Positions 1 to 60,593 of a stretch of 60,593 nucleotides of DNA are shown here, in pieces. Below the pieces are notes generated by a model. It saw only the letters and a list, made by a program, of their open reading frames with translations, was not told the origin of the DNA and did no database searches. The translations under genes and the position numbers were made by a program. Position 1 is the first letter of the stretch, and the number at the start of each line of letters is the position of its first letter. The DNA is from a virus (taxonomy: Duplodnaviria > Caudoviricetes), in the IMG/VR virus record IMGVR_UViG_3300006920_000048, positions 1 through 60,593 of that record; one strand, given 5' to 3'.

Positions 1-240
1 CTACCGCAGCTACTGGTGAAGCAATAATAAACAGTGTCGCAACTTCCGCTGGTACAAGCACTACCGCAGCCACCGCTGCAATTCCAGGGTCGGTCGGCGC
101 GTCATCAGGGACGAGCACTGCCACCGCCACTGGTGAAGCAATAATAAACAGTGTCGCAACTTCCGCTGGGACAAGCACTGCCGCAGCTACCGGTGAAGCA
201 ATAATAAACAGTGTCGCAACTTCCTCTGGGACAAGCACCA
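1..240 (+). repeat. 60-bp coding tandem repeat (3 good copies plus one degenerate unit)
   Basis: Core ggtgaagcaataataaacagtgtcgcaacttcc recurs at about 15, 132 and 192; encodes GEAIINSVATS. Confidence 0.95.
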
Positions 241-725
241 CCTCTGCCACTTCCGCAGGATCAGGGTCGACAGGTGCGTCAACAGGTACAAGCACTGCCT
301 CCGCCATAGGAGCTTCAACGTCTGCTAGTGATGGGTCTAGTGCAGGACTTGGGGCTATGTCCGGTGTTGGGGAATCGCTAGTTTCCAGCGATGCGACAGC
401 CTCTGGCACATCAACGGTTTTAGGTGTTGGCTTTGGAGGTTTCGATGCGATAGGATCGTCATCTGGCACAAGTACAGTATCTGGCGTAGGCAGTGCGATT
501 TTTGATAGTGTAGGGGTCATATCAGGCTCAGCCATAACACTAGCTGTGGGGGCGATCAATGCTGCGGCATTAGGGTCTTCTGCAGGTGTGTCTATGGTTA
601 CAGGGATATCGGCATCCGGGTTTGCTAACGCTGGGCGTGTTGAACTTGTACACTTGACTCAGCCGGTTGTAGTTACAGACTACAAATCAATAGTTGAAGC
701 TGAGAAAATCAGAGTTTCTTTTTAA
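3..725 (+). CDS. 3' part of Ser/Thr/Ala/Gly-rich repeat virion (adhesin/fibre-like) protein; continues from ORF starting at 59656
   Basis: Frame of ORF 357..725 is open back to position 3 (TAATGEAIINSVATSAGTST...), the same 20-aa repeat in which ORF 59656 runs off the right end. Confidence 0.85.
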   Translation, partial: TAATGEAIINSVATSAGTSTTAATAAIPGSVGASSGTSTATATGEAIINSVATSAGTSTAAATGEAIINSVATSSGTSTTSATSAGSGSTGASTGTSTASAIGASTSASDGSSAGLGAMSGVGESLVSSDATASGTSTVLGVGFGGFDAIGSSSGTSTVSGVGSAIFDSVGVISGSAITLAVGAINAAALGSSAGVSMVTGISASGFANAGRVELVHLTQPVVVTDYKSIVEAEKIRVSF

Positions 726-737
726 GGGTTATTGATT

Positions 738-1820
738 ATGGCATATTTATTCTCAGATGGGTTTGATGGTCACGGGGCCTTGGCTGATATATGGGACGTT
801 GCGGATGCTGGCTCATCTATTGTAACTGATGGGGGTAAATATGGAGCTGGCACTAATTCTATGGTGCTTGCTGGTGTGCTTGATACAAATAAAGTTCAGT
901 ACTCCGCGTCACCAGCCAGCCCTATCGGAGGTACTACCAACCCATTCCACATGGCGTTCTTCTTGAAAATACCTCTGACACCAATAACCTCTCGACTGTG
1001 CGTGGTGTTTCGTAGCACTGATGATGGTAGTGATGGCGGTGGTGTGTATCTAACCAACTCCGGTGTGCTGCAGTTTGGCATGCATGCAGCCAACATGTCG
1101 GAAGGCTCATCTTTGAGCCTCATTGCAGGTACAAGTAGTTTGGTATCTGACAACATATGGCACCACATAGAGCTAAAATTTGTAGCTGATAACACATTTG
1201 GTGTAGCCAAGATGTGGGTTGATGGTGTGCTTGAGATTGATTTCTCAGGGGATACGTTTACCTCTGGAACTATCACAGGCATCGGTTATGATCATATAAT
1301 CCTGCACTCGGCCTGGGCTGCAAATTTCGAGTGGGACGATCTCCTGGTTTGGGACGAAGAAGGCTCTTCAATGAACACCTCTACGCAACTTGGGGTTCAC
1401 CGGATAGAGACTATAATCCCGGATGGAGATGGCACCACGAATAACTTCACGGCTACAGGTGCAGGAACCACAAATGCAGGTAGGGTTGATGAAGTTGGAG
1501 CTGACGATGACACCACGTATGTTGAGAGTGGTACGTCAACCGACAAAGATTTGTACACTTACTCAGCCATGACATCCACACCAGCTATTGTTGAAGGTGT
1601 GGTCTTGCGTACTAGAGGAACCAACAACGCCGCAGGCGCTATCTCATTCAAGGCGAGAACGAGATCGAATGTTACAGAAGTTTGTGGGACTGCATTTCAG
1701 CTTTCTGCGCTTGGTGTTTATTCACAGTACACAGAGTTTGTTGCACTAGACCCAGATGGCAGTGTTGCATGGACTAAGACCAAGATAGACGCCGCAGAGT
1801 TTGGCGTGGAGGTGGTCTAA
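738..1820 (+). CDS. Virion protein with LamG/concanavalin A-like beta-sandwich (putative receptor binding)
   Basis: WHHIELK...WVDGVLEIDFSGDT pattern typical of LamG-like domains; lies in tail/adhesin cluster; ATG 738 preferred over TTG 732. Confidence 0.6.
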   Translation: MAYLFSDGFDGHGALADIWDVADAGSSIVTDGGKYGAGTNSMVLAGVLDTNKVQYSASPASPIGGTTNPFHMAFFLKIPLTPITSRLCVVFRSTDDGSDGGGVYLTNSGVLQFGMHAANMSEGSSLSLIAGTSSLVSDNIWHHIELKFVADNTFGVAKMWVDGVLEIDFSGDTFTSGTITGIGYDHIILHSAWAANFEWDDLLVWDEEGSSMNTSTQLGVHRIETIIPDGDGTTNNFTATGAGTTNAGRVDEVGADDDTTYVESGTSTDKDLYTYSAMTSTPAIVEGVVLRTRGTNNAAGAISFKARTRSNVTEVCGTAFQLSALGVYSQYTEFVALDPDGSVAWTKTKIDAAEFGVEVV

Positions 1821-1854
1821 AAGGCTTTATTGAAGCTTACGAGATCAGTAAATT

Positions 1855-3189
1855 ATGGTAGATGCTGTTCGGATCACTCACCAGTACGCCGAGGTTGTTA
1901 CTTCAGGTAGTAGTTCTACCGCTGCCAGAGTAACGCAACAGTACGCCGAGGTTGTTACTTCAGGTAGTAGTTCTGCCGCTGTTCGCATCACTCACCAGTA
2001 TGTAGAGGTCATCTATGTAAACCCGTTTGGTCAGGCTTCTGGATCATCGGAGGTACTTGGTGTGGGTAACGCTGCCACACTATCAGATGGTTCGTCATCC
2101 GGTACTGGTGCGGCACTTGCAGTAGGTGCGTCAACCGCAGAGTCATCAGGATCGGCATCGAGCACAAGCACAGTTACAGCAGTGTCAGAGGTGTTGGTTG
2201 CAGCTGTTGGTGAGGCGTCTGGTACGAGCACAGTAACAGGCTTTCATGAGCCAGGAAGCACTGCCACAGCAGCAGGAACTGCCACTGTATCTGGTGTAGG
2301 TTTTGGAAATACTTCAAGTGTCGGATCATCTCTAGGAACCAGCACCGTTGTCGCTGTTGGAGAGACCATAACCGCCAGCCTTGGCAGTGCAGTAGGGTCT
2401 GCATCCACATCAGGTACAGGGTCATCTACTGTGGCTGTGGTAGCTACGTCGTCAGGGTCAGCAACCACTGTGGGGGTGGCAGTAGCCTCTCTGGTAGCGG
2501 AATCTGCAGGAACCTCAACAGTAATAGGTGTAGGAAGTTCGATTTCCAGTGGTGTAGCTACGTCATCAGGATCAACCACCTCAATAGCTGTGAGTACGGT
2601 CACGACTGACTCCGTTGGTAGCTGTTCAGGCTCCTCGGTGATCGCTGGAGTGGCTGATAGTATATGGGTATCAATCGCCGAGTCATCAGGGTCAGCTACC
2701 TCAACAGCTATAGGCTCATCAACCTCAGCAATCACAGGCCATGCAGAAGGTACAAGCACAACCGTAGCCACAGGGTCAGCTATAACCGATGTGGTTGCAG
2801 TGTCCACAGGTACAAGCACAGCCGCAGCCACAGGATCAGCCATACTGCCAGCAGTAGGTTCGTCATCAGGATTGTCGAGCGTCACAGGATTCGGGTTGGC
2901 ATTACTGCCAGCCACAGGAACATCAACAGGTGTGGGAACCGCTACTGGAGTAGGCAAGTCGAATGCTGCCTCGGAAGCGCACATGCATGGTGTAGCGTTG
3001 GTCACAGGTATAGGTTCGTCTCTGGCTGACGTTGTAGGGAGCGCAGCAGGTTTCTCTGCTGTTGTCGGAAAGTCTCGTGTATTTGATGCTGACTTATCAA
3101 ACATCATTTACATAGGTCATGTATCAGCACAACGGGTACATACAACAATAGAAGAAGATGAAGAGATTCGTCTGACAATAGAGGCATAG
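1855..3189 (+). CDS. Ser/Thr/Ala/Gly-rich repeat virion protein, paralogue of the end-spanning gene
   Basis: Periodic SSGTSTVxAVG-like repeats; C-terminus (IEEDEEIRLTIEA) resembles that of 3..725 (VEAEKIRVSF). Confidence 0.75.
   Translation: MVDAVRITHQYAEVVTSGSSSTAARVTQQYAEVVTSGSSSAAVRITHQYVEVIYVNPFGQASGSSEVLGVGNAATLSDGSSSGTGAALAVGASTAESSGSASSTSTVTAVSEVLVAAVGEASGTSTVTGFHEPGSTATAAGTATVSGVGFGNTSSVGSSLGTSTVVAVGETITASLGSAVGSASTSGTGSSTVAVVATSSGSATTVGVAVASLVAESAGTSTVIGVGSSISSGVATSSGSTTSIAVSTVTTDSVGSCSGSSVIAGVADSIWVSIAESSGSATSTAIGSSTSAITGHAEGTSTTVATGSAITDVVAVSTGTSTAAATGSAILPAVGSSSGLSSVTGFGLALLPATGTSTGVGTATGVGKSNAASEAHMHGVALVTGIGSSLADVVGSAAGFSAVVGKSRVFDADLSNIIYIGHVSAQRVHTTIEEDEEIRLTIEA
1864..2010 (+). 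repeat. 57-bp tandem repeat, about 2.6 copies (AVRITHQYAEVVTSGSSST)
   Basis: cagtacgccgaggttgttacttcaggtagtagttct is identical in copies 1 and 2. Confidence 0.9.
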
Positions 3190-3200
3190 GAGGTACGGGG

Positions 3201-3527
3201 ATGGATGAAACTCAGTTAAACTTTATTAACTCACAAGTAAGCACCTTGCAATGGGCATTCAATGTAGTGCTGCTGGTTGTCGGGGGTCTGGGAGGTATAA
3301 TTTTGAAAAATTTAACGGCTGCAGTTAGGCAGACACAACACACATGCGAAAACCTTGTTGAAGCTGACAAGGGTTTAGCAGATAAAGTTCAGTCGCTAGA
3401 AATTTTAGTAGCTGGACAATATGTGACCAGGCAATCACATGAGCGCTTGGAGGAAGGCATATTTAAGCGGTTGGATGTTATAGCTGATAAGATGGACGCA
3501 ATGCCTTGTAGAAACCCAAAAACTTAA
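3201..3527 (+). CDS. Single-TM membrane protein, possible holin-like lysis protein
   Basis: N-terminal hydrophobic helix WAFNVVLLVVGGLGGIIL followed by coiled coil; AGGAGG RBS; upstream of endolysin. Confidence 0.5.
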   Translation: MDETQLNFINSQVSTLQWAFNVVLLVVGGLGGIILKNLTAAVRQTQHTCENLVEADKGLADKVQSLEILVAGQYVTRQSHERLEEGIFKRLDVIADKMDAMPCRNPKT

Positions 3528-3537
3528 GGAGAAAAGT

Positions 3538-4020
3538 ATGGTTATGCCTGTGAATACAAGTTATTTTTTAGAGATCCCATCCATGTGGCCTATACCGGAT
3601 GGTAAAGGCCATTGGATAACAACCGAACGATTGGTGTTTTACTCAGGAAGATTCGGAGTCAATATAATAATTGAAGCTGGTGCTGTAAACAACCTAGCAT
3701 CAGTACCTTGGCTATTCCGTAGATTGTTCTCAATCAACGGGCCTTCCAGACCTGCCGCCATGCTACACGACCCTTTGTATGAATTAGAAGGTAAAGTGCT
3801 TGGCCGCAAGTTCACAAAGGATGAGTGCGACTTAATCTTCTACGATGCCTTGGTCTGCACCAAGCGCAGCGTATTCGATGCGTACCCAAACTTATGCCAA
3901 GGCTACCTTGAGAAGCGTAAGATGGATGAGTCCATGCTGACGTATGAGCAGTTATGCCCGACATGGGTAGCCAAGATAATGTTGAAAGGTTTAAACATAG
4001 CTTTTTGGAGAAAATGGTAA
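3538..4020 (+). CDS. DUF1353-like phage protein
   Basis: LASVPWLFR...AAMLHDPLY...CDLIFYDAL motif pattern. Confidence 0.7.
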   Translation: MVMPVNTSYFLEIPSMWPIPDGKGHWITTERLVFYSGRFGVNIIIEAGAVNNLASVPWLFRRLFSINGPSRPAAMLHDPLYELEGKVLGRKFTKDECDLIFYDALVCTKRSVFDAYPNLCQGYLEKRKMDESMLTYEQLCPTWVAKIMLKGLNIAFWRKW

Positions 4021-4511
4021 TGACTCCTAGCTATGCGCTGGTCAACATCATACGACCTGGACTAATGCACCTACCTGAAAAGATGCGCTCCTCGGATGCT
4101 GAGGCGCTACTCTTGGCAATTGGTTTGCAGGAGTCTAGGTTCGTACATCGCCGACAGGTTGGAGGCCCTGCTCACGGGTTCTTCCAGTTTGAAAAAGGTG
4201 GCGGTGTCATCGGTGTGCTGCAGCACCACAGCTCATCGTTGTTAGCTAATGAGGTTCTTCGGGAACTGGAGATATCAACCATCCATGCGTACGAGGCGTT
4301 GGTGTACAACGACACACTGGCTGTTGTGTTCGCACGATTACTTCTATGGACTGATCCACAACCAATGCCAAAAATTGGAGCTTTTGTGGATGTGACATGG
4401 GAGTGCTATCTCCGTAATTGGAGACCTGGAAAGCCGCACCCAGAGACGTGGCCTGCTAACTACAGAGCTGCATGTTCAGCTGTTAAAGAAAATAAAGGAG
4501 GTGATCTGTGA
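4020..4511 (+). CDS. Endolysin, lysozyme/transglycosylase-like
   Basis: LLAIGLQESRFVHRRQVGGPAHGFFQFEKGGGV and YLRNWRPGKPHPETW motifs of a recognisable phage lysin family; GGAG RBS at 4007. Confidence 0.75.
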   Translation: MTPSYALVNIIRPGLMHLPEKMRSSDAEALLLAIGLQESRFVHRRQVGGPAHGFFQFEKGGGVIGVLQHHSSSLLANEVLRELEISTIHAYEALVYNDTLAVVFARLLLWTDPQPMPKIGAFVDVTWECYLRNWRPGKPHPETWPANYRAACSAVKENKGGDL

Positions 4512-5014
4512 AAAAACTACTACTTGCGATGGCATTGGCAATTATGCTATCGGGATGTGCGACAGGTTTGGATGTTGGTAAAGCGGTGTCTGGTGCTGCC
4601 GTTGTAGATGAAGCTGTTATGTCAGGCGATGTGCTCGATGCTATCCTCTCTGTAGAGCTGTCACCGGCTGATGCGGCAATTGTTGAAGACACGTATGACT
4701 TCTACATGCAGTTCAGGTCTACCTGGGCGGGTAATCCTGAAGCGGTTATGCTTGACCCGCTCTTGTTCGAGCGATTTAAAAAAGACTATCAGATACTAAG
4801 CGTAAAATATACCAATCTTAAGGGGGTGGTTGAGCGCAATGCTCACCGCTATAAACCATTGAGTCTTGGTGTTCTGCGTGACTACGACTCCATAGCTACT
4901 ATGTCGTACGAAGCTACTAACAAATTAATGGAGCAAGGTGATAAAACCCAAACCCTGAACAGCGCGTTAGAGTTTGGGACAATTATAGGTCGTCTGGTGA
5001 TCTTGCTGTTATAG
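4508..5014 (+). CDS. Lipoprotein, spanin candidate
   Basis: Signal MKKLLLAMALAIMLSG-C lipobox; hydrophobic C-terminus; directly after endolysin. Confidence 0.65.
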   Translation: MKKLLLAMALAIMLSGCATGLDVGKAVSGAAVVDEAVMSGDVLDAILSVELSPADAAIVEDTYDFYMQFRSTWAGNPEAVMLDPLLFERFKKDYQILSVKYTNLKGVVERNAHRYKPLSLGVLRDYDSIATMSYEATNKLMEQGDKTQTLNSALEFGTIIGRLVILLL

Positions 5015-7822
5015 CTTGGTCATATCTACTTCCCAGCACCACACTTGCCCACCGGCTTTTGTGGTGCCAGCACCTAGAACTTTCTTGGCTTGCTTGTTCA
5101 ATATTACAGCATTAGACACCAGCACCGATTCCATCTCAGTGAAATTTACACCTGCCGCTTTGCAATGATCTTTCAGCACTGATTTGGTGATGTACGCCAA
5201 ATGGTGGGTGGTGTAATCCTCAACCCTAACAAATATAGATCCGGTAGGCATGCCCTCTTCCCAAAGGCTTTTGTTTGAATTTGCCACTTTAGGGGTTGGT
5301 GTGGCATCTAATCTGAGAGTCTCTCGACTGTACTTATCTAAAAATTCTGACAAGATAACCTCTGGAGTTCTTATACTATCCTTGACCCTGGTGCGTGTAC
5401 TCTGCAACTGCTTGCCACCCCAATGCACGCACTTCTGCACATCAAATGATATGAGACCAAGCTTCTTGGCAATGGAGCCAGCAACCAGTGATGTAGCTAA
5501 TATAGAAACCCAAAACCTCTCCTGCGTCTCACTGCCGAGCCGAGCAGTCAAAAAATTGATCATCTTGTGTATGTCCTCTTTGATCTCATCATAATGCTCA
5601 ACGACGTACTGGATGAACACATGGCCGGCGTGTCCGTAATTTTGATCTTGTGTGATGTTGGAATACCTGTTTGCTTCATCTTTAGTGTGTGATGTTGGAA
5701 GAGTCATGTGCAGCTGGAACACACGCATAGACTCCGCACCTGCCGCTCCTTTGGCACTTTGGATCATGTCATACGCATCGCTGTTTGATGATCCGAAGCC
5801 TATGAACGCCCAATCAGCTAGTATCTTGGATAGTGTGCCGTTCTGGTTGCTTCGGGACTTGCCTTCACCTTGGGTGATCTCTAATGCCAATGCGCTGAAT
5901 TGTGGGCCTGTCCAGTTAGTTATCTCATCCATGCACATGGATATGTTGCGATACATACCAAACTTTGTGGTTCGGGCATTGGCAGTCATACCACTCTTGG
6001 TACCGTTGAGGAGTAAATCAACCGGGTGTCCCCACACAGAGTTCATCGCCTTGAGAACAGTGGTCTTGCCTGTGCCTGACTCCCCAGAAGCAAACACAAG
6101 CGCACCTTTGTGCCCTGTCATGTGGTACAACGGTGATCCAAAAGCACCACAAATCATAAGTTGGTGAGCCTCATGACCTGGCGAGTTGTAGAACTCCATG
6201 CCTTCTACCCAACCTTCAAGAGTACCTTTCTGGACTATGCCTGGCATAGCATCACGGAAGGCATCAGACACTTCATGTGTCTCAACAGAGCCGTCGTTGT
6301 GGTATTCGACAGGAGCCAAGGTGAATGAGGTGTGTGTAGTATTCCAACCAAGTTGACCAATTAATTTCTTTGGTTTGGTTATCTTCTGTAGCTGGTGAAT
6401 ATATGCACTCATAAATGCCTTTAATTTTGTTATGTTATGTACTGTGACACCTTTTGAATTTAGAAGGGTGTCAAGAGCTTTTGGGTCAGCCATGATTGCT
6501 TGAGGAATCACAACATTGAAATCGTTTTTTCTTGGTGCGGTGAGTGTCCAGGTAATGTGGCTGTCGCCAGTCCTTGTATCTTCCAGCCTGGCAATCGGGA
6601 ATATATTGCCGACGTGAACCAGAGATGACTTGCCATCTTTTGATTCGTGCATGACACTTGCACCATACTCATTGTCAGTACGAAAATAACCACGTGGTAT
6701 TTCAATATCACCAATAGGTGTTATTGTTACCGTTGGCTGCTTTCTGAACTCTGTCACTGCTCGCTCTGGTTGGCCTAGCTGAGCTGGCGTGGATATCTTG
6801 CCAAACTTAGGGCACCCTTCACACAAACCCGCTGGGCCGCACTGCTGAAACCTCTTGCATGTTGTTGGGCCTGTAATCTCTTTAGTAGATTGCCAAAGCT
6901 TTCTTAACGTTATTGATCTTGAGTAGTCGGCATGAGCCTCTGACATGGCAATGGCTGCGTCTTCAGGATCTGTCATGTGTCTAGCTAGTGCTATACCTGC
7001 GTACCAGTGAGGCTCGTCCTTGCCTCCAGTCTGGTAGAGGTTGTCTACCTGTGCGCATTTCTCCAACACCTCATCAAACTCACACGGAGGGAACTTTCTA
7101 TCTGTGTTGCTGTCTAACCCGACTTCAACAGAAGTACCTTCGATTCCTGGCAGTGATGCTGATTGAGTAGCTGGAATCTTTGCCTTACTAACAGGCAGTC
7201 GAAGTATGGCTTCCTTCATGACCTTCAAGTCAATCGGATCGCAATCACACATCACAGAAACCTTTGTGCCACGCTTGATGTTGAATGTTCCTGGTACTCT
7301 CAACACACATGACGGGTTGGCGGTTAAAGCACTGTCAAACTTCAAACCGATTTCCAGCAGACCATCCTTGAGTCTTTCAGCTAATGGCTTCCATGATTCT
7401 TTCAGAACAGGCTTGACCAATGGCCAGTATACATGCAGACCCTTACCTGAGAATACAACCATCGGCTGTGGCATGTCGTAGTCACATATGAAATCGCGTA
7501 GCGCCTCATCAGCCTCAACATGAGAAGGGTACTTGCCGTCCTTACCTTCCTCACAATCAATATCAATCCAGAAGCACTTCAAGCCTTGGATGTTTGGTAT
7601 TGCTCGCGTGCCTTTAAGCTTTCCATCTATACGTGCTTGCTTTATAGACCCAAGCGCGAAGTAGATGTCAGTCTTTCCGTCATCCTTAAATCGGTTTATT
7701 GCTGACAGCATCTCACCAGAATTACCACACACAATCGGAAGGTGTTTGTCAGCCGTCTTGTTTGTGGTGTGGATGATCCTCAAGCCTTGAGGAACCAGTT
7801 TGTCTAGGAAATCCCTAATCAT
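5009..7822 (-). CDS. Primase-helicase (AEP/RepB-like primase, Cys cluster, DUF927-type helicase)
   Basis: IDIDC, SGKGLHVYW and VLRVPGTFN primase motifs; GPTTC..C....CEGC; Walker A GESGTGKT; CMDEIT Walker B. Confidence 0.85.
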   Translation of the reverse strand: MIRDFLDKLVPQGLRIIHTTNKTADKHLPIVCGNSGEMLSAINRFKDDGKTDIYFALGSIKQARIDGKLKGTRAIPNIQGLKCFWIDIDCEEGKDGKYPSHVEADEALRDFICDYDMPQPMVVFSGKGLHVYWPLVKPVLKESWKPLAERLKDGLLEIGLKFDSALTANPSCVLRVPGTFNIKRGTKVSVMCDCDPIDLKVMKEAILRLPVSKAKIPATQSASLPGIEGTSVEVGLDSNTDRKFPPCEFDEVLEKCAQVDNLYQTGGKDEPHWYAGIALARHMTDPEDAAIAMSEAHADYSRSITLRKLWQSTKEITGPTTCKRFQQCGPAGLCEGCPKFGKISTPAQLGQPERAVTEFRKQPTVTITPIGDIEIPRGYFRTDNEYGASVMHESKDGKSSLVHVGNIFPIARLEDTRTGDSHITWTLTAPRKNDFNVVIPQAIMADPKALDTLLNSKGVTVHNITKLKAFMSAYIHQLQKITKPKKLIGQLGWNTTHTSFTLAPVEYHNDGSVETHEVSDAFRDAMPGIVQKGTLEGWVEGMEFYNSPGHEAHQLMICGAFGSPLYHMTGHKGALVFASGESGTGKTTVLKAMNSVWGHPVDLLLNGTKSGMTANARTTKFGMYRNISMCMDEITNWTGPQFSALALEITQGEGKSRSNQNGTLSKILADWAFIGFGSSNSDAYDMIQSAKGAAGAESMRVFQLHMTLPTSHTKDEANRYSNITQDQNYGHAGHVFIQYVVEHYDEIKEDIHKMINFLTARLGSETQERFWVSILATSLVAGSIAKKLGLISFDVQKCVHWGGKQLQSTRTRVKDSIRTPEVILSEFLDKYSRETLRLDATPTPKVANSNKSLWEEGMPTGSIFVRVEDYTTHHLAYITKSVLKDHCKAAGVNFTEMESVLVSNAVILNKQAKKVLGAGTTKAGGQVWCWEVDMTKL

Positions 7823-8162
7823 TATGCTGACCTAGATCAACACCCTTTAGGATTGAATCCAACACTGCTACTCTATCAGACAGAGAGCCATAGACAGGCA
7901 GCGTGTTATCTTTATACGCTCGTGTGATAGCTTTCCCAAGCTTCACAACAAGCACCTTGTTCTCGTCAGACACATCGCATGTGGCAAAGAACCAGCGGTA
8001 CACGGTTGCCTTAGTGACACCTAATGCTTCAGCTACTTGAGGTACCGGCAGGTTAGTGCGGTACACAAGCAGCCCGAATTTAGGGCCAATGCAGTCCGGG
8101 TGTTCTTTTGCTGTTAGCACTACACGATTTATATTTTTTCTTGATGCGGCTAAATTTTTCAT
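7815..8162 (-). CDS. Helix-turn-helix DNA-binding protein
   Basis: VPQVAEALGVTKATVYRWF HTH. Confidence 0.75.
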   Translation of the reverse strand: MKNLAASRKNINRVVLTAKEHPDCIGPKFGLLVYRTNLPVPQVAEALGVTKATVYRWFFATCDVSDENKVLVVKLGKAITRAYKDNTLPVYGSLSDRVAVLDSILKGVDLGQHND

Positions 8163-8247
8163 AGCTAATCCTGGGGGAAAGATAGTTACCCAAGCCACAA
8201 ACACATGTGACTTGGGTTTGACACTATACTACAATTTTCAGATTTTG

Positions 8248-9336
8248 TTACTCGTCATCGAAATCAGCCCACTGATCTGCAAGCGCTGCAAGATCGCTGG
8301 CATCACCTGCAGGCGCTTCCTTCTTAGCTTTTGGCACTTCTTGCTTAACCACGGCTTTCTTTGTCGGAGCTTCATCACCAAAGCCGTCATCTTCCTCATC
8401 ATCTTCAAGCGGAAGCTCTACCTGCTCAACCTTAGCCTTGCGAGGAGCGCGAGTACGTTTTGGAGGTGTGTCTATCACTTCGCTGGTTTTCTCAATCTTA
8501 GGAGCTGCGGCAGTGTCAACCTTACTTGCTGGCCGTAGAACCTGCTCATCTCCACCACTTGCAGGAGTTGGGATAACAGCATTGCCATTAACCATGTCCT
8601 TTACTCCGGTTGAGTTGACCAGCGCCTTGACGTCTTCCATCTTGTCTGCATCGACGAACTTAGCTGCTGAGAACAACAGCTTAGGGTAAGCAGTGTTAGG
8701 ATCGAACTTGATCTTGGTAACTACTGATGCGGTATGTTTTACACCACGAGCTTTCAGGAACGCGACATATTGATCCCAAGCAAAGAACCCTTTAGCCTCA
8801 TGCTCCTTAGCATCCTTGTCCCAAACAGATGTTTGAGGGAGTTTAAGCAACATAGCACCCATGCTTATTCGGCCGGCTGGCACCACCGCCAATCGCTTGA
8901 GTGTGGCACATGCGGTCACTTCCTTGTCGTTCTGGGTGATCTTGGAGCCTTTAACTGACCAAGGGCAAGAAGCACAAGTCTTGGCGCATGGTGACTCAAC
9001 ATCGCTGTCAGGTGCCACACCGTTTGACGACCAGCATGTAGGCCCCTGGCTCTCGCCTTCAACGAAGTCACCTTCAAAGTAGATGCGTGACCGAGCTTGA
9101 TTCACACCAACGACAATCATCTGCACTGTCGATACTGGTATAGCATCACCATCTTCATCAGGCTTGGTTATAACTGTTTCCTCACCGTCTTTCTTGAGAC
9201 GCCACTTGCCGCCTCTAAATGTGAGTGCAGGAACCGCTTCTCGGACGATGAGGTTTGTATCATCATCACTAAACGCATCTGCAATGTGGGCTGGTAAACC
9301 AGCTTGGCCGGGGAATAAAGCTAACTCTGTTGACAT
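8248..9336 (-). CDS. ssDNA-binding/recombination-type replication protein
   Basis: LTFRGGKWR, CWSSNG and CASCPW motifs; acidic tail ending WADFDDE; replication module context. Confidence 0.6.
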   Translation of the reverse strand: MSTELALFPGQAGLPAHIADAFSDDDTNLIVREAVPALTFRGGKWRLKKDGEETVITKPDEDGDAIPVSTVQMIVVGVNQARSRIYFEGDFVEGESQGPTCWSSNGVAPDSDVESPCAKTCASCPWSVKGSKITQNDKEVTACATLKRLAVVPAGRISMGAMLLKLPQTSVWDKDAKEHEAKGFFAWDQYVAFLKARGVKHTASVVTKIKFDPNTAYPKLLFSAAKFVDADKMEDVKALVNSTGVKDMVNGNAVIPTPASGGDEQVLRPASKVDTAAAPKIEKTSEVIDTPPKRTRAPRKAKVEQVELPLEDDEEDDGFGDEAPTKKAVVKQEVPKAKKEAPAGDASDLAALADQWADFDDE

Positions 9337-9369
9337 CTACTTCTCCTTTAAGATTCTTAAAATTGTTAC

Positions 9370-9855
9370 TTAGGCGTTTTTCAAAGGTGCTTTTGGCGCC
9401 TTAATCTTCACCACGTTTTCTTTTGGATCAGGTGCCTGAAGGTCTGCATCAGGATCAGGTATATTCAAGCCTTCAGTGCCTTTAGTGGCAGGTGGTTCCG
9501 TAATCACACCAGGGTCAGCTTCTGCTGCAGCCATCAAAGCATCTTGGCGCAGTTTTAGAAGACCCTCAACATAGCTGTTGTGCTTGTTGAATTCTTTCAG
9601 GTTGCCGCATGTGACGTAGATGGCAACATCATAACCTTCTTCATTGCAAGGTTGGAACTGTGTGGTGAAGATGCAGTAGTGTGGGTTATCACGCTGCCAC
9701 TGTTCAAGGTCTACAGATCGAAGAAATCGCTTGAACTCAATGACTGGATCTTTGCGCATTTCTGGAATCGGCTTGCTTAAGTCTATTGAACCAGATGCCG
9801 TCACATACTCTGAACCTGCTTGTGTTACATCTAGGGTTTCATTTTGGTCTTCCAT
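9370..9855 (-). CDS. Hypothetical protein
   Basis: 161-aa ORF with GAGG RBS in operon. Confidence 0.7.
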   Translation of the reverse strand: MEDQNETLDVTQAGSEYVTASGSIDLSKPIPEMRKDPVIEFKRFLRSVDLEQWQRDNPHYCIFTTQFQPCNEEGYDVAIYVTCGNLKEFNKHNSYVEGLLKLRQDALMAAAEADPGVITEPPATKGTEGLNIPDPDADLQAPDPKENVVKIKAPKAPLKNA

Positions 9856-9863
9856 AATTACCT

Positions 9864-10274
9864 CTAAGTTTTGGTTGGTTTGCGGATTGATAATTTTGAT
9901 TCTTTGAAGATGTTAACTCCTGGAGGCAAATCCCCTTCGTTATCTTCCATGTACTGTTTTATAGCATCTGCCTTTAAGCTTTTGCTGAGAAATATCAGGG
10001 GGTCATGGTCGTTCTCCTTTAAAAATTGCGTGAACTCGGCCCAATCACTGCAACCAGCTTTAATGCTTTCGGTTATTGTTGCTGTGCCAAACTCTTTGGA
10101 CTTGATGCTGTCACCACCTGTGGCAATGATCTGCTTCTTAAGCTCAGTGCCAATGGTGTCCATCTTGCTGGTGATGTCAGCCAGCTCTTCCTTGTGACGG
10201 GCAGTGATCTCTGCCTTGACATCTCGCATCTTTACATAAATTCTAATCAGTTTTGCTGAGTCTAACGTTGTCAT
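9864..10274 (-). CDS. Conserved phage coiled-coil protein of the replication module
   Basis: YVKMRD...GTAT...DW..F...LPPGVN pattern seen upstream of SSB genes in similar phages (recollection). Confidence 0.65.
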   Translation of the reverse strand: MTTLDSAKLIRIYVKMRDVKAEITARHKEELADITSKMDTIGTELKKQIIATGGDSIKSKEFGTATITESIKAGCSDWAEFTQFLKENDHDPLIFLSKSLKADAIKQYMEDNEGDLPPGVNIFKESKLSIRKPTKT

Positions 10275-10285
10275 AAGTAAATCCT

Positions 10286-10573
10286 CTAAGTGTGTGTTTG
10301 GTTGTTGAGATCTTTGTCATCAGCTACAACTATTCTAGTAACAACCACAGTTACAGGGATCATCTTTGTAATGTGATCAATCTCTGCACGTATTTCTCGA
10401 TCTTGAATCATTCCTGTGTGGGCTTGGGTTATATCGGTGGTTCTTCCACGTGAAACATGCTCACCTGTGTGGGTGTGTCTGATTGAAATAGTAAGAAACT
10501 CACGCTCCATTTGATTTGGTTTGGTGTCCGTGAACATATGCACATGTGTTTCTTTTCTATATTTGCTCATCAT
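10286..10573 (-). CDS. Hypothetical protein flanked by 19-bp direct repeats
   Basis: ORF with GAGG RBS; repeat tcataagtaaatcctctaa at 10271 and 10570. Confidence 0.65.
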   Translation of the reverse strand: MMSKYRKETHVHMFTDTKPNQMEREFLTISIRHTHTGEHVSRGRTTDITQAHTGMIQDREIRAEIDHITKMIPVTVVVTRIVVADDKDLNNQTHT

Positions 10574-10594
10574 AAGTAAATCCTCTAAAATGAC

Positions 10595-10623
10595 AGTATA
10601 CCACTATAGCAGAGTTACATCAA
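10595..10623 (-). promoter_or_regulatory. sigma70-like promoter TTGATG-N17-TATACT (extended -10)
   Basis: Minus strand cTTGATGtaactctgctatagtggTATACTgtcatttta. Confidence 0.65.
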
Positions 10624-12170
10624 GTGATGATACTGTCGTATAAATCTAAAATATTGGCTTGGCCTTCCTGCTTACCTTCAAGCATCTTGTAGATCGACCA
10701 CTCCAGCGGGTGTGCGCCCATCTCCACGATGGTCATCTTGCGGGTTTGACCTGCTCTGTTGAACCGCTCCACAACCTGAAGTGCTTCATCGTTGCTGTAG
10801 ATCGGTGCGTAGAAGATCAATGTATCTGCTTCTGTTAAATTCAACCCGTGTGCCATAACCTTTGGATGGCACGCGAGGACGTGAGGGTTGGTAAGTGTCT
10901 TGAACTCATTAATCACTTCCCTGCGCTTCTTAAACGACACATCACCATTGAGGACTGCACAAGAGTAATGCTTACCTATATCATCTGCCAGATGCTCGAT
11001 GATACCTTTGAATGGCACGACTACTATAACTTTGGCATTAGCTTCGGCAATACACTCTAGCAGAAGATCAAGCCTTGGCTTGTAATCGACAGGAAGATAT
11101 AACCCTGTTTCTGTGTCTTTGATAACACCACACATGAGCTGGCGCATTTTATTTACTTTGTCTGCTGCGTTTACTGCTGTGATCTTGTGGTTCTTGGCTT
11201 CCAGCACAGCCTCATTCTTCATGCGAGTGAACTGCTTGGACTGCTCTTTTGACAGAACACATGATCGCTTTGTCCTCACTACTGGTGGCAGATCAAGACA
11301 ATCCTTCTTCTTGAACAACACCGCTGGCTGAAGCACGTCGAACGCCATCTTCTCAGACCCTGGCTTCGGTTCCCATTTGTATGTAGACAACTGCTTCATG
11401 GTCTTAGACTTGAACTGCCCAAAGTACACAGGGACCTTACTCGGATCAACCAATCTAGCGAGCGCCCATGCGTCTGTTGGTGCGTTAGGGCATGGTGTTG
11501 CTGTCATAGGCCACACACGAGTGTGCTTCCTTATCAGGCTGTAGAACAGTTTATATTTAGATGTGGTGGCATTCCGGTAATCAGAAGCCTCATCCAATAT
11601 AAGTATGTCATGGTCTTTAGCAGCTCTAAGCTCCTCGATCACAACCTGTATACCCTCATGGTTGATGATGTAGAAGTCCGCGTCAGAGTTCAGTGCTGCA
11701 AGTCGCTTCTCCCTGCTGCCATACACCAGCACAGCCCTGCGATGCATTAGGACATTGAACACTTCCTCCATCCACACACATTCAAGAGTGGATAGCTTGG
11801 CAACGATCAACACCTTGCGCACCTTGCCTATCTTCATTAGGTAATCAGCAGCCCATAACGCGCTTGCTGTCTTGGCAGTGCCTGCTTCATTTAACACATG
11901 TATGCGTCTATGTAGTGTTAACCGCGCTGCTGTAATTTTCTGGTGATCCCAAGGCGCATACTTCCCTGGCCAATCATACTGAGTAAGTATTGGGCTAGGA
12001 GCCTTAACACCCATGTTATTGAGTATTATGGTCTCCTGAAGCCCATGCCTAACAGCAAGGTTGAATTGACCTATGTTTATCGGTTTCTGTCTGTTATGCA
12101 GGAATTGCTCATACTTACCTGGATCACGTACCCGCAGGAGGATACTCTTAGATGGTTCATGTATCTGCAT
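10620..12170 (-). CDS. SNF2-family (DEAD/H-like) helicase
   Basis: NEAGTAKT, ILDEAS, MTATP, AHGLNLT and RFNRAGQ helicase motifs. Confidence 0.9.
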   Translation of the reverse strand: MQIHEPSKSILLRVRDPGKYEQFLHNRQKPINIGQFNLAVRHGLQETIILNNMGVKAPSPILTQYDWPGKYAPWDHQKITAARLTLHRRIHVLNEAGTAKTASALWAADYLMKIGKVRKVLIVAKLSTLECVWMEEVFNVLMHRRAVLVYGSREKRLAALNSDADFYIINHEGIQVVIEELRAAKDHDILILDEASDYRNATTSKYKLFYSLIRKHTRVWPMTATPCPNAPTDAWALARLVDPSKVPVYFGQFKSKTMKQLSTYKWEPKPGSEKMAFDVLQPAVLFKKKDCLDLPPVVRTKRSCVLSKEQSKQFTRMKNEAVLEAKNHKITAVNAADKVNKMRQLMCGVIKDTETGLYLPVDYKPRLDLLLECIAEANAKVIVVVPFKGIIEHLADDIGKHYSCAVLNGDVSFKKRREVINEFKTLTNPHVLACHPKVMAHGLNLTEADTLIFYAPIYSNDEALQVVERFNRAGQTRKMTIVEMGAHPLEWSIYKMLEGKQEGQANILDLYDSIIT

Positions 12171-12468
12171 ATTGCTTATCGTGTTTTCCTAGCCATGACT
12201 GCAGCTCAAGCCAGCCTTCATGCTCGTTAATCATAAGAGTCGTACCACCAGCAGCATTGATATTACCTGCTGTGGTCACTTGACGATCAGTCATCTGTTT
12301 CTTGCCAGCCTTAAGTTCTATGGATAAGAACTGACCGTTGAAACAGATGATCACGTCAAGTGCTGGGGCGCCCATACCATTGCTTACAGGCCAGTACTGG
12401 TACAGGCTTTTTCCAAACGGCTCCAGCATATCCTTCAAACGTTTCTTGACTTTTCCCTCGGCTGTCAT
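12157..12468 (-). CDS. VRR-NUC nuclease
   Basis: MTAEGKVK...G..D.I.C..G.F..IELKAGK...T.RQ; start at 12468 is ATGA-coupled. Confidence 0.85.
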   Translation of the reverse strand: MTAEGKVKKRLKDMLEPFGKSLYQYWPVSNGMGAPALDVIICFNGQFLSIELKAGKKQMTDRQVTTAGNINAAGGTTLMINEHEGWLELQSWLGKHDKQYADT

Positions 12469-12722
12469 TTGATCACCAACAGCCCTACGTCTTTTAGTGA
12501 CAGGTTGACGTGATCTGGCAATACACCATGTTTGCCGACGTAACTTATGCGACACGATATGGTTCGACCTGTCTTAGCGTCTGCAGTATCTATCTCGTGG
12601 AAAGTTGCTGAATCACCAACCGCAAAATCACGGTCTCGTGTATGGCGCATATCCGCCCTCATATCACCGTCAACGACATGTTGGAAGTGACCGCTCCACA
12701 TCTTAAGATCATGGTGTGTCAT
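12465..12722 (-). CDS. ASCH/PUA-like (DUF3850-type) protein
   Basis: HDLKMW..HF..V..G...ADMR...DRDFAVGD...FHE pattern. Confidence 0.75.
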   Translation of the reverse strand: MTHHDLKMWSGHFQHVVDGDMRADMRHTRDRDFAVGDSATFHEIDTADAKTGRTISCRISYVGKHGVLPDHVNLSLKDVGLLVIK

Positions 12723-13203
12723 CGTCTTTCTCCTGAACTCGTTCGTTTAACAAAGAGTACCCAATGTCATCCACCCAGCTGTCATGGTGGTCAGGTGTTG
12801 TTTTCAGCCTCGCCATCTTCAACAATTTCATCATGATGCAAACATCCGTCGTTGTTACTGGACATCCAAGATGAGTTGACCAATAAGTGGCTATGGTTCT
12901 CAGGTTGGCACCTGGATCGCCATAAGTTTTCTCCCGGTCACCGTGGATAATCTCAACAGCTTCTTTAGCCATGCTAGAAGCTGGCACATTTAAATCGGTG
13001 TCGGGGTCTGATGCTATATCTCGCCGACCTATTTTTCTAAGCGAAGCTACAAGTCCTTGCAGGTTATCATTGGATGCAGATGCAACAGATCCCGTGTAAT
13101 TACTCGAATTGTAGAGCCTTATAATTCCGTCCATATCCGACGCGATTCCTAATTCAGCAAGCTCTCTTAAAAGCTCCTTTCTAACCATTGCTGTATGCAT
13201 CAC
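12709..13203 (-). CDS. DUF6378-like C-terminal domain protein
   Basis: GDREKTYGDP..N...IA..W...L...DV..MM.LLKMAR......HDSWVD.IGY. Confidence 0.75.
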   Translation of the reverse strand: MMHTAMVRKELLRELAELGIASDMDGIIRLYNSSNYTGSVASASNDNLQGLVASLRKIGRRDIASDPDTDLNVPASSMAKEAVEIIHGDREKTYGDPGANLRTIATYWSTHLGCPVTTTDVCIMMKLLKMARLKTTPDHHDSWVDDIGYSLLNERVQEKDDDTP

Positions 13204-13889
13204 CTGTTCCTCCCGTTATGCTCACAAGCTGTCACATCACAGTATTTCTGACACAAGCCGGACTTCTTTTCCGGCCAGCTGTCGGTGAGGAAAGCTTCTC
13301 TAAGTCGTTTAAGATCCGGTGTAAAGGCTTCCCAAAGCTTGGCTAAGTCTTTGCGATGGTAAGTCTTCGAGGTACTATCGTTATATGCCAACCACTCGAA
13401 CCGGGTGTGAACTGTCTGAATGGCAGGGTAGTGGTAAAACACCAGTATGGCAAACAGTTGTAGCTGCTTAACGTCAGGCTTAACCTTTCCCGATTTCCAG
13501 TCAATAATTGTCGCCGTTGTGCCGTCCGGGTGGAAGGCTAGTAAATCAAGGATACCTCGAAGCCATGTGTCTTTATCGAAGTACCCGCATGGTTTGAGCT
13601 TGCGGTTAAGGCTTGACTTGCCTTCCGCTACGAGGTCACAGCCCTGATCAGTAAGCTCGTCAAGAATACCTAGAACCCTGTCGGTCATGACTTTGGTGAG
13701 TGCGTCACTTTTTGCAAGGTCTATCTTGTTGCCGACATGATCCTCAGTAGGCTTGTGAACCCGATCACCCCACTTGGCTTCTGGGCCTTGTACATAAGGG
13801 TAATTTTTGGCCACTGACATCTCAAAGTACTGTCTGGCACAAGTGTTGAACTGGTTAAGTGCTGAGAAGCTCCAGGCTTTAGGTCTCAT
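13200..13889 (-). CDS. PD-(D/E)XK exonuclease (Cas4/RecB-like)
   Basis: WSFSAL..F..C, RGILDL, IIDWKSGK, QLQLFA and C-terminal LC..YC....C. Confidence 0.85.
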   Translation of the reverse strand: MRPKAWSFSALNQFNTCARQYFEMSVAKNYPYVQGPEAKWGDRVHKPTEDHVGNKIDLAKSDALTKVMTDRVLGILDELTDQGCDLVAEGKSSLNRKLKPCGYFDKDTWLRGILDLLAFHPDGTTATIIDWKSGKVKPDVKQLQLFAILVFYHYPAIQTVHTRFEWLAYNDSTSKTYHRKDLAKLWEAFTPDLKRLREAFLTDSWPEKKSGLCQKYCDVTACEHNGRNR

Positions 13890-14164
13890 TTCATGTACTC
13901 GCTGACTGGTACAAAGCCTCTGGCGCGATCATAGATAGAAGCAATCACACTCAACTCTTCACCGACAGTCTGCATGTGGTTACGCTTGATGCGCTCAGCT
14001 CTTGGCCTAACCTCCACACCTTTGTGGTTTGTGTAGCCTGAGTGCCGGCGATTGTACCGCTGCACAGCACGTAACTGCTCACGCATACTGCCTTGGCCTT
14101 TCTTTGTTGCCTGACCTAAAGGTCTGCCACGAACCACGGTTTTTGATTTCTTCATCTTTGACAT
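13886..14164 (-). CDS. Basic hypothetical protein
   Basis: AGGAG RBS; translationally coupled to next gene. Confidence 0.65.
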   Translation of the reverse strand: MSKMKKSKTVVRGRPLGQATKKGQGSMREQLRAVQRYNRRHSGYTNHKGVEVRPRAERIKRNHMQTVGEELSVIASIYDRARGFVPVSEYMK

Positions 14165-14174
14165 AATATTTCTC

Positions 14175-14423
14175 CTATCCTATACACTCACGACCTAGCC
14201 TCAGATTATCCATGAGGGTGTCGTTACATGTGGGGTTATTTTTACGATGCCATCTGCGCATCTGCCTGCGTTGCTTAGAGTTGCCTGGGAAATCTGAGTG
14301 CATACATCTTGGTCTGCTATCGTCTACCTCGTCAGACCATGAATCAGGGTCGTTTAACTTTCTAGCTATACGCCGAAGCTTCTTCAGTGTTACCACACTA
14401 ACCTCCTTTTTTAATCGCTCCAT
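14175..14423 (-). CDS. Hypothetical protein (start uncertain)
   Basis: Fills operon gap; alternative GTG start behind AGGAGG near 14395. Confidence 0.5.
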   Translation of the reverse strand: MERLKKEVSVVTLKKLRRIARKLNDPDSWSDEVDDSRPRCMHSDFPGNSKQRRQMRRWHRKNNPTCNDTLMDNLRLGRECIG

Positions 14424-14676
14424 TTTTGGTACGAGCGAAGCTCCTGTTCTTGCTAGGCGCTTGTGCTCGTAAATTGCTTGGTGTGTTACCACCACCCTTG
14501 CTTAAAGGTTTGGCGTGATCGACATCCTGCCCCTTCTTGACTGCACCTTTCTTAAGCATGTCACGTCTTGCTTGCTTGCGTTTGGCATTGTCACCACCGG
14601 GACTGGACTCTCCACGTTCAATCTGTGTCTTGCGTTCTTGCTTATAGTCACGTACATAATTCGGGCTGCTTGGCAT
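14398..14676 (-). CDS. Small HNH-like endonuclease
   Basis: RDYKQE...DVDHAKPLSKGG.N..SNLR......NRS. Confidence 0.8.
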   Translation of the reverse strand: MPSSPNYVRDYKQERKTQIERGESSPGGDNAKRKQARRDMLKKGAVKKGQDVDHAKPLSKGGGNTPSNLRAQAPSKNRSFARTKNGAIKKGG

Positions 14677-14705
14677 GATTGTCTCCTTGGTAAATCATCA
14701 GTATA

Positions 14706-14942
14706 TCAGGTATCTGCTTCAGCCTTAATCTCTGCATATGACTTCTTAGAGAGCTTCCAGTTGTTCTTCAAAAGGGTCTCCTTAGATAGATCCGTCTCAA
14801 ATTTAACGCGACTCTTTTCAGGTGTGTGTAAGTTGGTGACTACACCCTTCTGAGTCTCTGCGTCGTACGACAGAACTTGGTACTCAAGACTGTAAGCACT
14901 AGATCGCTTGTTGGTTGTCGTGTTGTGCAGGTATAATTTCAC
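14706..14942 (-). CDS. Hypothetical protein
   Basis: AGGAG RBS; GTGA overlap with upstream gene. Confidence 0.65.
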   Translation of the reverse strand: MKLYLHNTTTNKRSSAYSLEYQVLSYDAETQKGVVTNLHTPEKSRVKFETDLSKETLLKNNWKLSKKSYAEIKAEADT

Positions 14943-15220
14943 AATTTCTCCTGTTTAATATACGCTTCAAGTATTTTTATGCTCTCCTCCATATCTCGTA
15001 TGTGCCTAAACGCTTCTGCTGGAGCATCACCGGACTTAATAGCAGCCATCAATTCACGCTTTGTGTGATATGCCAGCTGTATGGTATTTGTATAAAACTC
15101 TTTTGCTGCAGCCCTTTGAGCCTTAGTCTTCAATTCCATCACAGGAACTACATACTCTGGTGGCGGCTTACTTGTCATAATCAAATACACCTTCTTGGTT
15201 GGTTGAAAATCCCTTTCCAT
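14939..15220 (-). CDS. Hypothetical protein
   Basis: ORF in operon; start uncertain. Confidence 0.6.
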   Translation of the reverse strand: MERDFQPTKKVYLIMTSKPPPEYVVPVMELKTKAQRAAAKEFYTNTIQLAYHTKRELMAAIKSGDAPAEAFRHIRDMEESIKILEAYIKQEKL

Positions 15221-15422
15221 CCACTGGAACCCACACCTGTTCTTCTACCTGGATGAACTTATTTACTTTCTTGGTGTCCCTGTCCTTTCGTACAACCACT
15301 TTGGCCACCGGAGGGTTCGTGAATCTGACGTTGTCGCTGGCACATGCTGGCGGTATAAAACTAAGCACAAGAGCGCCTGTTATAACTCCACATATCCACG
15401 GGAAAAGTGTTCCTTCTTTCAT
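15168..15422 (-). CDS. Small protein with N-terminal TM/signal segment
   Basis: MKEGTLFPWICGVITGALVLSFIPPA; AGGAG RBS; TGATG coupling to polymerase stop. Confidence 0.6.
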   Translation of the reverse strand: MKEGTLFPWICGVITGALVLSFIPPACASDNVRFTNPPVAKVVVRKDRDTKKVNKFIQVEEQVWVPVDGKGFSTNQEGVFDYDK

Positions 15423-18172
15423 CAATCTACTCCTTTTAAAGTTCCCCAAGTCTTACCTAACTTGGCATCAACTGGCAGTGGTATTGCAGGTGTCCACCCC
15501 CAGGCTTTTTGGTACGGTAAATTACTTAATACTTTCTTCATGTGCCTCACTTTCTGCTCCGCCTTGCCATCATCCTTGACGAATGTGAACAGTGCGTCAT
15601 GCAAATCCCATGCGTATATGTGATCAGCGTCAAAGTAATTGCGAGCTACTGCGATAGCAAGAGCTTTCATACATCCTCCAGACCCTTGAATGGGGAAGTT
15701 GATAGCAGTCTGTTGCTGATCCCATCGTGTAAGATCCCACAGCTTGATCCTTCTATGTCCGCGTGTCTCAGCGTACCCTTGTGTTGCCGCCTTGCGCTGT
15801 GCTTCTTTCCAATATTTAGGAACACCAGGATACGTGCGCAGGTACGTCTTCTTTATATGGTCAGCCTTGGCTCTCCAAAGCTGTAGTCCGTAGCCAGTTA
15901 GCGCACGAGACATTAATGACTCTACACCAATTCGGTATTGAAGTGAAAGGTTAGCGAATTTGCCCATGTTTCGGACTTCCTTAGCCAACGGATCAGTGTC
16001 TGCTTTGGTGCGCACCCACTCATAGTCTTTGCCTTCAATGTTGGCACCCATGTAAGCATGACCATCACCACCAGTCTCAAACAATTCAAGCATGGTCTCA
16101 TCTTCCGATTCACATGCCATCAATCGCATCTCTTGACCAGAGAAATCGAATTCAGCCAGCAAGTATCCAGGAGGTGCTCTCAACAGATTGCGAGCATTAG
16201 GCCCCCGCTCCCATTGGTGCAACGCTATACCTGTCTGGCATATGTTCTTGCCTTTACCTTGCGTCGATGAGTAGGTAAAGCGCCCTGAATTTCCAGTTAC
16301 AAATATTGTACCTTTGCTTCTAGCCAGCCAGTAACCTGTTTTGGTGCTTGTGCAGTAGGTTTTGATTGGCCCACTTACATACTTTACATGTCGATTGTGT
16401 ATCTGTGCAATCGGTCTGATGTGAGCCTCAGAAACATGTAACTCATAAATCCCTTTGTATGGCTGGTGTAGCCTTCCTTTCAGACCTGACAGATGCGCTG
16501 CTGTGTGCATCCACACAGCATTGGACTCAGAGTTAGTACTGTACTTGAAGCCTCCATCTTGATGAGGTGATCCATCCCAATACTTAGACTCCATTACAAA
16601 ACTTCTAAGACCTTCTTGTGTTGTGTCTAAAACCCAAGGGCCAAGGAACTTCTTGTCAGCGGTCATCCATGCAGGTATACACCCCTTGAAAATCGTTATG
16701 GTTGTCCTGTCTGAAAATTCATTCTTGCCTCTGTTCGCGTTATAGTCGATGGCATTGGCCTCTAATAACTCACGTAATCTCTCTATCTTGCGACCCTTCT
16801 TTAACGTGAATTTCACTCTGTATCTGCCAATATCCCACCAAGCATCTGCCTGAATAGCGCACAACAACCTCATTTGAGGGGGTGTTAGAGATCCGTTGAG
16901 TGTGGCAATGCCTGACACCGGCACGTCAACTCTGTGATTAATCAAAAATCCAGCTGTCTTGTCTTGCCATTTCTCGTATTTCTGCGATAGCGTGGGTATT
17001 TTATGGTTGTGTGTAAAATCACATCTCATACCTGGGTGGTTGACAGACACCATACCGTCAACAAGTCCACCATCAACTCTGTCAGCGTGTAAGAATTCTA
17101 TCTGTAGCTTGTCATCAACCTGGGCAATAACACCACCTTGCCAGTCATCTAGTCTTCTCCAGCCATCTGTAGTCAACACCTCAACATCACCTGGTACGCA
17201 ATATGTGCCAGACATGAAAGGTGATGGGTATGTTATAGGGCCTTTGTTGTACTCAGCACTCTTGCGCACCCCGCCGATAAACTTACTTGACTGCGTGTTG
17301 CACTTGCGCATGGCCATAAGTGCTCCGAACCGGAGATCCTCCGGGTGTTCAATTGATAGCTTAAGCAGTGTTTCTTTATCTGTAGATGCGTTGCCTGACG
17401 CGGATGTCTTTATGGGTGTATAACCCCAGCCATCAAACACCAGCGTGCGTAGCTTGGCAGGTGATCTTATTGTGGCCATCTCAATACCAGCAGCGTCAAG
17501 TGTAGCAATGGCAGCACGTGCTCTAACATCCTCTTCAAACGGTTCTAAGGCGTCAAGGTTAAGGGCGATGCCTGTTATGGCAGATAAAGCCACATCAGGT
17601 ATGCCATAACACTCAATAATAAGGCCGCGTATCTCGTCATTGGTCATAGTAGTCAGATACATTTGCGTAAGCTTGGCGGTGAACTTGGAGTCGCGCATGT
17701 TATAGATCAACAGATCTCGCCACTCTTCCTCTGTCTCAGGTACTTTTATATCTTGAATACCATAATCGGCAAACTGCGGCCATATTCTCTTGACTTCTTC
17801 CTTGAGGCCATACCCTACACCGCCAAACTGTTTGGCCTTCCAGCCATCAACCCGTTTGAGCGCGAGCATGCCATCCAACCACATGCACTGCTTAACCTCA
17901 TCAGTCAGATCAATGGCGCATAACCATGCCACATCGAACACTACATTCCAACCCACAAGGGTATACTCTTTCTCAGCTGCGTACACCAAAAATTTTCTTA
18001 GTGTCTCCTTTGATGGCATACATTTGGCGCATTTTATTCTACCATCCTGGCTGTTAGGAGACCACGCAGCGAATGACTTTATTGTAGCCTCACCTGTCTT
18101 GGCACGCCATGGTTGAAGTCCGTACTCCCTGACCTCTTGAGGTGTTTCCAAATCAAATCCACAAAGTTTCAT
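15422..18172 (-). CDS. polA: Family A DNA polymerase with 3'-5' exonuclease, interrupted by an intein
   Basis: ExoI FDLET, ExoII WNVVFD, ExoIII YNMRD; motif A DFSGQEMR, motif B R..GKFANLSLQY, motif C LHDAL. Confidence 0.92.
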   Translation of the reverse strand: MKLCGFDLETPQEVREYGLQPWRAKTGEATIKSFAAWSPNSQDGRIKCAKCMPSKETLRKFLVYAAEKEYTLVGWNVVFDVAWLCAIDLTDEVKQCMWLDGMLALKRVDGWKAKQFGGVGYGLKEEVKRIWPQFADYGIQDIKVPETEEEWRDLLIYNMRDSKFTAKLTQMYLTTMTNDEIRGLIIECYGIPDVALSAITGIALNLDALEPFEEDVRARAAIATLDAAGIEMATIRSPAKLRTLVFDGWGYTPIKTSASGNASTDKETLLKLSIEHPEDLRFGALMAMRKCNTQSSKFIGGVRKSAEYNKGPITYPSPFMSGTYCVPGDVEVLTTDGWRRLDDWQGGVIAQVDDKLQIEFLHADRVDGGLVDGMVSVNHPGMRCDFTHNHKIPTLSQKYEKWQDKTAGFLINHRVDVPVSGIATLNGSLTPPQMRLLCAIQADAWWDIGRYRVKFTLKKGRKIERLRELLEANAIDYNANRGKNEFSDRTTITIFKGCIPAWMTADKKFLGPWVLDTTQEGLRSFVMESKYWDGSPHQDGGFKYSTNSESNAVWMHTAAHLSGLKGRLHQPYKGIYELHVSEAHIRPIAQIHNRHVKYVSGPIKTYCTSTKTGYWLARSKGTIFVTGNSGRFTYSSTQGKGKNICQTGIALHQWERGPNARNLLRAPPGYLLAEFDFSGQEMRLMACESEDETMLELFETGGDGHAYMGANIEGKDYEWVRTKADTDPLAKEVRNMGKFANLSLQYRIGVESLMSRALTGYGLQLWRAKADHIKKTYLRTYPGVPKYWKEAQRKAATQGYAETRGHRRIKLWDLTRWDQQQTAINFPIQGSGGCMKALAIAVARNYFDADHIYAWDLHDALFTFVKDDGKAEQKVRHMKKVLSNLPYQKAWGWTPAIPLPVDAKLGKTWGTLKGVD
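16289..17200 (-). mobile_element. Intein (304 aa) with LAGLIDADG-like homing endonuclease
   Basis: Starts CVPGDVEVLTTDGW, block B FTHNHKI, LCAIQADA and KYWDGS helices, ends IFVTGN followed by Ser; removal restores GTY-SGRFTYSS. Confidence 0.9.
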
Positions 18173-18384
18173 GGTGTTATCCCTATCGTGCCGTTTATAG
18201 TAAGTGTATCGCCGTCAAACTCAAACTCACACCCAGGCATCTCAGTGCGCAGCATTCTTTTGAAGTCCATCAACTGATTGGAGTCCCTCAATGCAAGCGG
18301 GTCGCTTGGTGTTACGGCTTGTCTGTGGTGATCATGAGCCACAATATGTGACCACGCCGATCTTATCAACTCTAAATCACTCAA
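18169..18384 (-). CDS. Small protein, INGCI-motif family member 9
   Basis: SDLELIRSAW ... TLTINGTIGI. Confidence 0.65.
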   Translation of the reverse strand: MSDLELIRSAWSHIVAHDHHRQAVTPSDPLALRDSNQLMDFKRMLRTEMPGCEFEFDGDTLTINGTIGITP

Positions 18385-18608
18385 GGGTGTCTCCTTATAA
18401 CCATGTACTCTCTAAATTCCATGTCTCTATCAAGCAAACGCTCAGTCTTTCCAAACATGGTGACGTTGTGCCTCTTGCCCCAAGCATATGCCGCTCTCAA
18501 TGCCTTCATAGCGTAAGTTCTGTCACCGCCAGCGCCGATTAAAATCTTCAAAGGGAGTTCTTTGGTGACATCTTTGAAATTATACTTAGGTCGTGGTGAT
18601 GGAGACAT
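18381..18608 (-). CDS. Small basic protein, probable DNA-binding regulator
   Basis: RPKYNF...AAYAWGKRH..F pattern; first gene after promoter at 18633. Confidence 0.6.
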   Translation of the reverse strand: MSPSPRPKYNFKDVTKELPLKILIGAGGDRTYAMKALRAAYAWGKRHNVTMFGKTERLLDRDMEFREYMVIRRHP

Positions 18609-18632
18609 TGGAGTTCCTTGTGTTAAAATGAC

Positions 18633-18661
18633 ATTGTATCACAGTTCTTTAGTATCATCAA
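18633..18661 (-). promoter_or_regulatory. sigma70-like promoter TTGATG-N17-TACAAT (extended -10)
   Basis: Minus strand cTTGATGatactaaagaactgtgaTACAATgtcatttta; same flanks as promoter at 10595. Confidence 0.65.
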
Positions 18662-18830
18662 GACGTGCCCACATTATGCAGTTGTTGATTACCCACACCG
18701 AACAGCTGCTGACCTTAACTGTGTGACCTGTGTCACGCAGCTTTCTTATGCACATCATCCATGCGGCGAGATCACCTGAAGTAAACTGCACCTCAGCCTT
18801 GTCCAACTTCGTGAAGATATCATCACGCAT
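18639..18830 (-). CDS. Small protein, INGCI-motif family member 8
   Basis: MRDDIFTKLD ... VWVINNCIMW; start trimmed to ATG 18830. Confidence 0.65.
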   Translation of the reverse strand: MRDDIFTKLDKAEVQFTSGDLAAWMMCIRKLRDTGHTVKVSSCSVWVINNCIMWARLDDTKEL

Positions 18831-18999
18831 TTCGACCTTCTTCGTGCAGTAATATACAACCATTAATAACCCACAACCCTTTACCGTTGTATTTTGCTGT
18901 GATGCCAAACTCACCAAGCTCACTCTCGAACAAACCCCACCATTGATCACCGTAGTAAGAGACGTGATCGTCAATCATCTTAAACAAGTCAACCATCAT
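18823..18999 (-). CDS. Small protein, INGCI-motif family member 7
   Basis: MMVDLFKMID ... LWVINGCILLHEEGRNA; start trimmed to ATG 18999. Confidence 0.7.
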   Translation of the reverse strand: MMVDLFKMIDDHVSYYGDQWWGLFESELGEFGITAKYNGKGLWVINGCILLHEEGRNA

Positions 19000-19162
19000 C
19001 TCGACCATCCTCATGCAAAAGGATACAACCACCAACACACCACAGTTTGCGGCCGAGGTATTTAATATCATCCGGCATTCCTGTCGTGACTGCTTCGATT
19101 CTTAAGTCTGCAATAAAGACCTCAAATCTCTCAAAGATATCAGTTGAAGTTGATGTATCCAA
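18989..19162 (-). CDS. Small protein, INGCI-motif family member 6 (not in ORF track, 57 aa)
   Basis: TTG start behind GGGAGG; MDTSTSTDIFERFEVFIADLRIEAVTTGMPDDIKYLGRKLWCVGGCILLHEDGRDDG. Confidence 0.7.
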   Translation of the reverse strand: MDTSTSTDIFERFEVFIADLRIEAVTTGMPDDIKYLGRKLWCVGGCILLHEDGRDDG

Positions 19163-19433
19163 AGGTAGACCCTCCCAGAATTATCCGAACATCATCAACA
19201 GTTGCTAGATCAAACCCTGCCTTGAGTACAGCCGACTTGATTCTGCTGATCGGTGTGTCTGCTGCATCTATAATCACTTCAACCACACCATTGCGCACAC
19301 CAACCTCGCATGTATGTTTGCCATCATCTGGCAGTGATTGACCAAGCGCACTTATCAGATAGGTAAGCTTAGTCTCGGTGCGACGTGCTCTGTCTAGTAG
19401 TTCTCTAGTGTTTTCAATATCTTGTATTGTCAT
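19140..19433 (-). CDS. Hypothetical protein
   Basis: AAGGA RBS; 97 aa. Confidence 0.7.
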   Translation of the reverse strand: MTIQDIENTRELLDRARRTETKLTYLISALGQSLPDDGKHTCEVGVRNGVVEVIIDAADTPISRIKSAVLKAGFDLATVDDVRIILGGSTFGYINFN

Positions 19434-19458
19434 TTTATTTTCCTTTTAGTCATCATGA

Positions 19459-19695
19459 TTAGCTCCTGTATTTATCGGTCAATACAATGCACTCATACAC
19501 AATTTCAGTGCATTTAATCCCATTAGCCTCGATGTTGTACTCTTCAAAGATAGCACGACGTAACGCATTGCGAGTTCGTATATGCGATTTCTCTGACACT
19601 AACATTAACATTTTGCAAGTTATGTAATCCTTGTGTCTAAACCAACACAGCGCGTCCCATAACCTGAACAGCCTGTCTATTCGTGATCTTTTCAT
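19459..19695 (-). CDS. Small protein, INGCI-motif family member 5 (divergent)
   Basis: MKRSRIDRLFRLW ... EIVYECIVL; ATGA coupling. Confidence 0.6.
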   Translation of the reverse strand: MKRSRIDRLFRLWDALCWFRHKDYITCKMLMLVSEKSHIRTRNALRRAIFEEYNIEANGIKCTEIVYECIVLTDKYRS

Positions 19696-19925
19696 CCGGC
19701 CCACCATCCAGAAGGTACAACAAGGATAATGGTTCCATTCACGATTCCATGCTCATACCAGTGACCAGCGTCATCAGCGCAAGTGTAGCACTCGAAGGTA
19801 TCACACAAACGGAGGATCTCACCTTTCAACGTGGATCTGAACAGCATGTCGTTGGTGTTTGATCGCTGCTCGAACAGATCCTGGATGTGGTCTATTGGGT
19901 CACGATGTTCATATTTAGTCATCAT
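19692..19925 (-). CDS. Small protein, INGCI-motif family member 4
   Basis: DHIQDLFE ... GIVNGTIILV. Confidence 0.65.
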   Translation of the reverse strand: MMTKYEHRDPIDHIQDLFEQRSNTNDMLFRSTLKGEILRLCDTFECYTCADDAGHWYEHGIVNGTIILVVPSGWWAG

Positions 19926-20151
19926 GATTAGATCCAAAACTGTTTGACAACATAATACACCCGTTAATTAGCGCCACTTCATGCAACTCCCCGTCAATGC
20001 GGTTGCAATCGAAGCTGAATGATGTGACCTTACTTTCTATCACCAGCCGTGTGTGATGTCGTGATGGTGCAGCCATGGTTGTGTGATCTTTCCACAACCG
20101 CTCAAGGTCTTCAAATTTAGTCGTTGAAGTCGGCTTCAATTGTTTCTCCAA
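19915..20151 (-). CDS. Small protein, INGCI-motif family member 3
   Basis: FEDLERLW ... ALINGCIML; TTG start behind GGGGAGG. Confidence 0.65.
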   Translation of the reverse strand: MEKQLKPTSTTKFEDLERLWKDHTTMAAPSRHHTRLVIESKVTSFSFDCNRIDGELHEVALINGCIMLSNSFGSNHDD

Positions 20152-21289
20152 AGCTCGCTACCTCCCCACTGTCCACCACCCATAGCACAGGCACGCTACA
20201 GCTATCAGGCATAGGCCCATACATATCGGTGAATATGATTAATAAATGGCACTCGTCTGCAGCCTCAGCGTACTCAATTATTGGGTGGAAATCAGTACCT
20301 CCACCGCCAACTGCACGCATCTGCAGGTCGTAGTCTGGCCCTGTATACACATCATTGCCTTTGATCTCTGAGTCGAAGTAAACAACATCAACCTCAGAAG
20401 GCTGGCAGTCGGACATGATGTCGGAGCAGTGAGTACCCATAGCACCAGCCTGAACATCACTGATAGAGCCTGAGTAGTCGAAGCCTATGATAACCTTGCC
20501 AAGAGACTCTGACGCCATCTTAGGGCATATCATACCGCCGTAGAGCATGGATCGTTTGAAGTCTGGCTTAGCCCAATTGAACTCAGCTGCAGTCATTGCC
20601 ACCATGTACTTCTGCAGCTGTGAGTACCATGGTTGTTTGACCACCTGAACGCCGGCTACGAACCGGCGCACTGTGCTGGTATCCTTGCCAGCGGCCTTCG
20701 CTGCTTCAGCCGCACTAGCAGTTCTTATGCCAACATCACGCTCATGCTCAGCAGCAGACTTGCCTTGATTATCAGCCGGGTCGTAGTCTTTGATGTCGAA
20801 CCAATCAGCATCAAGCCCATTCAACAAACCACCGCTACCATCACCAACACTCTCACCTTCATCCGGGTTTTCCTTGGACATTTTAATGAGCTTGTCATAG
20901 ACAGCTTCAGTAGACATGCCTTTGAACAAGTCCTCACGCAATAGCGCATCACCAGGAACCTTCAAGCCGTTGTCCTCGGATAGCAACCCATTGACCACAT
21001 AATCCGCAGCAATGTTCCAAATTTTTGGGTTGCGTATGCCGCGTCGTGATGAGTGGAACAACACCACGTGCATTATCTCATGTGCTAAGATAAACACCCG
21101 ATCTTCCAATGGTCTTGGATCGAACTTGGCAGGGTTGTACTGCAGGAACACACCGTTGGTGGCTGCGATTGGCCCTTCGTTGTCTACCTTTATTTTTAGA
21201 TCGTAAAGTAATGCTGTGAAAAATATGTCACGCATTGTTAGCTTGGTGACAGCATCAATAAATCCTTGTGACTGTTCTTCTCGTTTCAT
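20117..21289 (-). CDS. Metallopeptidase-vWA protein (DUF2201-type)
   Basis: HEIMH zinc motif, WNIAADYVVN; MIDAS DYSGS, GGGGTDF, FTDMYG. Confidence 0.9.
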   Translation of the reverse strand: MKREEQSQGFIDAVTKLTMRDIFFTALLYDLKIKVDNEGPIAATNGVFLQYNPAKFDPRPLEDRVFILAHEIMHVVLFHSSRRGIRNPKIWNIAADYVVNGLLSEDNGLKVPGDALLREDLFKGMSTEAVYDKLIKMSKENPDEGESVGDGSGGLLNGLDADWFDIKDYDPADNQGKSAAEHERDVGIRTASAAEAAKAAGKDTSTVRRFVAGVQVVKQPWYSQLQKYMVAMTAAEFNWAKPDFKRSMLYGGMICPKMASESLGKVIIGFDYSGSISDVQAGAMGTHCSDIMSDCQPSEVDVVYFDSEIKGNDVYTGPDYDLQMRAVGGGGTDFHPIIEYAEAADECHLLIIFTDMYGPMPDSCSVPVLWVVDSGEVASFGETIEADFND

Positions 21290-21330
21290 GTCTTTTCCTT
21301 TGTGTGTCTAGATACAATGTGTGCTAGTAC

Positions 21331-21531
21331 CTAGCGTACTAAAATAATGCAGCCATTTACAATAAGGCCGGTTACAATAGGGCCATCTGTAATAAAGGTG
21401 CTTTTGGAGTAAGCTAGTGGTGGACAACTCTCAGTCACATATGTAATTACCTGATTAAATTGCTCAAGGTTAGTAAGCCCCCAAGCACTGTGTTGGATCT
21501 CCCAAAAGTATTCCAGTTCTTCAAAGGTCAT
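21331..21531 (-). CDS. Small protein, INGCI-motif family member 2
   Basis: FEELEYFW ... LIVNGCIILVR. Confidence 0.65.
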   Translation of the reverse strand: MTFEELEYFWEIQHSAWGLTNLEQFNQVITYVTESCPPLAYSKSTFITDGPIVTGLIVNGCIILVR

Positions 21532-21730
21532 AGGGTATCCTTATACATCCTTGGATTGTTACTCCAGTAATGTCAAACTCCGCACCGGATCGCAGGAGTT
21601 TAGTTCTGCGTCTCATATCATGGCCTTTCATTGACATGCCGATGTGTACCCAACCTTGAGGTATGGAGCACTCCTTGGAAAACTCAGGCCATATAGCGTA
21701 CACCTCCTCAAGATCCTGGTGGGCTGACAT
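21521..21730 (-). CDS. Small protein, INGCI-motif family member 1
   Basis: MSAHQDLEEVYAIW ... VTIQGCIRI; ATG 1 nt after ATPase stop. Confidence 0.65.
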   Translation of the reverse strand: MSAHQDLEEVYAIWPEFSKECSIPQGWVHIGMSMKGHDMRRRTKLLRSGAEFDITGVTIQGCIRIPYDL

Positions 21731-21731
21731 G

Positions 21732-22784
21732 TTAGGACAAGTCCAGGATAGCAGCTGTGAGTTCTTTATTCTCACGGAACCATGCACGATACTCAGGAGT
21801 GCGTGCAATAGCGTCACGATCACCACCGCTACTTGCCAACAGCTTGTGATACAACACCTGCACTTCCGTACCAAACCGCTCTGTGTACGTTCTGACAGCC
21901 TTTAAGTCTTTGGCCTTGGTCGTTGTTGCAAGCATGGCAATGACTGCCCATACGTCTGACATCTGCTCAGGCATGAAGGCTAATTTTGGGTCGTGTATGA
22001 TTTGATCATATGACACCAGTGTACGAGCGGCACGCAGGAACCCAATGAATTCTTTGCCAACTGACTCGCCAATATCACCGATGATCTCGTCTTCAGTCAT
22101 TTCTCCAGCTTCGGTGTCAAGCAGACCATCACTTAGACGAACCCATGCGCGAGGATTGGCCCATGCACCATACGTTTTTGTCTCCATATGCTTAGCGAAG
22201 CTATCGACATGGTGCATAGCAATGGACAAGTAAGCCTGCACGTACTGAGACGCACCGATATCTGCCAAGTGTTTCAAGAACCCGTCGACACACACTTCGA
22301 CCTCAACATGGCGTGATCGAGATAATAACGCGAGTGACTGCTGCACAACCCCGGACTTGTGTTTAAGGCTATTGGAGTCGGATATAATGATAACTCCTGC
22401 AGGCTTCTGCAACCCGCCCATGTCTTCGTTGTTGATGTACTTCTGCAGTGCTTTGTTTGTGGCTGGATCAGCATTGTCACGTTCACCCAAGAACAATATG
22501 CCTCGAATATTTGGATCATCGAATCGGTTCGGTAGAGCTGAGTTGTGGAAATGCTCTAATCGCTTGGAATCCATATTTGGTACCACAGCTGAGAAATCAA
22601 GTGGTGACATGCTTGGGGTGTATACATTCCAAAGCTTGAAGGACGGGTCATTCTTCTGGATGTCACGAACAGCTTGCTCAATAATCATCGTCTTACCAAT
22701 GCCAGGATTACCTGTCAAGTGGATGTTAACTCCTGTACGAACTGCACGAGTGATGATTGCTGGGATTTTTTGAATTGAAGTCAT
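21732..22784 (-). CDS. MoxR-like AAA+ ATPase (degenerate Walker B)
   Basis: GNPGIGKT Walker A; GILFLGE in place of hhhhDE; ALLSR Arg finger; NPRAW; paired with vWA gene. Confidence 0.85.
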   Translation of the reverse strand: MTSIQKIPAIITRAVRTGVNIHLTGNPGIGKTMIIEQAVRDIQKNDPSFKLWNVYTPSMSPLDFSAVVPNMDSKRLEHFHNSALPNRFDDPNIRGILFLGERDNADPATNKALQKYINNEDMGGLQKPAGVIIISDSNSLKHKSGVVQQSLALLSRSRHVEVEVCVDGFLKHLADIGASQYVQAYLSIAMHHVDSFAKHMETKTYGAWANPRAWVRLSDGLLDTEAGEMTEDEIIGDIGESVGKEFIGFLRAARTLVSYDQIIHDPKLAFMPEQMSDVWAVIAMLATTTKAKDLKAVRTYTERFGTEVQVLYHKLLASSGGDRDAIARTPEYRAWFRENKELTAAILDLS

Positions 22785-22897
22785 AATATTTTCCTTTGTA
22801 TGTTTAGATACATAGCACGTTAGTGCCTTGTTTAAGTTAAAGTTTTGCTGCTTGGTTCGGCATAGTAGCCTTTACGTGTCCCGGCTAGTACGCCGTG

Positions 22898-23689
22898 CTA
22901 ACCAGGCAATTGATTACGTTCGTTAAATAAATTCTTACGTTCAGCAAGCATGTCGGTTATCTTGTCCATGACACACATCACAATGGCTGATGGGATATCA
23001 CAGCGTATTGGCTTGATGTGCTTGATGAGCTTCAACACGTCACGGCGTAACGTGACCAGCTGTTCGCTAATCTCTTCTTTGCGCTGCTCTTGCTGAAATC
23101 TTTCGCCATCCTCCCGTAGCACTTCGCACTCACGCTCTGCCATACTGTCTGCTGCCTTAGCTGCGTCGGCATGACTGCCATACACCTCACTGACGTCGAT
23201 AGTTATGCCATCGCAGTCCACTGTACGAATAGCTGCAAGGAAGGATGTATACTCGCCCTCACAACCTGTTTCGTTTCTAATTTGCGTGCATTTTTTGTGC
23301 GATATCTGGATAGTCAACGACTCGACTCTATCTAGGGAATCACCACCTACGTGCCACGTATTAACTGCATTAGGCTCCATACGTCCTGTGAACTCGTGAC
23401 CTTCCTTCATATACACATAATTGCCACACTCGCTGCGGTTGCAGTAGCTACGTGAGTACGTGCGGCGATACCATTGGTGTTGCTTGGCCTTTTTAATTGC
23501 CGCTCGTCTGGCAAGTACTTCAGCCGCACCCTTACCTATCTTATCGAGCACATCCTGATACACCTCGATGTCAATGTAGCTGTCACTAGCGGATCTGGCA
23601 AGTGAGTCAGAGTGTTGATGGATATGTGTGGCTAACTCGCCAGCCTTGGTTAGTGTGTAGTTATTGTCATTTCTTTTGAACATGATCAT
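22898..23689 (-). CDS. Hypothetical early protein
   Basis: 263-aa ORF, ATGA coupling. Confidence 0.7.
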   Translation of the reverse strand: MIMFKRNDNNYTLTKAGELATHIHQHSDSLARSASDSYIDIEVYQDVLDKIGKGAAEVLARRAAIKKAKQHQWYRRTYSRSYCNRSECGNYVYMKEGHEFTGRMEPNAVNTWHVGGDSLDRVESLTIQISHKKCTQIRNETGCEGEYTSFLAAIRTVDCDGITIDVSEVYGSHADAAKAADSMAERECEVLREDGERFQQEQRKEEISEQLVTLRRDVLKLIKHIKPIRCDIPSAIVMCVMDKITDMLAERKNLFNERNQLPG

Positions 23690-23994
23690 TTCCCCTCTAT
23701 TATTTGATTAACTGGCCATCCCCTGGCATGCCGTGAGGCTAACGTGTTCAGTGATACTCCGGTCTTGATTGACCATTGCTTAATCGTACCTTCAGTGCCC
23801 TTGTACTTGAGTTTTATAGTTGGTTGTCGCGTACCTTTACGCCCTTCCCTTCCATTTATACACTCGGTAGGTGTCCAGCCCCTGTACTCACGATCTTGTA
23901 GTGTCCTTAGCGGCACGCCGTATTTACGAGCCATGTACGACAGCGTGGCTGTCTCACCTTTGTATGTAATAGTTATCTTACGTTTTTTTGACAT
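23686..23994 (-). CDS. Protein of two tandem small HTH-like repeats
   Basis: ITYKGETATLSYMARKYGV...RGW and LKYKGTEGTIKQWSIKTGV...RGW. Confidence 0.75.
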   Translation of the reverse strand: MSKKRKITITYKGETATLSYMARKYGVPLRTLQDREYRGWTPTECINGREGRKGTRQPTIKLKYKGTEGTIKQWSIKTGVSLNTLASRHARGWPVNQIIEGK

Positions 23995-24322
23995 ATTTTT
24001 TCCCTATTTTTCCGTGAACTATCTCTATGCTGTTAGTCCAGCCTCTATAGTGTCGACCATAGATTGTGTTGTATGATACACCTGTAGCCCGAGACAGCTC
24101 GGTCAGTGATTGGTACGTAATCCCTCTATAGATGACAGGTGTTGACAGCTTAGTCGGGCCGAAGTTAGCCGGATCTCTCTTAGGTCTGCCTTCTATAATC
24201 TCATAATCAGCCCAGCCTCGTCTGGCTCTGGTGTAAAGTGTTGCTGCAGGCATGTTTAATTCTTCAGCCCACCGCCACAAACATTGTGTCTTGCCGTTGT
24301 AGTTAAGTTTAGTCTTTCTCAC
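23978..24322 (-). CDS. Paralogue with two tandem HTH-like repeats
   Basis: GTG start behind AGGAG; LNYNGKTQCL..WAEELNM...RGW and IYRGITYQSLTELSRATGV...RGW. Confidence 0.75.
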   Translation of the reverse strand: MRKTKLNYNGKTQCLWRWAEELNMPAATLYTRARRGWADYEIIEGRPKRDPANFGPTKLSTPVIYRGITYQSLTELSRATGVSYNTIYGRHYRGWTNSIEIVHGKIGKKYVKKT

Positions 24323-24326
24323 GACT

Positions 24327-24473
24327 TTATCTCCTCGAATATTCTTCTGCCTTCTGAACCAAGGCCACACGCATTTCATGGTACAGAGCCAGCTTTTTAG
24401 CTTCCAACACAATTAGCTTGTCAAGCGTAGCAATGGCTTGCCTATACTTCTTGGCCTTCGCTTTATCGTACAT
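24327..24473 (-). CDS. Small hypothetical protein (48 aa, not in track)
   Basis: MYDKAKAKKYRQAIATLDKL...; fills the gap between neighbours exactly. Confidence 0.55.
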   Translation of the reverse strand: MYDKAKAKKYRQAIATLDKLIVLEAKKLALYHEMRVALVQKAEEYSRR

Positions 24474-24475
24474 AG

Positions 24476-25012
24476 TTATGACGCCAACTCAAGGATAGCT
24501 TCATTGATGCGCAGCTCTTCTTGCAGCTGCTCTATGGTGTCTGCCTTCACGCCCTTGACGACATCAGCACCAAACAACTCAACCAGCTTATTGGCTTGAG
24601 TCAGAGAATTATTACCTTGTTGCAACAGATGAGGCTTGTTCTGTCTGGCACGTGACGCTTTAGTCCACAACTCACTGGCCTGAGCCACCAAGTCTTTCCA
24701 CACACCTGGTAAGTCGCTCGTGGTGGTTGGGCAACTATCCGGTGTCCAGATTATCGGTGTGTGGTTCAAACGACGCAGCAGATCATTAAGTATAGAAAGC
24801 TGTGCGTTAGTGGTCACTGAGTAGCTGTAAGAGGTGACAAAGATCACATCTTGTTTTTTCTTAGTCTCAATGCGTGATGCTATGCATGTTGAGTAGCTAT
24901 ACAGCCTGTCAAAACCAGTGAATGAAAAATTTCCCGTTGGTGTTCTGGCATGGTCACGATCTTGTGATACCCATGCAGCTGCTACTTCTTCTTTTTTAAT
25001 TACGTGTCTCAT
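24476..25012 (-). CDS. Conserved phage early hypothetical protein
   Basis: LYSYSTCIA...YSVTT motif; AAGGAG RBS. Confidence 0.75.
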   Translation of the reverse strand: MRHVIKKEEVAAAWVSQDRDHARTPTGNFSFTGFDRLYSYSTCIASRIETKKKQDVIFVTSYSYSVTTNAQLSILNDLLRRLNHTPIIWTPDSCPTTTSDLPGVWKDLVAQASELWTKASRARQNKPHLLQQGNNSLTQANKLVELFGADVVKGVKADTIEQLQEELRINEAILELAS

Positions 25013-25038
25013 ACTTATCTCCTTTGTGTAGTGTGTTG

Positions 25039-25401
25039 TTACCAGTTATAAATGACGTTACCGTCACGCTTGAATCGCATCGCCATTCCTGTTATTTTCA
25101 AGTCTCCATCCCACTCAGCTATGAATTTGGCAAGTGGGCTGTGGCTTATATATTTGGTTCCTTTTAGGTCTGAGGTAGTGCCATCCACATGGAAGCATGT
25201 AGTTTCTATAATATAACCGTCAGTGTGGATGAAGAACCATGTACCCATGCCTACAACAAACTCATCCAGATTTTTGTGCTTGCGCATGAGATTCAAAGCG
25301 TCATGGATGACAATTTTCTCTATGCTCTTGTTCAGCTGATCATATGCTCTGTTGAACTTGGCAAGCTCATCGCGTCTTAACTTAGCTATTTTGCCGCTCA
25401 T
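25039..25401 (-). CDS. Hypothetical early protein
   Basis: AAGGAG RBS; first gene after promoter at 25477. Confidence 0.75.
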   Translation of the reverse strand: MSGKIAKLRRDELAKFNRAYDQLNKSIEKIVIHDALNLMRKHKNLDEFVVGMGTWFFIHTDGYIIETTCFHVDGTTSDLKGTKYISHSPLAKFIAEWDGDLKITGMAMRFKRDGNVIYNW

Positions 25402-25476
25402 GGTGTTTCTCCTTTGTGTGCCCCAATTAGTACGGTGTGCTAGTTGGGGATTTGTAAGTCACTCAATGTTATATAC

Positions 25477-25505
25477 ATTATAGCACAACTACGCACTAAA
25501 TGCAA
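25477..25505 (-). promoter_or_regulatory. Strong sigma70 promoter TTGCAT-N17-TATAAT (extended -10)
   Basis: Minus strand TTGCATttagtgcgtagttgtgcTATAAT. Confidence 0.85.
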
Positions 25506-25526
25506 GCTTTATTTTCCAACAAACTT

Positions 25527-25850
25527 TTATTGAATAGTGTTCGATATAATGATAGCTGGATCGACTCCGGTGTTGAGATCATCATCATTGACCCGAGCAC
25601 CCCTAGCGTAAGTGTTTATGAATGCGCTACATATAATGAATTCTTCACGTGTCATTTCTTTTGAGCCGACGTGTACCTCAGAAACAACATCTGAATAGAC
25701 GTTGGACGCTTTAAGTTCAAGGATGTATGTGGCAATGAGTAGTGCCAACTCCGCATCGGTCTCAGCATCCATCAATATAAATGTCTCAATCTCTTGATCC
25801 CCTTTACCGAACTTCACAAGCTCAGTTATTCTAATCGTATAGTATTTCAT
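25527..25850 (-). CDS. Hypothetical early protein
   Basis: GGAG RBS, ATGA coupling. Confidence 0.7.
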   Translation of the reverse strand: MKYYTIRITELVKFGKGDQEIETFILMDAETDAELALLIATYILELKASNVYSDVVSEVHVGSKEMTREEFIICSAFINTYARGARVNDDDLNTGVDPAIIISNTIQ

Positions 25851-26209
25851 GGCTTGTCTCCATGTACTTGTGGTAATGCCTTACGACGGCATACGGTGAT
25901 GCGTCTCTGCAATCCTTGCAGTGTCCTGCTTGCGTTATATATGACACGCCCTCGTGCCTTTGGTATAGCCTGCCGTATTGCTATACGCCATGGCTTAGCC
26001 TTGAGGAAATCCATGCGGTTTTTGTATCTGCGAGTGGGGCTGTGACCCACACCAAGTATCTCTCCAGACTTGGCATCAAAGATAGTGACGCGGGTATAGA
26101 AGCTTATTGCACCACAAAATATTGGCAGGTGTCGCTTGCTCAAAGGCTTGTTGTATGGGAGGAATGGTTCGCCGTTTAGGGTGATGCATATGCTGTATTT
26201 CTTAGCCAT
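25847..26209 (-). CDS. Basic hypothetical early protein
   Basis: GGAG RBS directly after palindrome at 26225. Confidence 0.7.
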   Translation of the reverse strand: MAKKYSICITLNGEPFLPYNKPLSKRHLPIFCGAISFYTRVTIFDAKSGEILGVGHSPTRRYKNRMDFLKAKPWRIAIRQAIPKARGRVIYNASRTLQGLQRRITVCRRKALPQVHGDKP

Positions 26210-26237
26210 GATGTTGTCTCCGGGTTAGTCCGCCGTA

Positions 26238-26426
26238 CTAATGCGGTGTTGTTAGTTGAAACGCTACTTGATCTATATCAACATTGTCTGTGAGGTTTGT
26301 AATCTCAGCACATAGCAATACAAACTCAACTTTGTTCATGTTTTTAACCTTGCCTCTGACATATGACTTGTTGCCATTCAGCCAGCTCTCGCACAACTCA
26401 TTGATTTTTATGTGATTAACTTTCAT
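26238..26426 (-). CDS. Small hypothetical protein
   Basis: AGGAG RBS; ESWLNGNKS motif. Confidence 0.65.
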   Translation of the reverse strand: MKVNHIKINELCESWLNGNKSYVRGKVKNMNKVEFVLLCAEITNLTDNVDIDQVAFQLTTPH

Positions 26427-26784
26427 AGTGTTGTCTCCTGGTTAGTGCATTCTGGAATGAGTCTCTAAGTCCACTCCATGCACAAGTTCAAATATGTAAT
26501 CAATAGATGTAAGAAATAGACAGAACATTAACGCGGCTAAGAAGTACAGTGGCCAGTCGTGCTTAGGCTCACTGCGGCCGTTAAAAGGTTTGATTTGCTT
26601 GGTCATAGTAGTTCTTCCTCAAATTTGCATTGTTTAGTTACGTGTCTGTCCTTAACCTTCAGCTGGTTCTTAGATTTGCTGAAGTACTTCCATTGTCCTT
26701 TAGTCTTCACGCGGTAGAGCAGAGGATTGCTAAGCCCTCCGCGTTTATAGAACTCTTGCTTTGTAAGTGTCATTGGTGTTTCTC

Positions 26785-26970
26785 CTATCTGATTTTAGTC
26801 CACCCTATAAGTTGAGCGTCCAGTGATTCAAAGAATAGCATCCTAGGTACAAGCACCCCATCCACCCAAAAGTTGCTGACCTCTGTGCCGTGTGCGTCGC
26901 AAGCATAATATTTCCTGAACTCAATGCCGTTGATGGTAATAGTCTTGTTGCTTGATCTTGCTACACTCAT
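26785..26970 (-). CDS. Small hypothetical protein
   Basis: AAGGAG RBS. Confidence 0.6.
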   Translation of the reverse strand: MSVARSSNKTITINGIEFRKYYACDAHGTEVSNFWVDGVLVPRMLFFESLDAQLIGWTKIR

Positions 26971-27081
26971 GGGTGTTTCTCCTTAAATATGTACAGCCAA
27001 ATAGAATAAGAACCCATACGCCAGCGTATCGAATATGAAGTCTCTTATCATATGACTCTGTTTTATTTTCATGATAGCCTC

Positions 27082-27351
27082 CTAATACATCCTTTTGACT
27101 TCAGGGCACACAGACTTTAACGCTGTGTATATGTGGTCATCGCCAACATAGCTGTACAACTCAGCGCACACCCACTTGGTTAGGCCGCTAAAATGTAGCA
27201 GATCAAAACAAAACCTCTGTTGCAAATCCTTTACCAGACGGGATCTGTCAAATCTACCGTTCTCATAGTCAGTTACCATTCTGGGGTTGTCGTGCAAAAA
27301 TTTACTGGTGACTTCCTTGATGTGCTCCAGGTGTTCAGGTTTTATTTTCAT
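27082..27351 (-). CDS. Conserved phage hypothetical protein
   Basis: MKIKPEH...RFCFDLL...LYSYVGDDHIYTALK. Confidence 0.7.
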   Translation of the reverse strand: MKIKPEHLEHIKEVTSKFLHDNPRMVTDYENGRFDRSRLVKDLQQRFCFDLLHFSGLTKWVCAELYSYVGDDHIYTALKSVCPEVKRMY

Positions 27352-27563
27352 GATAATCTCGCTTGTATAAGTTCAAATTCTAACCAATCACGCAGGTATT
27401 TTGGTATGGTGTAGTGGTTAGCCCTTAACTTGTTGATGTTGAACAGCCAGTAGTCCTCACCATTCGGTGCGTCATTGGATAGGTATACAATCTCAACACC
27501 TATGCGCTGATCATCTAAGAACGTTGTCGTATAGGACTTGCTGTATTTAATCATCGTTCCCAT
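27348..27563 (-). CDS. Small hypothetical protein
   Basis: ORF in operon, ATGA coupling to next gene. Confidence 0.55.
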   Translation of the reverse strand: MGTMIKYSKSYTTTFLDDQRIGVEIVYLSNDAPNGEDYWLFNINKLRANHYTIPKYLRDWLEFELIQARLS

Positions 27564-27574
27564 CTAGCACAGCT

Positions 27575-28012
27575 TCATTGGTTTATGTCTTCAGGGTACA
27601 GCTCATCAGCCCAATAGTTTATAGCATCCCAATTTATACCGATGGTAGCGTCGTGATTCTCCTGTACCTTGTGCAACACATACATTGCCTGCTCTTTAGT
27701 CAGGCGTGGATTCTCGGACAACACATCATCAACACACCAAACAGAAGCTATACTATCAGAAGGATCATGACCAAGCACCCTGTCACCTGCAAGGATGGCA
27801 TGGATTGCCTTGACCTGTTCATTTGTTATGTTCAACCAGTTGGTAGCGCCACCAGCACCGCCATGCACTTGCAGCTTTGACTGGTACATATCTGATAGGC
27901 TTAACTTGTTGAACTCTGTGTCGATATACTCTTTTCTAACCTCCTCATATGTCGGGTTCGGTTGTGGCTCCAAGCCTTTAGGTGCTTCGTTGTTTTGGTT
28001 TGATTCGCTCAT
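27575..28012 (-). CDS. Hypothetical protein with conserved phage C-terminal domain
   Basis: WCVDDV......LT.EQA..VL......HDATIGINWD; AGGAGG RBS. Confidence 0.75.
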   Translation of the reverse strand: MSESNQNNEAPKGLEPQPNPTYEEVRKEYIDTEFNKLSLSDMYQSKLQVHGGAGGATNWLNITNEQVKAIHAILAGDRVLGHDPSDSIASVWCVDDVLSENPRLTKEQAMYVLHKVQENHDATIGINWDAINYWADELYPEDINQ

Positions 28013-28016
28013 TGTG

Positions 28017-28190
28017 TTACCTCCTGTTTTTACCTGATTCTATAAATCTCAATTCGTTGGCCATTCGACCAGCCGCATTCTTTGCCGCTCTCAAACTCTT
28101 GAATTTGATGCCTGGGTATATGCTGATACTGCACTCATCCCTATCACAATACCCGTTTATATAAAAGCCTCTGTACCTTATAGTCCACAT
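28017..28190 (-). CDS. Small protein (57 aa, not in track)
   Basis: AAGGAG RBS; MWTIRYRGFYINGY...FKSLRAAKNA. Confidence 0.65.
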   Translation of the reverse strand: MWTIRYRGFYINGYCDRDECSISIYPGIKFKSLRAAKNAAGRMANELRFIESGKNRR

Positions 28191-28387
28191 TTGACAGTCT
28201 CCTTGTTAGTACGCCGTGCCAGTTGGTATACTTTATATGTACACGCCTTGTTATCAAACAATATTTTATATTTAAGTTGTGAGCCATCCCAATACTGATG
28301 GCATGTTCCAAGCTTAACGAGCTTAAGTCCTCTGGTAAGCTTGGCTAGTTCGTGGTCGTTAACGTGTATACGGTTCATGTGAGTCAT
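28178..28387 (-). CDS. Small hypothetical protein
   Basis: AGGAGG RBS before ATG 28387. Confidence 0.65.
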   Translation of the reverse strand: MTHMNRIHVNDHELAKLTRGLKLVKLGTCHQYWDGSQLKYKILFDNKACTYKVYQLARRTNKETVKCGL

Positions 28388-28501
28388 GGTGTAACCTCCT
28401 GTTTGTGTGTCCTGATTTACCTCACGGTCACTGCGCTTCGCCGGACTGGTACGGCGTACTAGTTGGGGAAGTTTCAGCCGAGATCCCCGACTGACAACAC
28501 C

Positions 28502-28530
28502 ATTATACACCAACTACGCACTAAATGCAA
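28502..28530 (-). promoter_or_regulatory. Strong sigma70 promoter TTGCAT-N17-TATAAT
   Basis: Minus strand TTGCATttagtgcgtagttggtgTATAAT, near-identical to 25477. Confidence 0.85.
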
Positions 28531-28611
28531 GCACTTTATTCCAGCAAATCAACCGCTTACATCACCCATTAGGCGACAACCTAATACACTTCGCCGCACT
28601 ACTATGTCGAG

Positions 28612-29037
28612 TTATATTATCACCGCATCTTTACTGATTTGTGCGGGTGTTGGCAATTTTTGAATATCAGCCTTTCGAGTTATAACCTTGCGTTGAGCTT
28701 GTTGGATGGCCGCATGCAAACGCTGACGGTCTGCTACCATGTAAGCCTTGTTATCTGTATCGTTCAATAGAGCGGTTAGCTTATCCTGCCATGTAAGAAT
28801 ATTTTCTTCAAGCAGTCGAACTTCAAGATTCAATAGCTTAAGCCGTGTCATTATAACCTGACGTTTCAACGTCGTAGTGGCTACACTACCGCAGTACAAC
28901 AGCTTATCCCGCGCTTGCTGAAGCTCACTCTTACCTGCCATAGACTCCACGTGCGCCAAGGCCGCAGCTTCGGTTTTGATTCGCTGTAAGTCCTCTTTAG
29001 ATGGCAAAGAGGGGTTGCGTTTATTAATAGCTTTCAT
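28612..29037 (-). CDS. Coiled-coil protein, paralogue of 29024..29437
   Basis: AAGGAG RBS; LPSK...LQQARDKLLYCGS. Confidence 0.7.
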   Translation of the reverse strand: MKAINKRNPSLPSKEDLQRIKTEAAALAHVESMAGKSELQQARDKLLYCGSVATTTLKRQVIMTRLKLLNLEVRLLEENILTWQDKLTALLNDTDNKAYMVADRQRLHAAIQQAQRKVITRKADIQKLPTPAQISKDAVII

Positions 29038-29437
29038 ATTTGTTAAACTCCTTATTGTTGCGTAACCATGTGCGAAGATCAGCTGATTCTCTCTGTTTGG
29101 CTTCGATAGCCTTGGCAAGTGCTAACTGATCTGGATCAGGTCGCCTCCATTCACCTGATTCAAGCTGTGCTGTTGTTGGCAATGTGTGTTGAACATCTTC
29201 TGTTATTTTGGATCTCAAAACACCTAATTCCAAGCGCAGTAATTCAACCTTAATTTTGTACAATCTGACCTTGAATTTGTAAGCTCTTTTTGACAATACC
29301 GTAGCCTCACGACTGCCACAATATAGGATATTTTGCTTGGCAATCTGTAGTGGTGTTTTGTCTGGCAATGTGGTTGCGTGCTCAAAATCTGCACGCTGTT
29401 TTATGTGTTCAACTTCGCGTTTCGTAGGGAGTGTCAT
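29024..29437 (-). CDS. Coiled-coil protein, paralogue of 28612..29037
   Basis: LPTK...LQIAKQNILYCGS. Confidence 0.7.
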   Translation of the reverse strand: MTLPTKREVEHIKQRADFEHATTLPDKTPLQIAKQNILYCGSREATVLSKRAYKFKVRLYKIKVELLRLELGVLRSKITEDVQHTLPTTAQLESGEWRRPDPDQLALAKAIEAKQRESADLRTWLRNNKEFNKYESY

Positions 29438-29479
29438 ATATACACCTTGTTTTTTGTTTAAGAACTGATACATTAACAT

Positions 29480-30240
29480 TGTTTGAGATATAATACAAGT
29501 ATTTAGAGTATAGTTTTAGTAGTTAAACAAAAAAGGCTGTTTATAGCACAAAAATGAGGCACTATCCAAAATGTCACCGCTAACTATCCAAGGGGTATTG
29601 GTCAAAACGTGTTGTTTTATTTTGGTGTGTTTAGTGTGACGGTTCTGTAAGTGCTTGAAGTTCTTTAAGTTCTTTTGGTTTTGAGCTAAACAGTAATAAT
29701 TGTATCCAATAATCCAAATTAAAAACAGGATAGTCCCATATATTTCTAGCAAAAACGAATATTTTTTTATCTCGCAAAAAAATCCCTTAGGGCTATCCGT
29801 TTTTGAAAACGTGGATTATTGGATACAATAATAATAATAATACTAACTATAATATATATATATACTGATTTTAAATGGTTTTTTAATTTCATGCCATACA
29901 CAAATCACTATCCAAAATCTTTTTAAATTGTCTTTCAAGTTGAATTCAACCTTCAACGACATGCCAAAATCACCTTAAGACGTAAGCCGTAAGCCTCGAA
30001 GACAATAATACAAGCTTATTGAATTCGATCTCGTCCACAGTATACCACCACCACCACCTGATTATATGACTACTATGATGTTTCCACCATTCATAAATAG
30101 GCGCTACCGGCCTAAATCTAAAAGCCACGCGACGAACTCAGAGATACGTACACAACCCTAGCCACAAACACCTAAAACCCGTTAGGGGTCGATCTCGTGC
30201 GTTCTGGCAACATATTATTATCTACTACTATGCTTTAAAA
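29480..30240. other. AT-rich non-coding region, candidate replication origin
   Basis: Nested inverted repeats, ACTATCCAA repeats, (AAT)n and (AT)n tracts. Confidence 0.5.
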
Positions 30241-30241
30241 T

Positions 30242-30270
30242 CCCTGATTAGTACACCGTACTAATCAGGG
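30242..30270. repeat. Perfect 13-bp inverted repeat with 3-nt centre; best copy of palindrome family
   Basis: ccctgattagtac-acc-gtactaatcaggg. Confidence 0.95.
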
Positions 30271-30283
30271 TAAATTCAGGGCG

Positions 30284-30318
30284 AAAAAAAGCCCTGAAAA
30301 TCTCTCGATAATCAGGGC
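30284..30318 (-). terminator. Intrinsic terminator for 30333..31079
   Basis: Minus strand gccctga-ttatcgagagattt-tcagggc followed by T7. Confidence 0.8.
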
Positions 30319-30332
30319 AAAAGGGAACGCTT

Positions 30333-31079
30333 TTAAGCTGCTTCTTCTTCTTTGTTTTCTTCAGAAGATCCAAAGAATTTTAGAAGAATGTGTAAGGCTT
30401 GTAGTTCTTTGGCGTTAGTACCGGGCAATAAGAACGCCTCAGCCGTTGTAAGGATATTCAATACAGCCTTGTTACAATCCTCACGGGTAAGCGTTTTACT
30501 GAGCTTTGCAGCTTCTTTGAACGCCTTGGCTTCTTCGTTACGTTTGGCCTTTTCCTTGGCTGAAGCCTTTTCAACTTCAGATTTAGGTGTGGCCTTTAGT
30601 GCTTCTGGCTTTGCTGCTGCAATCAAAGGGTGATAAGTGCGTATGCTGGTAGCTTGTGTCAGTACTTCCAACGCGGCTTTCCATCCTTTACCCTTGATAG
30701 TCTGTTTAGTACCATCTGATTCACGGCCAACGGTACCACCGTGAATCACCTTCATGGTGTTGTTCAACATTGTATTTCTACGGATTGCAATTGCTTCAGA
30801 ATTAAAAGTTAATGCAATTCTGGCCTGTACTAGCTTAAGCAATTTGGAATCGTCAAACACACCCATTTCGTTACATTTCAATACTAAGGATTTAAACGCT
30901 GTATACTCCGCACCCTCAGCCTTGTCGACAGCCTTGGACATTTTAAAATCCAGTTTGATGGCGTCTTCAAGTGCTTCGGGTAGAACTCCTACAGGTACAG
31001 CGTCGACCTTTACGGCTTTGGTTGGTGCTGGTTTGTTTGAGTTCATAACATTGTTTACAGCGTCAAGTATTTTGCTCAT
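30333..31079 (-). CDS. Lys/Ala-rich helical early protein of unknown function
   Basis: 248 aa, AAGGA RBS, bracketed by promoter 31344 and terminator 30284. Confidence 0.8.
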   Translation of the reverse strand: MSKILDAVNNVMNSNKPAPTKAVKVDAVPVGVLPEALEDAIKLDFKMSKAVDKAEGAEYTAFKSLVLKCNEMGVFDDSKLLKLVQARIALTFNSEAIAIRRNTMLNNTMKVIHGGTVGRESDGTKQTIKGKGWKAALEVLTQATSIRTYHPLIAAAKPEALKATPKSEVEKASAKEKAKRNEEAKAFKEAAKLSKTLTREDCNKAVLNILTTAEAFLLPGTNAKELQALHILLKFFGSSEENKEEEAA

Positions 31080-31154
31080 GATATATTCCTTTGTATAGTT
31101 TAATGGTTCAAGATTGAACCCCGCTACATACTGTCACTATGTAGCAAGATGAAT

Positions 31155-31310
31155 CTATTGGGAAACGTTTTGTAGCGCTGAATGGTACGTATTGCTTATG
31201 GCGGTAAAAGCCTCCACCACTTCGACTGCTACATGGTACATACCAGCCATGAACGCTACCACTAAGAGCAGCGATAAGATACTACCTTCTAACCCACGTA
31301 AATCAAACAT
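31155..31310 (-). CDS. Small membrane protein
   Basis: AAGGAG RBS; ILSLLLVVAFMAGMYHVAV TM helix. Confidence 0.6.
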   Translation of the reverse strand: MFDLRGLEGSILSLLLVVAFMAGMYHVAVEVVEAFTAISNTYHSALQNVSQ

Positions 31311-31343
31311 TTGTGTATACTCCTTTAAATTTAAGACAACTAC

Positions 31344-31372
31344 ATTGTATACCAAACACGCATAAAATGCAA
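31344..31372 (-). promoter_or_regulatory. sigma70 promoter TTGCAT-N17-TACAAT
   Basis: Minus strand TTGCATtttatgcgtgtttggtaTACAAT. Confidence 0.8.
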
Positions 31373-31661
31373 CTTGAGCCGGGTTAGTCCGCCGTACTAA
31401 TGCGGGATGGTATACATATAAAAAGCATCCTTTTTTCAGTAGCTTACCCACCCGAGGGGGTTGAGGAGACACATGCGTATGTATATATATACCCAAAGCA
31501 CGTACAGTTTTTCAGAATTTTCAGTGTTTTACCTCGTTACTATACTCTTCGATATACACAGCCAAAAGAACTTCCAGTCGAGAAAGTGATCAAAGCAACT
31601 TTTAGTATTTTCTCGATTAGACTCTCCAAGCGATGTCGGAATTCCGATAACGAAAAATTTT

Positions 31662-31690
31662 TTGACAAAAAATAAAATATAAGTTATAAC
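31662..31690 (+). promoter_or_regulatory. Rightward sigma70 promoter TTGACA-N17-TATAAC
   Basis: TTGACAaaaaataaaatataagtTATAAC upstream of the first rightward gene. Confidence 0.75.
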
Positions 31691-31723
31691 AGTGTTTTAT
31701 CTCGTAACTTGTATAGGTGCTAT

Positions 31724-31858
31724 ATGGATAATCTACGAAATAAGCTGCGTCAGCGCAAGCACCAAAAGCATGTCGTGGTGGCTGATGCTGTTAAATTCGC
31801 AATCTTTACTGCAACGTTCACTATTGCCACAGTGATCATGCTTTCTTTCTTTAAATGA
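31724..31858 (+). CDS. Small membrane protein (44 aa, not in track)
   Basis: MDNLRNKLRQRK...FAIFTATFTIATVIMLSFFK; ATGA coupling. Confidence 0.5.
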   Translation: MDNLRNKLRQRKHQKHVVVADAVKFAIFTATFTIATVIMLSFFK

Positions 31859-32079
31859 CCATCATCTACGCAACCAAGATATGCCCTGGAACAAGAGTTC
31901 AACCACTGCACCATATGGAAGGGTCTCCTGAAAATTTCACGTATAACTCTTCTACCGTGGATGGGTTGAGTGTATACTGCAGGGGATGCGCGTGCTTCCG
32001 ACAGAAAGAATGGCGAGACAAAAACAAAGATAAAAAGAAAGCCGCACGCAAATCATATTATGCCAGGACGGGAAAATGA
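31855..32079 (+). CDS. Small Zn-finger-like basic protein (resembles N-terminus of HNH/EndoVII proteins)
   Basis: DGLSVYCRGC followed by basic helix. Confidence 0.55.
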   Translation: MTIIYATKICPGTRVQPLHHMEGSPENFTYNSSTVDGLSVYCRGCACFRQKEWRDKNKDKKKAARKSYYARTGK

Positions 32080-32170
32080 TACCTCTTACAATATTACTCT
32101 TTTGGATCTGCTTATACACGCATTTGTACACAGAGTACCTGCTTGACGAAATAGACAAGGTGTGTAGAAA

Positions 32171-32392
32171 ATGAGCAAGAAAATGAAAAGTACACACCAA
32201 GTCAGGTTATGGATAATGGGTGTTAATTGGGATGGTGTGGAGGTAGGGTGGTCTGAGTGGAGATGCTACAAAAGTGTGCGTGCTGCTATACAGGGTATGT
32301 GTGATATAAAGAAAAGCGAGCCTGGGTGCAGACATGGGCGACGCTGGAAGATACTAGATCAAACCACAAGAAACATCTCTTTGTATGGGTGA
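32171..32392 (+). CDS. Hypothetical protein
   Basis: 73-aa ORF in rightward operon. Confidence 0.55.
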   Translation: MSKKMKSTHQVRLWIMGVNWDGVEVGWSEWRCYKSVRAAIQGMCDIKKSEPGCRHGRRWKILDQTTRNISLYG

Positions 32393-32398
32393 CAAAAA

Positions 32399-32914
32399 AT
32401 GAAACGAGATATGCAACAGACAGAGGAAGACTACCAAGAAGACTATGGTACGTCAGTGACAGTTCGTCAGCCCAAGACTTCCCCGGTACGACCACTGAGA
32501 CCAGCTGACCCGTCCAACCTTGGGTACCCGGCGACACTACCGATAGAGGTGGCGCTGAAGACTGACTCTATACAGAACATATGCAAGGCATACGATCTTA
32601 CCCGTGAGCAGTGGCAAGCGTTGTGTAAGGATAAGTCATTCCAGGAAGACTTCAGGGTTGCTCAAGGTCTGATCGCTGAAGGGTTCGGGTTCAAGCTAAA
32701 GGCTGCTATGCAAGCTGATGCTCTGCTCAAAACCAGCTGGGAGATAATTCATGACAGACTTACACCTCCAAATGTCAAGGCTGATCTGATAAAGAGTACT
32801 GTGAGATGGGCTGGTCATGACACACCTGCTCCAGCTGATGCTGGTGGCACAGGCTTTTCCATAAACATAAACTTCACTAAACCAGCCGAGTCAAGGATAA
32901 TAGATGCTGAGTAA
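32399..32914 (+). CDS. terS: Putative terminase small subunit
   Basis: HTH-like N-terminal half, helical core, C-terminal FSININF strand; upstream of TerL. Confidence 0.65.
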   Translation: MKRDMQQTEEDYQEDYGTSVTVRQPKTSPVRPLRPADPSNLGYPATLPIEVALKTDSIQNICKAYDLTREQWQALCKDKSFQEDFRVAQGLIAEGFGFKLKAAMQADALLKTSWEIIHDRLTPPNVKADLIKSTVRWAGHDTPAPADAGGTGFSININFTKPAESRIIDAE

Positions 32915-33060
32915 TGCACTGGTGCTAAAAGCAATAGGAGCTGCGTTTGTTGCCGGATTTGTTATGGGATTTCTGTTTGGCGCGTACCACAGTGACCACA
33001 CACTTACCCAATCCATAGGCGAGCTTATACGAGTCAAACAAATGATACGTGAGGAATTCG

Positions 33061-33255
33061 ATGTCGAGTAAATGCACATATTGCCATAGACCGGCGGATG
33101 ATGACTCCAAGTATTCGTACGGAGTTCCTGGCCATAAGTACGTCGTTAAGTGCAACAGATGGTGGTGTACACTCAAGCAAAAATGCAGCAGACAACTCAA
33201 ACAGTTAATATTCAAGGTGTGCAGCTACGTCATAGATAAGGTCAAACATGGCTAA
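33061..33255 (+). CDS. Small Cys-rich protein
   Basis: GAGGA RBS; CTYC motif. Confidence 0.5.
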   Translation: MSSKCTYCHRPADDDSKYSYGVPGHKYVVKCNRWWCTLKQKCSRQLKQLIFKVCSYVIDKVKHG

Positions 33256-33289
33256 GAAACCAAAGGCACTAATTTCAACAGGAGAAAAC

Positions 33290-33508
33290 ATGGAAAATGA
33301 ACATATAGGTTCTGGCCCTATTTCGGAGGAAGAGGCAAGAATAGGTATCCAGATGAAAGCTCAAGCCCAGAAGCTACATCGGCTGATTGCAGAGTTGGAG
33401 GCGTTGGGAGAGTCTGACCAGAGAGCCATCACTCTTGCCAAGACAAATTTGCAGCAAGGTTTTATGTGGTTAAATAGAAGTATAGTGAAACCAGAGATAT
33501 TTTGGTAA
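33290..33508 (+). CDS. acb2: Acb2-like anti-CBASS cyclic-oligonucleotide sponge
   Basis: MENEH...SEEE......MK...DQRAITLAKTNLQQGFMWLNRSIVKPEIF matches the Acb2/T4 Vs.4 pattern; AGGAG RBS before ATG 33290. Confidence 0.75.
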   Translation: MENEHIGSGPISEEEARIGIQMKAQAQKLHRLIAELEALGESDQRAITLAKTNLQQGFMWLNRSIVKPEIFW

Positions 33509-33517
33509 AGGGTCATT

Positions 33518-34939
33518 GTGGCTAAGAAACCAGGGGTTCATTACAGCCCTCCACCGATTACGGAAGACTTCATCCAGGATTATATACCAGGGGAACTTTT
33601 CTTTTCGTTCATTGTCGGCCCGTTCGGTAGTGGTAAGACCACTGGCGCGTTGATGAAGATCGCGTATATGGCGTCGCTACAAGAACCTAACTCTGATGGT
33701 ATGCGCAAAACGCGCTGTGTGGTCGTTCGTAATACGTTCCCGCAGTTGAGAGATACCACGATCTCCTCTTTCAACTACTGGTTCAAGGACGGTGAGGCTG
33801 GTAAGTGGTTCGCTACCAAAAATACGTTCTTGTTGAAGTTTGCTGATGTTGAGTGCGAAGTCATGTTCCGTGCGTTGGATAACGCAGCTGATATTGCCAG
33901 AGTGCTGTCTCTTGAGACGACGTTCGCGGTATTGGATGAGTTTGTGCAGATTCAACCAGAGATCGTTGAGGCGCTGTCTGGTCGTTGTGGTCGGTACCCG
34001 CCAGCGTTTGAAGGTGGAGCTACGAATTTTGGGATGTGGGGTGCTAGTAATCCTGGTGAGGAGGATACGTGGTGGTTTGAGCATTTGTTGGAAAAGAAAC
34101 CAGGGAACGTGGCTTATTTTCATCAACCGAGCGGCTTATCGGAGGCACCTGAGAATTTTGAAAACTTACCGAAAAACTATTACAAAAATTTGGCCAAGGG
34201 AAAATCTTGGGCGTGGATCAAGCAGTTTATCGAGGCGGAGTGGGGTTACTCGCTCGCAGGCCGTCCAGTGGTTCCGACCTTCTCCCGCGAGATTCACGTC
34301 TCATCCAAACCACTCACCGCAGACCCCTATCTTCCGCTCATCATCGGTTATGATCCAGGAATGCACTGCGCACTCATCTTTGGTCAAGAAGACCTCTTCG
34401 GACGACTGTTCGTAGTTGATGAGTTAATCCTGGAGGGCTATGGTGCCAAAAGGATGATTGAAGACCAGTTGATACCGCTAATAAAGCGGAAATACAGCGA
34501 ATTTGAGATCATCATAAGTCCTGATCCAGCGGTAAATGGTAGAACACAGACAGATGAAACAACAGTAAGACAAGTGCTTAAGGATAAAAAATACGCTAAA
34601 TTTTTCTCTGTTTACACCGATGGGCAGAACACAAGGAACCTGTTGCAACCTCGCCTTGATGCCATAGACTACTTCACTACACGCCTTACTGAACGTGGGG
34701 CCGCATTGGTGATCGACCCAGGGTGTAAGAAGATAATCCGTGCTCTTGTCAGCGGTTGGAGATTCGAGAAAACACAGAAAGGTGAAGAGAAGGCCAAACC
34801 GGAGAAGAACCCATCCTCGCACCCAGGGGATGCATTTGGTTATCTTTGCAGGTATTATGTAAGCCACACGGCTAAGCATGGAAGTAGAATGTCCCCGAAG
34901 ACTTTCAGGCCACCGACATTTAATAATGCGTATGTATAA
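33518..34939 (+). CDS. terL: Terminase large subunit
   Basis: GPFGSGKT, VRNTFPQLRDT, LDEF, GYDPG, HPGDAFGY. Confidence 0.92.
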   Translation: MAKKPGVHYSPPPITEDFIQDYIPGELFFSFIVGPFGSGKTTGALMKIAYMASLQEPNSDGMRKTRCVVVRNTFPQLRDTTISSFNYWFKDGEAGKWFATKNTFLLKFADVECEVMFRALDNAADIARVLSLETTFAVLDEFVQIQPEIVEALSGRCGRYPPAFEGGATNFGMWGASNPGEEDTWWFEHLLEKKPGNVAYFHQPSGLSEAPENFENLPKNYYKNLAKGKSWAWIKQFIEAEWGYSLAGRPVVPTFSREIHVSSKPLTADPYLPLIIGYDPGMHCALIFGQEDLFGRLFVVDELILEGYGAKRMIEDQLIPLIKRKYSEFEIIISPDPAVNGRTQTDETTVRQVLKDKKYAKFFSVYTDGQNTRNLLQPRLDAIDYFTTRLTERGAALVIDPGCKKIIRALVSGWRFEKTQKGEEKAKPEKNPSSHPGDAFGYLCRYYVSHTAKHGSRMSPKTFRPPTFNNAYV

Positions 34940-34953
34940 AACCGAGGACGAAC

Positions 34954-37188
34954 ATGGCAACTCCTGAAATCACAGATGTTGAATTGGATGTAGATGGCAA
35001 GGCGATCCCTGTATTTAACAAGGAAGCACTGGCCTCTGTAGGTATGGAGCTTGAGAAGAAATACAAGGCTTTTGAAGCCGATAGAGTACCTGCTGAACAG
35101 CAATGGATGCAGAATGCCAGACAGCGATTAGGTATTTACGACGCGGATCTTTTGAAAGAGATTGGCCCCAACAGATCGAAAGCATACCCTAAGGTAACTA
35201 GGGCCAAATGTGTGTCCATGCTGTCAAAACTCATGAATCTGCTGTTTCCAGTGGGTGACGAGAATTGGACAGTTGAACCGTCAGAAATCCCAAATCTAGA
35301 CAAAGAGGATTTGGATCTTGTTTTGCAGAAGCTCATGGATGGAAAAGATCCTAACGCCGATCTGACAGATGAAGAGATTGAACAGGCCATACGTGAGTTT
35401 GCTGCGATTCGTGGCAAGAACCTCGCTAACCTGATAACTGACCAGCTCAGCGAGCTTGGTGGTGATCGTACGCTTAATTACACACGGTTATGTAGAGCGG
35501 TACTTAAGAGCGGGATTGAGTATGGAATCGGCGTGCTGTCCGGCCCATTCGTTGACGAGAAGGAAGTCAGGACGTGGACAACCGATCTGGACGGCAAACC
35601 TGTTGCTGTGACCAAGACTGTGAGTAGACCATTGTTTGAATATGTGCCGATTTGGGACTATTACCCAGACTTAAGTGCGCGATATTTCATCCAAATGTCA
35701 GGTCAGTTCCACCGAAAAGTGATGTCAAAGCATCAATTTATAGCACTAAAACAGCGCGATGACTTTATAGTTGACCAGATAAATAACGTTCTGGAGCTGC
35801 TTCCGAACGGAAATTATCAGAAAAAATCATTTGAAATAGAGCTTACCAGCCATGGTGTGCAGTCAAACACAGCACCGTCAACAGATAACAAAGGCAAGTA
35901 CGAGGTCATGGTATGGCTTGGATTCTGGTCTGGTAGAAAGCTTAAAGAGCTAGGCATCACCATCCCCGAAGATCGGTTGAATGATGATGTTAGGGCGCAT
36001 ATCTGGTTCGTCAAGAACACAGTTATCAAAGCTGTTCTTGACCCATGGAGTGACTTGCTTGGGCCGGATGAAACGGTTGAAATGTTCCACCAGTTCATAT
36101 TTGAGGAAGATGAGACCTCAATTATCGGTCAAGGGCTACCTCAGATCGTTCGTGATAGTCAGCTGGGGATTTGTGCAGGTACTCGCATGGTGTTGGACAA
36201 CAGCTCGATACAGCGCAATTTCGAGCTTAACACATCCATGCTTATGCCAGACCAAGACATGACAACCACGTCGAACGATAAGATATGGTACAGAGATGAT
36301 GATGGCCCGACAGCAAATACACCTGCTTTTAAGGTCATTGACATCCCATCACGACTTACGGAGATGCAGGCTATCATCGCGTTATTCCAAAGCTTTGCTG
36401 ACCAGGAGACGTTCGTTAATGCGGCTACAGGCGGTGATATGCAGAAAGGGCCGAGTGAACCATTCAGGACAGCGGCAGGCGCATCCATGCTTCGTGGAGA
36501 GGCAGCACTCCCATACAAGGACGTGGTGCGCAATTTCGACGTGTTTACAGAGTCTGTCATACGCTCTTTAATTCAGTTCAACAAGGTGTTTAATGAGCCT
36601 GACAACCAGTCGATTCGTGGGGATTTTCAAGCTATCGCTCGTGGCGCCACAAGTCTCATTGCTAAAGAAGTTCTGGGCATACAGCTTGATAACTTAGCGT
36701 CTACACTTACTGATGAAGAAAAGAAATATGTAGATTTTAGAAAGTTGGCCATTCTGCGCGTCAAAGTGCGCGATCTTGAATCCAGCGATGTGATCGTGGA
36801 TGAGATAGAGGCTAGGCGTATTGATGAAGCTGAGGCTCAGGCCAACGCAGAGGCCAGACAGCTTCAGACACAACAACTCTCGGCTACGTTGAGAGAAACT
36901 CTTGCCAAGACATTGAAAGACATGTCCTTGGCCAATAAAAACCAAGCGGCTGCAGAGGCGCAAACTGCCGGCGTTATTTTAGATTCACTTGAGGAGGGAT
37001 TGAATGCTACCGAGCAGATTAGTGATGGAGAAGGAACTGCTGGAGAAAGTCCGGCTAAACAACTCGAACTTGGCACTTCGGGACTTGGTGAAGCTGCTGA
37101 AGCTGCGACGGAGCAAATCGCAGGAGGCGTTGGTGCGGTGCCAGCCAGATCAGTTCCTGCAGGAGCAGGCCAAGGCGCGGGTATATGA
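34954..37188 (+). CDS. Portal protein
   Basis: 744 aa after TerL; TRAKC, WDYYPD, GQGLPQIVRDSQ and RTAAGASML portal-type motifs. Confidence 0.85.
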   Translation: MATPEITDVELDVDGKAIPVFNKEALASVGMELEKKYKAFEADRVPAEQQWMQNARQRLGIYDADLLKEIGPNRSKAYPKVTRAKCVSMLSKLMNLLFPVGDENWTVEPSEIPNLDKEDLDLVLQKLMDGKDPNADLTDEEIEQAIREFAAIRGKNLANLITDQLSELGGDRTLNYTRLCRAVLKSGIEYGIGVLSGPFVDEKEVRTWTTDLDGKPVAVTKTVSRPLFEYVPIWDYYPDLSARYFIQMSGQFHRKVMSKHQFIALKQRDDFIVDQINNVLELLPNGNYQKKSFEIELTSHGVQSNTAPSTDNKGKYEVMVWLGFWSGRKLKELGITIPEDRLNDDVRAHIWFVKNTVIKAVLDPWSDLLGPDETVEMFHQFIFEEDETSIIGQGLPQIVRDSQLGICAGTRMVLDNSSIQRNFELNTSMLMPDQDMTTTSNDKIWYRDDDGPTANTPAFKVIDIPSRLTEMQAIIALFQSFADQETFVNAATGGDMQKGPSEPFRTAAGASMLRGEAALPYKDVVRNFDVFTESVIRSLIQFNKVFNEPDNQSIRGDFQAIARGATSLIAKEVLGIQLDNLASTLTDEEKKYVDFRKLAILRVKVRDLESSDVIVDEIEARRIDEAEAQANAEARQLQTQQLSATLRETLAKTLKDMSLANKNQAAAEAQTAGVILDSLEEGLNATEQISDGEGTAGESPAKQLELGTSGLGEAAEAATEQIAGGVGAVPARSVPAGAGQGAGI

Positions 37189-37240
37189 TAAACTAATCAC
37201 TGAAATAGAAAACACCAACCCCATAACAACAGGAGAATAA
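37004..37240 (+). CDS. Small helical protein overlapping portal 3' end
   Basis: GAGGAGG RBS at 36991; typical small gene between portal and scaffold. Confidence 0.65.
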   Translation: MLPSRLVMEKELLEKVRLNNSNLALRDLVKLLKLRRSKSQEALVRCQPDQFLQEQAKARVYDKLITEIENTNPITTGE

Positions 37241-37244
37241 TTTT

Positions 37245-38237
37245 ATGACTATCGAAGATTTAGCATCAGCCACAGCGGAAGCAGGTGCGGCGACAGAAGA
37301 TGAAGTGGTGTTGACTGAAGAGGAGGCGTTTTCCGCTGCCTTTGACGAAGCAACCACAGTTCTTAGTGACGACACTGATGCAGAAGATACAGATGATGGC
37401 GCCACAGGTGCTGAAGGAGCCACCACAGATGCTACTGACGATAGTGGCTCTGGGGATGCTGATGGTGACGTTGATGATGGCGCAGCAGCGCCAACCAAAG
37501 ACGAGGTTGTATCGGCTGAGACGAATACAGCCTCCGCAAGAGAATTAGCTCTCCAGGCCCAGATTGATGAGTTGAAAGCAGCCGCCACTGCAGCGGTTAC
37601 TCCAGACACAAAACCCGTTGTGGAGCCTGAACCTGCGGCTGAGACTCCACAACCAACCCTGACAGAAGCGGAGGTAGCCAAGGTTACTGCGTACCGTGAG
37701 GAGTGGGGCGATGTAGCAGAAGCCGAGGCTCTTATTCGCAAGGAAGAGAATCAGGCGATTGTTGGGTATATCTTCAATCAAGTGAGGGATGTCCTGGCAC
37801 CACTTCTTGCCGCGCACGAGACTAGAAATGGCCGTGATCAGTATACAGAGTTAGTGGCTTTAGTTCCTGATTACGATACAGTTCGGGATAAAGCGGTAGA
37901 CTGGGTAGATAAGATGCCAGACGGTGTGAATAAGAAAATTTACACAGAGGTGACTAAGACAGGTACTCCTGATGAAGTCGCTGAAATGATAAACGCTTAC
38001 AAGAAGGCCACCGGGTATGAAACTAGCGCGGCGAGTACAGCGGGAGCGAAGCCTGAGGGATCGGGAGCAGAGGCAGAAGTTCAGAAAACAACAGGAACGG
38101 GAGCAGCAGCGAAACCGTCAGGAAAAGCGGCATCGGCGCTCAAAGTCGTAAAAACCGTCCGTTCTAAAACCAACACAGGAGGAGTTGATGTAAACGATTT
38201 CGACACAGCATTTGACGAATTCGCCCAAAAGAAGTAG
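37245..38237 (+). CDS. Capsid scaffolding protein
   Basis: Acidic, low complexity, helical; ends DFDTAFDEFA; precedes capsid gene. Confidence 0.75.
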   Translation: MTIEDLASATAEAGAATEDEVVLTEEEAFSAAFDEATTVLSDDTDAEDTDDGATGAEGATTDATDDSGSGDADGDVDDGAAAPTKDEVVSAETNTASARELALQAQIDELKAAATAAVTPDTKPVVEPEPAAETPQPTLTEAEVAKVTAYREEWGDVAEAEALIRKEENQAIVGYIFNQVRDVLAPLLAAHETRNGRDQYTELVALVPDYDTVRDKAVDWVDKMPDGVNKKIYTEVTKTGTPDEVAEMINAYKKATGYETSAASTAGAKPEGSGAEAEVQKTTGTGAAAKPSGKAASALKVVKTVRSKTNTGGVDVNDFDTAFDEFAQKK

Positions 38238-38311
38238 GATTACATCTTAAATACACCAAAACAAGCTGGTGTGGGTGAAAATTAACCAAAAATTATCTGG
38301 AGATAATAGAC

Positions 38312-39340
38312 ATGACAGTTACGGCATACGGAGATATTAGCCCACGTACAGCTGCTTACGCAGTTACTGAACTATTGAAGCGAGGATTGCCTTACCTCAT
38401 TATCGAGAAGTTCGGCCAGACATACGTGATCCCATCAAACAGCACCAAGACCGCCAAATGGCGCCGTTATTTCTTGACTGGTGCGACTGGTTCAGCTGGT
38501 TCAGGCACGGGTGATTTCTTCACTCCACTGTCTACCACTCCACTGACTGAGGGTGTAACACCTACAGGTCGCAAATTGGCAAATCAGGACTATACTGTGA
38601 CGCTTCAACAGTACGGTGACTACGTTACTATTACTGATGTGGTCATGGATACCCATGAAGATCCAGTGTTGCAACAAGCCACTGAAGTCTTGGGTGAGTC
38701 AGCTGCGCAGACCATTGAGACCTTGCGTTTCAACGTTCTTAAAGCAGGCACCAACGTATTCTATGCCACAGGTTCAGCCCGTGCATCGGTTGTCGACAAA
38801 CCCACTCTAGCCATGCAGCGTCAGGTAACTACTGCGTTGAATCGTCAGAATGGTCGTAAGTTGACCCAGGTTGTAAGCTCAACACCAAACTTCAATAAAG
38901 AGTCCATCGAGGCTTCTTACATTGGTCTAGTTCACCCTGATCACGAGTCCGATATTCGTGGCATGACTGGATTTATCAATACCAAGGATTACGGTACTGT
39001 TACTCCTTTCGAGAGTGAAATCGGTAACGTGGAGCAGGTTCGCTATTTGAACTCAACCGTGTTTGCACCATTCCCTGATGCTGGTGGAGCCAAAGGTGTG
39101 ATGCGCTCAACCTCTGGTACACTTGCTGATGTATACCCGATCATCTATCTGGCCCGTGATGCCTTTGGTATCGTGCCTTTGAAGGGTAAGGAGTCCATCA
39201 AGCCAATGGTTGTTAATCCTAAGCCAGCGCCTGGCGATCCTTTAGCTCAGCGCGGTACTGTTGGTTGGAAAGCCTGGAACGCCACTGTCATCCTTATGGA
39301 TGCTTGGATGGCTCGTCTTGAGGCTGCAGCAACTGCTTAA
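38312..39340 (+). CDS. Major capsid protein, N4-gp56 family
   Basis: YGDISPRTA, LTEGVTP, QYGD, EIGNVEQVR, DPLAQRGTVGWK. Confidence 0.92.
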   Translation: MTVTAYGDISPRTAAYAVTELLKRGLPYLIIEKFGQTYVIPSNSTKTAKWRRYFLTGATGSAGSGTGDFFTPLSTTPLTEGVTPTGRKLANQDYTVTLQQYGDYVTITDVVMDTHEDPVLQQATEVLGESAAQTIETLRFNVLKAGTNVFYATGSARASVVDKPTLAMQRQVTTALNRQNGRKLTQVVSSTPNFNKESIEASYIGLVHPDHESDIRGMTGFINTKDYGTVTPFESEIGNVEQVRYLNSTVFAPFPDAGGAKGVMRSTSGTLADVYPIIYLARDAFGIVPLKGKESIKPMVVNPKPAPGDPLAQRGTVGWKAWNATVILMDAWMARLEAAATA

Positions 39341-39351
39341 TCACTAAACTG

Positions 39352-39382
39352 TGAGAAGCTCCTTTGGGAGCTTCTCAGTTTT
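39352..39382 (+). terminator. Intrinsic terminator after capsid gene
   Basis: tgagaagctcc-tttg-ggagcttctca then gtttt. Confidence 0.75.
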
Positions 39383-39405
39383 AATCAAATTTTAGGAGTA
39401 TTTAA

Positions 39406-39738
39406 ATGCCTATTGCTACTCAAGCAACAACCAACTCAGATGGTGTAATTCACCGTGTTCAGGAACTAATCACCACAAGCGCCGCTACAGCCACTGCCAT
39501 TACACTTACTTATGGCTTTGTGCCAAAGCGAGTTTTGATCCACAATGTCACTGATCGTATCTCAGATGAGTGGTTTGAGGGAATGGCAGCCGCATCATCG
39601 CTTCATGATGTTGCTGTTGGCACTCGCACTTTAGAGACTACAAATGGAGTTACTGTCAACACTACTTTGCGAACCGTGACACTCACTGCTGTAACCATGG
39701 CAGCCAGTAAAACGTTCGCTGTTCTTGTAGAAGGCTAA
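39406..39738 (+). CDS. Putative capsid decoration/minor virion protein
   Basis: Thr-rich beta protein after MCP; GFVPKRV...EWFEGMA. Confidence 0.6.
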   Translation: MPIATQATTNSDGVIHRVQELITTSAATATAITLTYGFVPKRVLIHNVTDRISDEWFEGMAAASSLHDVAVGTRTLETTNGVTVNTTLRTVTLTAVTMAASKTFAVLVEG

Positions 39739-39745
39739 GGCTGAT

Positions 39746-40009
39746 ATGAGCGAAAGACTACTCACGATAAAGACTGCAGAAAACGGGTTCGTGGTTGAGG
39801 TGATGGATAAGAAGATCCAAGCTCAGAACGAAAAATCGAAATCGTCATATGAAGACCCTGAGCGTGAGTTTGTCTTGTCAACACCAGAAGAAGTAACCGA
39901 CTTTGTAAAGAAGGTCATGGCTGGTGTTGAATTGCCAAAGTCCGACGCAGAAGCGTTTGATGAGGCTTTTAAAGAAGCATCCAACCCCAAAGGAGCCAAG
40001 AAATTATGA
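39746..40009 (+). CDS. Hypothetical protein
   Basis: IKTAENGFVVEV motif; in operon. Confidence 0.7.
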   Translation: MSERLLTIKTAENGFVVEVMDKKIQAQNEKSKSSYEDPEREFVLSTPEEVTDFVKKVMAGVELPKSDAEAFDEAFKEASNPKGAKKL

Positions 40010-40371
40010 GTGCAGACGACGCAGCATTTTTTGAAGATGATGATGATGGCGATGATTTAGGAACTCTAAACACACCGCCACAAACAAAACCAGCGGCCAA
40101 GCGCAACAAGGCGCAGAGGTCAGCTCCAGTAGTCAAGCCAGAGATGGTCAAGATACAGCTTGAGGAAGTAGACAACATGTCGCCAACAGGTCAATTCTTT
40201 GGTCTCAATGGAGTGGGATATAACTTACGTCCAGGTGAGCCAGCGATTGTACCAGTAGGCATCTTAAGTATTTTGAACGATGCGGTTATGTCAATTCCTG
40301 TCGTAGATGGGAATCAGACAGTTACAGGATATCGTGATCGTCTGCGTTTCCCATATAGGATCTTAGGCTAA
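40006..40371 (+). CDS. Conserved virion-module protein
   Basis: FFGLNGVGY.LRPGE...VP..I..IL.DAV...RFPY. Confidence 0.7.
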   Translation: MSADDAAFFEDDDDGDDLGTLNTPPQTKPAAKRNKAQRSAPVVKPEMVKIQLEEVDNMSPTGQFFGLNGVGYNLRPGEPAIVPVGILSILNDAVMSIPVVDGNQTVTGYRDRLRFPYRILG

Positions 40372-41133
40372 ATGAATCTCGGTGAACAGCTTGATGAATT
40401 ACGACGTAACCTATTAAGAGACATAAGTGACTTGGCTCCTGGCGGTGTCGATGATCGACTGTTCACTGACGCTTCACTGCTGTCATACATAAAGGACGCT
40501 GAACACAAGTTTGCAAGACGTACCTTTTGCATCATGGACGGCAACAACCCTAAAGCAACACAGATTAAACTGGTGACAGGACAGACTCTGTACCAGATGC
40601 ACAAGTCCGTGTTCGCGCTGATGTCGGCTCGATACACCGGCAAAACAACAGATTTAGTACGTGCAGGGCGATCCATAGTTGGGTTGCATGTTCCTGCGGA
40701 ATTTCTCACGTTCGACCCATCATCCAATGTAACACTGCCAAACGGCGAGCCTCAAGTGGTATACACCGATGAGTCAATGATGTTTGGAAATAACAATGGC
40801 ATGACGCTATCTGTATTTCCAGCACCATCAGCAACTGAGAATAACACGATTATAAACATACGAGTGTTTAGGAAGCCCATGTGTAGCTACACTATGGATG
40901 ACCTCGACAGAGAGTCAGAACTCCCAGAAGACTATCACCTTGATGTTCTTACATGGGCAGCGGTGAGAGCGTTTAATAACTTTGACGCTGACAAAGGTTC
41001 AGCAGCCAAAATCAAGCAGATGAATGATTTGTGGAATCTGGCAATTAAAGAAGGTATCAAAGACTCCAAGCGCCGCATGTTCAGTCCTGTGAAGATGCAG
41101 TACGGAACTACCGGAACTGTCTGGGCTAGATAA
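40372..41133 (+). CDS. Head-tail adaptor (tail tubular A-like)
   Basis: MNLGEQLDELR...ELPEDYHLDVLTWA pattern; position. Confidence 0.65.
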   Translation: MNLGEQLDELRRNLLRDISDLAPGGVDDRLFTDASLLSYIKDAEHKFARRTFCIMDGNNPKATQIKLVTGQTLYQMHKSVFALMSARYTGKTTDLVRAGRSIVGLHVPAEFLTFDPSSNVTLPNGEPQVVYTDESMMFGNNNGMTLSVFPAPSATENNTIINIRVFRKPMCSYTMDDLDRESELPEDYHLDVLTWAAVRAFNNFDADKGSAAKIKQMNDLWNLAIKEGIKDSKRRMFSPVKMQYGTTGTVWAR

Positions 41134-42353
41134 TGTCAGAGCTTACCATAAAGGGCTTTGCTGGTATAAAAAACACGGTTCCGGTAGAGCGTATCCGAGC
41201 AGGGTGGGCGCGTCCAGATGTTCCTGATGTAGACCACGGCCCAGCTGATTTGGCTGAAGCGGTTAATGTTGATATAGATGATGGCAATGGGCTGTCTTTG
41301 AGATTTGGTACAGAGTTGCAGATTGCAGGCGCGGCCACGTCTTTGTGGTCAAGCGATGACATCGCACTTATGGTTCAATCAGGATCGCTAAAAAGAATTT
41401 TTGCTGACATGACAACCACTACCTTGACGACAGGTATTGGAGCTGATGTCAGCTATGTGAGGGTTGACAGGCGGGTGTACCTCAGTGATGGGGTTAGTGT
41501 AGGGGTGATAGATGGTGGTCAGTACAGGACGTGGGGGCTTGCGCTGCCACCATCATTGCTTAACCTTACGAGAGTACAAGGAAACCTGCCAGCAGGACGG
41601 TATCTGGTCAACATAACATATTTAAGAGATGATGGGCAAGAGTCTGGTACAGGACTATCTACAGCAATTGATGTGGTTGACAATTCAGGCATACAAGTTG
41701 TTTGGGATGCTCCGACAGATACCAGCATTTCTGAGGTGGCTATGTATGTCACCACCCAAAACGGAAACACACTTTACAGAGCTGTAACCTCTCCGGTTGG
41801 CGACGGTACGGCTACGTTCACTGGTGGAGTGCTCGCGGTTCCATTGAGCACTCAATGGCTAGAACAACCACCTGCAGGGCAGCTCTTGGCTGAGTACAAA
41901 GGCATAATCTACGTGGCTGATGGTGAGTACATACACGCATCAACTGCGCTTGGCTACGAATTGTTTGACGCTCGTGACTTCCAGCCGATTGACGGGACAA
42001 AAATAACCGTACTTGAGAGGAACGATTCTGGATTAATTGTCGGAACTGAGAAAAGTCTGGTGTTCTTGAAAGGCAACTCGTTTGCAGATTTTGAGTACAG
42101 CACAACACTGTCTGCAGGGGCATTGGCTGGATCTAGTATTGTGAGAGATGGGTTCTCTGTGTTCGGGCTTTCTGAACTAGCTGGAGCCGAAGTGGTTCTT
42201 GTTACTACGGAAGAGGGTGTTGTGGCAGTACTAGCTGATGGTGGCTACAGAAATCTAACACGAGACCGCTATGAGTTTGATATTGGTACGAAAAGTGCTG
42301 CAGTTTTTCGAGATGAGAGTACAATCCATCAATACATTTTATTTCAACAATAA
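41133..42353 (+). CDS. Tail nozzle/stabilisation-like protein
   Basis: FAGIKN...AVNVDI...LSLRFG start; beta-rich; position. Confidence 0.55.
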   Translation: MSELTIKGFAGIKNTVPVERIRAGWARPDVPDVDHGPADLAEAVNVDIDDGNGLSLRFGTELQIAGAATSLWSSDDIALMVQSGSLKRIFADMTTTTLTTGIGADVSYVRVDRRVYLSDGVSVGVIDGGQYRTWGLALPPSLLNLTRVQGNLPAGRYLVNITYLRDDGQESGTGLSTAIDVVDNSGIQVVWDAPTDTSISEVAMYVTTQNGNTLYRAVTSPVGDGTATFTGGVLAVPLSTQWLEQPPAGQLLAEYKGIIYVADGEYIHASTALGYELFDARDFQPIDGTKITVLERNDSGLIVGTEKSLVFLKGNSFADFEYSTTLSAGALAGSSIVRDGFSVFGLSELAGAEVVLVTTEEGVVAVLADGGYRNLTRDRYEFDIGTKSAAVFRDESTIHQYILFQQ

Positions 42354-42368
42354 CCGTAGGAGTTAGAC

Positions 42369-43154
42369 ATGACTGCACGATTTAGCACTGGGTTACGTAA
42401 CTACGTAGCCGACAAAGGTAGTTACAGAGACGCACTTGCTGGTGGTATGCTTGAGATTTACACAGGCTCGCAACCTACAACCGCAGATGCAGCTCCGACT
42501 GGAACGCTTTTGACAACAATCACTGACGCAAGCGGCGCTCACACAAACGAGATATTGGCCCAAGGCACTGTAACGCTGACAGGTGGTGGATCTGGCTCCT
42601 TAAACACAATCACGGTTGACGGCATTGACATTCTTGGCGGCGCTGTAGCTTTCGACACGTCTCTGGCTGTAACAGCCGCAGCTGCCGCAGTGGCGATCAA
42701 TGCCAATCAATCTGAGCCGAGATACACCGCTGCCGTACTCTCTGGTGCCATAATCACCATTACCGCAGCTCGTGGTACAGGTACTGAGGCAAACGGTCTA
42801 GTTGTGGCTTCAACAGGCACAACCATCACAACTACTAATGTGAACATGGGAACAACGACAGCAGGTGTTGATTCTGTTAACGGTTTGCGTTTCGGTGTTG
42901 CATCTGGGGGCATTCTTAACAAATTGTCATCTCAAACATGGTCAGGTGTTACTGGAGTTACTGGTACTGCTGGGTGGTTCAGATTCACGGGATCAGTGGC
43001 TGATTCAGGGCTTCTTGATTCAGCTGGAACTGAGATCAGGCTTGATGGTGCTGTGTCAACATCAGGTCAGCAACTCAACATGAGCAGCACGTCCTTTGTG
43101 GCTACAGCTACAGAAACTATTTCAGCGATGCCTATAACCTTACCAGCAGCTTAA
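42369..43154 (+). CDS. Virion structural protein
   Basis: STGLRN...IYTGSQP.TADAA.TG...GTAGWFR...RLDGAV. Confidence 0.7.
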   Translation: MTARFSTGLRNYVADKGSYRDALAGGMLEIYTGSQPTTADAAPTGTLLTTITDASGAHTNEILAQGTVTLTGGGSGSLNTITVDGIDILGGAVAFDTSLAVTAAAAAVAINANQSEPRYTAAVLSGAIITITAARGTGTEANGLVVASTGTTITTTNVNMGTTTAGVDSVNGLRFGVASGGILNKLSSQTWSGVTGVTGTAGWFRFTGSVADSGLLDSAGTEIRLDGAVSTSGQQLNMSSTSFVATATETISAMPITLPAA

Positions 43155-43167
43155 TTTGAGGTAACTC

Positions 43168-44430
43168 ATGGGTACAGGAGTTGGTAGTGTAACAGTACCC
43201 GTTATCACGTTAAGTGCTGCGGGTACAACGACATCAGGGGTAGGTATTGTAACTGCCCCTAGTGTTGGTGTGTCAGGCACAGGCAAAGTGTGGAGACGCG
43301 GTGCTGTCAGTGTCGCAGCCCCAACACTGTCAGGATCAGGTGCGCGAGGTCGGGTAGGTGTAGGTGACATCTCAGCGCCGAGACCTGTTGTTTTAGCCGC
43401 TGGAGGAAACAGAGTAACTGTACCAGCTCCTACGCTTGTAGGTACTGGCGTCTCCGGTACTGTGAGCATAGGGGATGTTCAAGCACCAAGTGCTGAAGTG
43501 TACGGTAGCGCGATCTCAGGAAACTCAGGTACTGGTGACGTTCGCATCAGCGTTCCAAATATAGTAGGATCTTTTGGGTCATACTCAGACATAACAACAC
43601 CTGTCCCAACAGTGGCCGGGGTGGGTATGTCTGGCAAAACTGGTGTTGGTTCTGTATATGTGCCAGGGCCAGAGATTTCAGTAACCCTTACATCAAGGGC
43701 TTCAGGTCTTAGTGTAGGTGATGTGGCTGTACGACCACCCGCCGTATACGGGTCAGGCAGCCAGACAAAGCTCATCGCAGGCAATGTTAGTGTTGGTGCG
43801 CCGGCAGTTCAGGGTGCTGGTGTAAGTGGAAATGTAGGCTCAGCTAACATACAAGTCCCTCTGGTTGTTGTAGATGCTGCAGGTAATGTATCTACAGTAG
43901 GCACTGCGAGAGTGACAATACCAGCACCTCAAGTTGAGGGTAATGGTGTAACAGGAGTTCTAGCTCCGGTAGTTACTGGTATCTCAGTCAACACCAGAAC
44001 TGCTGCTAGTTCAGAAAACACAGGTCTGACGATCAATAGCATGACTGAGTATGCTGGGGTTATATTGGCAGCTACATCGACTGGTGTTGTCGCACTGACT
44101 TCTGGTGTAACCGATGACGGGACGTTAATTCAAGCGTCGGTGTCAGGTGGTGTGTCTGACTTCAACAGCACAGGTTTGAAGAAGGTTATAGCTGGGTATG
44201 TGTCATGTAGATCGTCAGGTGAACTTAGATTGTCACTCATAACAGACGAGAAGACAGAGAGAGTGTATCGACTTCTACCTAGGCAGACAGGCATACACGC
44301 AACGAAAGTTAGATTTGGTCTTGGTGTTTCTGGCAGGCATTGGCAGTGGAAATTGTCTAACATGGGCAACTCATTCGATGTGAATGAAATGACAATTGAA
44401 GTTGAGACTTTAGAGCGACGGATTTTCTAA
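43168..44430 (+). CDS. Gly/Val/Ser-rich repeat virion protein
   Basis: Periodic V.AP.V.G.G repeats; C-terminal G.G...RHWQW domain. Confidence 0.7.
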   Translation: MGTGVGSVTVPVITLSAAGTTTSGVGIVTAPSVGVSGTGKVWRRGAVSVAAPTLSGSGARGRVGVGDISAPRPVVLAAGGNRVTVPAPTLVGTGVSGTVSIGDVQAPSAEVYGSAISGNSGTGDVRISVPNIVGSFGSYSDITTPVPTVAGVGMSGKTGVGSVYVPGPEISVTLTSRASGLSVGDVAVRPPAVYGSGSQTKLIAGNVSVGAPAVQGAGVSGNVGSANIQVPLVVVDAAGNVSTVGTARVTIPAPQVEGNGVTGVLAPVVTGISVNTRTAASSENTGLTINSMTEYAGVILAATSTGVVALTSGVTDDGTLIQASVSGGVSDFNSTGLKKVIAGYVSCRSSGELRLSLITDEKTERVYRLLPRQTGIHATKVRFGLGVSGRHWQWKLSNMGNSFDVNEMTIEVETLERRIF

Positions 44431-46223
44431 TGGCCGTCAGAGATCAGCCAACAGTTATTAACGAGGCGATATCCACAGGAGTCGTTCGTATCGAGTTGTT
44501 CGGTGATAAAGTTGTAGCCAGAACACACATACACGAAGCACGGAAACTCACCGCACAACTACGCGCTATGTACGGTGTAACTGAGCGCATAGCCAACGGA
44601 GAGTCTGGTGGGTTTTACCAGCACACAGTCGAACTCCAAGACGGCACTACTATGATCGCCACAACCAATAACGGTCAAGATAGTGTATCCATAATCAGTG
44701 TTGAGAATGCCGAAGATGTGATATCTGAAGTCGAAATAAATCTCGTTGATTACGTTCCGCGTGTCTGGGTTGGTGCGAGAAAGATAAGTGGAGGTGAGGC
44801 TGTCAATACTGGAAAAAGTAACTCTAAAATTCACCTGTGTGTATGGGAGCCTGCCGATGAGTCAAGAACAGATTCAGGCGATAGTGTTTTGATAGTCTCG
44901 AACAGAGACACATTATTTGACACTGTTGACGAGAACGGCGATTTAGTAGACTCAATTGATTTTAGAGATAGTGTGCGCGATGATCGCTCCAAGTTTCCCT
45001 TAGGATGGGTAGAGGATTTTCCAGAGGGTTTGTCCAGATTAGATATTCTTACAGATTTTACTGATGACGATGGCGTATTCTGGGATGTTGTTATAAAAAC
45101 CACAGATGGTGTGATTCCTAGATCAGGTCGATATGACGTCAGATTGATGATTAAAGGAGAGGATTGCTTAGAAACAACACCTGTTGTGGTGGGTGTTAAG
45201 GCTATAGTTTTCGATGAGTTCGGTACTCGTACAGTTAAAGTTTCCACTAAACAAACAATTGACGAGATGACGGACTACAACAAAGTAATTTTCCCAAAGG
45301 GGTGGTTCGCTGGCGGAGAGGATTTTACACAGTCACCTGATGCGTGTGAAGCGTGTGGCGCGGCAGTACCGGACAACGGCACCAACCCGTACTCCAGCCA
45401 GTGGTGGCAGGACGGTATAGTTATGCTTGTATCACCTCCAACAAGCGGACCGACTCCAGATTATGATTTTGTTGGATCTACCGCAGCGCTGACCGCAGGA
45501 TCTGAAAATGGCCCCGCTGTTGGTTTTGATTACGATGGGTCTTTTCCAGGTAGGATCGACAGGGGGTGCTCTGATTGTGTTGTCGTCAATACAATCTACG
45601 GGTTCAGGGTAGAGGGTATTACGCCGACTCATATTGTCAGTGAGCGACCATTAGATGCAGGCAGCATATCACCTAAGTGCCCTCCTGAAGTGGCTCCAGA
45701 GACTTATTTGGGTCTTGAACTCAGGGTTAACAGAGCTATGTTATTCCCTAGCACCTTAATAGCTGCCGGACTTCCATCGTCTGTTGTTGCTAGAGGACGA
45801 GTCAGTCAGATGGAGGTAGCGCTTTCCGCAGTTACTACCCTTGAAGCATGGGAGGCAGGCGCTGCTAATAAAAAAACAGTGTCTGAGTTTAAAGCTGTTG
45901 GCTGGCCTTCAGGGACGTGCACAGTGGTTTTTCCCGCATGGTTTGTAGATTTTAACAATCCTACGGAGTGGGGGCGTGCGTGGCAGACCGCATCTGTACC
46001 GTTTGTTCTGCCAAAACCAGCAGAATTTATGCCTGGAGGTTTTGTATATGACACATCTACAGGTTTTGATGAGTCTCTGTATGTATTTTACAGCTACAAA
46101 GTTTCTAGTAGTGGAGTGGTTGCAAATTCGTTTACACAACTGAAGGTCACACAAGAAGAGTTCAATGAGTTGGCTGCGCAAGACTCGACAGCATGCTCAG
46201 AGAAATTTTTAGTTTTAGGGTGA
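44430..46223 (+). CDS. Virion/tail protein of unknown function
   Basis: 597-aa ORF, TAATG coupling. Confidence 0.65.
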   Translation: MAVRDQPTVINEAISTGVVRIELFGDKVVARTHIHEARKLTAQLRAMYGVTERIANGESGGFYQHTVELQDGTTMIATTNNGQDSVSIISVENAEDVISEVEINLVDYVPRVWVGARKISGGEAVNTGKSNSKIHLCVWEPADESRTDSGDSVLIVSNRDTLFDTVDENGDLVDSIDFRDSVRDDRSKFPLGWVEDFPEGLSRLDILTDFTDDDGVFWDVVIKTTDGVIPRSGRYDVRLMIKGEDCLETTPVVVGVKAIVFDEFGTRTVKVSTKQTIDEMTDYNKVIFPKGWFAGGEDFTQSPDACEACGAAVPDNGTNPYSSQWWQDGIVMLVSPPTSGPTPDYDFVGSTAALTAGSENGPAVGFDYDGSFPGRIDRGCSDCVVVNTIYGFRVEGITPTHIVSERPLDAGSISPKCPPEVAPETYLGLELRVNRAMLFPSTLIAAGLPSSVVARGRVSQMEVALSAVTTLEAWEAGAANKKTVSEFKAVGWPSGTCTVVFPAWFVDFNNPTEWGRAWQTASVPFVLPKPAEFMPGGFVYDTSTGFDESLYVFYSYKVSSSGVVANSFTQLKVTQEEFNELAAQDSTACSEKFLVLG

Positions 46224-46319
46224 TGGTGTATTGTGGTAGGATGTGGTAGGATGTGGTTGTTGAGATGCCTTACACCGGCATATCGAATGCAGTAGGCGAC
46301 GAAAAAGGCTCTGAAATTT

Positions 46320-48290
46320 ATGTCTAAATGTTCTGGATCTGTTGGAAACTTTGTATCCTCTGGGTTTGATACTGGACCTGCGTCAAGAGATACTCAGGCA
46401 CTTGTAACAGATCTGATTGGCGAGACTGGTACATTAGCAATAGAAGCTCAGGATAGAGCGTTAAGGTCAATTGAAAGGCTAGGTGACTTCGCTTTAGACA
46501 TAGAGTTGGTACACACACCGTCAATACCTGTGCCTACGCTACATATATCACCGATAGGTACTGCTCCAGCAGAGCCACCTAATCTGACAACTAACTTCGC
46601 CACAGCTCCATTGGAGCCAACACTAAGTCCGGTGTCAACAATTACAATTGAAGATCCTCCAGAGTTTCTGGATTCAGCTCCGTTGTTGTTGGATATACCT
46701 ATACCAGATCCTTTGAGTGCTGTGCTGCCGGTTGCACCAAGCCTGACGGATGTGGACATACCTGTGTCTCCAGATTACGTACTCCCTGATGTTCCAGTGC
46801 TGGCTGCGTTTAACCTGCCAGATGCGCCAGTGATAGACTTGCCAGTGTTCGATGCTGAAGTGGGCACATTGCCAATAGCACCAGATACTGAATTTGCTTG
46901 GGCTGAGGTTGAGTACAGTACGAATCTGCTGGCTGAGATGAACACTAAACTGTTGGCATTTGTTCAAGGTGACTCAACAGGGTTAGATCCTCTCGTAGAG
47001 GCAGCGATTTACAATAGAGCAAGAGATCGCCAAGCAGAGATAACCCAGGGATCTATTGATGAGGCCAATAGAAATATTGCGTCGAAAGGATTTAGAGTTC
47101 CTAATGGTGTTCTGGTTCGCATCGTGCAGCAAGCACTGCAGGAGCGTCTTCAGAAAGATTCGGACATCTCCAGAGATATAATGATCAAGCAGGCTGAGTT
47201 GGAGCAGTCCAATTTTCAATTCGCATTCACTACTGCAGTTCAGTTGGAATCAAGATTACTTGACCATTTCAATGCTGTGCAGGGGCGTGCGTTTGAAGCT
47301 GAGAAGTTTACATTCCAAGCACTTATAGATATCTTCAACGCCAAAGTATCTCTGTTTGAAGCTGATGTGAAAGCGTTTGGGGTAAAGGTTGAGATATTCA
47401 AATCAAGACTCCAAGCAGAGCTGGCTAGACTTGACATCTACAAAGCTGAGTTGGAAGGTCAGAAACTCATATCTGAGCTTAACGAGAGTCAGGTGAAGGT
47501 CTACACAGCCCAGATAGGTGCTGTTAGTGTTATCGTGGACATATTCAAATCTCAAGTGGAAGCCGCCAAGGTGGAGATCGACGGCCAGAAATCCAAGGTC
47601 GATGTGTATCGAGCGCAGCTACAAGGATATGAGTCCCAAGTATCTGCCAAGACATCAGAGTTCCAAGGGTACGCCACTCGCATACAAGCTGAGGCCACTA
47701 AGGTGGATATGTATGGCACACAAGCTCAAGCGTTCAAAAGTAGGATTGACGCATACAGCGCCCTGGTAACTGCCAAGCTTGGTGAGCAAGAGATTACATT
47801 TAAACAACTGCAAGAATTTCCTATTGAGATTTTCAAACAGAGAATCGCGGCGCACCAGTCAAATGTCCAAGCTGAAGCAGCAAGGGTAGAGGCTGTTGCA
47901 AATGTGTTCAAGACAAGAGTTGATGCGTTCGTAGCTGAAGAAGGTGCCAAGTCCACAAACATAGGTGCTCAGGTTGCTGTTCTGGAAGCCACCACTAACG
48001 TAGCTGTGGAGCAGTCCAAACTAGCTATTCAAGCATCTCAGACCAACACTCAGTTGGCGCTGTCTGCTAGTGAGACGGCGCAGGCATCACTGAGGGCGGC
48101 TGGCCAGCTGGCGGGTCAATTAGCTGCGGCGGCCTTAGCCGCCAGAAACGTAAGCGCTTCATTAAGCAGTTCTGACAGCTTCGGAGATTCTAGGTCGACG
48201 TCATCATCAGAAAGCACTTCAAAAAGTAGCAGTTGTAGTGACTCATTTTCTGATGTGGTTGTTACAACAGTAGACGGCGGAGGAACATAA
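46320..48290 (+). CDS. Virion protein with Pro-rich N-half and long coiled coil (internal/ejection protein candidate)
   Basis: Pro-rich segment, heptad-rich segment, Ser-rich tail. Confidence 0.65.
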   Translation: MSKCSGSVGNFVSSGFDTGPASRDTQALVTDLIGETGTLAIEAQDRALRSIERLGDFALDIELVHTPSIPVPTLHISPIGTAPAEPPNLTTNFATAPLEPTLSPVSTITIEDPPEFLDSAPLLLDIPIPDPLSAVLPVAPSLTDVDIPVSPDYVLPDVPVLAAFNLPDAPVIDLPVFDAEVGTLPIAPDTEFAWAEVEYSTNLLAEMNTKLLAFVQGDSTGLDPLVEAAIYNRARDRQAEITQGSIDEANRNIASKGFRVPNGVLVRIVQQALQERLQKDSDISRDIMIKQAELEQSNFQFAFTTAVQLESRLLDHFNAVQGRAFEAEKFTFQALIDIFNAKVSLFEADVKAFGVKVEIFKSRLQAELARLDIYKAELEGQKLISELNESQVKVYTAQIGAVSVIVDIFKSQVEAAKVEIDGQKSKVDVYRAQLQGYESQVSAKTSEFQGYATRIQAEATKVDMYGTQAQAFKSRIDAYSALVTAKLGEQEITFKQLQEFPIEIFKQRIAAHQSNVQAEAARVEAVANVFKTRVDAFVAEEGAKSTNIGAQVAVLEATTNVAVEQSKLAIQASQTNTQLALSASETAQASLRAAGQLAGQLAAAALAARNVSASLSSSDSFGDSRSTSSSESTSKSSSCSDSFSDVVVTTVDGGGT

Positions 48291-48520
48291 TGTCTTCAGT
48301 AATTCAATCCGTAAAGAATACACAGCTGGGCCTTAAGTCAGGTATCACATCAGGTGTCCAAGCCAGTGTAAAGAACACCCAAAAGAAGCTAAAGCAGGAT
48401 CTTGGTCTAACAGCAAGATTACCTAGATTGGCAGATCCGCTAGGGGCGATACGAGGAGCTGGTGGTACTGTGAGTGCCTTGGACTTCGCTGATGGTACGG
48501 ACTCGGAAGGGTTGCTGTAG
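48290..48520 (+). CDS. Small hypothetical protein
   Basis: GGAGG RBS, TAATG coupling. Confidence 0.6.
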   Translation: MSSVIQSVKNTQLGLKSGITSGVQASVKNTQKKLKQDLGLTARLPRLADPLGAIRGAGGTVSALDFADGTDSEGLL

Positions 48521-48545
48521 ACTTACAAAATAATTGGAGATTGAC

Positions 48546-49523
48546 ATGGCTACACCGAAGGAAGAGATAGATAGAATACTCAATGCTCAGGGTGGTGCCA
48601 AGGTGCCGAATCTCCTGGCTAGAAACACGATTGATGTAAATAACGGAGGGGCTATTCCAGGTAGAGGCATTGGCGCTGATATAGTTAAGGGCGTGAATCT
48701 GGTTGGTAAGATACCCGGAACATTGGCACAACTTACACCGCAGGAGCTTGGTAGAGGTGCTGGAAAAGTCGCCGCTGATATAACTGATGTGGTGACTGGT
48801 GGCCCTGGTCAACGCCTATTAGGTTCCGCTCTTCAGGCAGCAAGACCTGGACTTGTCGCGTTCAATGAGGGCTTTACAGGTCGGACAGCAGGCCAACCAG
48901 CGGCAGGCCCCGATACAGTCCAGCCAACACGACTTGGAGCTGTTGAAACACCGCAAGCCACACAAGTGCAGGAACAGGTACGGGCCGCAGTAGCGCAGCC
49001 ACAGCCAGCGTTCGCTAGACAGCCAGCAGCACGTGACAGCGCTCAAGGATTCCTCGACACGGTTGCCGGAAACAGACAATCACTCATCAACGCTGGCGGC
49101 ATTGATGTGATTAGAGGGATGCAGACATCCATCGACACCCCGCTGCAGTCTAAGTTTGGGTTTACAAGCACGCCGACATCACAACTATCCCCTGGTGGGT
49201 TCCTTGGCGCTCGCAGGATTTCCGAGGCTGGAGGCTCTCCAGCCGTTGCTGCTGCCGCATTACAGGCTGGTGCAACGGAACGATCCGCAGGTATCCGCGC
49301 AGGTGCCGCGATAGAAGCGGCAAGATTGAGGGCAGAGGCTCTGGGTCTAGGTGCTGTCGGCAAACCACCGACGACAGATGCCGGTATAGTGGAGCAAATA
49401 AACTTCAGACTGGCTTCAGGCACTGATGCGAATGGAAACCCTCTTACGCCAGAAGATAGAGCTGTGCTTTTGAGCAATAAGAAGCAGATCCAACAGACCA
49501 ACCCTTCACTAGCGTTCCAATAA
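48546..49523 (+). CDS. Putative internal virion (ejection) protein
   Basis: Ala/Gly/Gln-rich; GGAG RBS; precedes giant ORF. Confidence 0.6.
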   Translation: MATPKEEIDRILNAQGGAKVPNLLARNTIDVNNGGAIPGRGIGADIVKGVNLVGKIPGTLAQLTPQELGRGAGKVAADITDVVTGGPGQRLLGSALQAARPGLVAFNEGFTGRTAGQPAAGPDTVQPTRLGAVETPQATQVQEQVRAAVAQPQPAFARQPAARDSAQGFLDTVAGNRQSLINAGGIDVIRGMQTSIDTPLQSKFGFTSTPTSQLSPGGFLGARRISEAGGSPAVAAAALQAGATERSAGIRAGAAIEAARLRAEALGLGAVGKPPTTDAGIVEQINFRLASGTDANGNPLTPEDRAVLLSNKKQIQQTNPSLAFQ

Positions 49524-49535
49524 GAAGACACCAAT

Positions 49536-52500
49536 ATGTCAACACCATCATCTGAACTTGACAGACTCTTGGGCAGGGCACCAGCAAAGAAGACGACCTC
49601 AACCGACCCTTTGTTAACACCATTGCCAGGATTGCCACCGCCAGCTACAGGTAACGGGTCTATTCTTAATGTTGTTAAGGATCTACCTAAATTTGCATTG
49701 TCTGGTGCCCAGAGTTTAGTGGCTGACACAGGGGCCATTGCCGAGGGCGCAGGTGCGTTCTTGCGTGACCCAACACTTGAGGCAAAGGGCAAGGCTTTCC
49801 GGGAATCTCAGACAGCCAAAATCGCTGAGCGTACTGAGACACTCTCACCAGAGAGTCAGCGTGTAGCAGGGGCAGGTATCACAGATATCGGATTGTTTGG
49901 CGGTAACGTACCCACCGGACAGTTCTTGTTGGGAAAGACAGCTGAACTGTTGCCAGGAACGTTGGCAGGTGGCGCTATAGGTAAAGGCTTACAAATAGCC
50001 ACTAAAGGAGCTATTGGCATTGGCGCTGGATCAGCTGTTGGCGAGTCGTTGGTATCTGCCCCAAGTGGTGCAGCGCAACAGGCTCGCAACATTGACTCCA
50101 CAAGTACAGAACAGTTATTGAAGGACTCTTCACAATTTAAAGCAGCATTTGATAAAAACGCGCATCTTTCTCCTGAAGAGCAGGACGCTGCCGCTCGATC
50201 AGAGTTAAAAGGCTTGGCCATCCCAACAGGTGCCTTGGCTTCAGCTCTGTCAGTGGCAGCAGGTTCTGCACTGGCCAACAGGGTATCCAAAGGAGCGGCT
50301 GGTGGTGTGTTCAGTGAAGCAGCAGATACTGCACAAGGAGTCATTTCTGGTACGCTCGGTGGTGCTAGACGTGAGGCTATACAAGAGGTTGCTCAATCAA
50401 CACTTGAATCAATCGCTGCAGATACCGTCACCGCCAAATTTGTAGATCCGGTAGCAGCGCAGTTGGACGGCATGATTAAGCGTGCAGGATTGGCAGCTCT
50501 TGAAGGTGCTGTGCTTGGTGGAACAGTCGGTGGCGTCATCGGTGGCGTCCAAGGTAAGCTGAATAAGGATGCTGCGAATAAGGTTGAAAAAGCCAGAGAG
50601 ATTGTAAAGGCTCAGGAGGCAGAAGCCAAGAAAGCCGTTGTTGGAGGAACAGCTGAAGCTGGCGCTGCTGCTGAGCCTGCGGCTACGCCACAAGCAACCA
50701 AAACAGCCGGACGTATTGTAAAGCAAGTGCTGGATATTCCAAATGAAAAGTCCAAAGTTGATGTGAATGGCCTGCGTGCCACTGCAGCGACATTAGCAGA
50801 GACTTCGCCTAAAGTGTTTGAAGAGATAGCAAACACTCTTGGGTTCAGTAAGAATATATCAATCGCGGATAAGTTGGAGCAGTTTAACATCGCAGTGGAT
50901 AAGCAATCTGGGCAATCCCCGGACACACGCAACCTATCTGTGGAGCAACGTCAGGCCAGAGAAGCCGCAGCAGCAGAGGCCAATGCAGAACCCCAAGGGT
51001 TGCCTGAAGGTGTAGAGGCCAACACCGTACGGGCTGCGCGTGAGGTTAAAGAAGCTGGGCCACGTCTTCCAAAGTCAACACGTGTTGAGCTTGAAAAGAT
51101 AGCTGCTGATCCTGATCCTATTGCGCGTGCAATAGCGTACAGCGAGGTGGTCAATCGCATAGGTGAAAGTGGTAAGAATCAGAAGGGTTTGGATGCTGCA
51201 GGAATTTTACTGGAAAAAGCACAAGCAGAAGTTCAATCGAATGAAGGTGTTGCACCAGCTGATTTAGCACCTGTAGATATTGCCGAAAAATTGGCGCCAA
51301 AAACTGACCCTGAAGCGGTAGGGTTTGACGATGTTAATTTCCAGACACCTACAGCTGTAAATGGTGAGATCCCATCAATCAACGACATCCCTGCCATACC
51401 GGAGACAGAGAACCTAACAGCTGCCAGTGTCGTGTTGCCGGAGGGCGCTCAATCACCTAACGTGGCAGAGATTGATAGTGCCAGAGCCACAGTGCAGACC
51501 GAAGGCGCTGCTGAGTCACAGGCTGTCGTTGCTGAGCAGGCAGCGGTTATAGAGCAAGCACAGGCTGTTGAGACGGCTGCAGCTGTTGAGCAGGTAGTTG
51601 GTGTAGAGCAAGCACAGGCTACTGAGCAAGTTGCGGAACAAGCTCAAATACTTCCAGAGGCTACCAAAGAGATTGCAGCGAACGCTGCAGTCGAGCAGGA
51701 TGCTCTGACACCGAAATCACTGAAGAGGAAATCAACCAAACAACTAAAGGCTATTGCCGCATCTGTAGGTAGTCAAGTAGAGAGCGACAAAAGGTCAGAA
51801 CTTATCGCCGACATTGTTAGTAGGGCTGAGGTTGGTGCGCCAATACAAGAAGCACCAGCACCAATACAAGAAGCACCAGCGCCATCGTCAGCACAAGATC
51901 CTGTAGTGCAGGTTCCTGGCATAGGTGTTGTAAACACATCCACGCGAAGCTTATCTGGGCTTACAGCCAGATCACTTGGTAGAGTAGCCAAAGCACTTGG
52001 AGTACCTCGTAACAAGGCCAAGAAGACTGAGTTTGTGAAAGCTATTCGTCAAGTGTTGATAGACAGCGTGGCTCCAGCTCCTGTACAACAGGCCGCACAA
52101 CAGGCCGCACAACAGGCCGCACAACCATCGACACCACCAGTAGTGTCAGACGCAGTACTTGCCACGATAACCAAAACACCAACACCTGTTGTGGATAACC
52201 TAGACAGCACACAGATTCGCCCTGAGACTGAGCAGGAGAAACAGCATAGGGTTGAACCTGTGCAAGTTATAACCACACCATTTACTGGCGAGGCTATCAC
52301 TGAGGCACGTATTAAATTCGGTGGCCCTGTGACGAGTGCTGCAGAGCGTGCCAGGAACAGACTAGGCGAGACCCACTTCGGCGATGACATTGAAGATATG
52401 GCAGCGGTTAACGCACTGAATGTTGACATCGAAGGCATGACTCTACCTCAAGCCAAGGAAGCTCTTCTGGCTGAGTTAGCAAGAGTTACTGCGTCAGGAA

Positions 52501-54719
52501 AGAGCATCGCACCTAACAACAGCATACTTTTCGCTGAGAAGAAAGAGCTTACAACTGATGCTGTGGCAAAAATTGCAGATGAGTTGATAAACAGCGCCGC
52601 CCCTGATCAATACGTAGCGTTGAATAATCTGTATCTGAAGTACCCGGATGTGGTTCAAACCCAGCTAGAGCGTGAAGCAAGACAAGCTAACCCGGATCTG
52701 GAAAACGCACTGGTGGAGATAAGCCTGGAACTTGACAAGGCCAACAACATACCACTTGAGTTTGCAGAGGAAGTGCTTGAGGATTACAACTCACTTACAG
52801 ACCAGCAGGCAGAGGACATCTTAATTGAGTCACTGCCAGACACCACCTCCAGAGGTATTCGGGCCAGCTTCTCAGACACTACAAATGGTGCTGGCATGAC
52901 GGTATCCCAGGTTAAAGCAGCGTTGTCCAAGCTGACCGGCCAAGGGTTTGTGCGTATTAATGTTGTCCAATCACAATCTCAACTACCGCCAAACGCCAAG
53001 AAGTTTGTTCAAGAGCAAGGTATTGAGACATCAGTTCGCGGATTGTTTGTACCTGGAGCTACAGCATCTCAAGACAAGATATTCATCATTGCAGAAAACA
53101 TAAAATCTGCTGATGGCGTTGTGTTCGTAGCACTACATGAAGCAGTTCATCGAGGTCTGGTTAAGACATTTGGGCCAAAATTAAGAAAAGTCCTGAACAC
53201 CATTCACGACGGCAATGCGACAGTTCGTGCGCAGGTAGATGCGCGTGTTGCAGCTAATCCAAACACACCTCGATTAACACATACCGAAGAAGTGCTGGCT
53301 GATATGGCCAGAGAAGGCAGCGCCAAAAATCTTAATCAGTGGGACAAGATAGTATCTTTCATTGCCAAGTTCCTGTCCAATTTAGGGTTCACTATACCGA
53401 TATCAGATGCGATTGTTGAACAGGTGGTTGCTGGGGCTAAGCGGTCTGGTCTTGAAGCTGACAACACAAGCATTCCTCAAGACACCGAGGCTTTCATGCG
53501 CCAGACACAAGATATACGTGCCAGCGTCAGACCTGATGATGGGCCGGTGCATACCATGGATAAGGTTGATGGCGTCTTGAATGATATGATCAAGTACGCT
53601 GAGTCATCAGCACCGTCGATAAAAGGCTGGCTGCACAGAAAGAATTTGTACTTCTCCACAGGTGCCCACATAGCTGAATTCTATGGTCGTATCCTTGGTA
53701 AGTTGATGGGGCCACAGGTTAAGGCAGCGATTGACGTGATCGAAGCTGCTAACGGCAGAGCTAGTGCGTTGGTGAACAAGCTGAACAAAGACACCTCCAT
53801 CATTGAGAAAGAGATGTCGGCGTTGTCTGAGAAGAATCAATCAACCTTGTACGAGTTGATGGGCGAGTCTACCCGCATGGGTATTTTCCCTAACAAGCCT
53901 TTTCATGAGCAGGAGTGGCTCACACTTAACCAGGATCGTGCCGATATCGCACGAGCACGAGAACAACATGCCAAACTCGCTGCGATTTACAACAACAACC
54001 CTGAAGTTGCTAAGGTGTATGATCGAGCGTTGGCACACAATAATCGTGATTTCGCTACAGCCTACGCATCTATTCTTAAGACACTGGCATTCTCATTCGA
54101 CGCGCCAGCTAACATCGTCGCAGGGTTAGATCCTAATTTGGAGTTGAGTGTTGATCCAAACATCAGATCTAAGTTTGCTGAAGGTGTCCAGTTGGCAGAG
54201 CTGTGGATGAGAACCCAAGCTGACTTCCAAGGTGCTGAAGCTCTGGTATCCATGCAGGAGTTCAGAACCAACCGAGGCCAAGGCCCGTATTTCCACCTAG
54301 GTAGATTCGGTAGCCACTTCATCCGGTTTAAAGTAGCGAACAATCCTGAAGCTCAGGCAGCAGTGAGTGCTGCACTGGCTGAGACCAAGCAGGATGAGGC
54401 TGCGTACGTGTCTGAAAACGCTGATAGTGTGTTCATGCGATTTGAGCACGAGCAACAACACCTTCAGAATACAGAGCTTCTACAAAAACTTCAAAAGGAT
54501 GGCCATCTTGAATCTATGACATCTGGAAAGCTTGAAGAGAACATGCAGAAGCTGGACACAGGCTCACTCACTTTTGTGCAGAACTTGCTTGGCAGAATTG
54601 ATACCGACATCACGCTGTCTGAAGATCCTGAAGCCTTGAAGATGACCAAGGAGACACTCCGCAGAACGATTGTAGAGATGATGCCTGAAGTAACCGGCAG
54701 CAAACCTTGCCAGACGTAA
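49536..54719 (+). CDS. Large polyvalent internal virion protein, N-terminal part (HExxH peptidase-like and PLxRFG-type domains)
   Basis: ALHEAVHRGL...TEEVLADMA; GPYFHLGRFG. Confidence 0.8.
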   Translation: MSTPSSELDRLLGRAPAKKTTSTDPLLTPLPGLPPPATGNGSILNVVKDLPKFALSGAQSLVADTGAIAEGAGAFLRDPTLEAKGKAFRESQTAKIAERTETLSPESQRVAGAGITDIGLFGGNVPTGQFLLGKTAELLPGTLAGGAIGKGLQIATKGAIGIGAGSAVGESLVSAPSGAAQQARNIDSTSTEQLLKDSSQFKAAFDKNAHLSPEEQDAAARSELKGLAIPTGALASALSVAAGSALANRVSKGAAGGVFSEAADTAQGVISGTLGGARREAIQEVAQSTLESIAADTVTAKFVDPVAAQLDGMIKRAGLAALEGAVLGGTVGGVIGGVQGKLNKDAANKVEKAREIVKAQEAEAKKAVVGGTAEAGAAAEPAATPQATKTAGRIVKQVLDIPNEKSKVDVNGLRATAATLAETSPKVFEEIANTLGFSKNISIADKLEQFNIAVDKQSGQSPDTRNLSVEQRQAREAAAAEANAEPQGLPEGVEANTVRAAREVKEAGPRLPKSTRVELEKIAADPDPIARAIAYSEVVNRIGESGKNQKGLDAAGILLEKAQAEVQSNEGVAPADLAPVDIAEKLAPKTDPEAVGFDDVNFQTPTAVNGEIPSINDIPAIPETENLTAASVVLPEGAQSPNVAEIDSARATVQTEGAAESQAVVAEQAAVIEQAQAVETAAAVEQVVGVEQAQATEQVAEQAQILPEATKEIAANAAVEQDALTPKSLKRKSTKQLKAIAASVGSQVESDKRSELIADIVSRAEVGAPIQEAPAPIQEAPAPSSAQDPVVQVPGIGVVNTSTRSLSGLTARSLGRVAKALGVPRNKAKKTEFVKAIRQVLIDSVAPAPVQQAAQQAAQQAAQPSTPPVVSDAVLATITKTPTPVVDNLDSTQIRPETEQEKQHRVEPVQVITTPFTGEAITEARIKFGGPVTSAAERARNRLGETHFGDDIEDMAAVNALNVDIEGMTLPQAKEALLAELARVTASGKSIAPNNSILFAEKKELTTDAVAKIADELINSAAPDQYVALNNLYLKYPDVVQTQLEREARQANPDLENALVEISLELDKANNIPLEFAEEVLEDYNSLTDQQAEDILIESLPDTTSRGIRASFSDTTNGAGMTVSQVKAALSKLTGQGFVRINVVQSQSQLPPNAKKFVQEQGIETSVRGLFVPGATASQDKIFIIAENIKSADGVVFVALHEAVHRGLVKTFGPKLRKVLNTIHDGNATVRAQVDARVAANPNTPRLTHTEEVLADMAREGSAKNLNQWDKIVSFIAKFLSNLGFTIPISDAIVEQVVAGAKRSGLEADNTSIPQDTEAFMRQTQDIRASVRPDDGPVHTMDKVDGVLNDMIKYAESSAPSIKGWLHRKNLYFSTGAHIAEFYGRILGKLMGPQVKAAIDVIEAANGRASALVNKLNKDTSIIEKEMSALSEKNQSTLYELMGESTRMGIFPNKPFHEQEWLTLNQDRADIARAREQHAKLAAIYNNNPEVAKVYDRALAHNNRDFATAYASILKTLAFSFDAPANIVAGLDPNLELSVDPNIRSKFAEGVQLAELWMRTQADFQGAEALVSMQEFRTNRGQGPYFHLGRFGSHFIRFKVANNPEAQAAVSAALAETKQDEAAYVSENADSVFMRFEHEQQHLQNTELLQKLQKDGHLESMTSGKLEENMQKLDTGSLTFVQNLLGRIDTDITLSEDPEALKMTKETLRRTIVEMMPEVTGSKPCQT

Positions 54720-56592
54720 AAACCGCTTGGGTTATGATTTGGATATGCGCCGAAGCTTTGTTAAGCGATCTGCTGCCAATGCATTCATGGTTTCACATAA
54801 CACGACTCGGCCTGAGATCATGGGTGGGTTCAACTCGTTTAGAGCCGAGATTAAGAAGATTGAAGGTATAAACACACCGGAATCGGTAAAGACTCACCGA
54901 TTGGCTACAGATGTGCTTAACCACTTGAAAAAGCGGTTGGAGAACAACATGACACCAGTACACGCTCCTACGACGGACGCACTTGCTGCTCTTGGGTACA
55001 CGATGTTCTTGGCAAGTAACCCTCCACACATCCTTGCGAATATGACACAACCTATCCAGACTACACTGCCATTCCTTGGAGGGATGTTCGGGTTTACTAA
55101 AGCTGCTGGAGCCATGTTCAAGGCGTTGGGTGATGCGGTTAAAATTTTGAAAGATACCGTTCGAGGTGGTTACGGCGCTGCTGGTTGGACAGGTATCTTG
55201 GATGCTCACATCTCGGTTGATAGCGCGGATTTGAATGCTGGAGAGAAGGCTGCAATGAATGCGTTCATTGATTCAGGTAGGCTTGAGTTTACTCAGGCTC
55301 ATGGCATTGGTCGTATAGCACAAGGACAGAATGAGAGGCTTAATACTTGGTCAAAAGCCATGGGTGCTGCATCCCATTTCTCAGAAGCGATTAACCGTAT
55401 TGTCACCGGCTTGGCAGCATACAACCTGTCAATGGCGCGGGAGTTGGCCAACGGCAAGAGTCCTGAAGCAGCGCAGGCGGCAGCTACACAATTTGGATTA
55501 ACAGCCATAGGCAAGACACAGTTTTTATATGATACAGAGAATAAGGCTTACGCCTTCTCCAAGGATGGTGTGCTTGGTTCAGTGACACCACTTGCCACAG
55601 GCTTCCAGCAGTTCAATATGCAGATGCTTCAGTTGATATCTGATCTAACACTGCAAGCGTTCGACGGATCACCACAAGAGAAAGGTGAGGCCAAGAGAGC
55701 TATGGCTGGGATGCTGGCTACAACTACTATGCTTGCTGGACTGATTGGGCTACCGTTCATGGCAGTGATTGGCGCTGTTTATGATAGACTTGGTGACGAT
55801 GATGACCCTAATGATCTGCGAGCTGACATGACTGCTTGGCTGTCAAATATTTTCGGTGCTGATGCTACCAACATAATGATGCACGGTGCGGTTGATAAGG
55901 CTCTTGGTGGAACACTCAGCACCAGAGTAGCGTTGTCCGATATCATCCCTTTCTCAAGGTTCCTAGCTGATCGTAGAGAGTTGAAGGACAAGCTGGACTC
56001 TGGCGCTCTAGGTCTTCTAGGGCCATCAGTCGGTGCTGGTGTAAACATTGCGCTTGGTGCAGCCAAGATCGTTGATGGTGATGTGTTCAAAGGTATGGTG
56101 ATGATGTTACCTGCAGGACTTCAAGGCCCGTTGAAAGGCTTTGATCTAGCACAGAATGGATTTACAACTGGTCGTGGTGATCAACTGCCTATATCAGCAA
56201 GCTCCTGGGACACTATGATTCAGACATTGAATTTCAGCCCTACAGTGAAATCAGAGCTACAGCGCAATGTGAGTTCTGAGTTTGTGAGGGATAGCTTGTT
56301 GAACAAGAGAAAATCCCGACTAACACGTGACTTTATTGAAGCACTTGAAACTGGCAACGTTAATGATCAGCAGCGGGTAGGTAAGGAGATCGTAGCTTTC
56401 TTTGTACAAAACCCTGAACGTGGGGTGTTTGATATAGCAGCAGCTGTTAAAGGTAGGGATACTAAGCTGGCTGTAGCACGGGCTACTGAGACTGGTATTC
56501 AAACATCAGCCACACGAGCCGCTAGTGTAATAAACCGTCTACAAGGCAGCATAACCACTAATTTAAAAGAGAGTATAGCAAATGGGCTGTAA
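54694..56592 (+). CDS. Large polyvalent internal virion protein, C-terminal part (+1 frame)
   Basis: Frame open from 54694: PAANLARRKNRLGYDLDMRRSF; no RBS before TTG 54727. Confidence 0.7.
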   Translation, partial: PAANLARRKNRLGYDLDMRRSFVKRSAANAFMVSHNTTRPEIMGGFNSFRAEIKKIEGINTPESVKTHRLATDVLNHLKKRLENNMTPVHAPTTDALAALGYTMFLASNPPHILANMTQPIQTTLPFLGGMFGFTKAAGAMFKALGDAVKILKDTVRGGYGAAGWTGILDAHISVDSADLNAGEKAAMNAFIDSGRLEFTQAHGIGRIAQGQNERLNTWSKAMGAASHFSEAINRIVTGLAAYNLSMARELANGKSPEAAQAAATQFGLTAIGKTQFLYDTENKAYAFSKDGVLGSVTPLATGFQQFNMQMLQLISDLTLQAFDGSPQEKGEAKRAMAGMLATTTMLAGLIGLPFMAVIGAVYDRLGDDDDPNDLRADMTAWLSNIFGADATNIMMHGAVDKALGGTLSTRVALSDIIPFSRFLADRRELKDKLDSGALGLLGPSVGAGVNIALGAAKIVDGDVFKGMVMMLPAGLQGPLKGFDLAQNGFTTGRGDQLPISASSWDTMIQTLNFSPTVKSELQRNVSSEFVRDSLLNKRKSRLTRDFIEALETGNVNDQQRVGKEIVAFFVQNPERGVFDIAAAVKGRDTKLAVARATETGIQTSATRAASVINRLQGSITTNLKESIANGL

Positions 56593-57169
56593 TATAAAAG
56601 AAACTTTCTGTGTTAACAGAGGTGCTACATTCATCAAGCGATTTATGTGGGACAACGGAGTGCTGGTATCAACACCAATTACAGCCATAACCCAATCGGC
56701 TCCTGCGGTTGTTACAGCAGCATCACATGGTCTGGTCAACGGGTGGCGAGCGGCTGTCGTGTCTGCAGGAGGCATGGTTGCGTTAAACAGTCAGAACTTC
56801 CCACCACATACAGCTGACCTTAAGGTGATCACTGTTGTTGATGCCAATAATGTGCAGTTTGATAATGTGAACTCCACTGACTATGCGGCATATACATCAA
56901 GTGGGTTCCTTGTGTCTCGACAGGCTGTCAGCCTCGCCGGTGCCAGTGCCACCATGAATATACGCTCAGCGCCTCAATCAGGTACTATTCTAAAGACACT
57001 GACTTCTTCCCCTGCTGCTGGCATCACGCTTGATGACAGTGCAAAGACAATAACAGTGACGTTCGATACCTTAGCAGAGACCTGGGACTTCGGGTACTTT
57101 GATTTGGAGGTTACACAAGCGTCAGGTGTAATTGTGGAGATATCCAACGGGACTATCCAAATCGAGTAA
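56582..57169 (+). CDS. Virion-associated beta-rich protein
   Basis: ITAITQSAPAVVTAASHGL..G motif nested in a RGATF...FDLEVT...GTIQI domain. Confidence 0.7.
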   Translation: MGCNIKETFCVNRGATFIKRFMWDNGVLVSTPITAITQSAPAVVTAASHGLVNGWRAAVVSAGGMVALNSQNFPPHTADLKVITVVDANNVQFDNVNSTDYAAYTSSGFLVSRQAVSLAGASATMNIRSAPQSGTILKTLTSSPAAGITLDDSAKTITVTFDTLAETWDFGYFDLEVTQASGVIVEISNGTIQIE

Positions 57170-57180
57170 GGAGTATAACA

Positions 57181-58008
57181 ATGCCAAACGACTATAAACT
57201 ACCAGGTCATACAGCGATAAACATAGCTACTGAGGATGTAGGTAGTAGACACTTCACGCTTGTTAAACCAGCTGATGGACTTGAGATTTCCAGAGGTAGT
57301 GTAGCTAATCTATCATCTGTCAACAGGTTTGGGGCAATACAAGCTGTAGGAACTACATATGAGGATGTGTGGTCGCAGGGAGGTACATGGGTTCCACTTG
57401 CAGCAGCAACCACTCTGGCGGTATCATCATCCAACGCTGCTGACACTGCTGCAGGCACAGGTGCGAGGACTTTACGAATACAAGGACTCGATGCTAATTA
57501 TCTTGCAATTTCTGAAGATATTACCCTTGCAGGGTTGACACCAGTAATAACCACTGAACTGTTCTTGTTCGTCAACAGAGCATTTGTTTTGACTGGCGGT
57601 AGTGCTTCGCATAATGTCGGTGTTATCTATATAGTTGATGACAGCGATACACACACTGCAGGGGTTCCAGATACACCGGCCTTGCTCCAAGCATACATAA
57701 TCGCGGCAGAGGGGGAGACGAGATTAGCCAGATACACTATACCGGATTCGGTTGGGGCGTATCTCACATCTCTTTATACAATCGCTGGAGAGAACAAAAT
57801 AATAACATTTCAGTTTTGGAGGTGGGATCATATAAACAGATCACAGCGGATAATGTTTGAGGGTTTAACAACAGATTCCAACATTACTAAAGTATTCCAC
57901 CCTCCTGCCGTGTTGGATGCCAAAACGACCATCCTTGTCCGTACTAAGGTTAGTGTTGGCACAGCAGCGGTGGCGTCAGGGTTTGACATTATTTTGGAGA
58001 GTGCTTAG
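57181..58008 (+). CDS. Virion-associated protein, apparently inserted
   Basis: AAGGAG RBS; SVNRFG...EDVW, GTGARTLRIQGLDANY; flanked by duplicated 31-bp sequence. Confidence 0.75.
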   Translation: MPNDYKLPGHTAINIATEDVGSRHFTLVKPADGLEISRGSVANLSSVNRFGAIQAVGTTYEDVWSQGGTWVPLAAATTLAVSSSNAADTAAGTGARTLRIQGLDANYLAISEDITLAGLTPVITTELFLFVNRAFVLTGGSASHNVGVIYIVDDSDTHTAGVPDTPALLQAYIIAAEGETRLARYTIPDSVGAYLTSLYTIAGENKIITFQFWRWDHINRSQRIMFEGLTTDSNITKVFHPPAVLDAKTTILVRTKVSVGTAAVASGFDIILESA

Positions 58009-58088
58009 ATACCCAACGGAACTATTCAAATTGAGTAGTAATTAGTGTACTATTTGGCTTAACATATTTTTTATCTAGGAGCAATACC

Positions 58089-58517
58089 ATGAGTAAAGGC
58101 GATACATTTGAAAACGATTGGCTGAAGTTAGTGTTTAACGCAACAGCCATTGCCAATTTAGCAGACAACGCGGCGGCATCACCGATAACAAACATCGAAG
58201 TTGCTCTGCACACATCCGATCCAGGTGAGGCTGGTAATCAAACAACCAATGAAGCGACATACACAAGTTACGCACGTGTGTCAGTTGCACGTACCACAGG
58301 TGGTTGGACGGTCACAGGTAACAGCGTCAGTCCTGTTGCAACCATCTCATTCCCAGCAGGTACAGGTGGGTCTGGCACAGTGACCCATTGGTCAGCTGGT
58401 ACGGCAAACACTGGTACAGGTAAGATTATGTACAGTGGCACAGTGACTCCGAACATTGTTACCGGCAGTGGTGTCACACCCCAATTGACTACAGCCTCTA
58501 CTATCACAGAAGATTAA
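58089..58517 (+). CDS. Small tail-fibre-associated structural protein
   Basis: FENDWLKL...VALHTSDPGEAG...EATYTSYARV. Confidence 0.75.
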   Translation: MSKGDTFENDWLKLVFNATAIANLADNAAASPITNIEVALHTSDPGEAGNQTTNEATYTSYARVSVARTTGGWTVTGNSVSPVATISFPAGTGGSGTVTHWSAGTANTGTGKIMYSGTVTPNIVTGSGVTPQLTTASTITED

Positions 58518-58521
58518 ATAT

Positions 58522-58558
58522 GTAGATACCCCACCTGGACATCAGCAGGGGTATCTAC
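58522..58558. terminator. 11-bp inverted repeat, possible terminator or processing hairpin
   Basis: gtagatacccc ... ggggtatctac; no clear U-tract on + strand. Confidence 0.4.
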
Positions 58559-58601
58559 TAAACAACATATTAATTAGATACAATTATTTAAGAGGTGAAA
58601 A

Positions 58602-59159
58602 ATGTTAACGGTAGAACAAAGAGCAGTGCTTAAAGCTGATATCGAGGCGAGCGTAGATCCTGCTGTGGTTACGGCGTTAGGCGGTGGAGTAGTAGGTAGG
58701 GATGACACGACATTAGCTGCCATTTATAACGCGGACTCTGCATATGTTGCGTGGCGAAGCGATACACCAAAAAGCGGAATTTTCACAGCGCTGGCTTGGA
58801 AGAGTATGACTCCAATAGATGTGCCTGACGGTACTACTTTATGGACTAACCGAAGCCTGGCATGCCAAGGTAAGCAATTTGTCTTGCAGACTATGCTAAT
58901 CTCTGCAGGCACTACTTTAGATATGTCAGATAATTCTGTAAGAACGGGTATTAAAGACGCTATACAGGATTTGCCTTCTGGTATCGGTGGCGCGCTGCAA
59001 GATGCAGGGTGGCCAACAGTTAAAGCCGTTTCTATACGGTTTGCAACAAGAGCTGAGGAGCTTTTCGCCATAGGAGGCGGAACCCAAGGAACTCCAGGAA
59101 AGTTAGTTTTCCAGGGCACTATTACAATCAACGATATAGGAACAGCATTCAATGGCTAA
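58602..59159 (+). CDS. Hypothetical virion-associated protein
   Basis: GAGG RBS; MLT.EQ...LKADI...ATRAEELFA.G.GT. Confidence 0.7.
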   Translation: MLTVEQRAVLKADIEASVDPAVVTALGGGVVGRDDTTLAAIYNADSAYVAWRSDTPKSGIFTALAWKSMTPIDVPDGTTLWTNRSLACQGKQFVLQTMLISAGTTLDMSDNSVRTGIKDAIQDLPSGIGGALQDAGWPTVKAVSIRFATRAEELFAIGGGTQGTPGKLVFQGTITINDIGTAFNG

Positions 59160-59652
59160 TGAATCCTACATTAACAAAGGAACTTCTGTTCTCTTTAACG
59201 GCGAGGTTGGTGCTGGTGTAGCCTTTTCTATGGAAGGGGTCGCAAATGCCGCTGGTCGCGTGTCGGCTCAAAAAGATTGGGGCGCACTACCTAGACCTGA
59301 TAGGTACGGATGGTCTTGTGAGGTGCAGTGGCAAGCTACCCCGGCTCAAGGGGCAGTCCTAGAGCTATATATCGCGGAAGCCCCGGACGCTGATAGTACA
59401 CAAATCAGTGGTGATGTTGGAACGTCGGACGCGGCTTTAGGTGATGTTGATATGCGCCGTAACTTAAAATTCATAGGTGCGGTAGTCAGTGAAAATGCAA
59501 CAGCGAGTGAGAAATGTGTTGCTTCTGGTGAGTTTTATAGCGATATGCGATACCACAGCGCGGCTGGATATAACGCAGGCGGAGCGTCTATAAATGCTAC
59601 AGACTCAAACTTCAGATTGGATATTTGGCCTATTTACGATCAGGGCCAGTAA
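59152..59652 (+). CDS. Hypothetical virion-associated beta protein
   Basis: Coupled ORF, 166 aa. Confidence 0.7.
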   Translation: MANESYINKGTSVLFNGEVGAGVAFSMEGVANAAGRVSAQKDWGALPRPDRYGWSCEVQWQATPAQGAVLELYIAEAPDADSTQISGDVGTSDAALGDVDMRRNLKFIGAVVSENATASEKCVASGEFYSDMRYHSAAGYNAGGASINATDSNFRLDIWPIYDQGQ

Positions 59653-59655
59653 ACA

Positions 59656-60593
59656 ATGGCCGGTTATTTTAAAGCTCGGGATAGGGATAGGACGCGACAG
59701 CCTGACCCTGTCCCGCAGTTAAAAAACCCCGCTAGATGGGCGATGGTCGACGTCGAGGGGCGGCCGTTGATGGGCGTCTCTGCTCAGGATATCGTTAAAA
59801 CGTATAATAATGCTGCCACAACAGGCTATACCGCAGGCGGGAGGGCATTAGAGTTTTCAGCCAATACTGCTTGGGTAGGTTACGGCAGTAATGCAGCTCT
59901 ACAACTAGGTACGTTTACCTGGATAATACAAGTCGCAATCCCAGCTGGTGCAGGCAATACGACTTTATGTAACACCAATGCCGGGACTATAAGTTCAGGT
60001 GGCGCGGTTCTGTATCGCGACGGGGCGGGTCGTATACAGCTTACTAAGCTAGACATTGCCAGCATTATCTATCCTACTGCACCGCTAATGAAGACAGACG
60101 GTAGTTTATCGACTGTCGTTTTATCCTACAACTCATCGACAGGTCGAGCGCATGTTGCGATTGACGGTAGGCTGGCAACAGGCACTCAAACTACAACATT
60201 TAATCACGGGTTAGTAGCGTCTAACAGATATTACTTAGCAGATACCACTTTTGCAGCGGCGCACAAGCGAAATCTCCTAGCGATATCACCTTATGAAACA
60301 TTAGATGACAAAGAACTAATCAGTTTATCACTTAACCCCTGGCAAATATTTCAGCCGATCAGTCGCAGGATATGGGTTAGTGTGCCGGCTGGCGGTTCCA
60401 TAGGCGCGTCATCTGGGACGAGCACCACCGCTGCTACTGGTGAAGCAATAATAAACAGTGTCGCAACTTCCGCTGGTACAAGCACTACCGCAGCTACCGG
60501 TGAAGCAATAATAAACAGTGTCGCAACTTCCGCCGGGACAAGCACCACCGCTGCTACTGGTGAAGCAATAATAAACAGTGTCGCAACTTCCTC
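59656..60593 (+). CDS. 5' part of LamG-like plus Ser/Thr-repeat adhesin (runs off the end; not in ORF track)
   Basis: Open from ATG 59656 (MAGYFKARD...VVLSYNSSTGRAHVAIDG...LSLNPWQIFQP) into the 20-aa repeats. Confidence 0.85.
   Translation, partial: MAGYFKARDRDRTRQPDPVPQLKNPARWAMVDVEGRPLMGVSAQDIVKTYNNAATTGYTAGGRALEFSANTAWVGYGSNAALQLGTFTWIIQVAIPAGAGNTTLCNTNAGTISSGGAVLYRDGAGRIQLTKLDIASIIYPTAPLMKTDGSLSTVVLSYNSSTGRAHVAIDGRLATGTQTTTFNHGLVASNRYYLADTTFAAAHKRNLLAISPYETLDDKELISLSLNPWQIFQPISRRIWVSVPAGGSIGASSGTSTTAATGEAIINSVATSAGTSTTAATGEAIINSVATSAGTSTTAATGEAIINSVATS
60421..60593 (+). repeat. 60-bp coding tandem repeat, about 3 copies
   Basis: Units start at 60421, 60481 and 60541; same unit as 1..240. 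Confidence 0.95.

Follow-up and report, generated by a model that had tools for sequence, protein, structure and literature searches.

Accessory regions of phage genomes, as the available part of one account presents them, are hot spots between core genes in which small, fast-evolving and often counter-defence genes are found (bioRxiv 10.1101/2023.04.06.535777). The gp24/gp25-type pair of N4 belongs to the core middle genes of N4-like phages (PMC4193335), and a MoxR-vWA pair acting as chaperone and co-chaperone has been described in jumbo phages (PMC7824862). Kaur et al. (2020) reported a zincin accompanied by small, rapidly diverging 'FxSxx-COOH' precursors and linked to vWA-MoxR ternary conflict systems; the neighbouring zincin cleaves the precursor and releases a conserved C-terminal peptide (PMC7159879). 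These three accounts were likewise available in part, and in the available text arrays of small paralogues are not mentioned in connection with the gp24/gp25-type or MoxR-vWA pair (PMC4193335; PMC7824862). No description of the array reported here, or of its family, was found in the literature, as a first-pass annotation of this DNA had supposed.

The window, the 60.6-kb stretch of DNA that was analysed, is a near-complete genome of an uncultured freshwater tailed phage. An ATPase gene, a DUF2201 peptidase-vWA gene and an array of small genes form a block on its minus strand (Table 1), in the replication module and adjoining the DNA polymerase gene, while the structural module lies far away on the plus strand (about 32.4-59.7 kb). 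The ATPase and the vWA-peptidase match both families of the N4 gp24/gp25-type pair (PHROG 1297 and 1314), and the order from ATPase through vWA to DNA polymerase is that of Vibrio phage K479. The nine minus-strand ORFs of 57-78 aa that had been picked out from the sequence alone were recovered with the same stop-side coordinates and C-terminal strings. Two of them (p1 and p2) lie between the ATPase and vWA genes and seven (p3-p9) downstream, interleaved with the non-members x97 and x75, and the supposition that they are mostly translationally coupled was borne out: between the ATPase and the DNA polymerase, 9 of the 13 gene junctions overlap and the remaining four are gaps of 1-41 nt. The start codon of p3 is TTG, preceded by a Shine-Dalgarno-like GGGGAGG. 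Stop/start junction sequences are repeated within the array, and the p6/p7 and p7/p8 junctions each contain the ribosome site and start of the following gene. A 22-nt copy between p5 and x97, which contains ATGATGACTAAA on the minus strand, the start of p4 (repeat search, family D3), is a leftover stop/start junction.

Table 1. Features of the ATPase/vWA/array block in window coordinates; lengths of p1-p9 are for the most plausible starts.
Feature	Position	Strand	Description	Characteristics
ATPase	21732..22784	-	350 aa, N4 gp24-type, first gene of block	phrog_1297 'ATPase', E 2e-41
p1	21521..21730	-	69 aa, probable (weak) member	ATG 1 nt past ATPase stop; C-terminal end VTIQGCIRIPYDL
p2	21331..21531	-	66 aa, solid member	strict motif IVNGCI; 11-nt overlap with p1
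Peptidase-vWA	20117..21289	-	zincin metallopeptidase + vWA, 390 aa, N4 gp25-type	Pfam DUF2201_N/DUF2201, phrog_1314
p3	19915..20151	-	78 aa, solid member	strict motif; 35-nt overlap with vWA gene
p4	19692..19922	-	76 aa, solid member	strict motif IVNGTI; 8-nt overlap with p3
p5	19459..19695	-	78 aa, basic, probable (weak) member	C-terminal EIVYECIVL
Junction copy	19445..19466	-	22 nt, between p5 stop and x97	95% to p3/p4 junction (19914-19935)
x97	19140..19433	-	97 aa, non-member	conserved companion of ATPase/vWA pair in phage clade
p6	18989..19162	-	57 aa, solid member, p6/p7/p8 subgroup	C-terminal end WCVGGCILLHEDGRDDG
p7	18823..18999	-	58 aa, solid member	strict motif VINGCI
p8	18639..18830	-	63 aa, solid member	BLASTP to p7 2e-5
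x75	18381..18608	-	75 aa, basic, non-member	no motif, no family match
p9	18169..18384	-	71 aa, member	strict motif TINGTI; stop overlaps DNA polymerase start by 4 nt

The ATPase scores 19.2 bits against Pfam AAA_5, under the 22-bit cut-off; its translation shows the P-loop GNPGIGKT, and homologues were found in 79 of the 99 sources searched (the window itself and 98 vWA loci). The peptidase-vWA protein matches the Pfam models DUF2201_N (E 4.7e-34) and DUF2201 (E 5.9e-17) as well as phrog_1314 (E 1.7e-78). In an alignment of 53 sequences, H70, H74 and H79 and the MIDAS residues D271, S273, S275, T332 and D355 are invariant. The proposed pairing of an AAA+ ATPase with a metallopeptidase-vWA protein beside the array is thus upheld, and with both its HExxH and its MIDAS residues preserved the machine is probably active. 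For x97, searches of Pfam, PHROG and NCBIfam gave no match. Homologues of this protein were nevertheless detected by jackhmmer downstream of vWA in L005, a relative of the window phage, and in seven other loci (L020, L029, L073, L077, L078, L079 and L080). The x97 proteins of the window and L005 are 78% identical overall, and their last ~87 residues are almost invariant; p4, a member, and x97, a non-member, match in BLASTP at 5e-3. For x75 (charge +7.7), no Pfam or PHROG match was obtained, and no homologue was found in any fetched locus.

The strict form of the shared motif, [IV]NG[CT]I, occurs five times among the 1,028 six-frame ORFs of the window, each time inside the array. It is absent from 14,201 ORFs of 82 viral vWA loci and from 13,715 ORFs of 80 genomic vWA loci, or 0 of 27,916 control ORFs in 162 other loci. 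The motif in the array is therefore far beyond chance, and the attention first drawn to it was justified. A looser pattern, defined post hoc, has 12 matches in the window, of which nine are the array genes, where 4-12 residues separate it from the C-terminus. Since the copies write the motif in differing codons, it is conserved as protein sequence and is not a DNA repeat.

Membership was examined by omitting one group at a time, building an HMM from the remainder and searching 2,766 ORFs. In this test p2, p3/q3, p4 and p7 outranked all decoys (E 0.004-0.06; p2 0.052, p3 0.008, p4 0.059), p7 with E 0.056 even when the entire p6-p8 subgroup was omitted, and p9 was found at E 1.2 with one decoy ranked higher. 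The same searches failed to recover p1 (E 27) and p5 (E 38). Within the array, BLASTP similarity is strong only for p6-p7 (9e-10) and p7-p8, with weaker matches for p2-p3 (1e-3) and p1-p9 (6e-3). A scoring matrix for the C-terminal 9-mer, trained without p1, p5 and q5, placed its training sequences at ranks 1-12 of 21,422 ORFs, q5 at 19, p1 at 37 and p5 at 81. In addition, the N-terminal pattern RIDRLFRLWD is common to p5 and p3 and is also present in q5, the orthologue of p5; as a post-hoc pattern it matched four of all ORFs, namely p3, p5, q5 and one decoy. By these sequence comparisons, p2, p3, p4, p6, p7, p8 and p9 are solid paralogues and p1 and p5 probable members. The alignments show a common N-terminal helix and a poorly alignable middle. 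Thus, the nine paralogues with shared ends and variable middles proposed at first form a real family, although two of the nine are only probable. All the copies are small cytoplasmic proteins; seven of the nine are acidic, while p5 has a charge of +5.6.

AlphaFold2 models of p3 (18 sequences, pLDDT 73.5; two helices, then three strands) and of p7 (6 sequences of the p6-p8 subgroup alone, pLDDT 72.4; helices, then strands) agree with the expectation of a common fold at moderate pLDDT and from shallow alignments. The copies are predicted, with moderate confidence, to share a compact fold of one or two N-terminal amphipathic helices and, after them, a meander of three strands; the conserved hh[IV]NG[CT]Ihh block would make up its final turn and strand. 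Specifically, in both models "NG" forms the turn preceding the last strand and the motif lies within the folded part, with a block-mean pLDDT of ~70-83, while the 4-12 residues beyond it are disordered. Since the motif appears to supply a turn and the final strand of a small sheet, it can be read no less readily as an element of the fold core than as a linear handle, a view based on these two moderate-confidence models and their shallow alignments. Both faces of the motif strand are hydrophobic, so that it might just as well be a surface for binding or dimerisation. Searches for a known fold gave no significant match (Foldseek E no better than 0.24-0.59; VIA-align Z at most 5.5 and 3.0, each within the stated noise range of the tool), no Pfam, PHROG, NCBIfam or PADLOC model matched the family, and no homologue of known function was found.

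The family was seen only in the window phage, in L005, whose vWA protein is 90% identical, and in a few tiny contigs. Apart from proteins of the phage itself, searches of 5.8 and 1.84 billion proteins yielded only a handful of alleles on contigs of at most 5 kb. Known counterparts of the array proteins are P0010 and P0013 (relatives of p3), q4, P0011 and P0102 (alleles of p4), P0007/P0014 and q7 (orthologues of p7), and q8/P0100, P0101 and P0103 (alleles of p8). One further hit, P0012, a repetitive protein of 347 aa, was judged spurious. As far as sequence searches can tell, the family is lineage-private.

Rates of divergence come from one pairwise comparison, with L005 (2.2 kb), the only syntenic relative compared. 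Against 90% for vWA, protein identity is 34% for p3, 44% for p5, 54% for p4, 57% for p6, 58% for p8 and 78% for p7. DNA identity of ~85-90% drops to ~30-45% within the gene bodies of p3 and p5 and midway through p6. Synonymous divergence (dS) is 1.1-3.6 in p3, p4, p5, p6 and p8, compared with 0.49 in vWA and 0.61 in p7, while dN/dS is 0.09-0.52 for all six orthologous family pairs. The low identity of the copies relative to vWA, the locally raised dS and the repeated stop/start junctions indicate a recombining mosaic under purifying selection, in which entire gene bodies are exchanged between conserved junctions. The copies are real genes that diverge far faster than their neighbours. The repeated junctions, together with the ribosome sites and starts carried by those on either side of p7, might suggest that the shared ends are a by-product, either of chance ORFs or of sequence retained only for translational coupling or junction recombination. 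The motif, however, lies upstream of the junctions and is encoded differently from copy to copy, all orthologous pairs have dN/dS below 1, the ORFs are intact in L005 and in independent contigs, and the control ORFs lack the strict motif altogether. A by-product origin is therefore barely credible and largely refuted.

The first-pass annotation had also proposed that the paralogues could serve the AAA+/zincin-vWA machine as interchangeable adaptors or clients, docking through the shared motif and directing it at different host proteins. In a fuller version of this model x97 might take part as well, docking would involve either the conserved block or the acidic helix at the N-terminus (an acidic residue might, for instance, complete the MIDAS site of vWA), and the variable middle would pick host proteins for remodelling or cleavage. 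The premise of a paralogous family stands, and the family is tightly co-transcribed with the pair. HMM searches for co-occurrence with AAA+/vWA loci showed no general link: family members were found in none of the 177 other loci. Moreover, most relatives have no detectable pair of small paralogues near vWA (BLASTP E<1e-4); one was present in 6 of 82 and 1 of 10 loci. The slots are occupied by single unrelated genes in L073, L080 and L029; in Vibrio phage K479 they contain an HNH gene together with a single 68-aa gene, and in Thermus phage phiFa RNase H and two small genes. Because L073 and L080, which are close clade members, retain the ATPase, vWA and x97 genes but have no more than single unrelated small genes in the slots, the machine does not need such arrays. 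The insertion of a selfish HNH gene at the same junction fits a permissive site, and the motif is modelled within a folded sheet rather than as a free tag.

Other evidence favours the adaptor proposal. Besides the tight coupling of the block, the invariant catalytic and MIDAS residues of a probably active partner and the third conserved gene, x97, that accompanies the pair in the clade, MoxR-vWA pairs work on client proteins in the studied systems covered by the available part of PMC7159879. In addition, unrelated paralogue families with one conserved end fill the same two slots in the distant relatives L078 and L020. As in the window, the order is ATPase, 2-4 small paralogues, vWA, 3-6 small paralogues and an x97 homologue. 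The L078 array has six copies with a common C-terminal helix, and L020 has at least six copies with an N-terminal 'HLxLLGW' segment and three 'MHPKAV...' copies. These proteins of 74-95 aa resemble the window's family in having one constant end and a variable rest, but their conserved end is a helix and not a strand-turn-strand, and neither sequence nor profile similarity to the window's family was detected (hhalign probability between families at most 0.2%). The exact placement between ATPase and vWA and between vWA and x97 in three separate lineages may reflect a real functional tie to the machine, and the unrelated arrays in identical slots keep such a link alive. Overall, the adaptor proposal is rather unlikely, although it merits serious consideration.

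The pair might instead serve as a virion-assembly chaperone and protease, with the paralogues as assembly clients or minor structural or ejected proteins rather than host-directed effectors. In the available text, Iyer et al. (2021) propose assembly and peptidolytic processing for MoxR and metallopeptidase-vWA in group 2.2 jumbo phages (PMC7824862), and some N4-like roseophages encode virion proteins near their gp24/gp25 homologues (PMC4193335). The block, however, lies in the minus-strand replication module, remote from the structural genes, no PHROG structural family was matched by the paralogues, and structural proteins are seldom so private, fast-evolving and cassette-swapped. We consider a virion role highly improbable.

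By analogy with the 'FxSxx-COOH' systems, the paralogues could also be precursor substrates of the zincin domain. If cut near the conserved block, they would either release a short peptide from the C-terminal end or have their N-terminal part activated. Both systems place small, fast-diverging proteins, best conserved towards the C-terminus, beside a zincin in a MoxR/vWA setting; the HExxH of the zincin in the window is intact, and several tails beyond the motif are acidic (HEDGRDDG, SNHDD, LDDTKEL). The window's motif, in contrast, is a hydrophobic strand-turn-strand that ends 4-12 residues before the C-terminus, with variable sequence after it, and is unlike the C-terminal peptide types (FxSxx, RxD or poly-acidic) in the available part of PMC7159879. 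The N-terminus of the paralogues is conserved as well, and no cleavage site can be inferred. Furthermore, the architecture differs, since the peptidase here is joined to vWA in one protein and has an AAA+ ATPase as its partner, and the copies are arranged as a tandem multigene array of a phage genome, without the VMAP component. A precursor function is thus quite improbable.

The reading we prefer, which has about an even chance of being correct, is that a diversifying family of accessory genes occupies a hot spot here. The conserved ends would be mainly the structural core of the predicted fold and the variable middle a specificity surface. The copies would be accessory-region genes of the type that phages turn against functions of the host (defence or takeover targets, for instance), and each copy would have a different target or one that changes. 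That they lie around the ATPase and vWA genes would reflect a permissive, well-expressed middle-gene hot spot rather than a proven dependence on the machine.

This reading is close to the accessory regions described in the available part of bioRxiv 10.1101/2023.04.06.535777. Like them, the array consists of small genes between core genes (ATPase, vWA, x97 and DNA polymerase), the content of its slots varies among related phages, and it diverges rapidly in a cassette-like manner between flanks at 85-90% DNA identity. The placement of paralogue arrays in three lineages is more pointed than a generic hot spot predicts. Two features set the locus apart from such regions: it holds 7-9 paralogues of one private family rather than a mix of unrelated genes, and slots of the array type straddle one particular gene pair in three lineages.

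The phage genome, estimated to be 98% complete at 60,593 bases, carries on its minus strand, from about 5.0 to 31.5 kb, genes for a primase/helicase, a helicase, an exonuclease and DNA polymerase A together with the block studied here. The structural genes, among them those for terminase, portal and major head protein, lie on the plus strand and begin at about 32.4 kb. No near match was present among 50,697 GenBank phage records, and a megablast of the 5-kb array region against the same records gave zero matches. Identical fragments of the genome were found in four DNA-type freshwater metagenome runs from three studies (possibly including the sample from which the record derives), with neither variants nor joints among them, and no RNA-type run was listed with such fragments among the sequencing runs found. 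The block reads, on the minus strand, ATPase, p1, p2, zincin-vWA, p3, p4, p5, x97, p6, p7, p8, x75, p9 and DNA polymerase, where p1 to p9 are the small genes with the C-terminal motif and x97 and x75 are small interleaved non-members. Because genes overlap at nine of the 13 junctions and are 1-41 nt apart at the remaining four, the ATPase-to-polymerase stretch forms one tightly coupled block. The ATPase and vWA genes share an operon, with the ATPase 443 nt upstream, and the array is predicted to be tightly co-transcribed with the pair. A scan of 17900-24500 for promoters (14 sites, 11.2 expected) and terminators (6 sites, 4.5 expected) was uninformative. The polymerase at the end of the block matches Pfam DNA_pol_A only over residues 655-910, in two stretches, and a PhoH-like PHROG over residues 429-566; the stretch beginning '...GTYCVPGDVEVLTTDGW' looks, from its motif, like an intein or other large insertion.

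Positions of the block, of its counterparts at other vWA-bearing loci (L numbers) and of further features of the phage genome
Locus	Feature	Position (strand)	Remarks
Window	ATPase gene	21732-22784 (-)	
Window	Zincin-vWA gene	20117-21289 (-)	
Window	x97	19140-19433 (-)	
Window	DNA polymerase A gene	15422-18172 (-)	916 aa
Window	22-nt direct repeat, first copy	19445-19466	After p5
Window	22-nt direct repeat, second copy	19914-19935	p3/p4 stop-start junction; holds p4 start codons
Window	263-aa gene	22898-23689	phrog_27363; unrelated to the conserved gene beside the ATPase elsewhere
Window	102-aa gene	23686-23994 (-)	phrog_3377 and phrog_1065, domain found with HNH endonucleases; overlaps next gene
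Window	144-aa gene	23978-24412 (-)	Same matches; pairs with the 102-aa gene as another small tandem duplication, located upstream of the block
Window	1,727-aa protein	49536-54719 (+)	No PHROG match
Window	621-aa protein	54727-56592 (+)	phrog_10089 (3e-45); matches the C-terminal part of very large DarB-like antirestriction/related giant phage proteins
L020	x97 homologue	9026-9361	
L029	x97 homologue	8294-8581	
L073	x97 homologue	7187-7489	
L078	x97 homologue	8640-8933	
L080	x97 homologue	7309-7629	
L078	Parallel arrays	5259-5934, 7169-7866	74-95 aa, one conserved end per array
L020	Parallel arrays	3151-3417, 5488-6004, 7431-9013, 10086-10495	74-95 aa, one conserved end per array
L020	Conserved gene beside ATPase	2133-3149	
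L029	Conserved gene beside ATPase	7431-8294	
L073	Conserved gene beside ATPase	3280-4320	346 aa
L080	Conserved gene beside ATPase	2134-3123	
L006	Two acidic small paralogues	8417-8847	Distant locus; directly after vWA; N-terminal 'TKQ[DE]L[IL]D' helix, hydrophobic C-terminal strand
L006	Two membrane-like paralogues	10063-10859	132 aa

All nine of the small minus-strand reading frames reported in the first-pass annotation were found with the C-terminal strings quoted there, and they encode 57-78 aa from their most plausible starts. The strict motif, [IV]NG[CT]I, occurs five times in the 1,028 six-frame ORFs of the window, each time within the array, and not once in the 14,201 and 13,715 ORFs of 162 other vWA-bearing loci. 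A looser pattern, fitted post hoc, has 12 matches in the window, nine of which are the array genes, 4-12 residues before the stop. The codons of the motif differ between copies, indicating that it is conserved as protein.

The kinship of the nine copies is unevenly supported. Pairwise BLASTP is convincing for p6, p7 and p8 only; the values for p2-p3 (1e-3) and p1-p9 (6e-3) are no better than that for the non-member pair p4-x97 (5e-3). In a leave-out test, one orthologous group was omitted per round (the entire p6-p8 subgroup in the round for p7), and an HMM built from the rest was run against 2,766 six-frame ORFs. The sequences p2, p3 with its L005 counterpart q3, p4 and p7 outranked all decoys (E 0.004-0.06), and one decoy outranked p9; p1 (E 27), p5 (E 38) and q4 (E 19) were not recovered from these ORFs. 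A scoring matrix for the C-terminal 9-mer, trained without p1, p5 and q5 and applied to 21,422 ORFs, ranked q5 19th, p1 37th and p5 81st, all below the 12 training sequences. An N-terminal pattern common to p5, q5 and p3, defined post hoc, matched four sequences in all ORFs, namely these three and one decoy. On this evidence, seven copies are solid members of the family, and p1 and p5 are only probable ones. The interleaved x97 was considered as a diverged member and rejected, as it is without the motif, has its own conserved family, and shows a chance-level BLAST similarity to p4 and to no other copy.

None of the nine proteins reaches a Pfam gathering score, and none has a match in PHROGs (E<=0.01) or PADLOC; p2, p3 and p7, the three copies scanned against NCBIfam, gave zero matches. 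The best Pfam score, that of p1 against MbtH, was 16.9 bits against a cut-off of 27 (E 0.004), and an MbtH-like assignment of p1 was rejected because the match is below cut-off and confined to a single copy. Acidic proteins, with net charges of -3 to -6, make up seven of the nine copies; p5 is basic, and p1 and p8 are close to neutral.

Structure prediction suggests a small fold of helices followed by three strands, with the conserved ends within the structured parts. The AlphaFold2 model of p3, from an 18-sequence alignment, has a mean pLDDT of 73.5 and a pTM of 0.56, with predicted helices at residues 10-25 and 28-41, strands at 45-52, 55-62 and 66-69 and a disordered tail; the conserved N63-G64 forms the turn ahead of the last strand. 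As a partly independent check, p7 was folded from the six sequences of the p6-p8 subgroup only (pLDDT 72.4), giving a helix at 5-30, short strands at 35-37, 42-45 and 48-49, and a turn at N46-G47. In the order of their elements, and at moderate confidence, the two models agree in placing helices first and a three-strand meander last. Foldseek found no match to the p3 model in PDB or BFVD at E<=0.001, and the best VIA-align Z scores, 5.5 for p3 (a FlgK domain) and 3.0 for p7, are within the stated noise of the tool. The C-terminal part of pantoate-beta-alanine ligase and a PI3K segment were weakly touched by both models, and this was not read as homology.

Relatives of the family are few. Three large searches, two of them word-indexed over 5.8 billion proteins (with a nine-sequence and then an 18-sequence profile) and one exhaustive, with HMMER over 1.84 billion representatives, yielded proteins of the phage itself, a small number of alleles from contigs of 0.5-5 kb (P0007/P0014 for p7; P0010 and P0013, p3-like; P0011 and P0102 for p4; P0100, P0101 and P0103 for p8) and P0012, a 347-aa repetitive protein judged to be spurious. 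The exhaustive search, which covered proteins of every length, found no fused form, and neither p3 nor x97 had a usable match in ESM Atlas. A search of viral contigs with P0102 gave one 26-residue match in a 200-kb contig, also spurious. One relative of the block is L005, a 2.2-kb metagenome contig whose vWA is 90% identical over 235 residues and is followed by the syntenic q3, q4, q5, an x97 orthologue, q6, q7 and q8. Further vWA relatives are known as proteins, P0016 (84%, on an 8.4-kb contig) and P0017 (69%); P0017 and P0013 are each on a contig of 2,842 bases, and P0102 is on a 5-kb contig.

The first-pass annotation had proposed that the paralogues are interchangeable adaptors or clients that dock on the AAA+/vWA machine through their common motif, with co-occurrence of family and machine as a check. 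This co-occurrence was not observed at other loci. The 18-sequence HMM detected no member at 13 distant vWA loci (best E 0.18), in Vibrio phage K479 and Thermus phage phiFa, at 82 IMG/VR loci (best E 1.9) or at 80 genome loci (best E 1.7), so that, with zero of 177 other loci positive, the family is confined to a single narrow lineage. That it never travels with the pair outside this lineage weakens the adaptor/client model.

The comparison with L005 indicates how the array changes. The vWA proteins are 90% identical and the x97 proteins 78%, with the last ~87 residues of x97 nearly invariant; the family copies range over 34% (p3), 44% (p5), 54% (p4), 57% (p6), 58% (p8) and 78% (p7). At the DNA level, identity is about 85-90% across vWA, x97 and p7 and about 30-45% in mid p6 and within the p3 and p5 gene bodies; between the two sequences, gene bodies have been replaced. 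By the Nei-Gojobori method, dS is 0.49 for vWA (dN/dS 0.12) and 0.61 for p7, 1.1 for p8, 1.5 for p3, 1.6 for p6, 2.2 for p5 and 3.6 for p4. The locally raised dS indicates that these segments are older alleles imported by recombination and not merely relaxed genes, and dN/dS below 1 (0.09-0.52 throughout the family) shows that the array genes are functional coding genes. The two copies of the 22-nt direct repeat are 95% identical; the one after p5 opens a frame of nine codons only and resembles a scar left where an array member was lost or swapped. The p6-p7 and p7-p8 junctions also resemble each other, and repeated junctions are plausible crossover points. The array is thus a genuine multigene family, private to this lineage, that recombines and is under purifying selection.

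The pair around which the array is built is widespread. The 390-aa vWA protein matches DUF2201_N/DUF2201 (PF13203, 118.7 bits, cut-off 23.2; PF09967, 62.4 bits, cut-off 26.4) and phrog_1314 (E 1.7e-78). In a 53-sequence alignment, the zincin HExxHxxxxH histidines (H70, H74, H79) and the vWA MIDAS residues (DxSxS...T...D; D271, S273, S275, T332, D355) are invariant, and E71 is conserved in at least 90%. A profile from this alignment matched an M48 peptidase (3.5e-4) and integrin I-domains (1.4e-3) in PDB. The ATPase matches phrog_1297 'ATPase' (E 2e-41) and, just below threshold, Pfam AAA_5 (19.2 bits, cut-off 22, E 1.3e-3, positions 3-138 of 139); it has no NCBIfam match above cut-off and no solved relative at E<0.2. 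The term "MoxR-like" for it derives from this near-threshold match and from the vWA partnership. Judging from these sequences, the pair is apparently active. ATPase homologues accompany vWA in 79 of 99 sources, the window included, and a protein search matched the pair in 541 phage records at <60% identity. In Vibrio phage K479 the order ATPase, HNH, vWA, 68-aa gene, helicase and, further on, DNA polymerase mirrors that of the window. The available text of one study lists gp24 ('unknown') and gp25 ('vWFA domain') as core middle genes of N4-like phages (PMC4193335), and virion assembly is the one role proposed for the MoxR and metallopeptidase-vWA pair of jumbo phages in the available text of another (PMC7824862). 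DUF3150 (PF11348) had no match at E<=1 in the entire 60.6-kb record. At four other loci a conserved gene of ~290-350 aa ('...LLYRPSLSIWTA+KLDK...'), without a Pfam match, stands beside the ATPase; its 346-aa representative in L073 showed no similarity to the 263-aa gene upstream of the ATPase in the window and had zero Pfam matches.

Homologues of x97 were detected by jackhmmer downstream of vWA at L005, L020, L029, L073, L077, L078, L079 and L080, the loci whose ATPases stand closest to that of the window. They form an unnamed family of ~100 aa, with an N-terminal 'ELLxRxRRxESR' helix and a beta-rich part, that follows ATPase/vWA in one phage clade, and x97 may be a third component of the module.

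Between ATPase, vWA, x97 and polymerase, gene content varies among the window, L020, L029, L073, L078 and L080, and the same slots are used by other small-gene families in relatives. L073 has one 66-aa gene between ATPase and vWA and none between vWA and the x97 homologue, and L080 and L029 have single unrelated genes in the slots. In L078, a distant relative, ATPase and vWA are separated by three to four paralogues and vWA is followed by three more, all with a common end helix (…EEAMIWVETT… / …EAKAWVELT…). L020, likewise distant, has two 'MHPKAV…' paralogues between ATPase and vWA; at least six with a common N-terminal '…HLxLLGW' segment then precede the x97 homologue, and two further small paralogues lie between it and the polymerase. 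Profile-profile comparison found the window family unrelated to those of L078 and L020 (probability <=0.2%). Small-paralogue arrays are a minority among loci: a small same-strand paralogue pair at BLASTP E<1e-4, a criterion that would itself pick up only p6-p8 in the window, occurs at six of 82 viral loci and one of ten other loci.

There is about an even chance that the conserved ends are mainly fold core, the middle a specificity surface, and the copies host-directed accessory proteins. The adaptor/client model is a serious rival, if a rather doubtful one: it would account for the presence, in the same two slots, of three unrelated families that each have one constant end, but close clade members manage without arrays, and selfish genes occupy the same junctions. 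A broader reading, which sees in the N4 gp24/gp25-type pair (joined in this clade by an x97-like protein) a general engine for remodelling or processing proteins, appears unlikely. The engine's clients or adaptors would be lineage-specific, rapidly diversifying small-protein arrays, each lineage having its own family with a constant 'handle' (the strand-turn-strand block in the window, the C-terminal helix in L078, the N-terminal segment in L020) and variable parts that would retarget the engine to changing host proteins. If true, this would give a function to a widespread core phage module.

N4-like phages have the ATPase/vWA-peptidase pair among their core genes, and hundreds of other phages carry it as well. 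If the recurring arrays are its clients or adaptors, they offer an experimental handle on the module and would reveal a new route by which phages vary their targeting of the host. Should they instead be no more than accessory genes of a hot spot, the family still cleanly illustrates how a private multigene family can recombine while under purifying selection; it also supplies a reasonable set of candidate host-interaction proteins and identifies the stretch from ATPase to polymerase as an accessory region of this phage clade. In full-text literature searches, no published description of small-paralogue arrays at the pair was found.

Among known systems, the FxSxx-COOH systems, whose peptide precursors have a zincin partner, suggest by analogy that the copies could possibly be precursor substrates (PMC7159879). 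However, the type of motif does not fit. In the available text of that source, such precursors end in a conserved extreme C-terminal peptide, which is FxSxx, RxD or poly-acidic (PMC7159879), whereas the window family has a hh[IV]NG[CT]Ihh block followed by 4-12 variable residues. Like a phage accessory region, the block consists of variable genes between core genes that are conserved in related phages, and clusters of fast-evolving accessory genes at phage hot spots are an already known kind. What is new is one private family at seven to nine copies around the ATPase/vWA pair, together with parallel unrelated expansions in the same slots.
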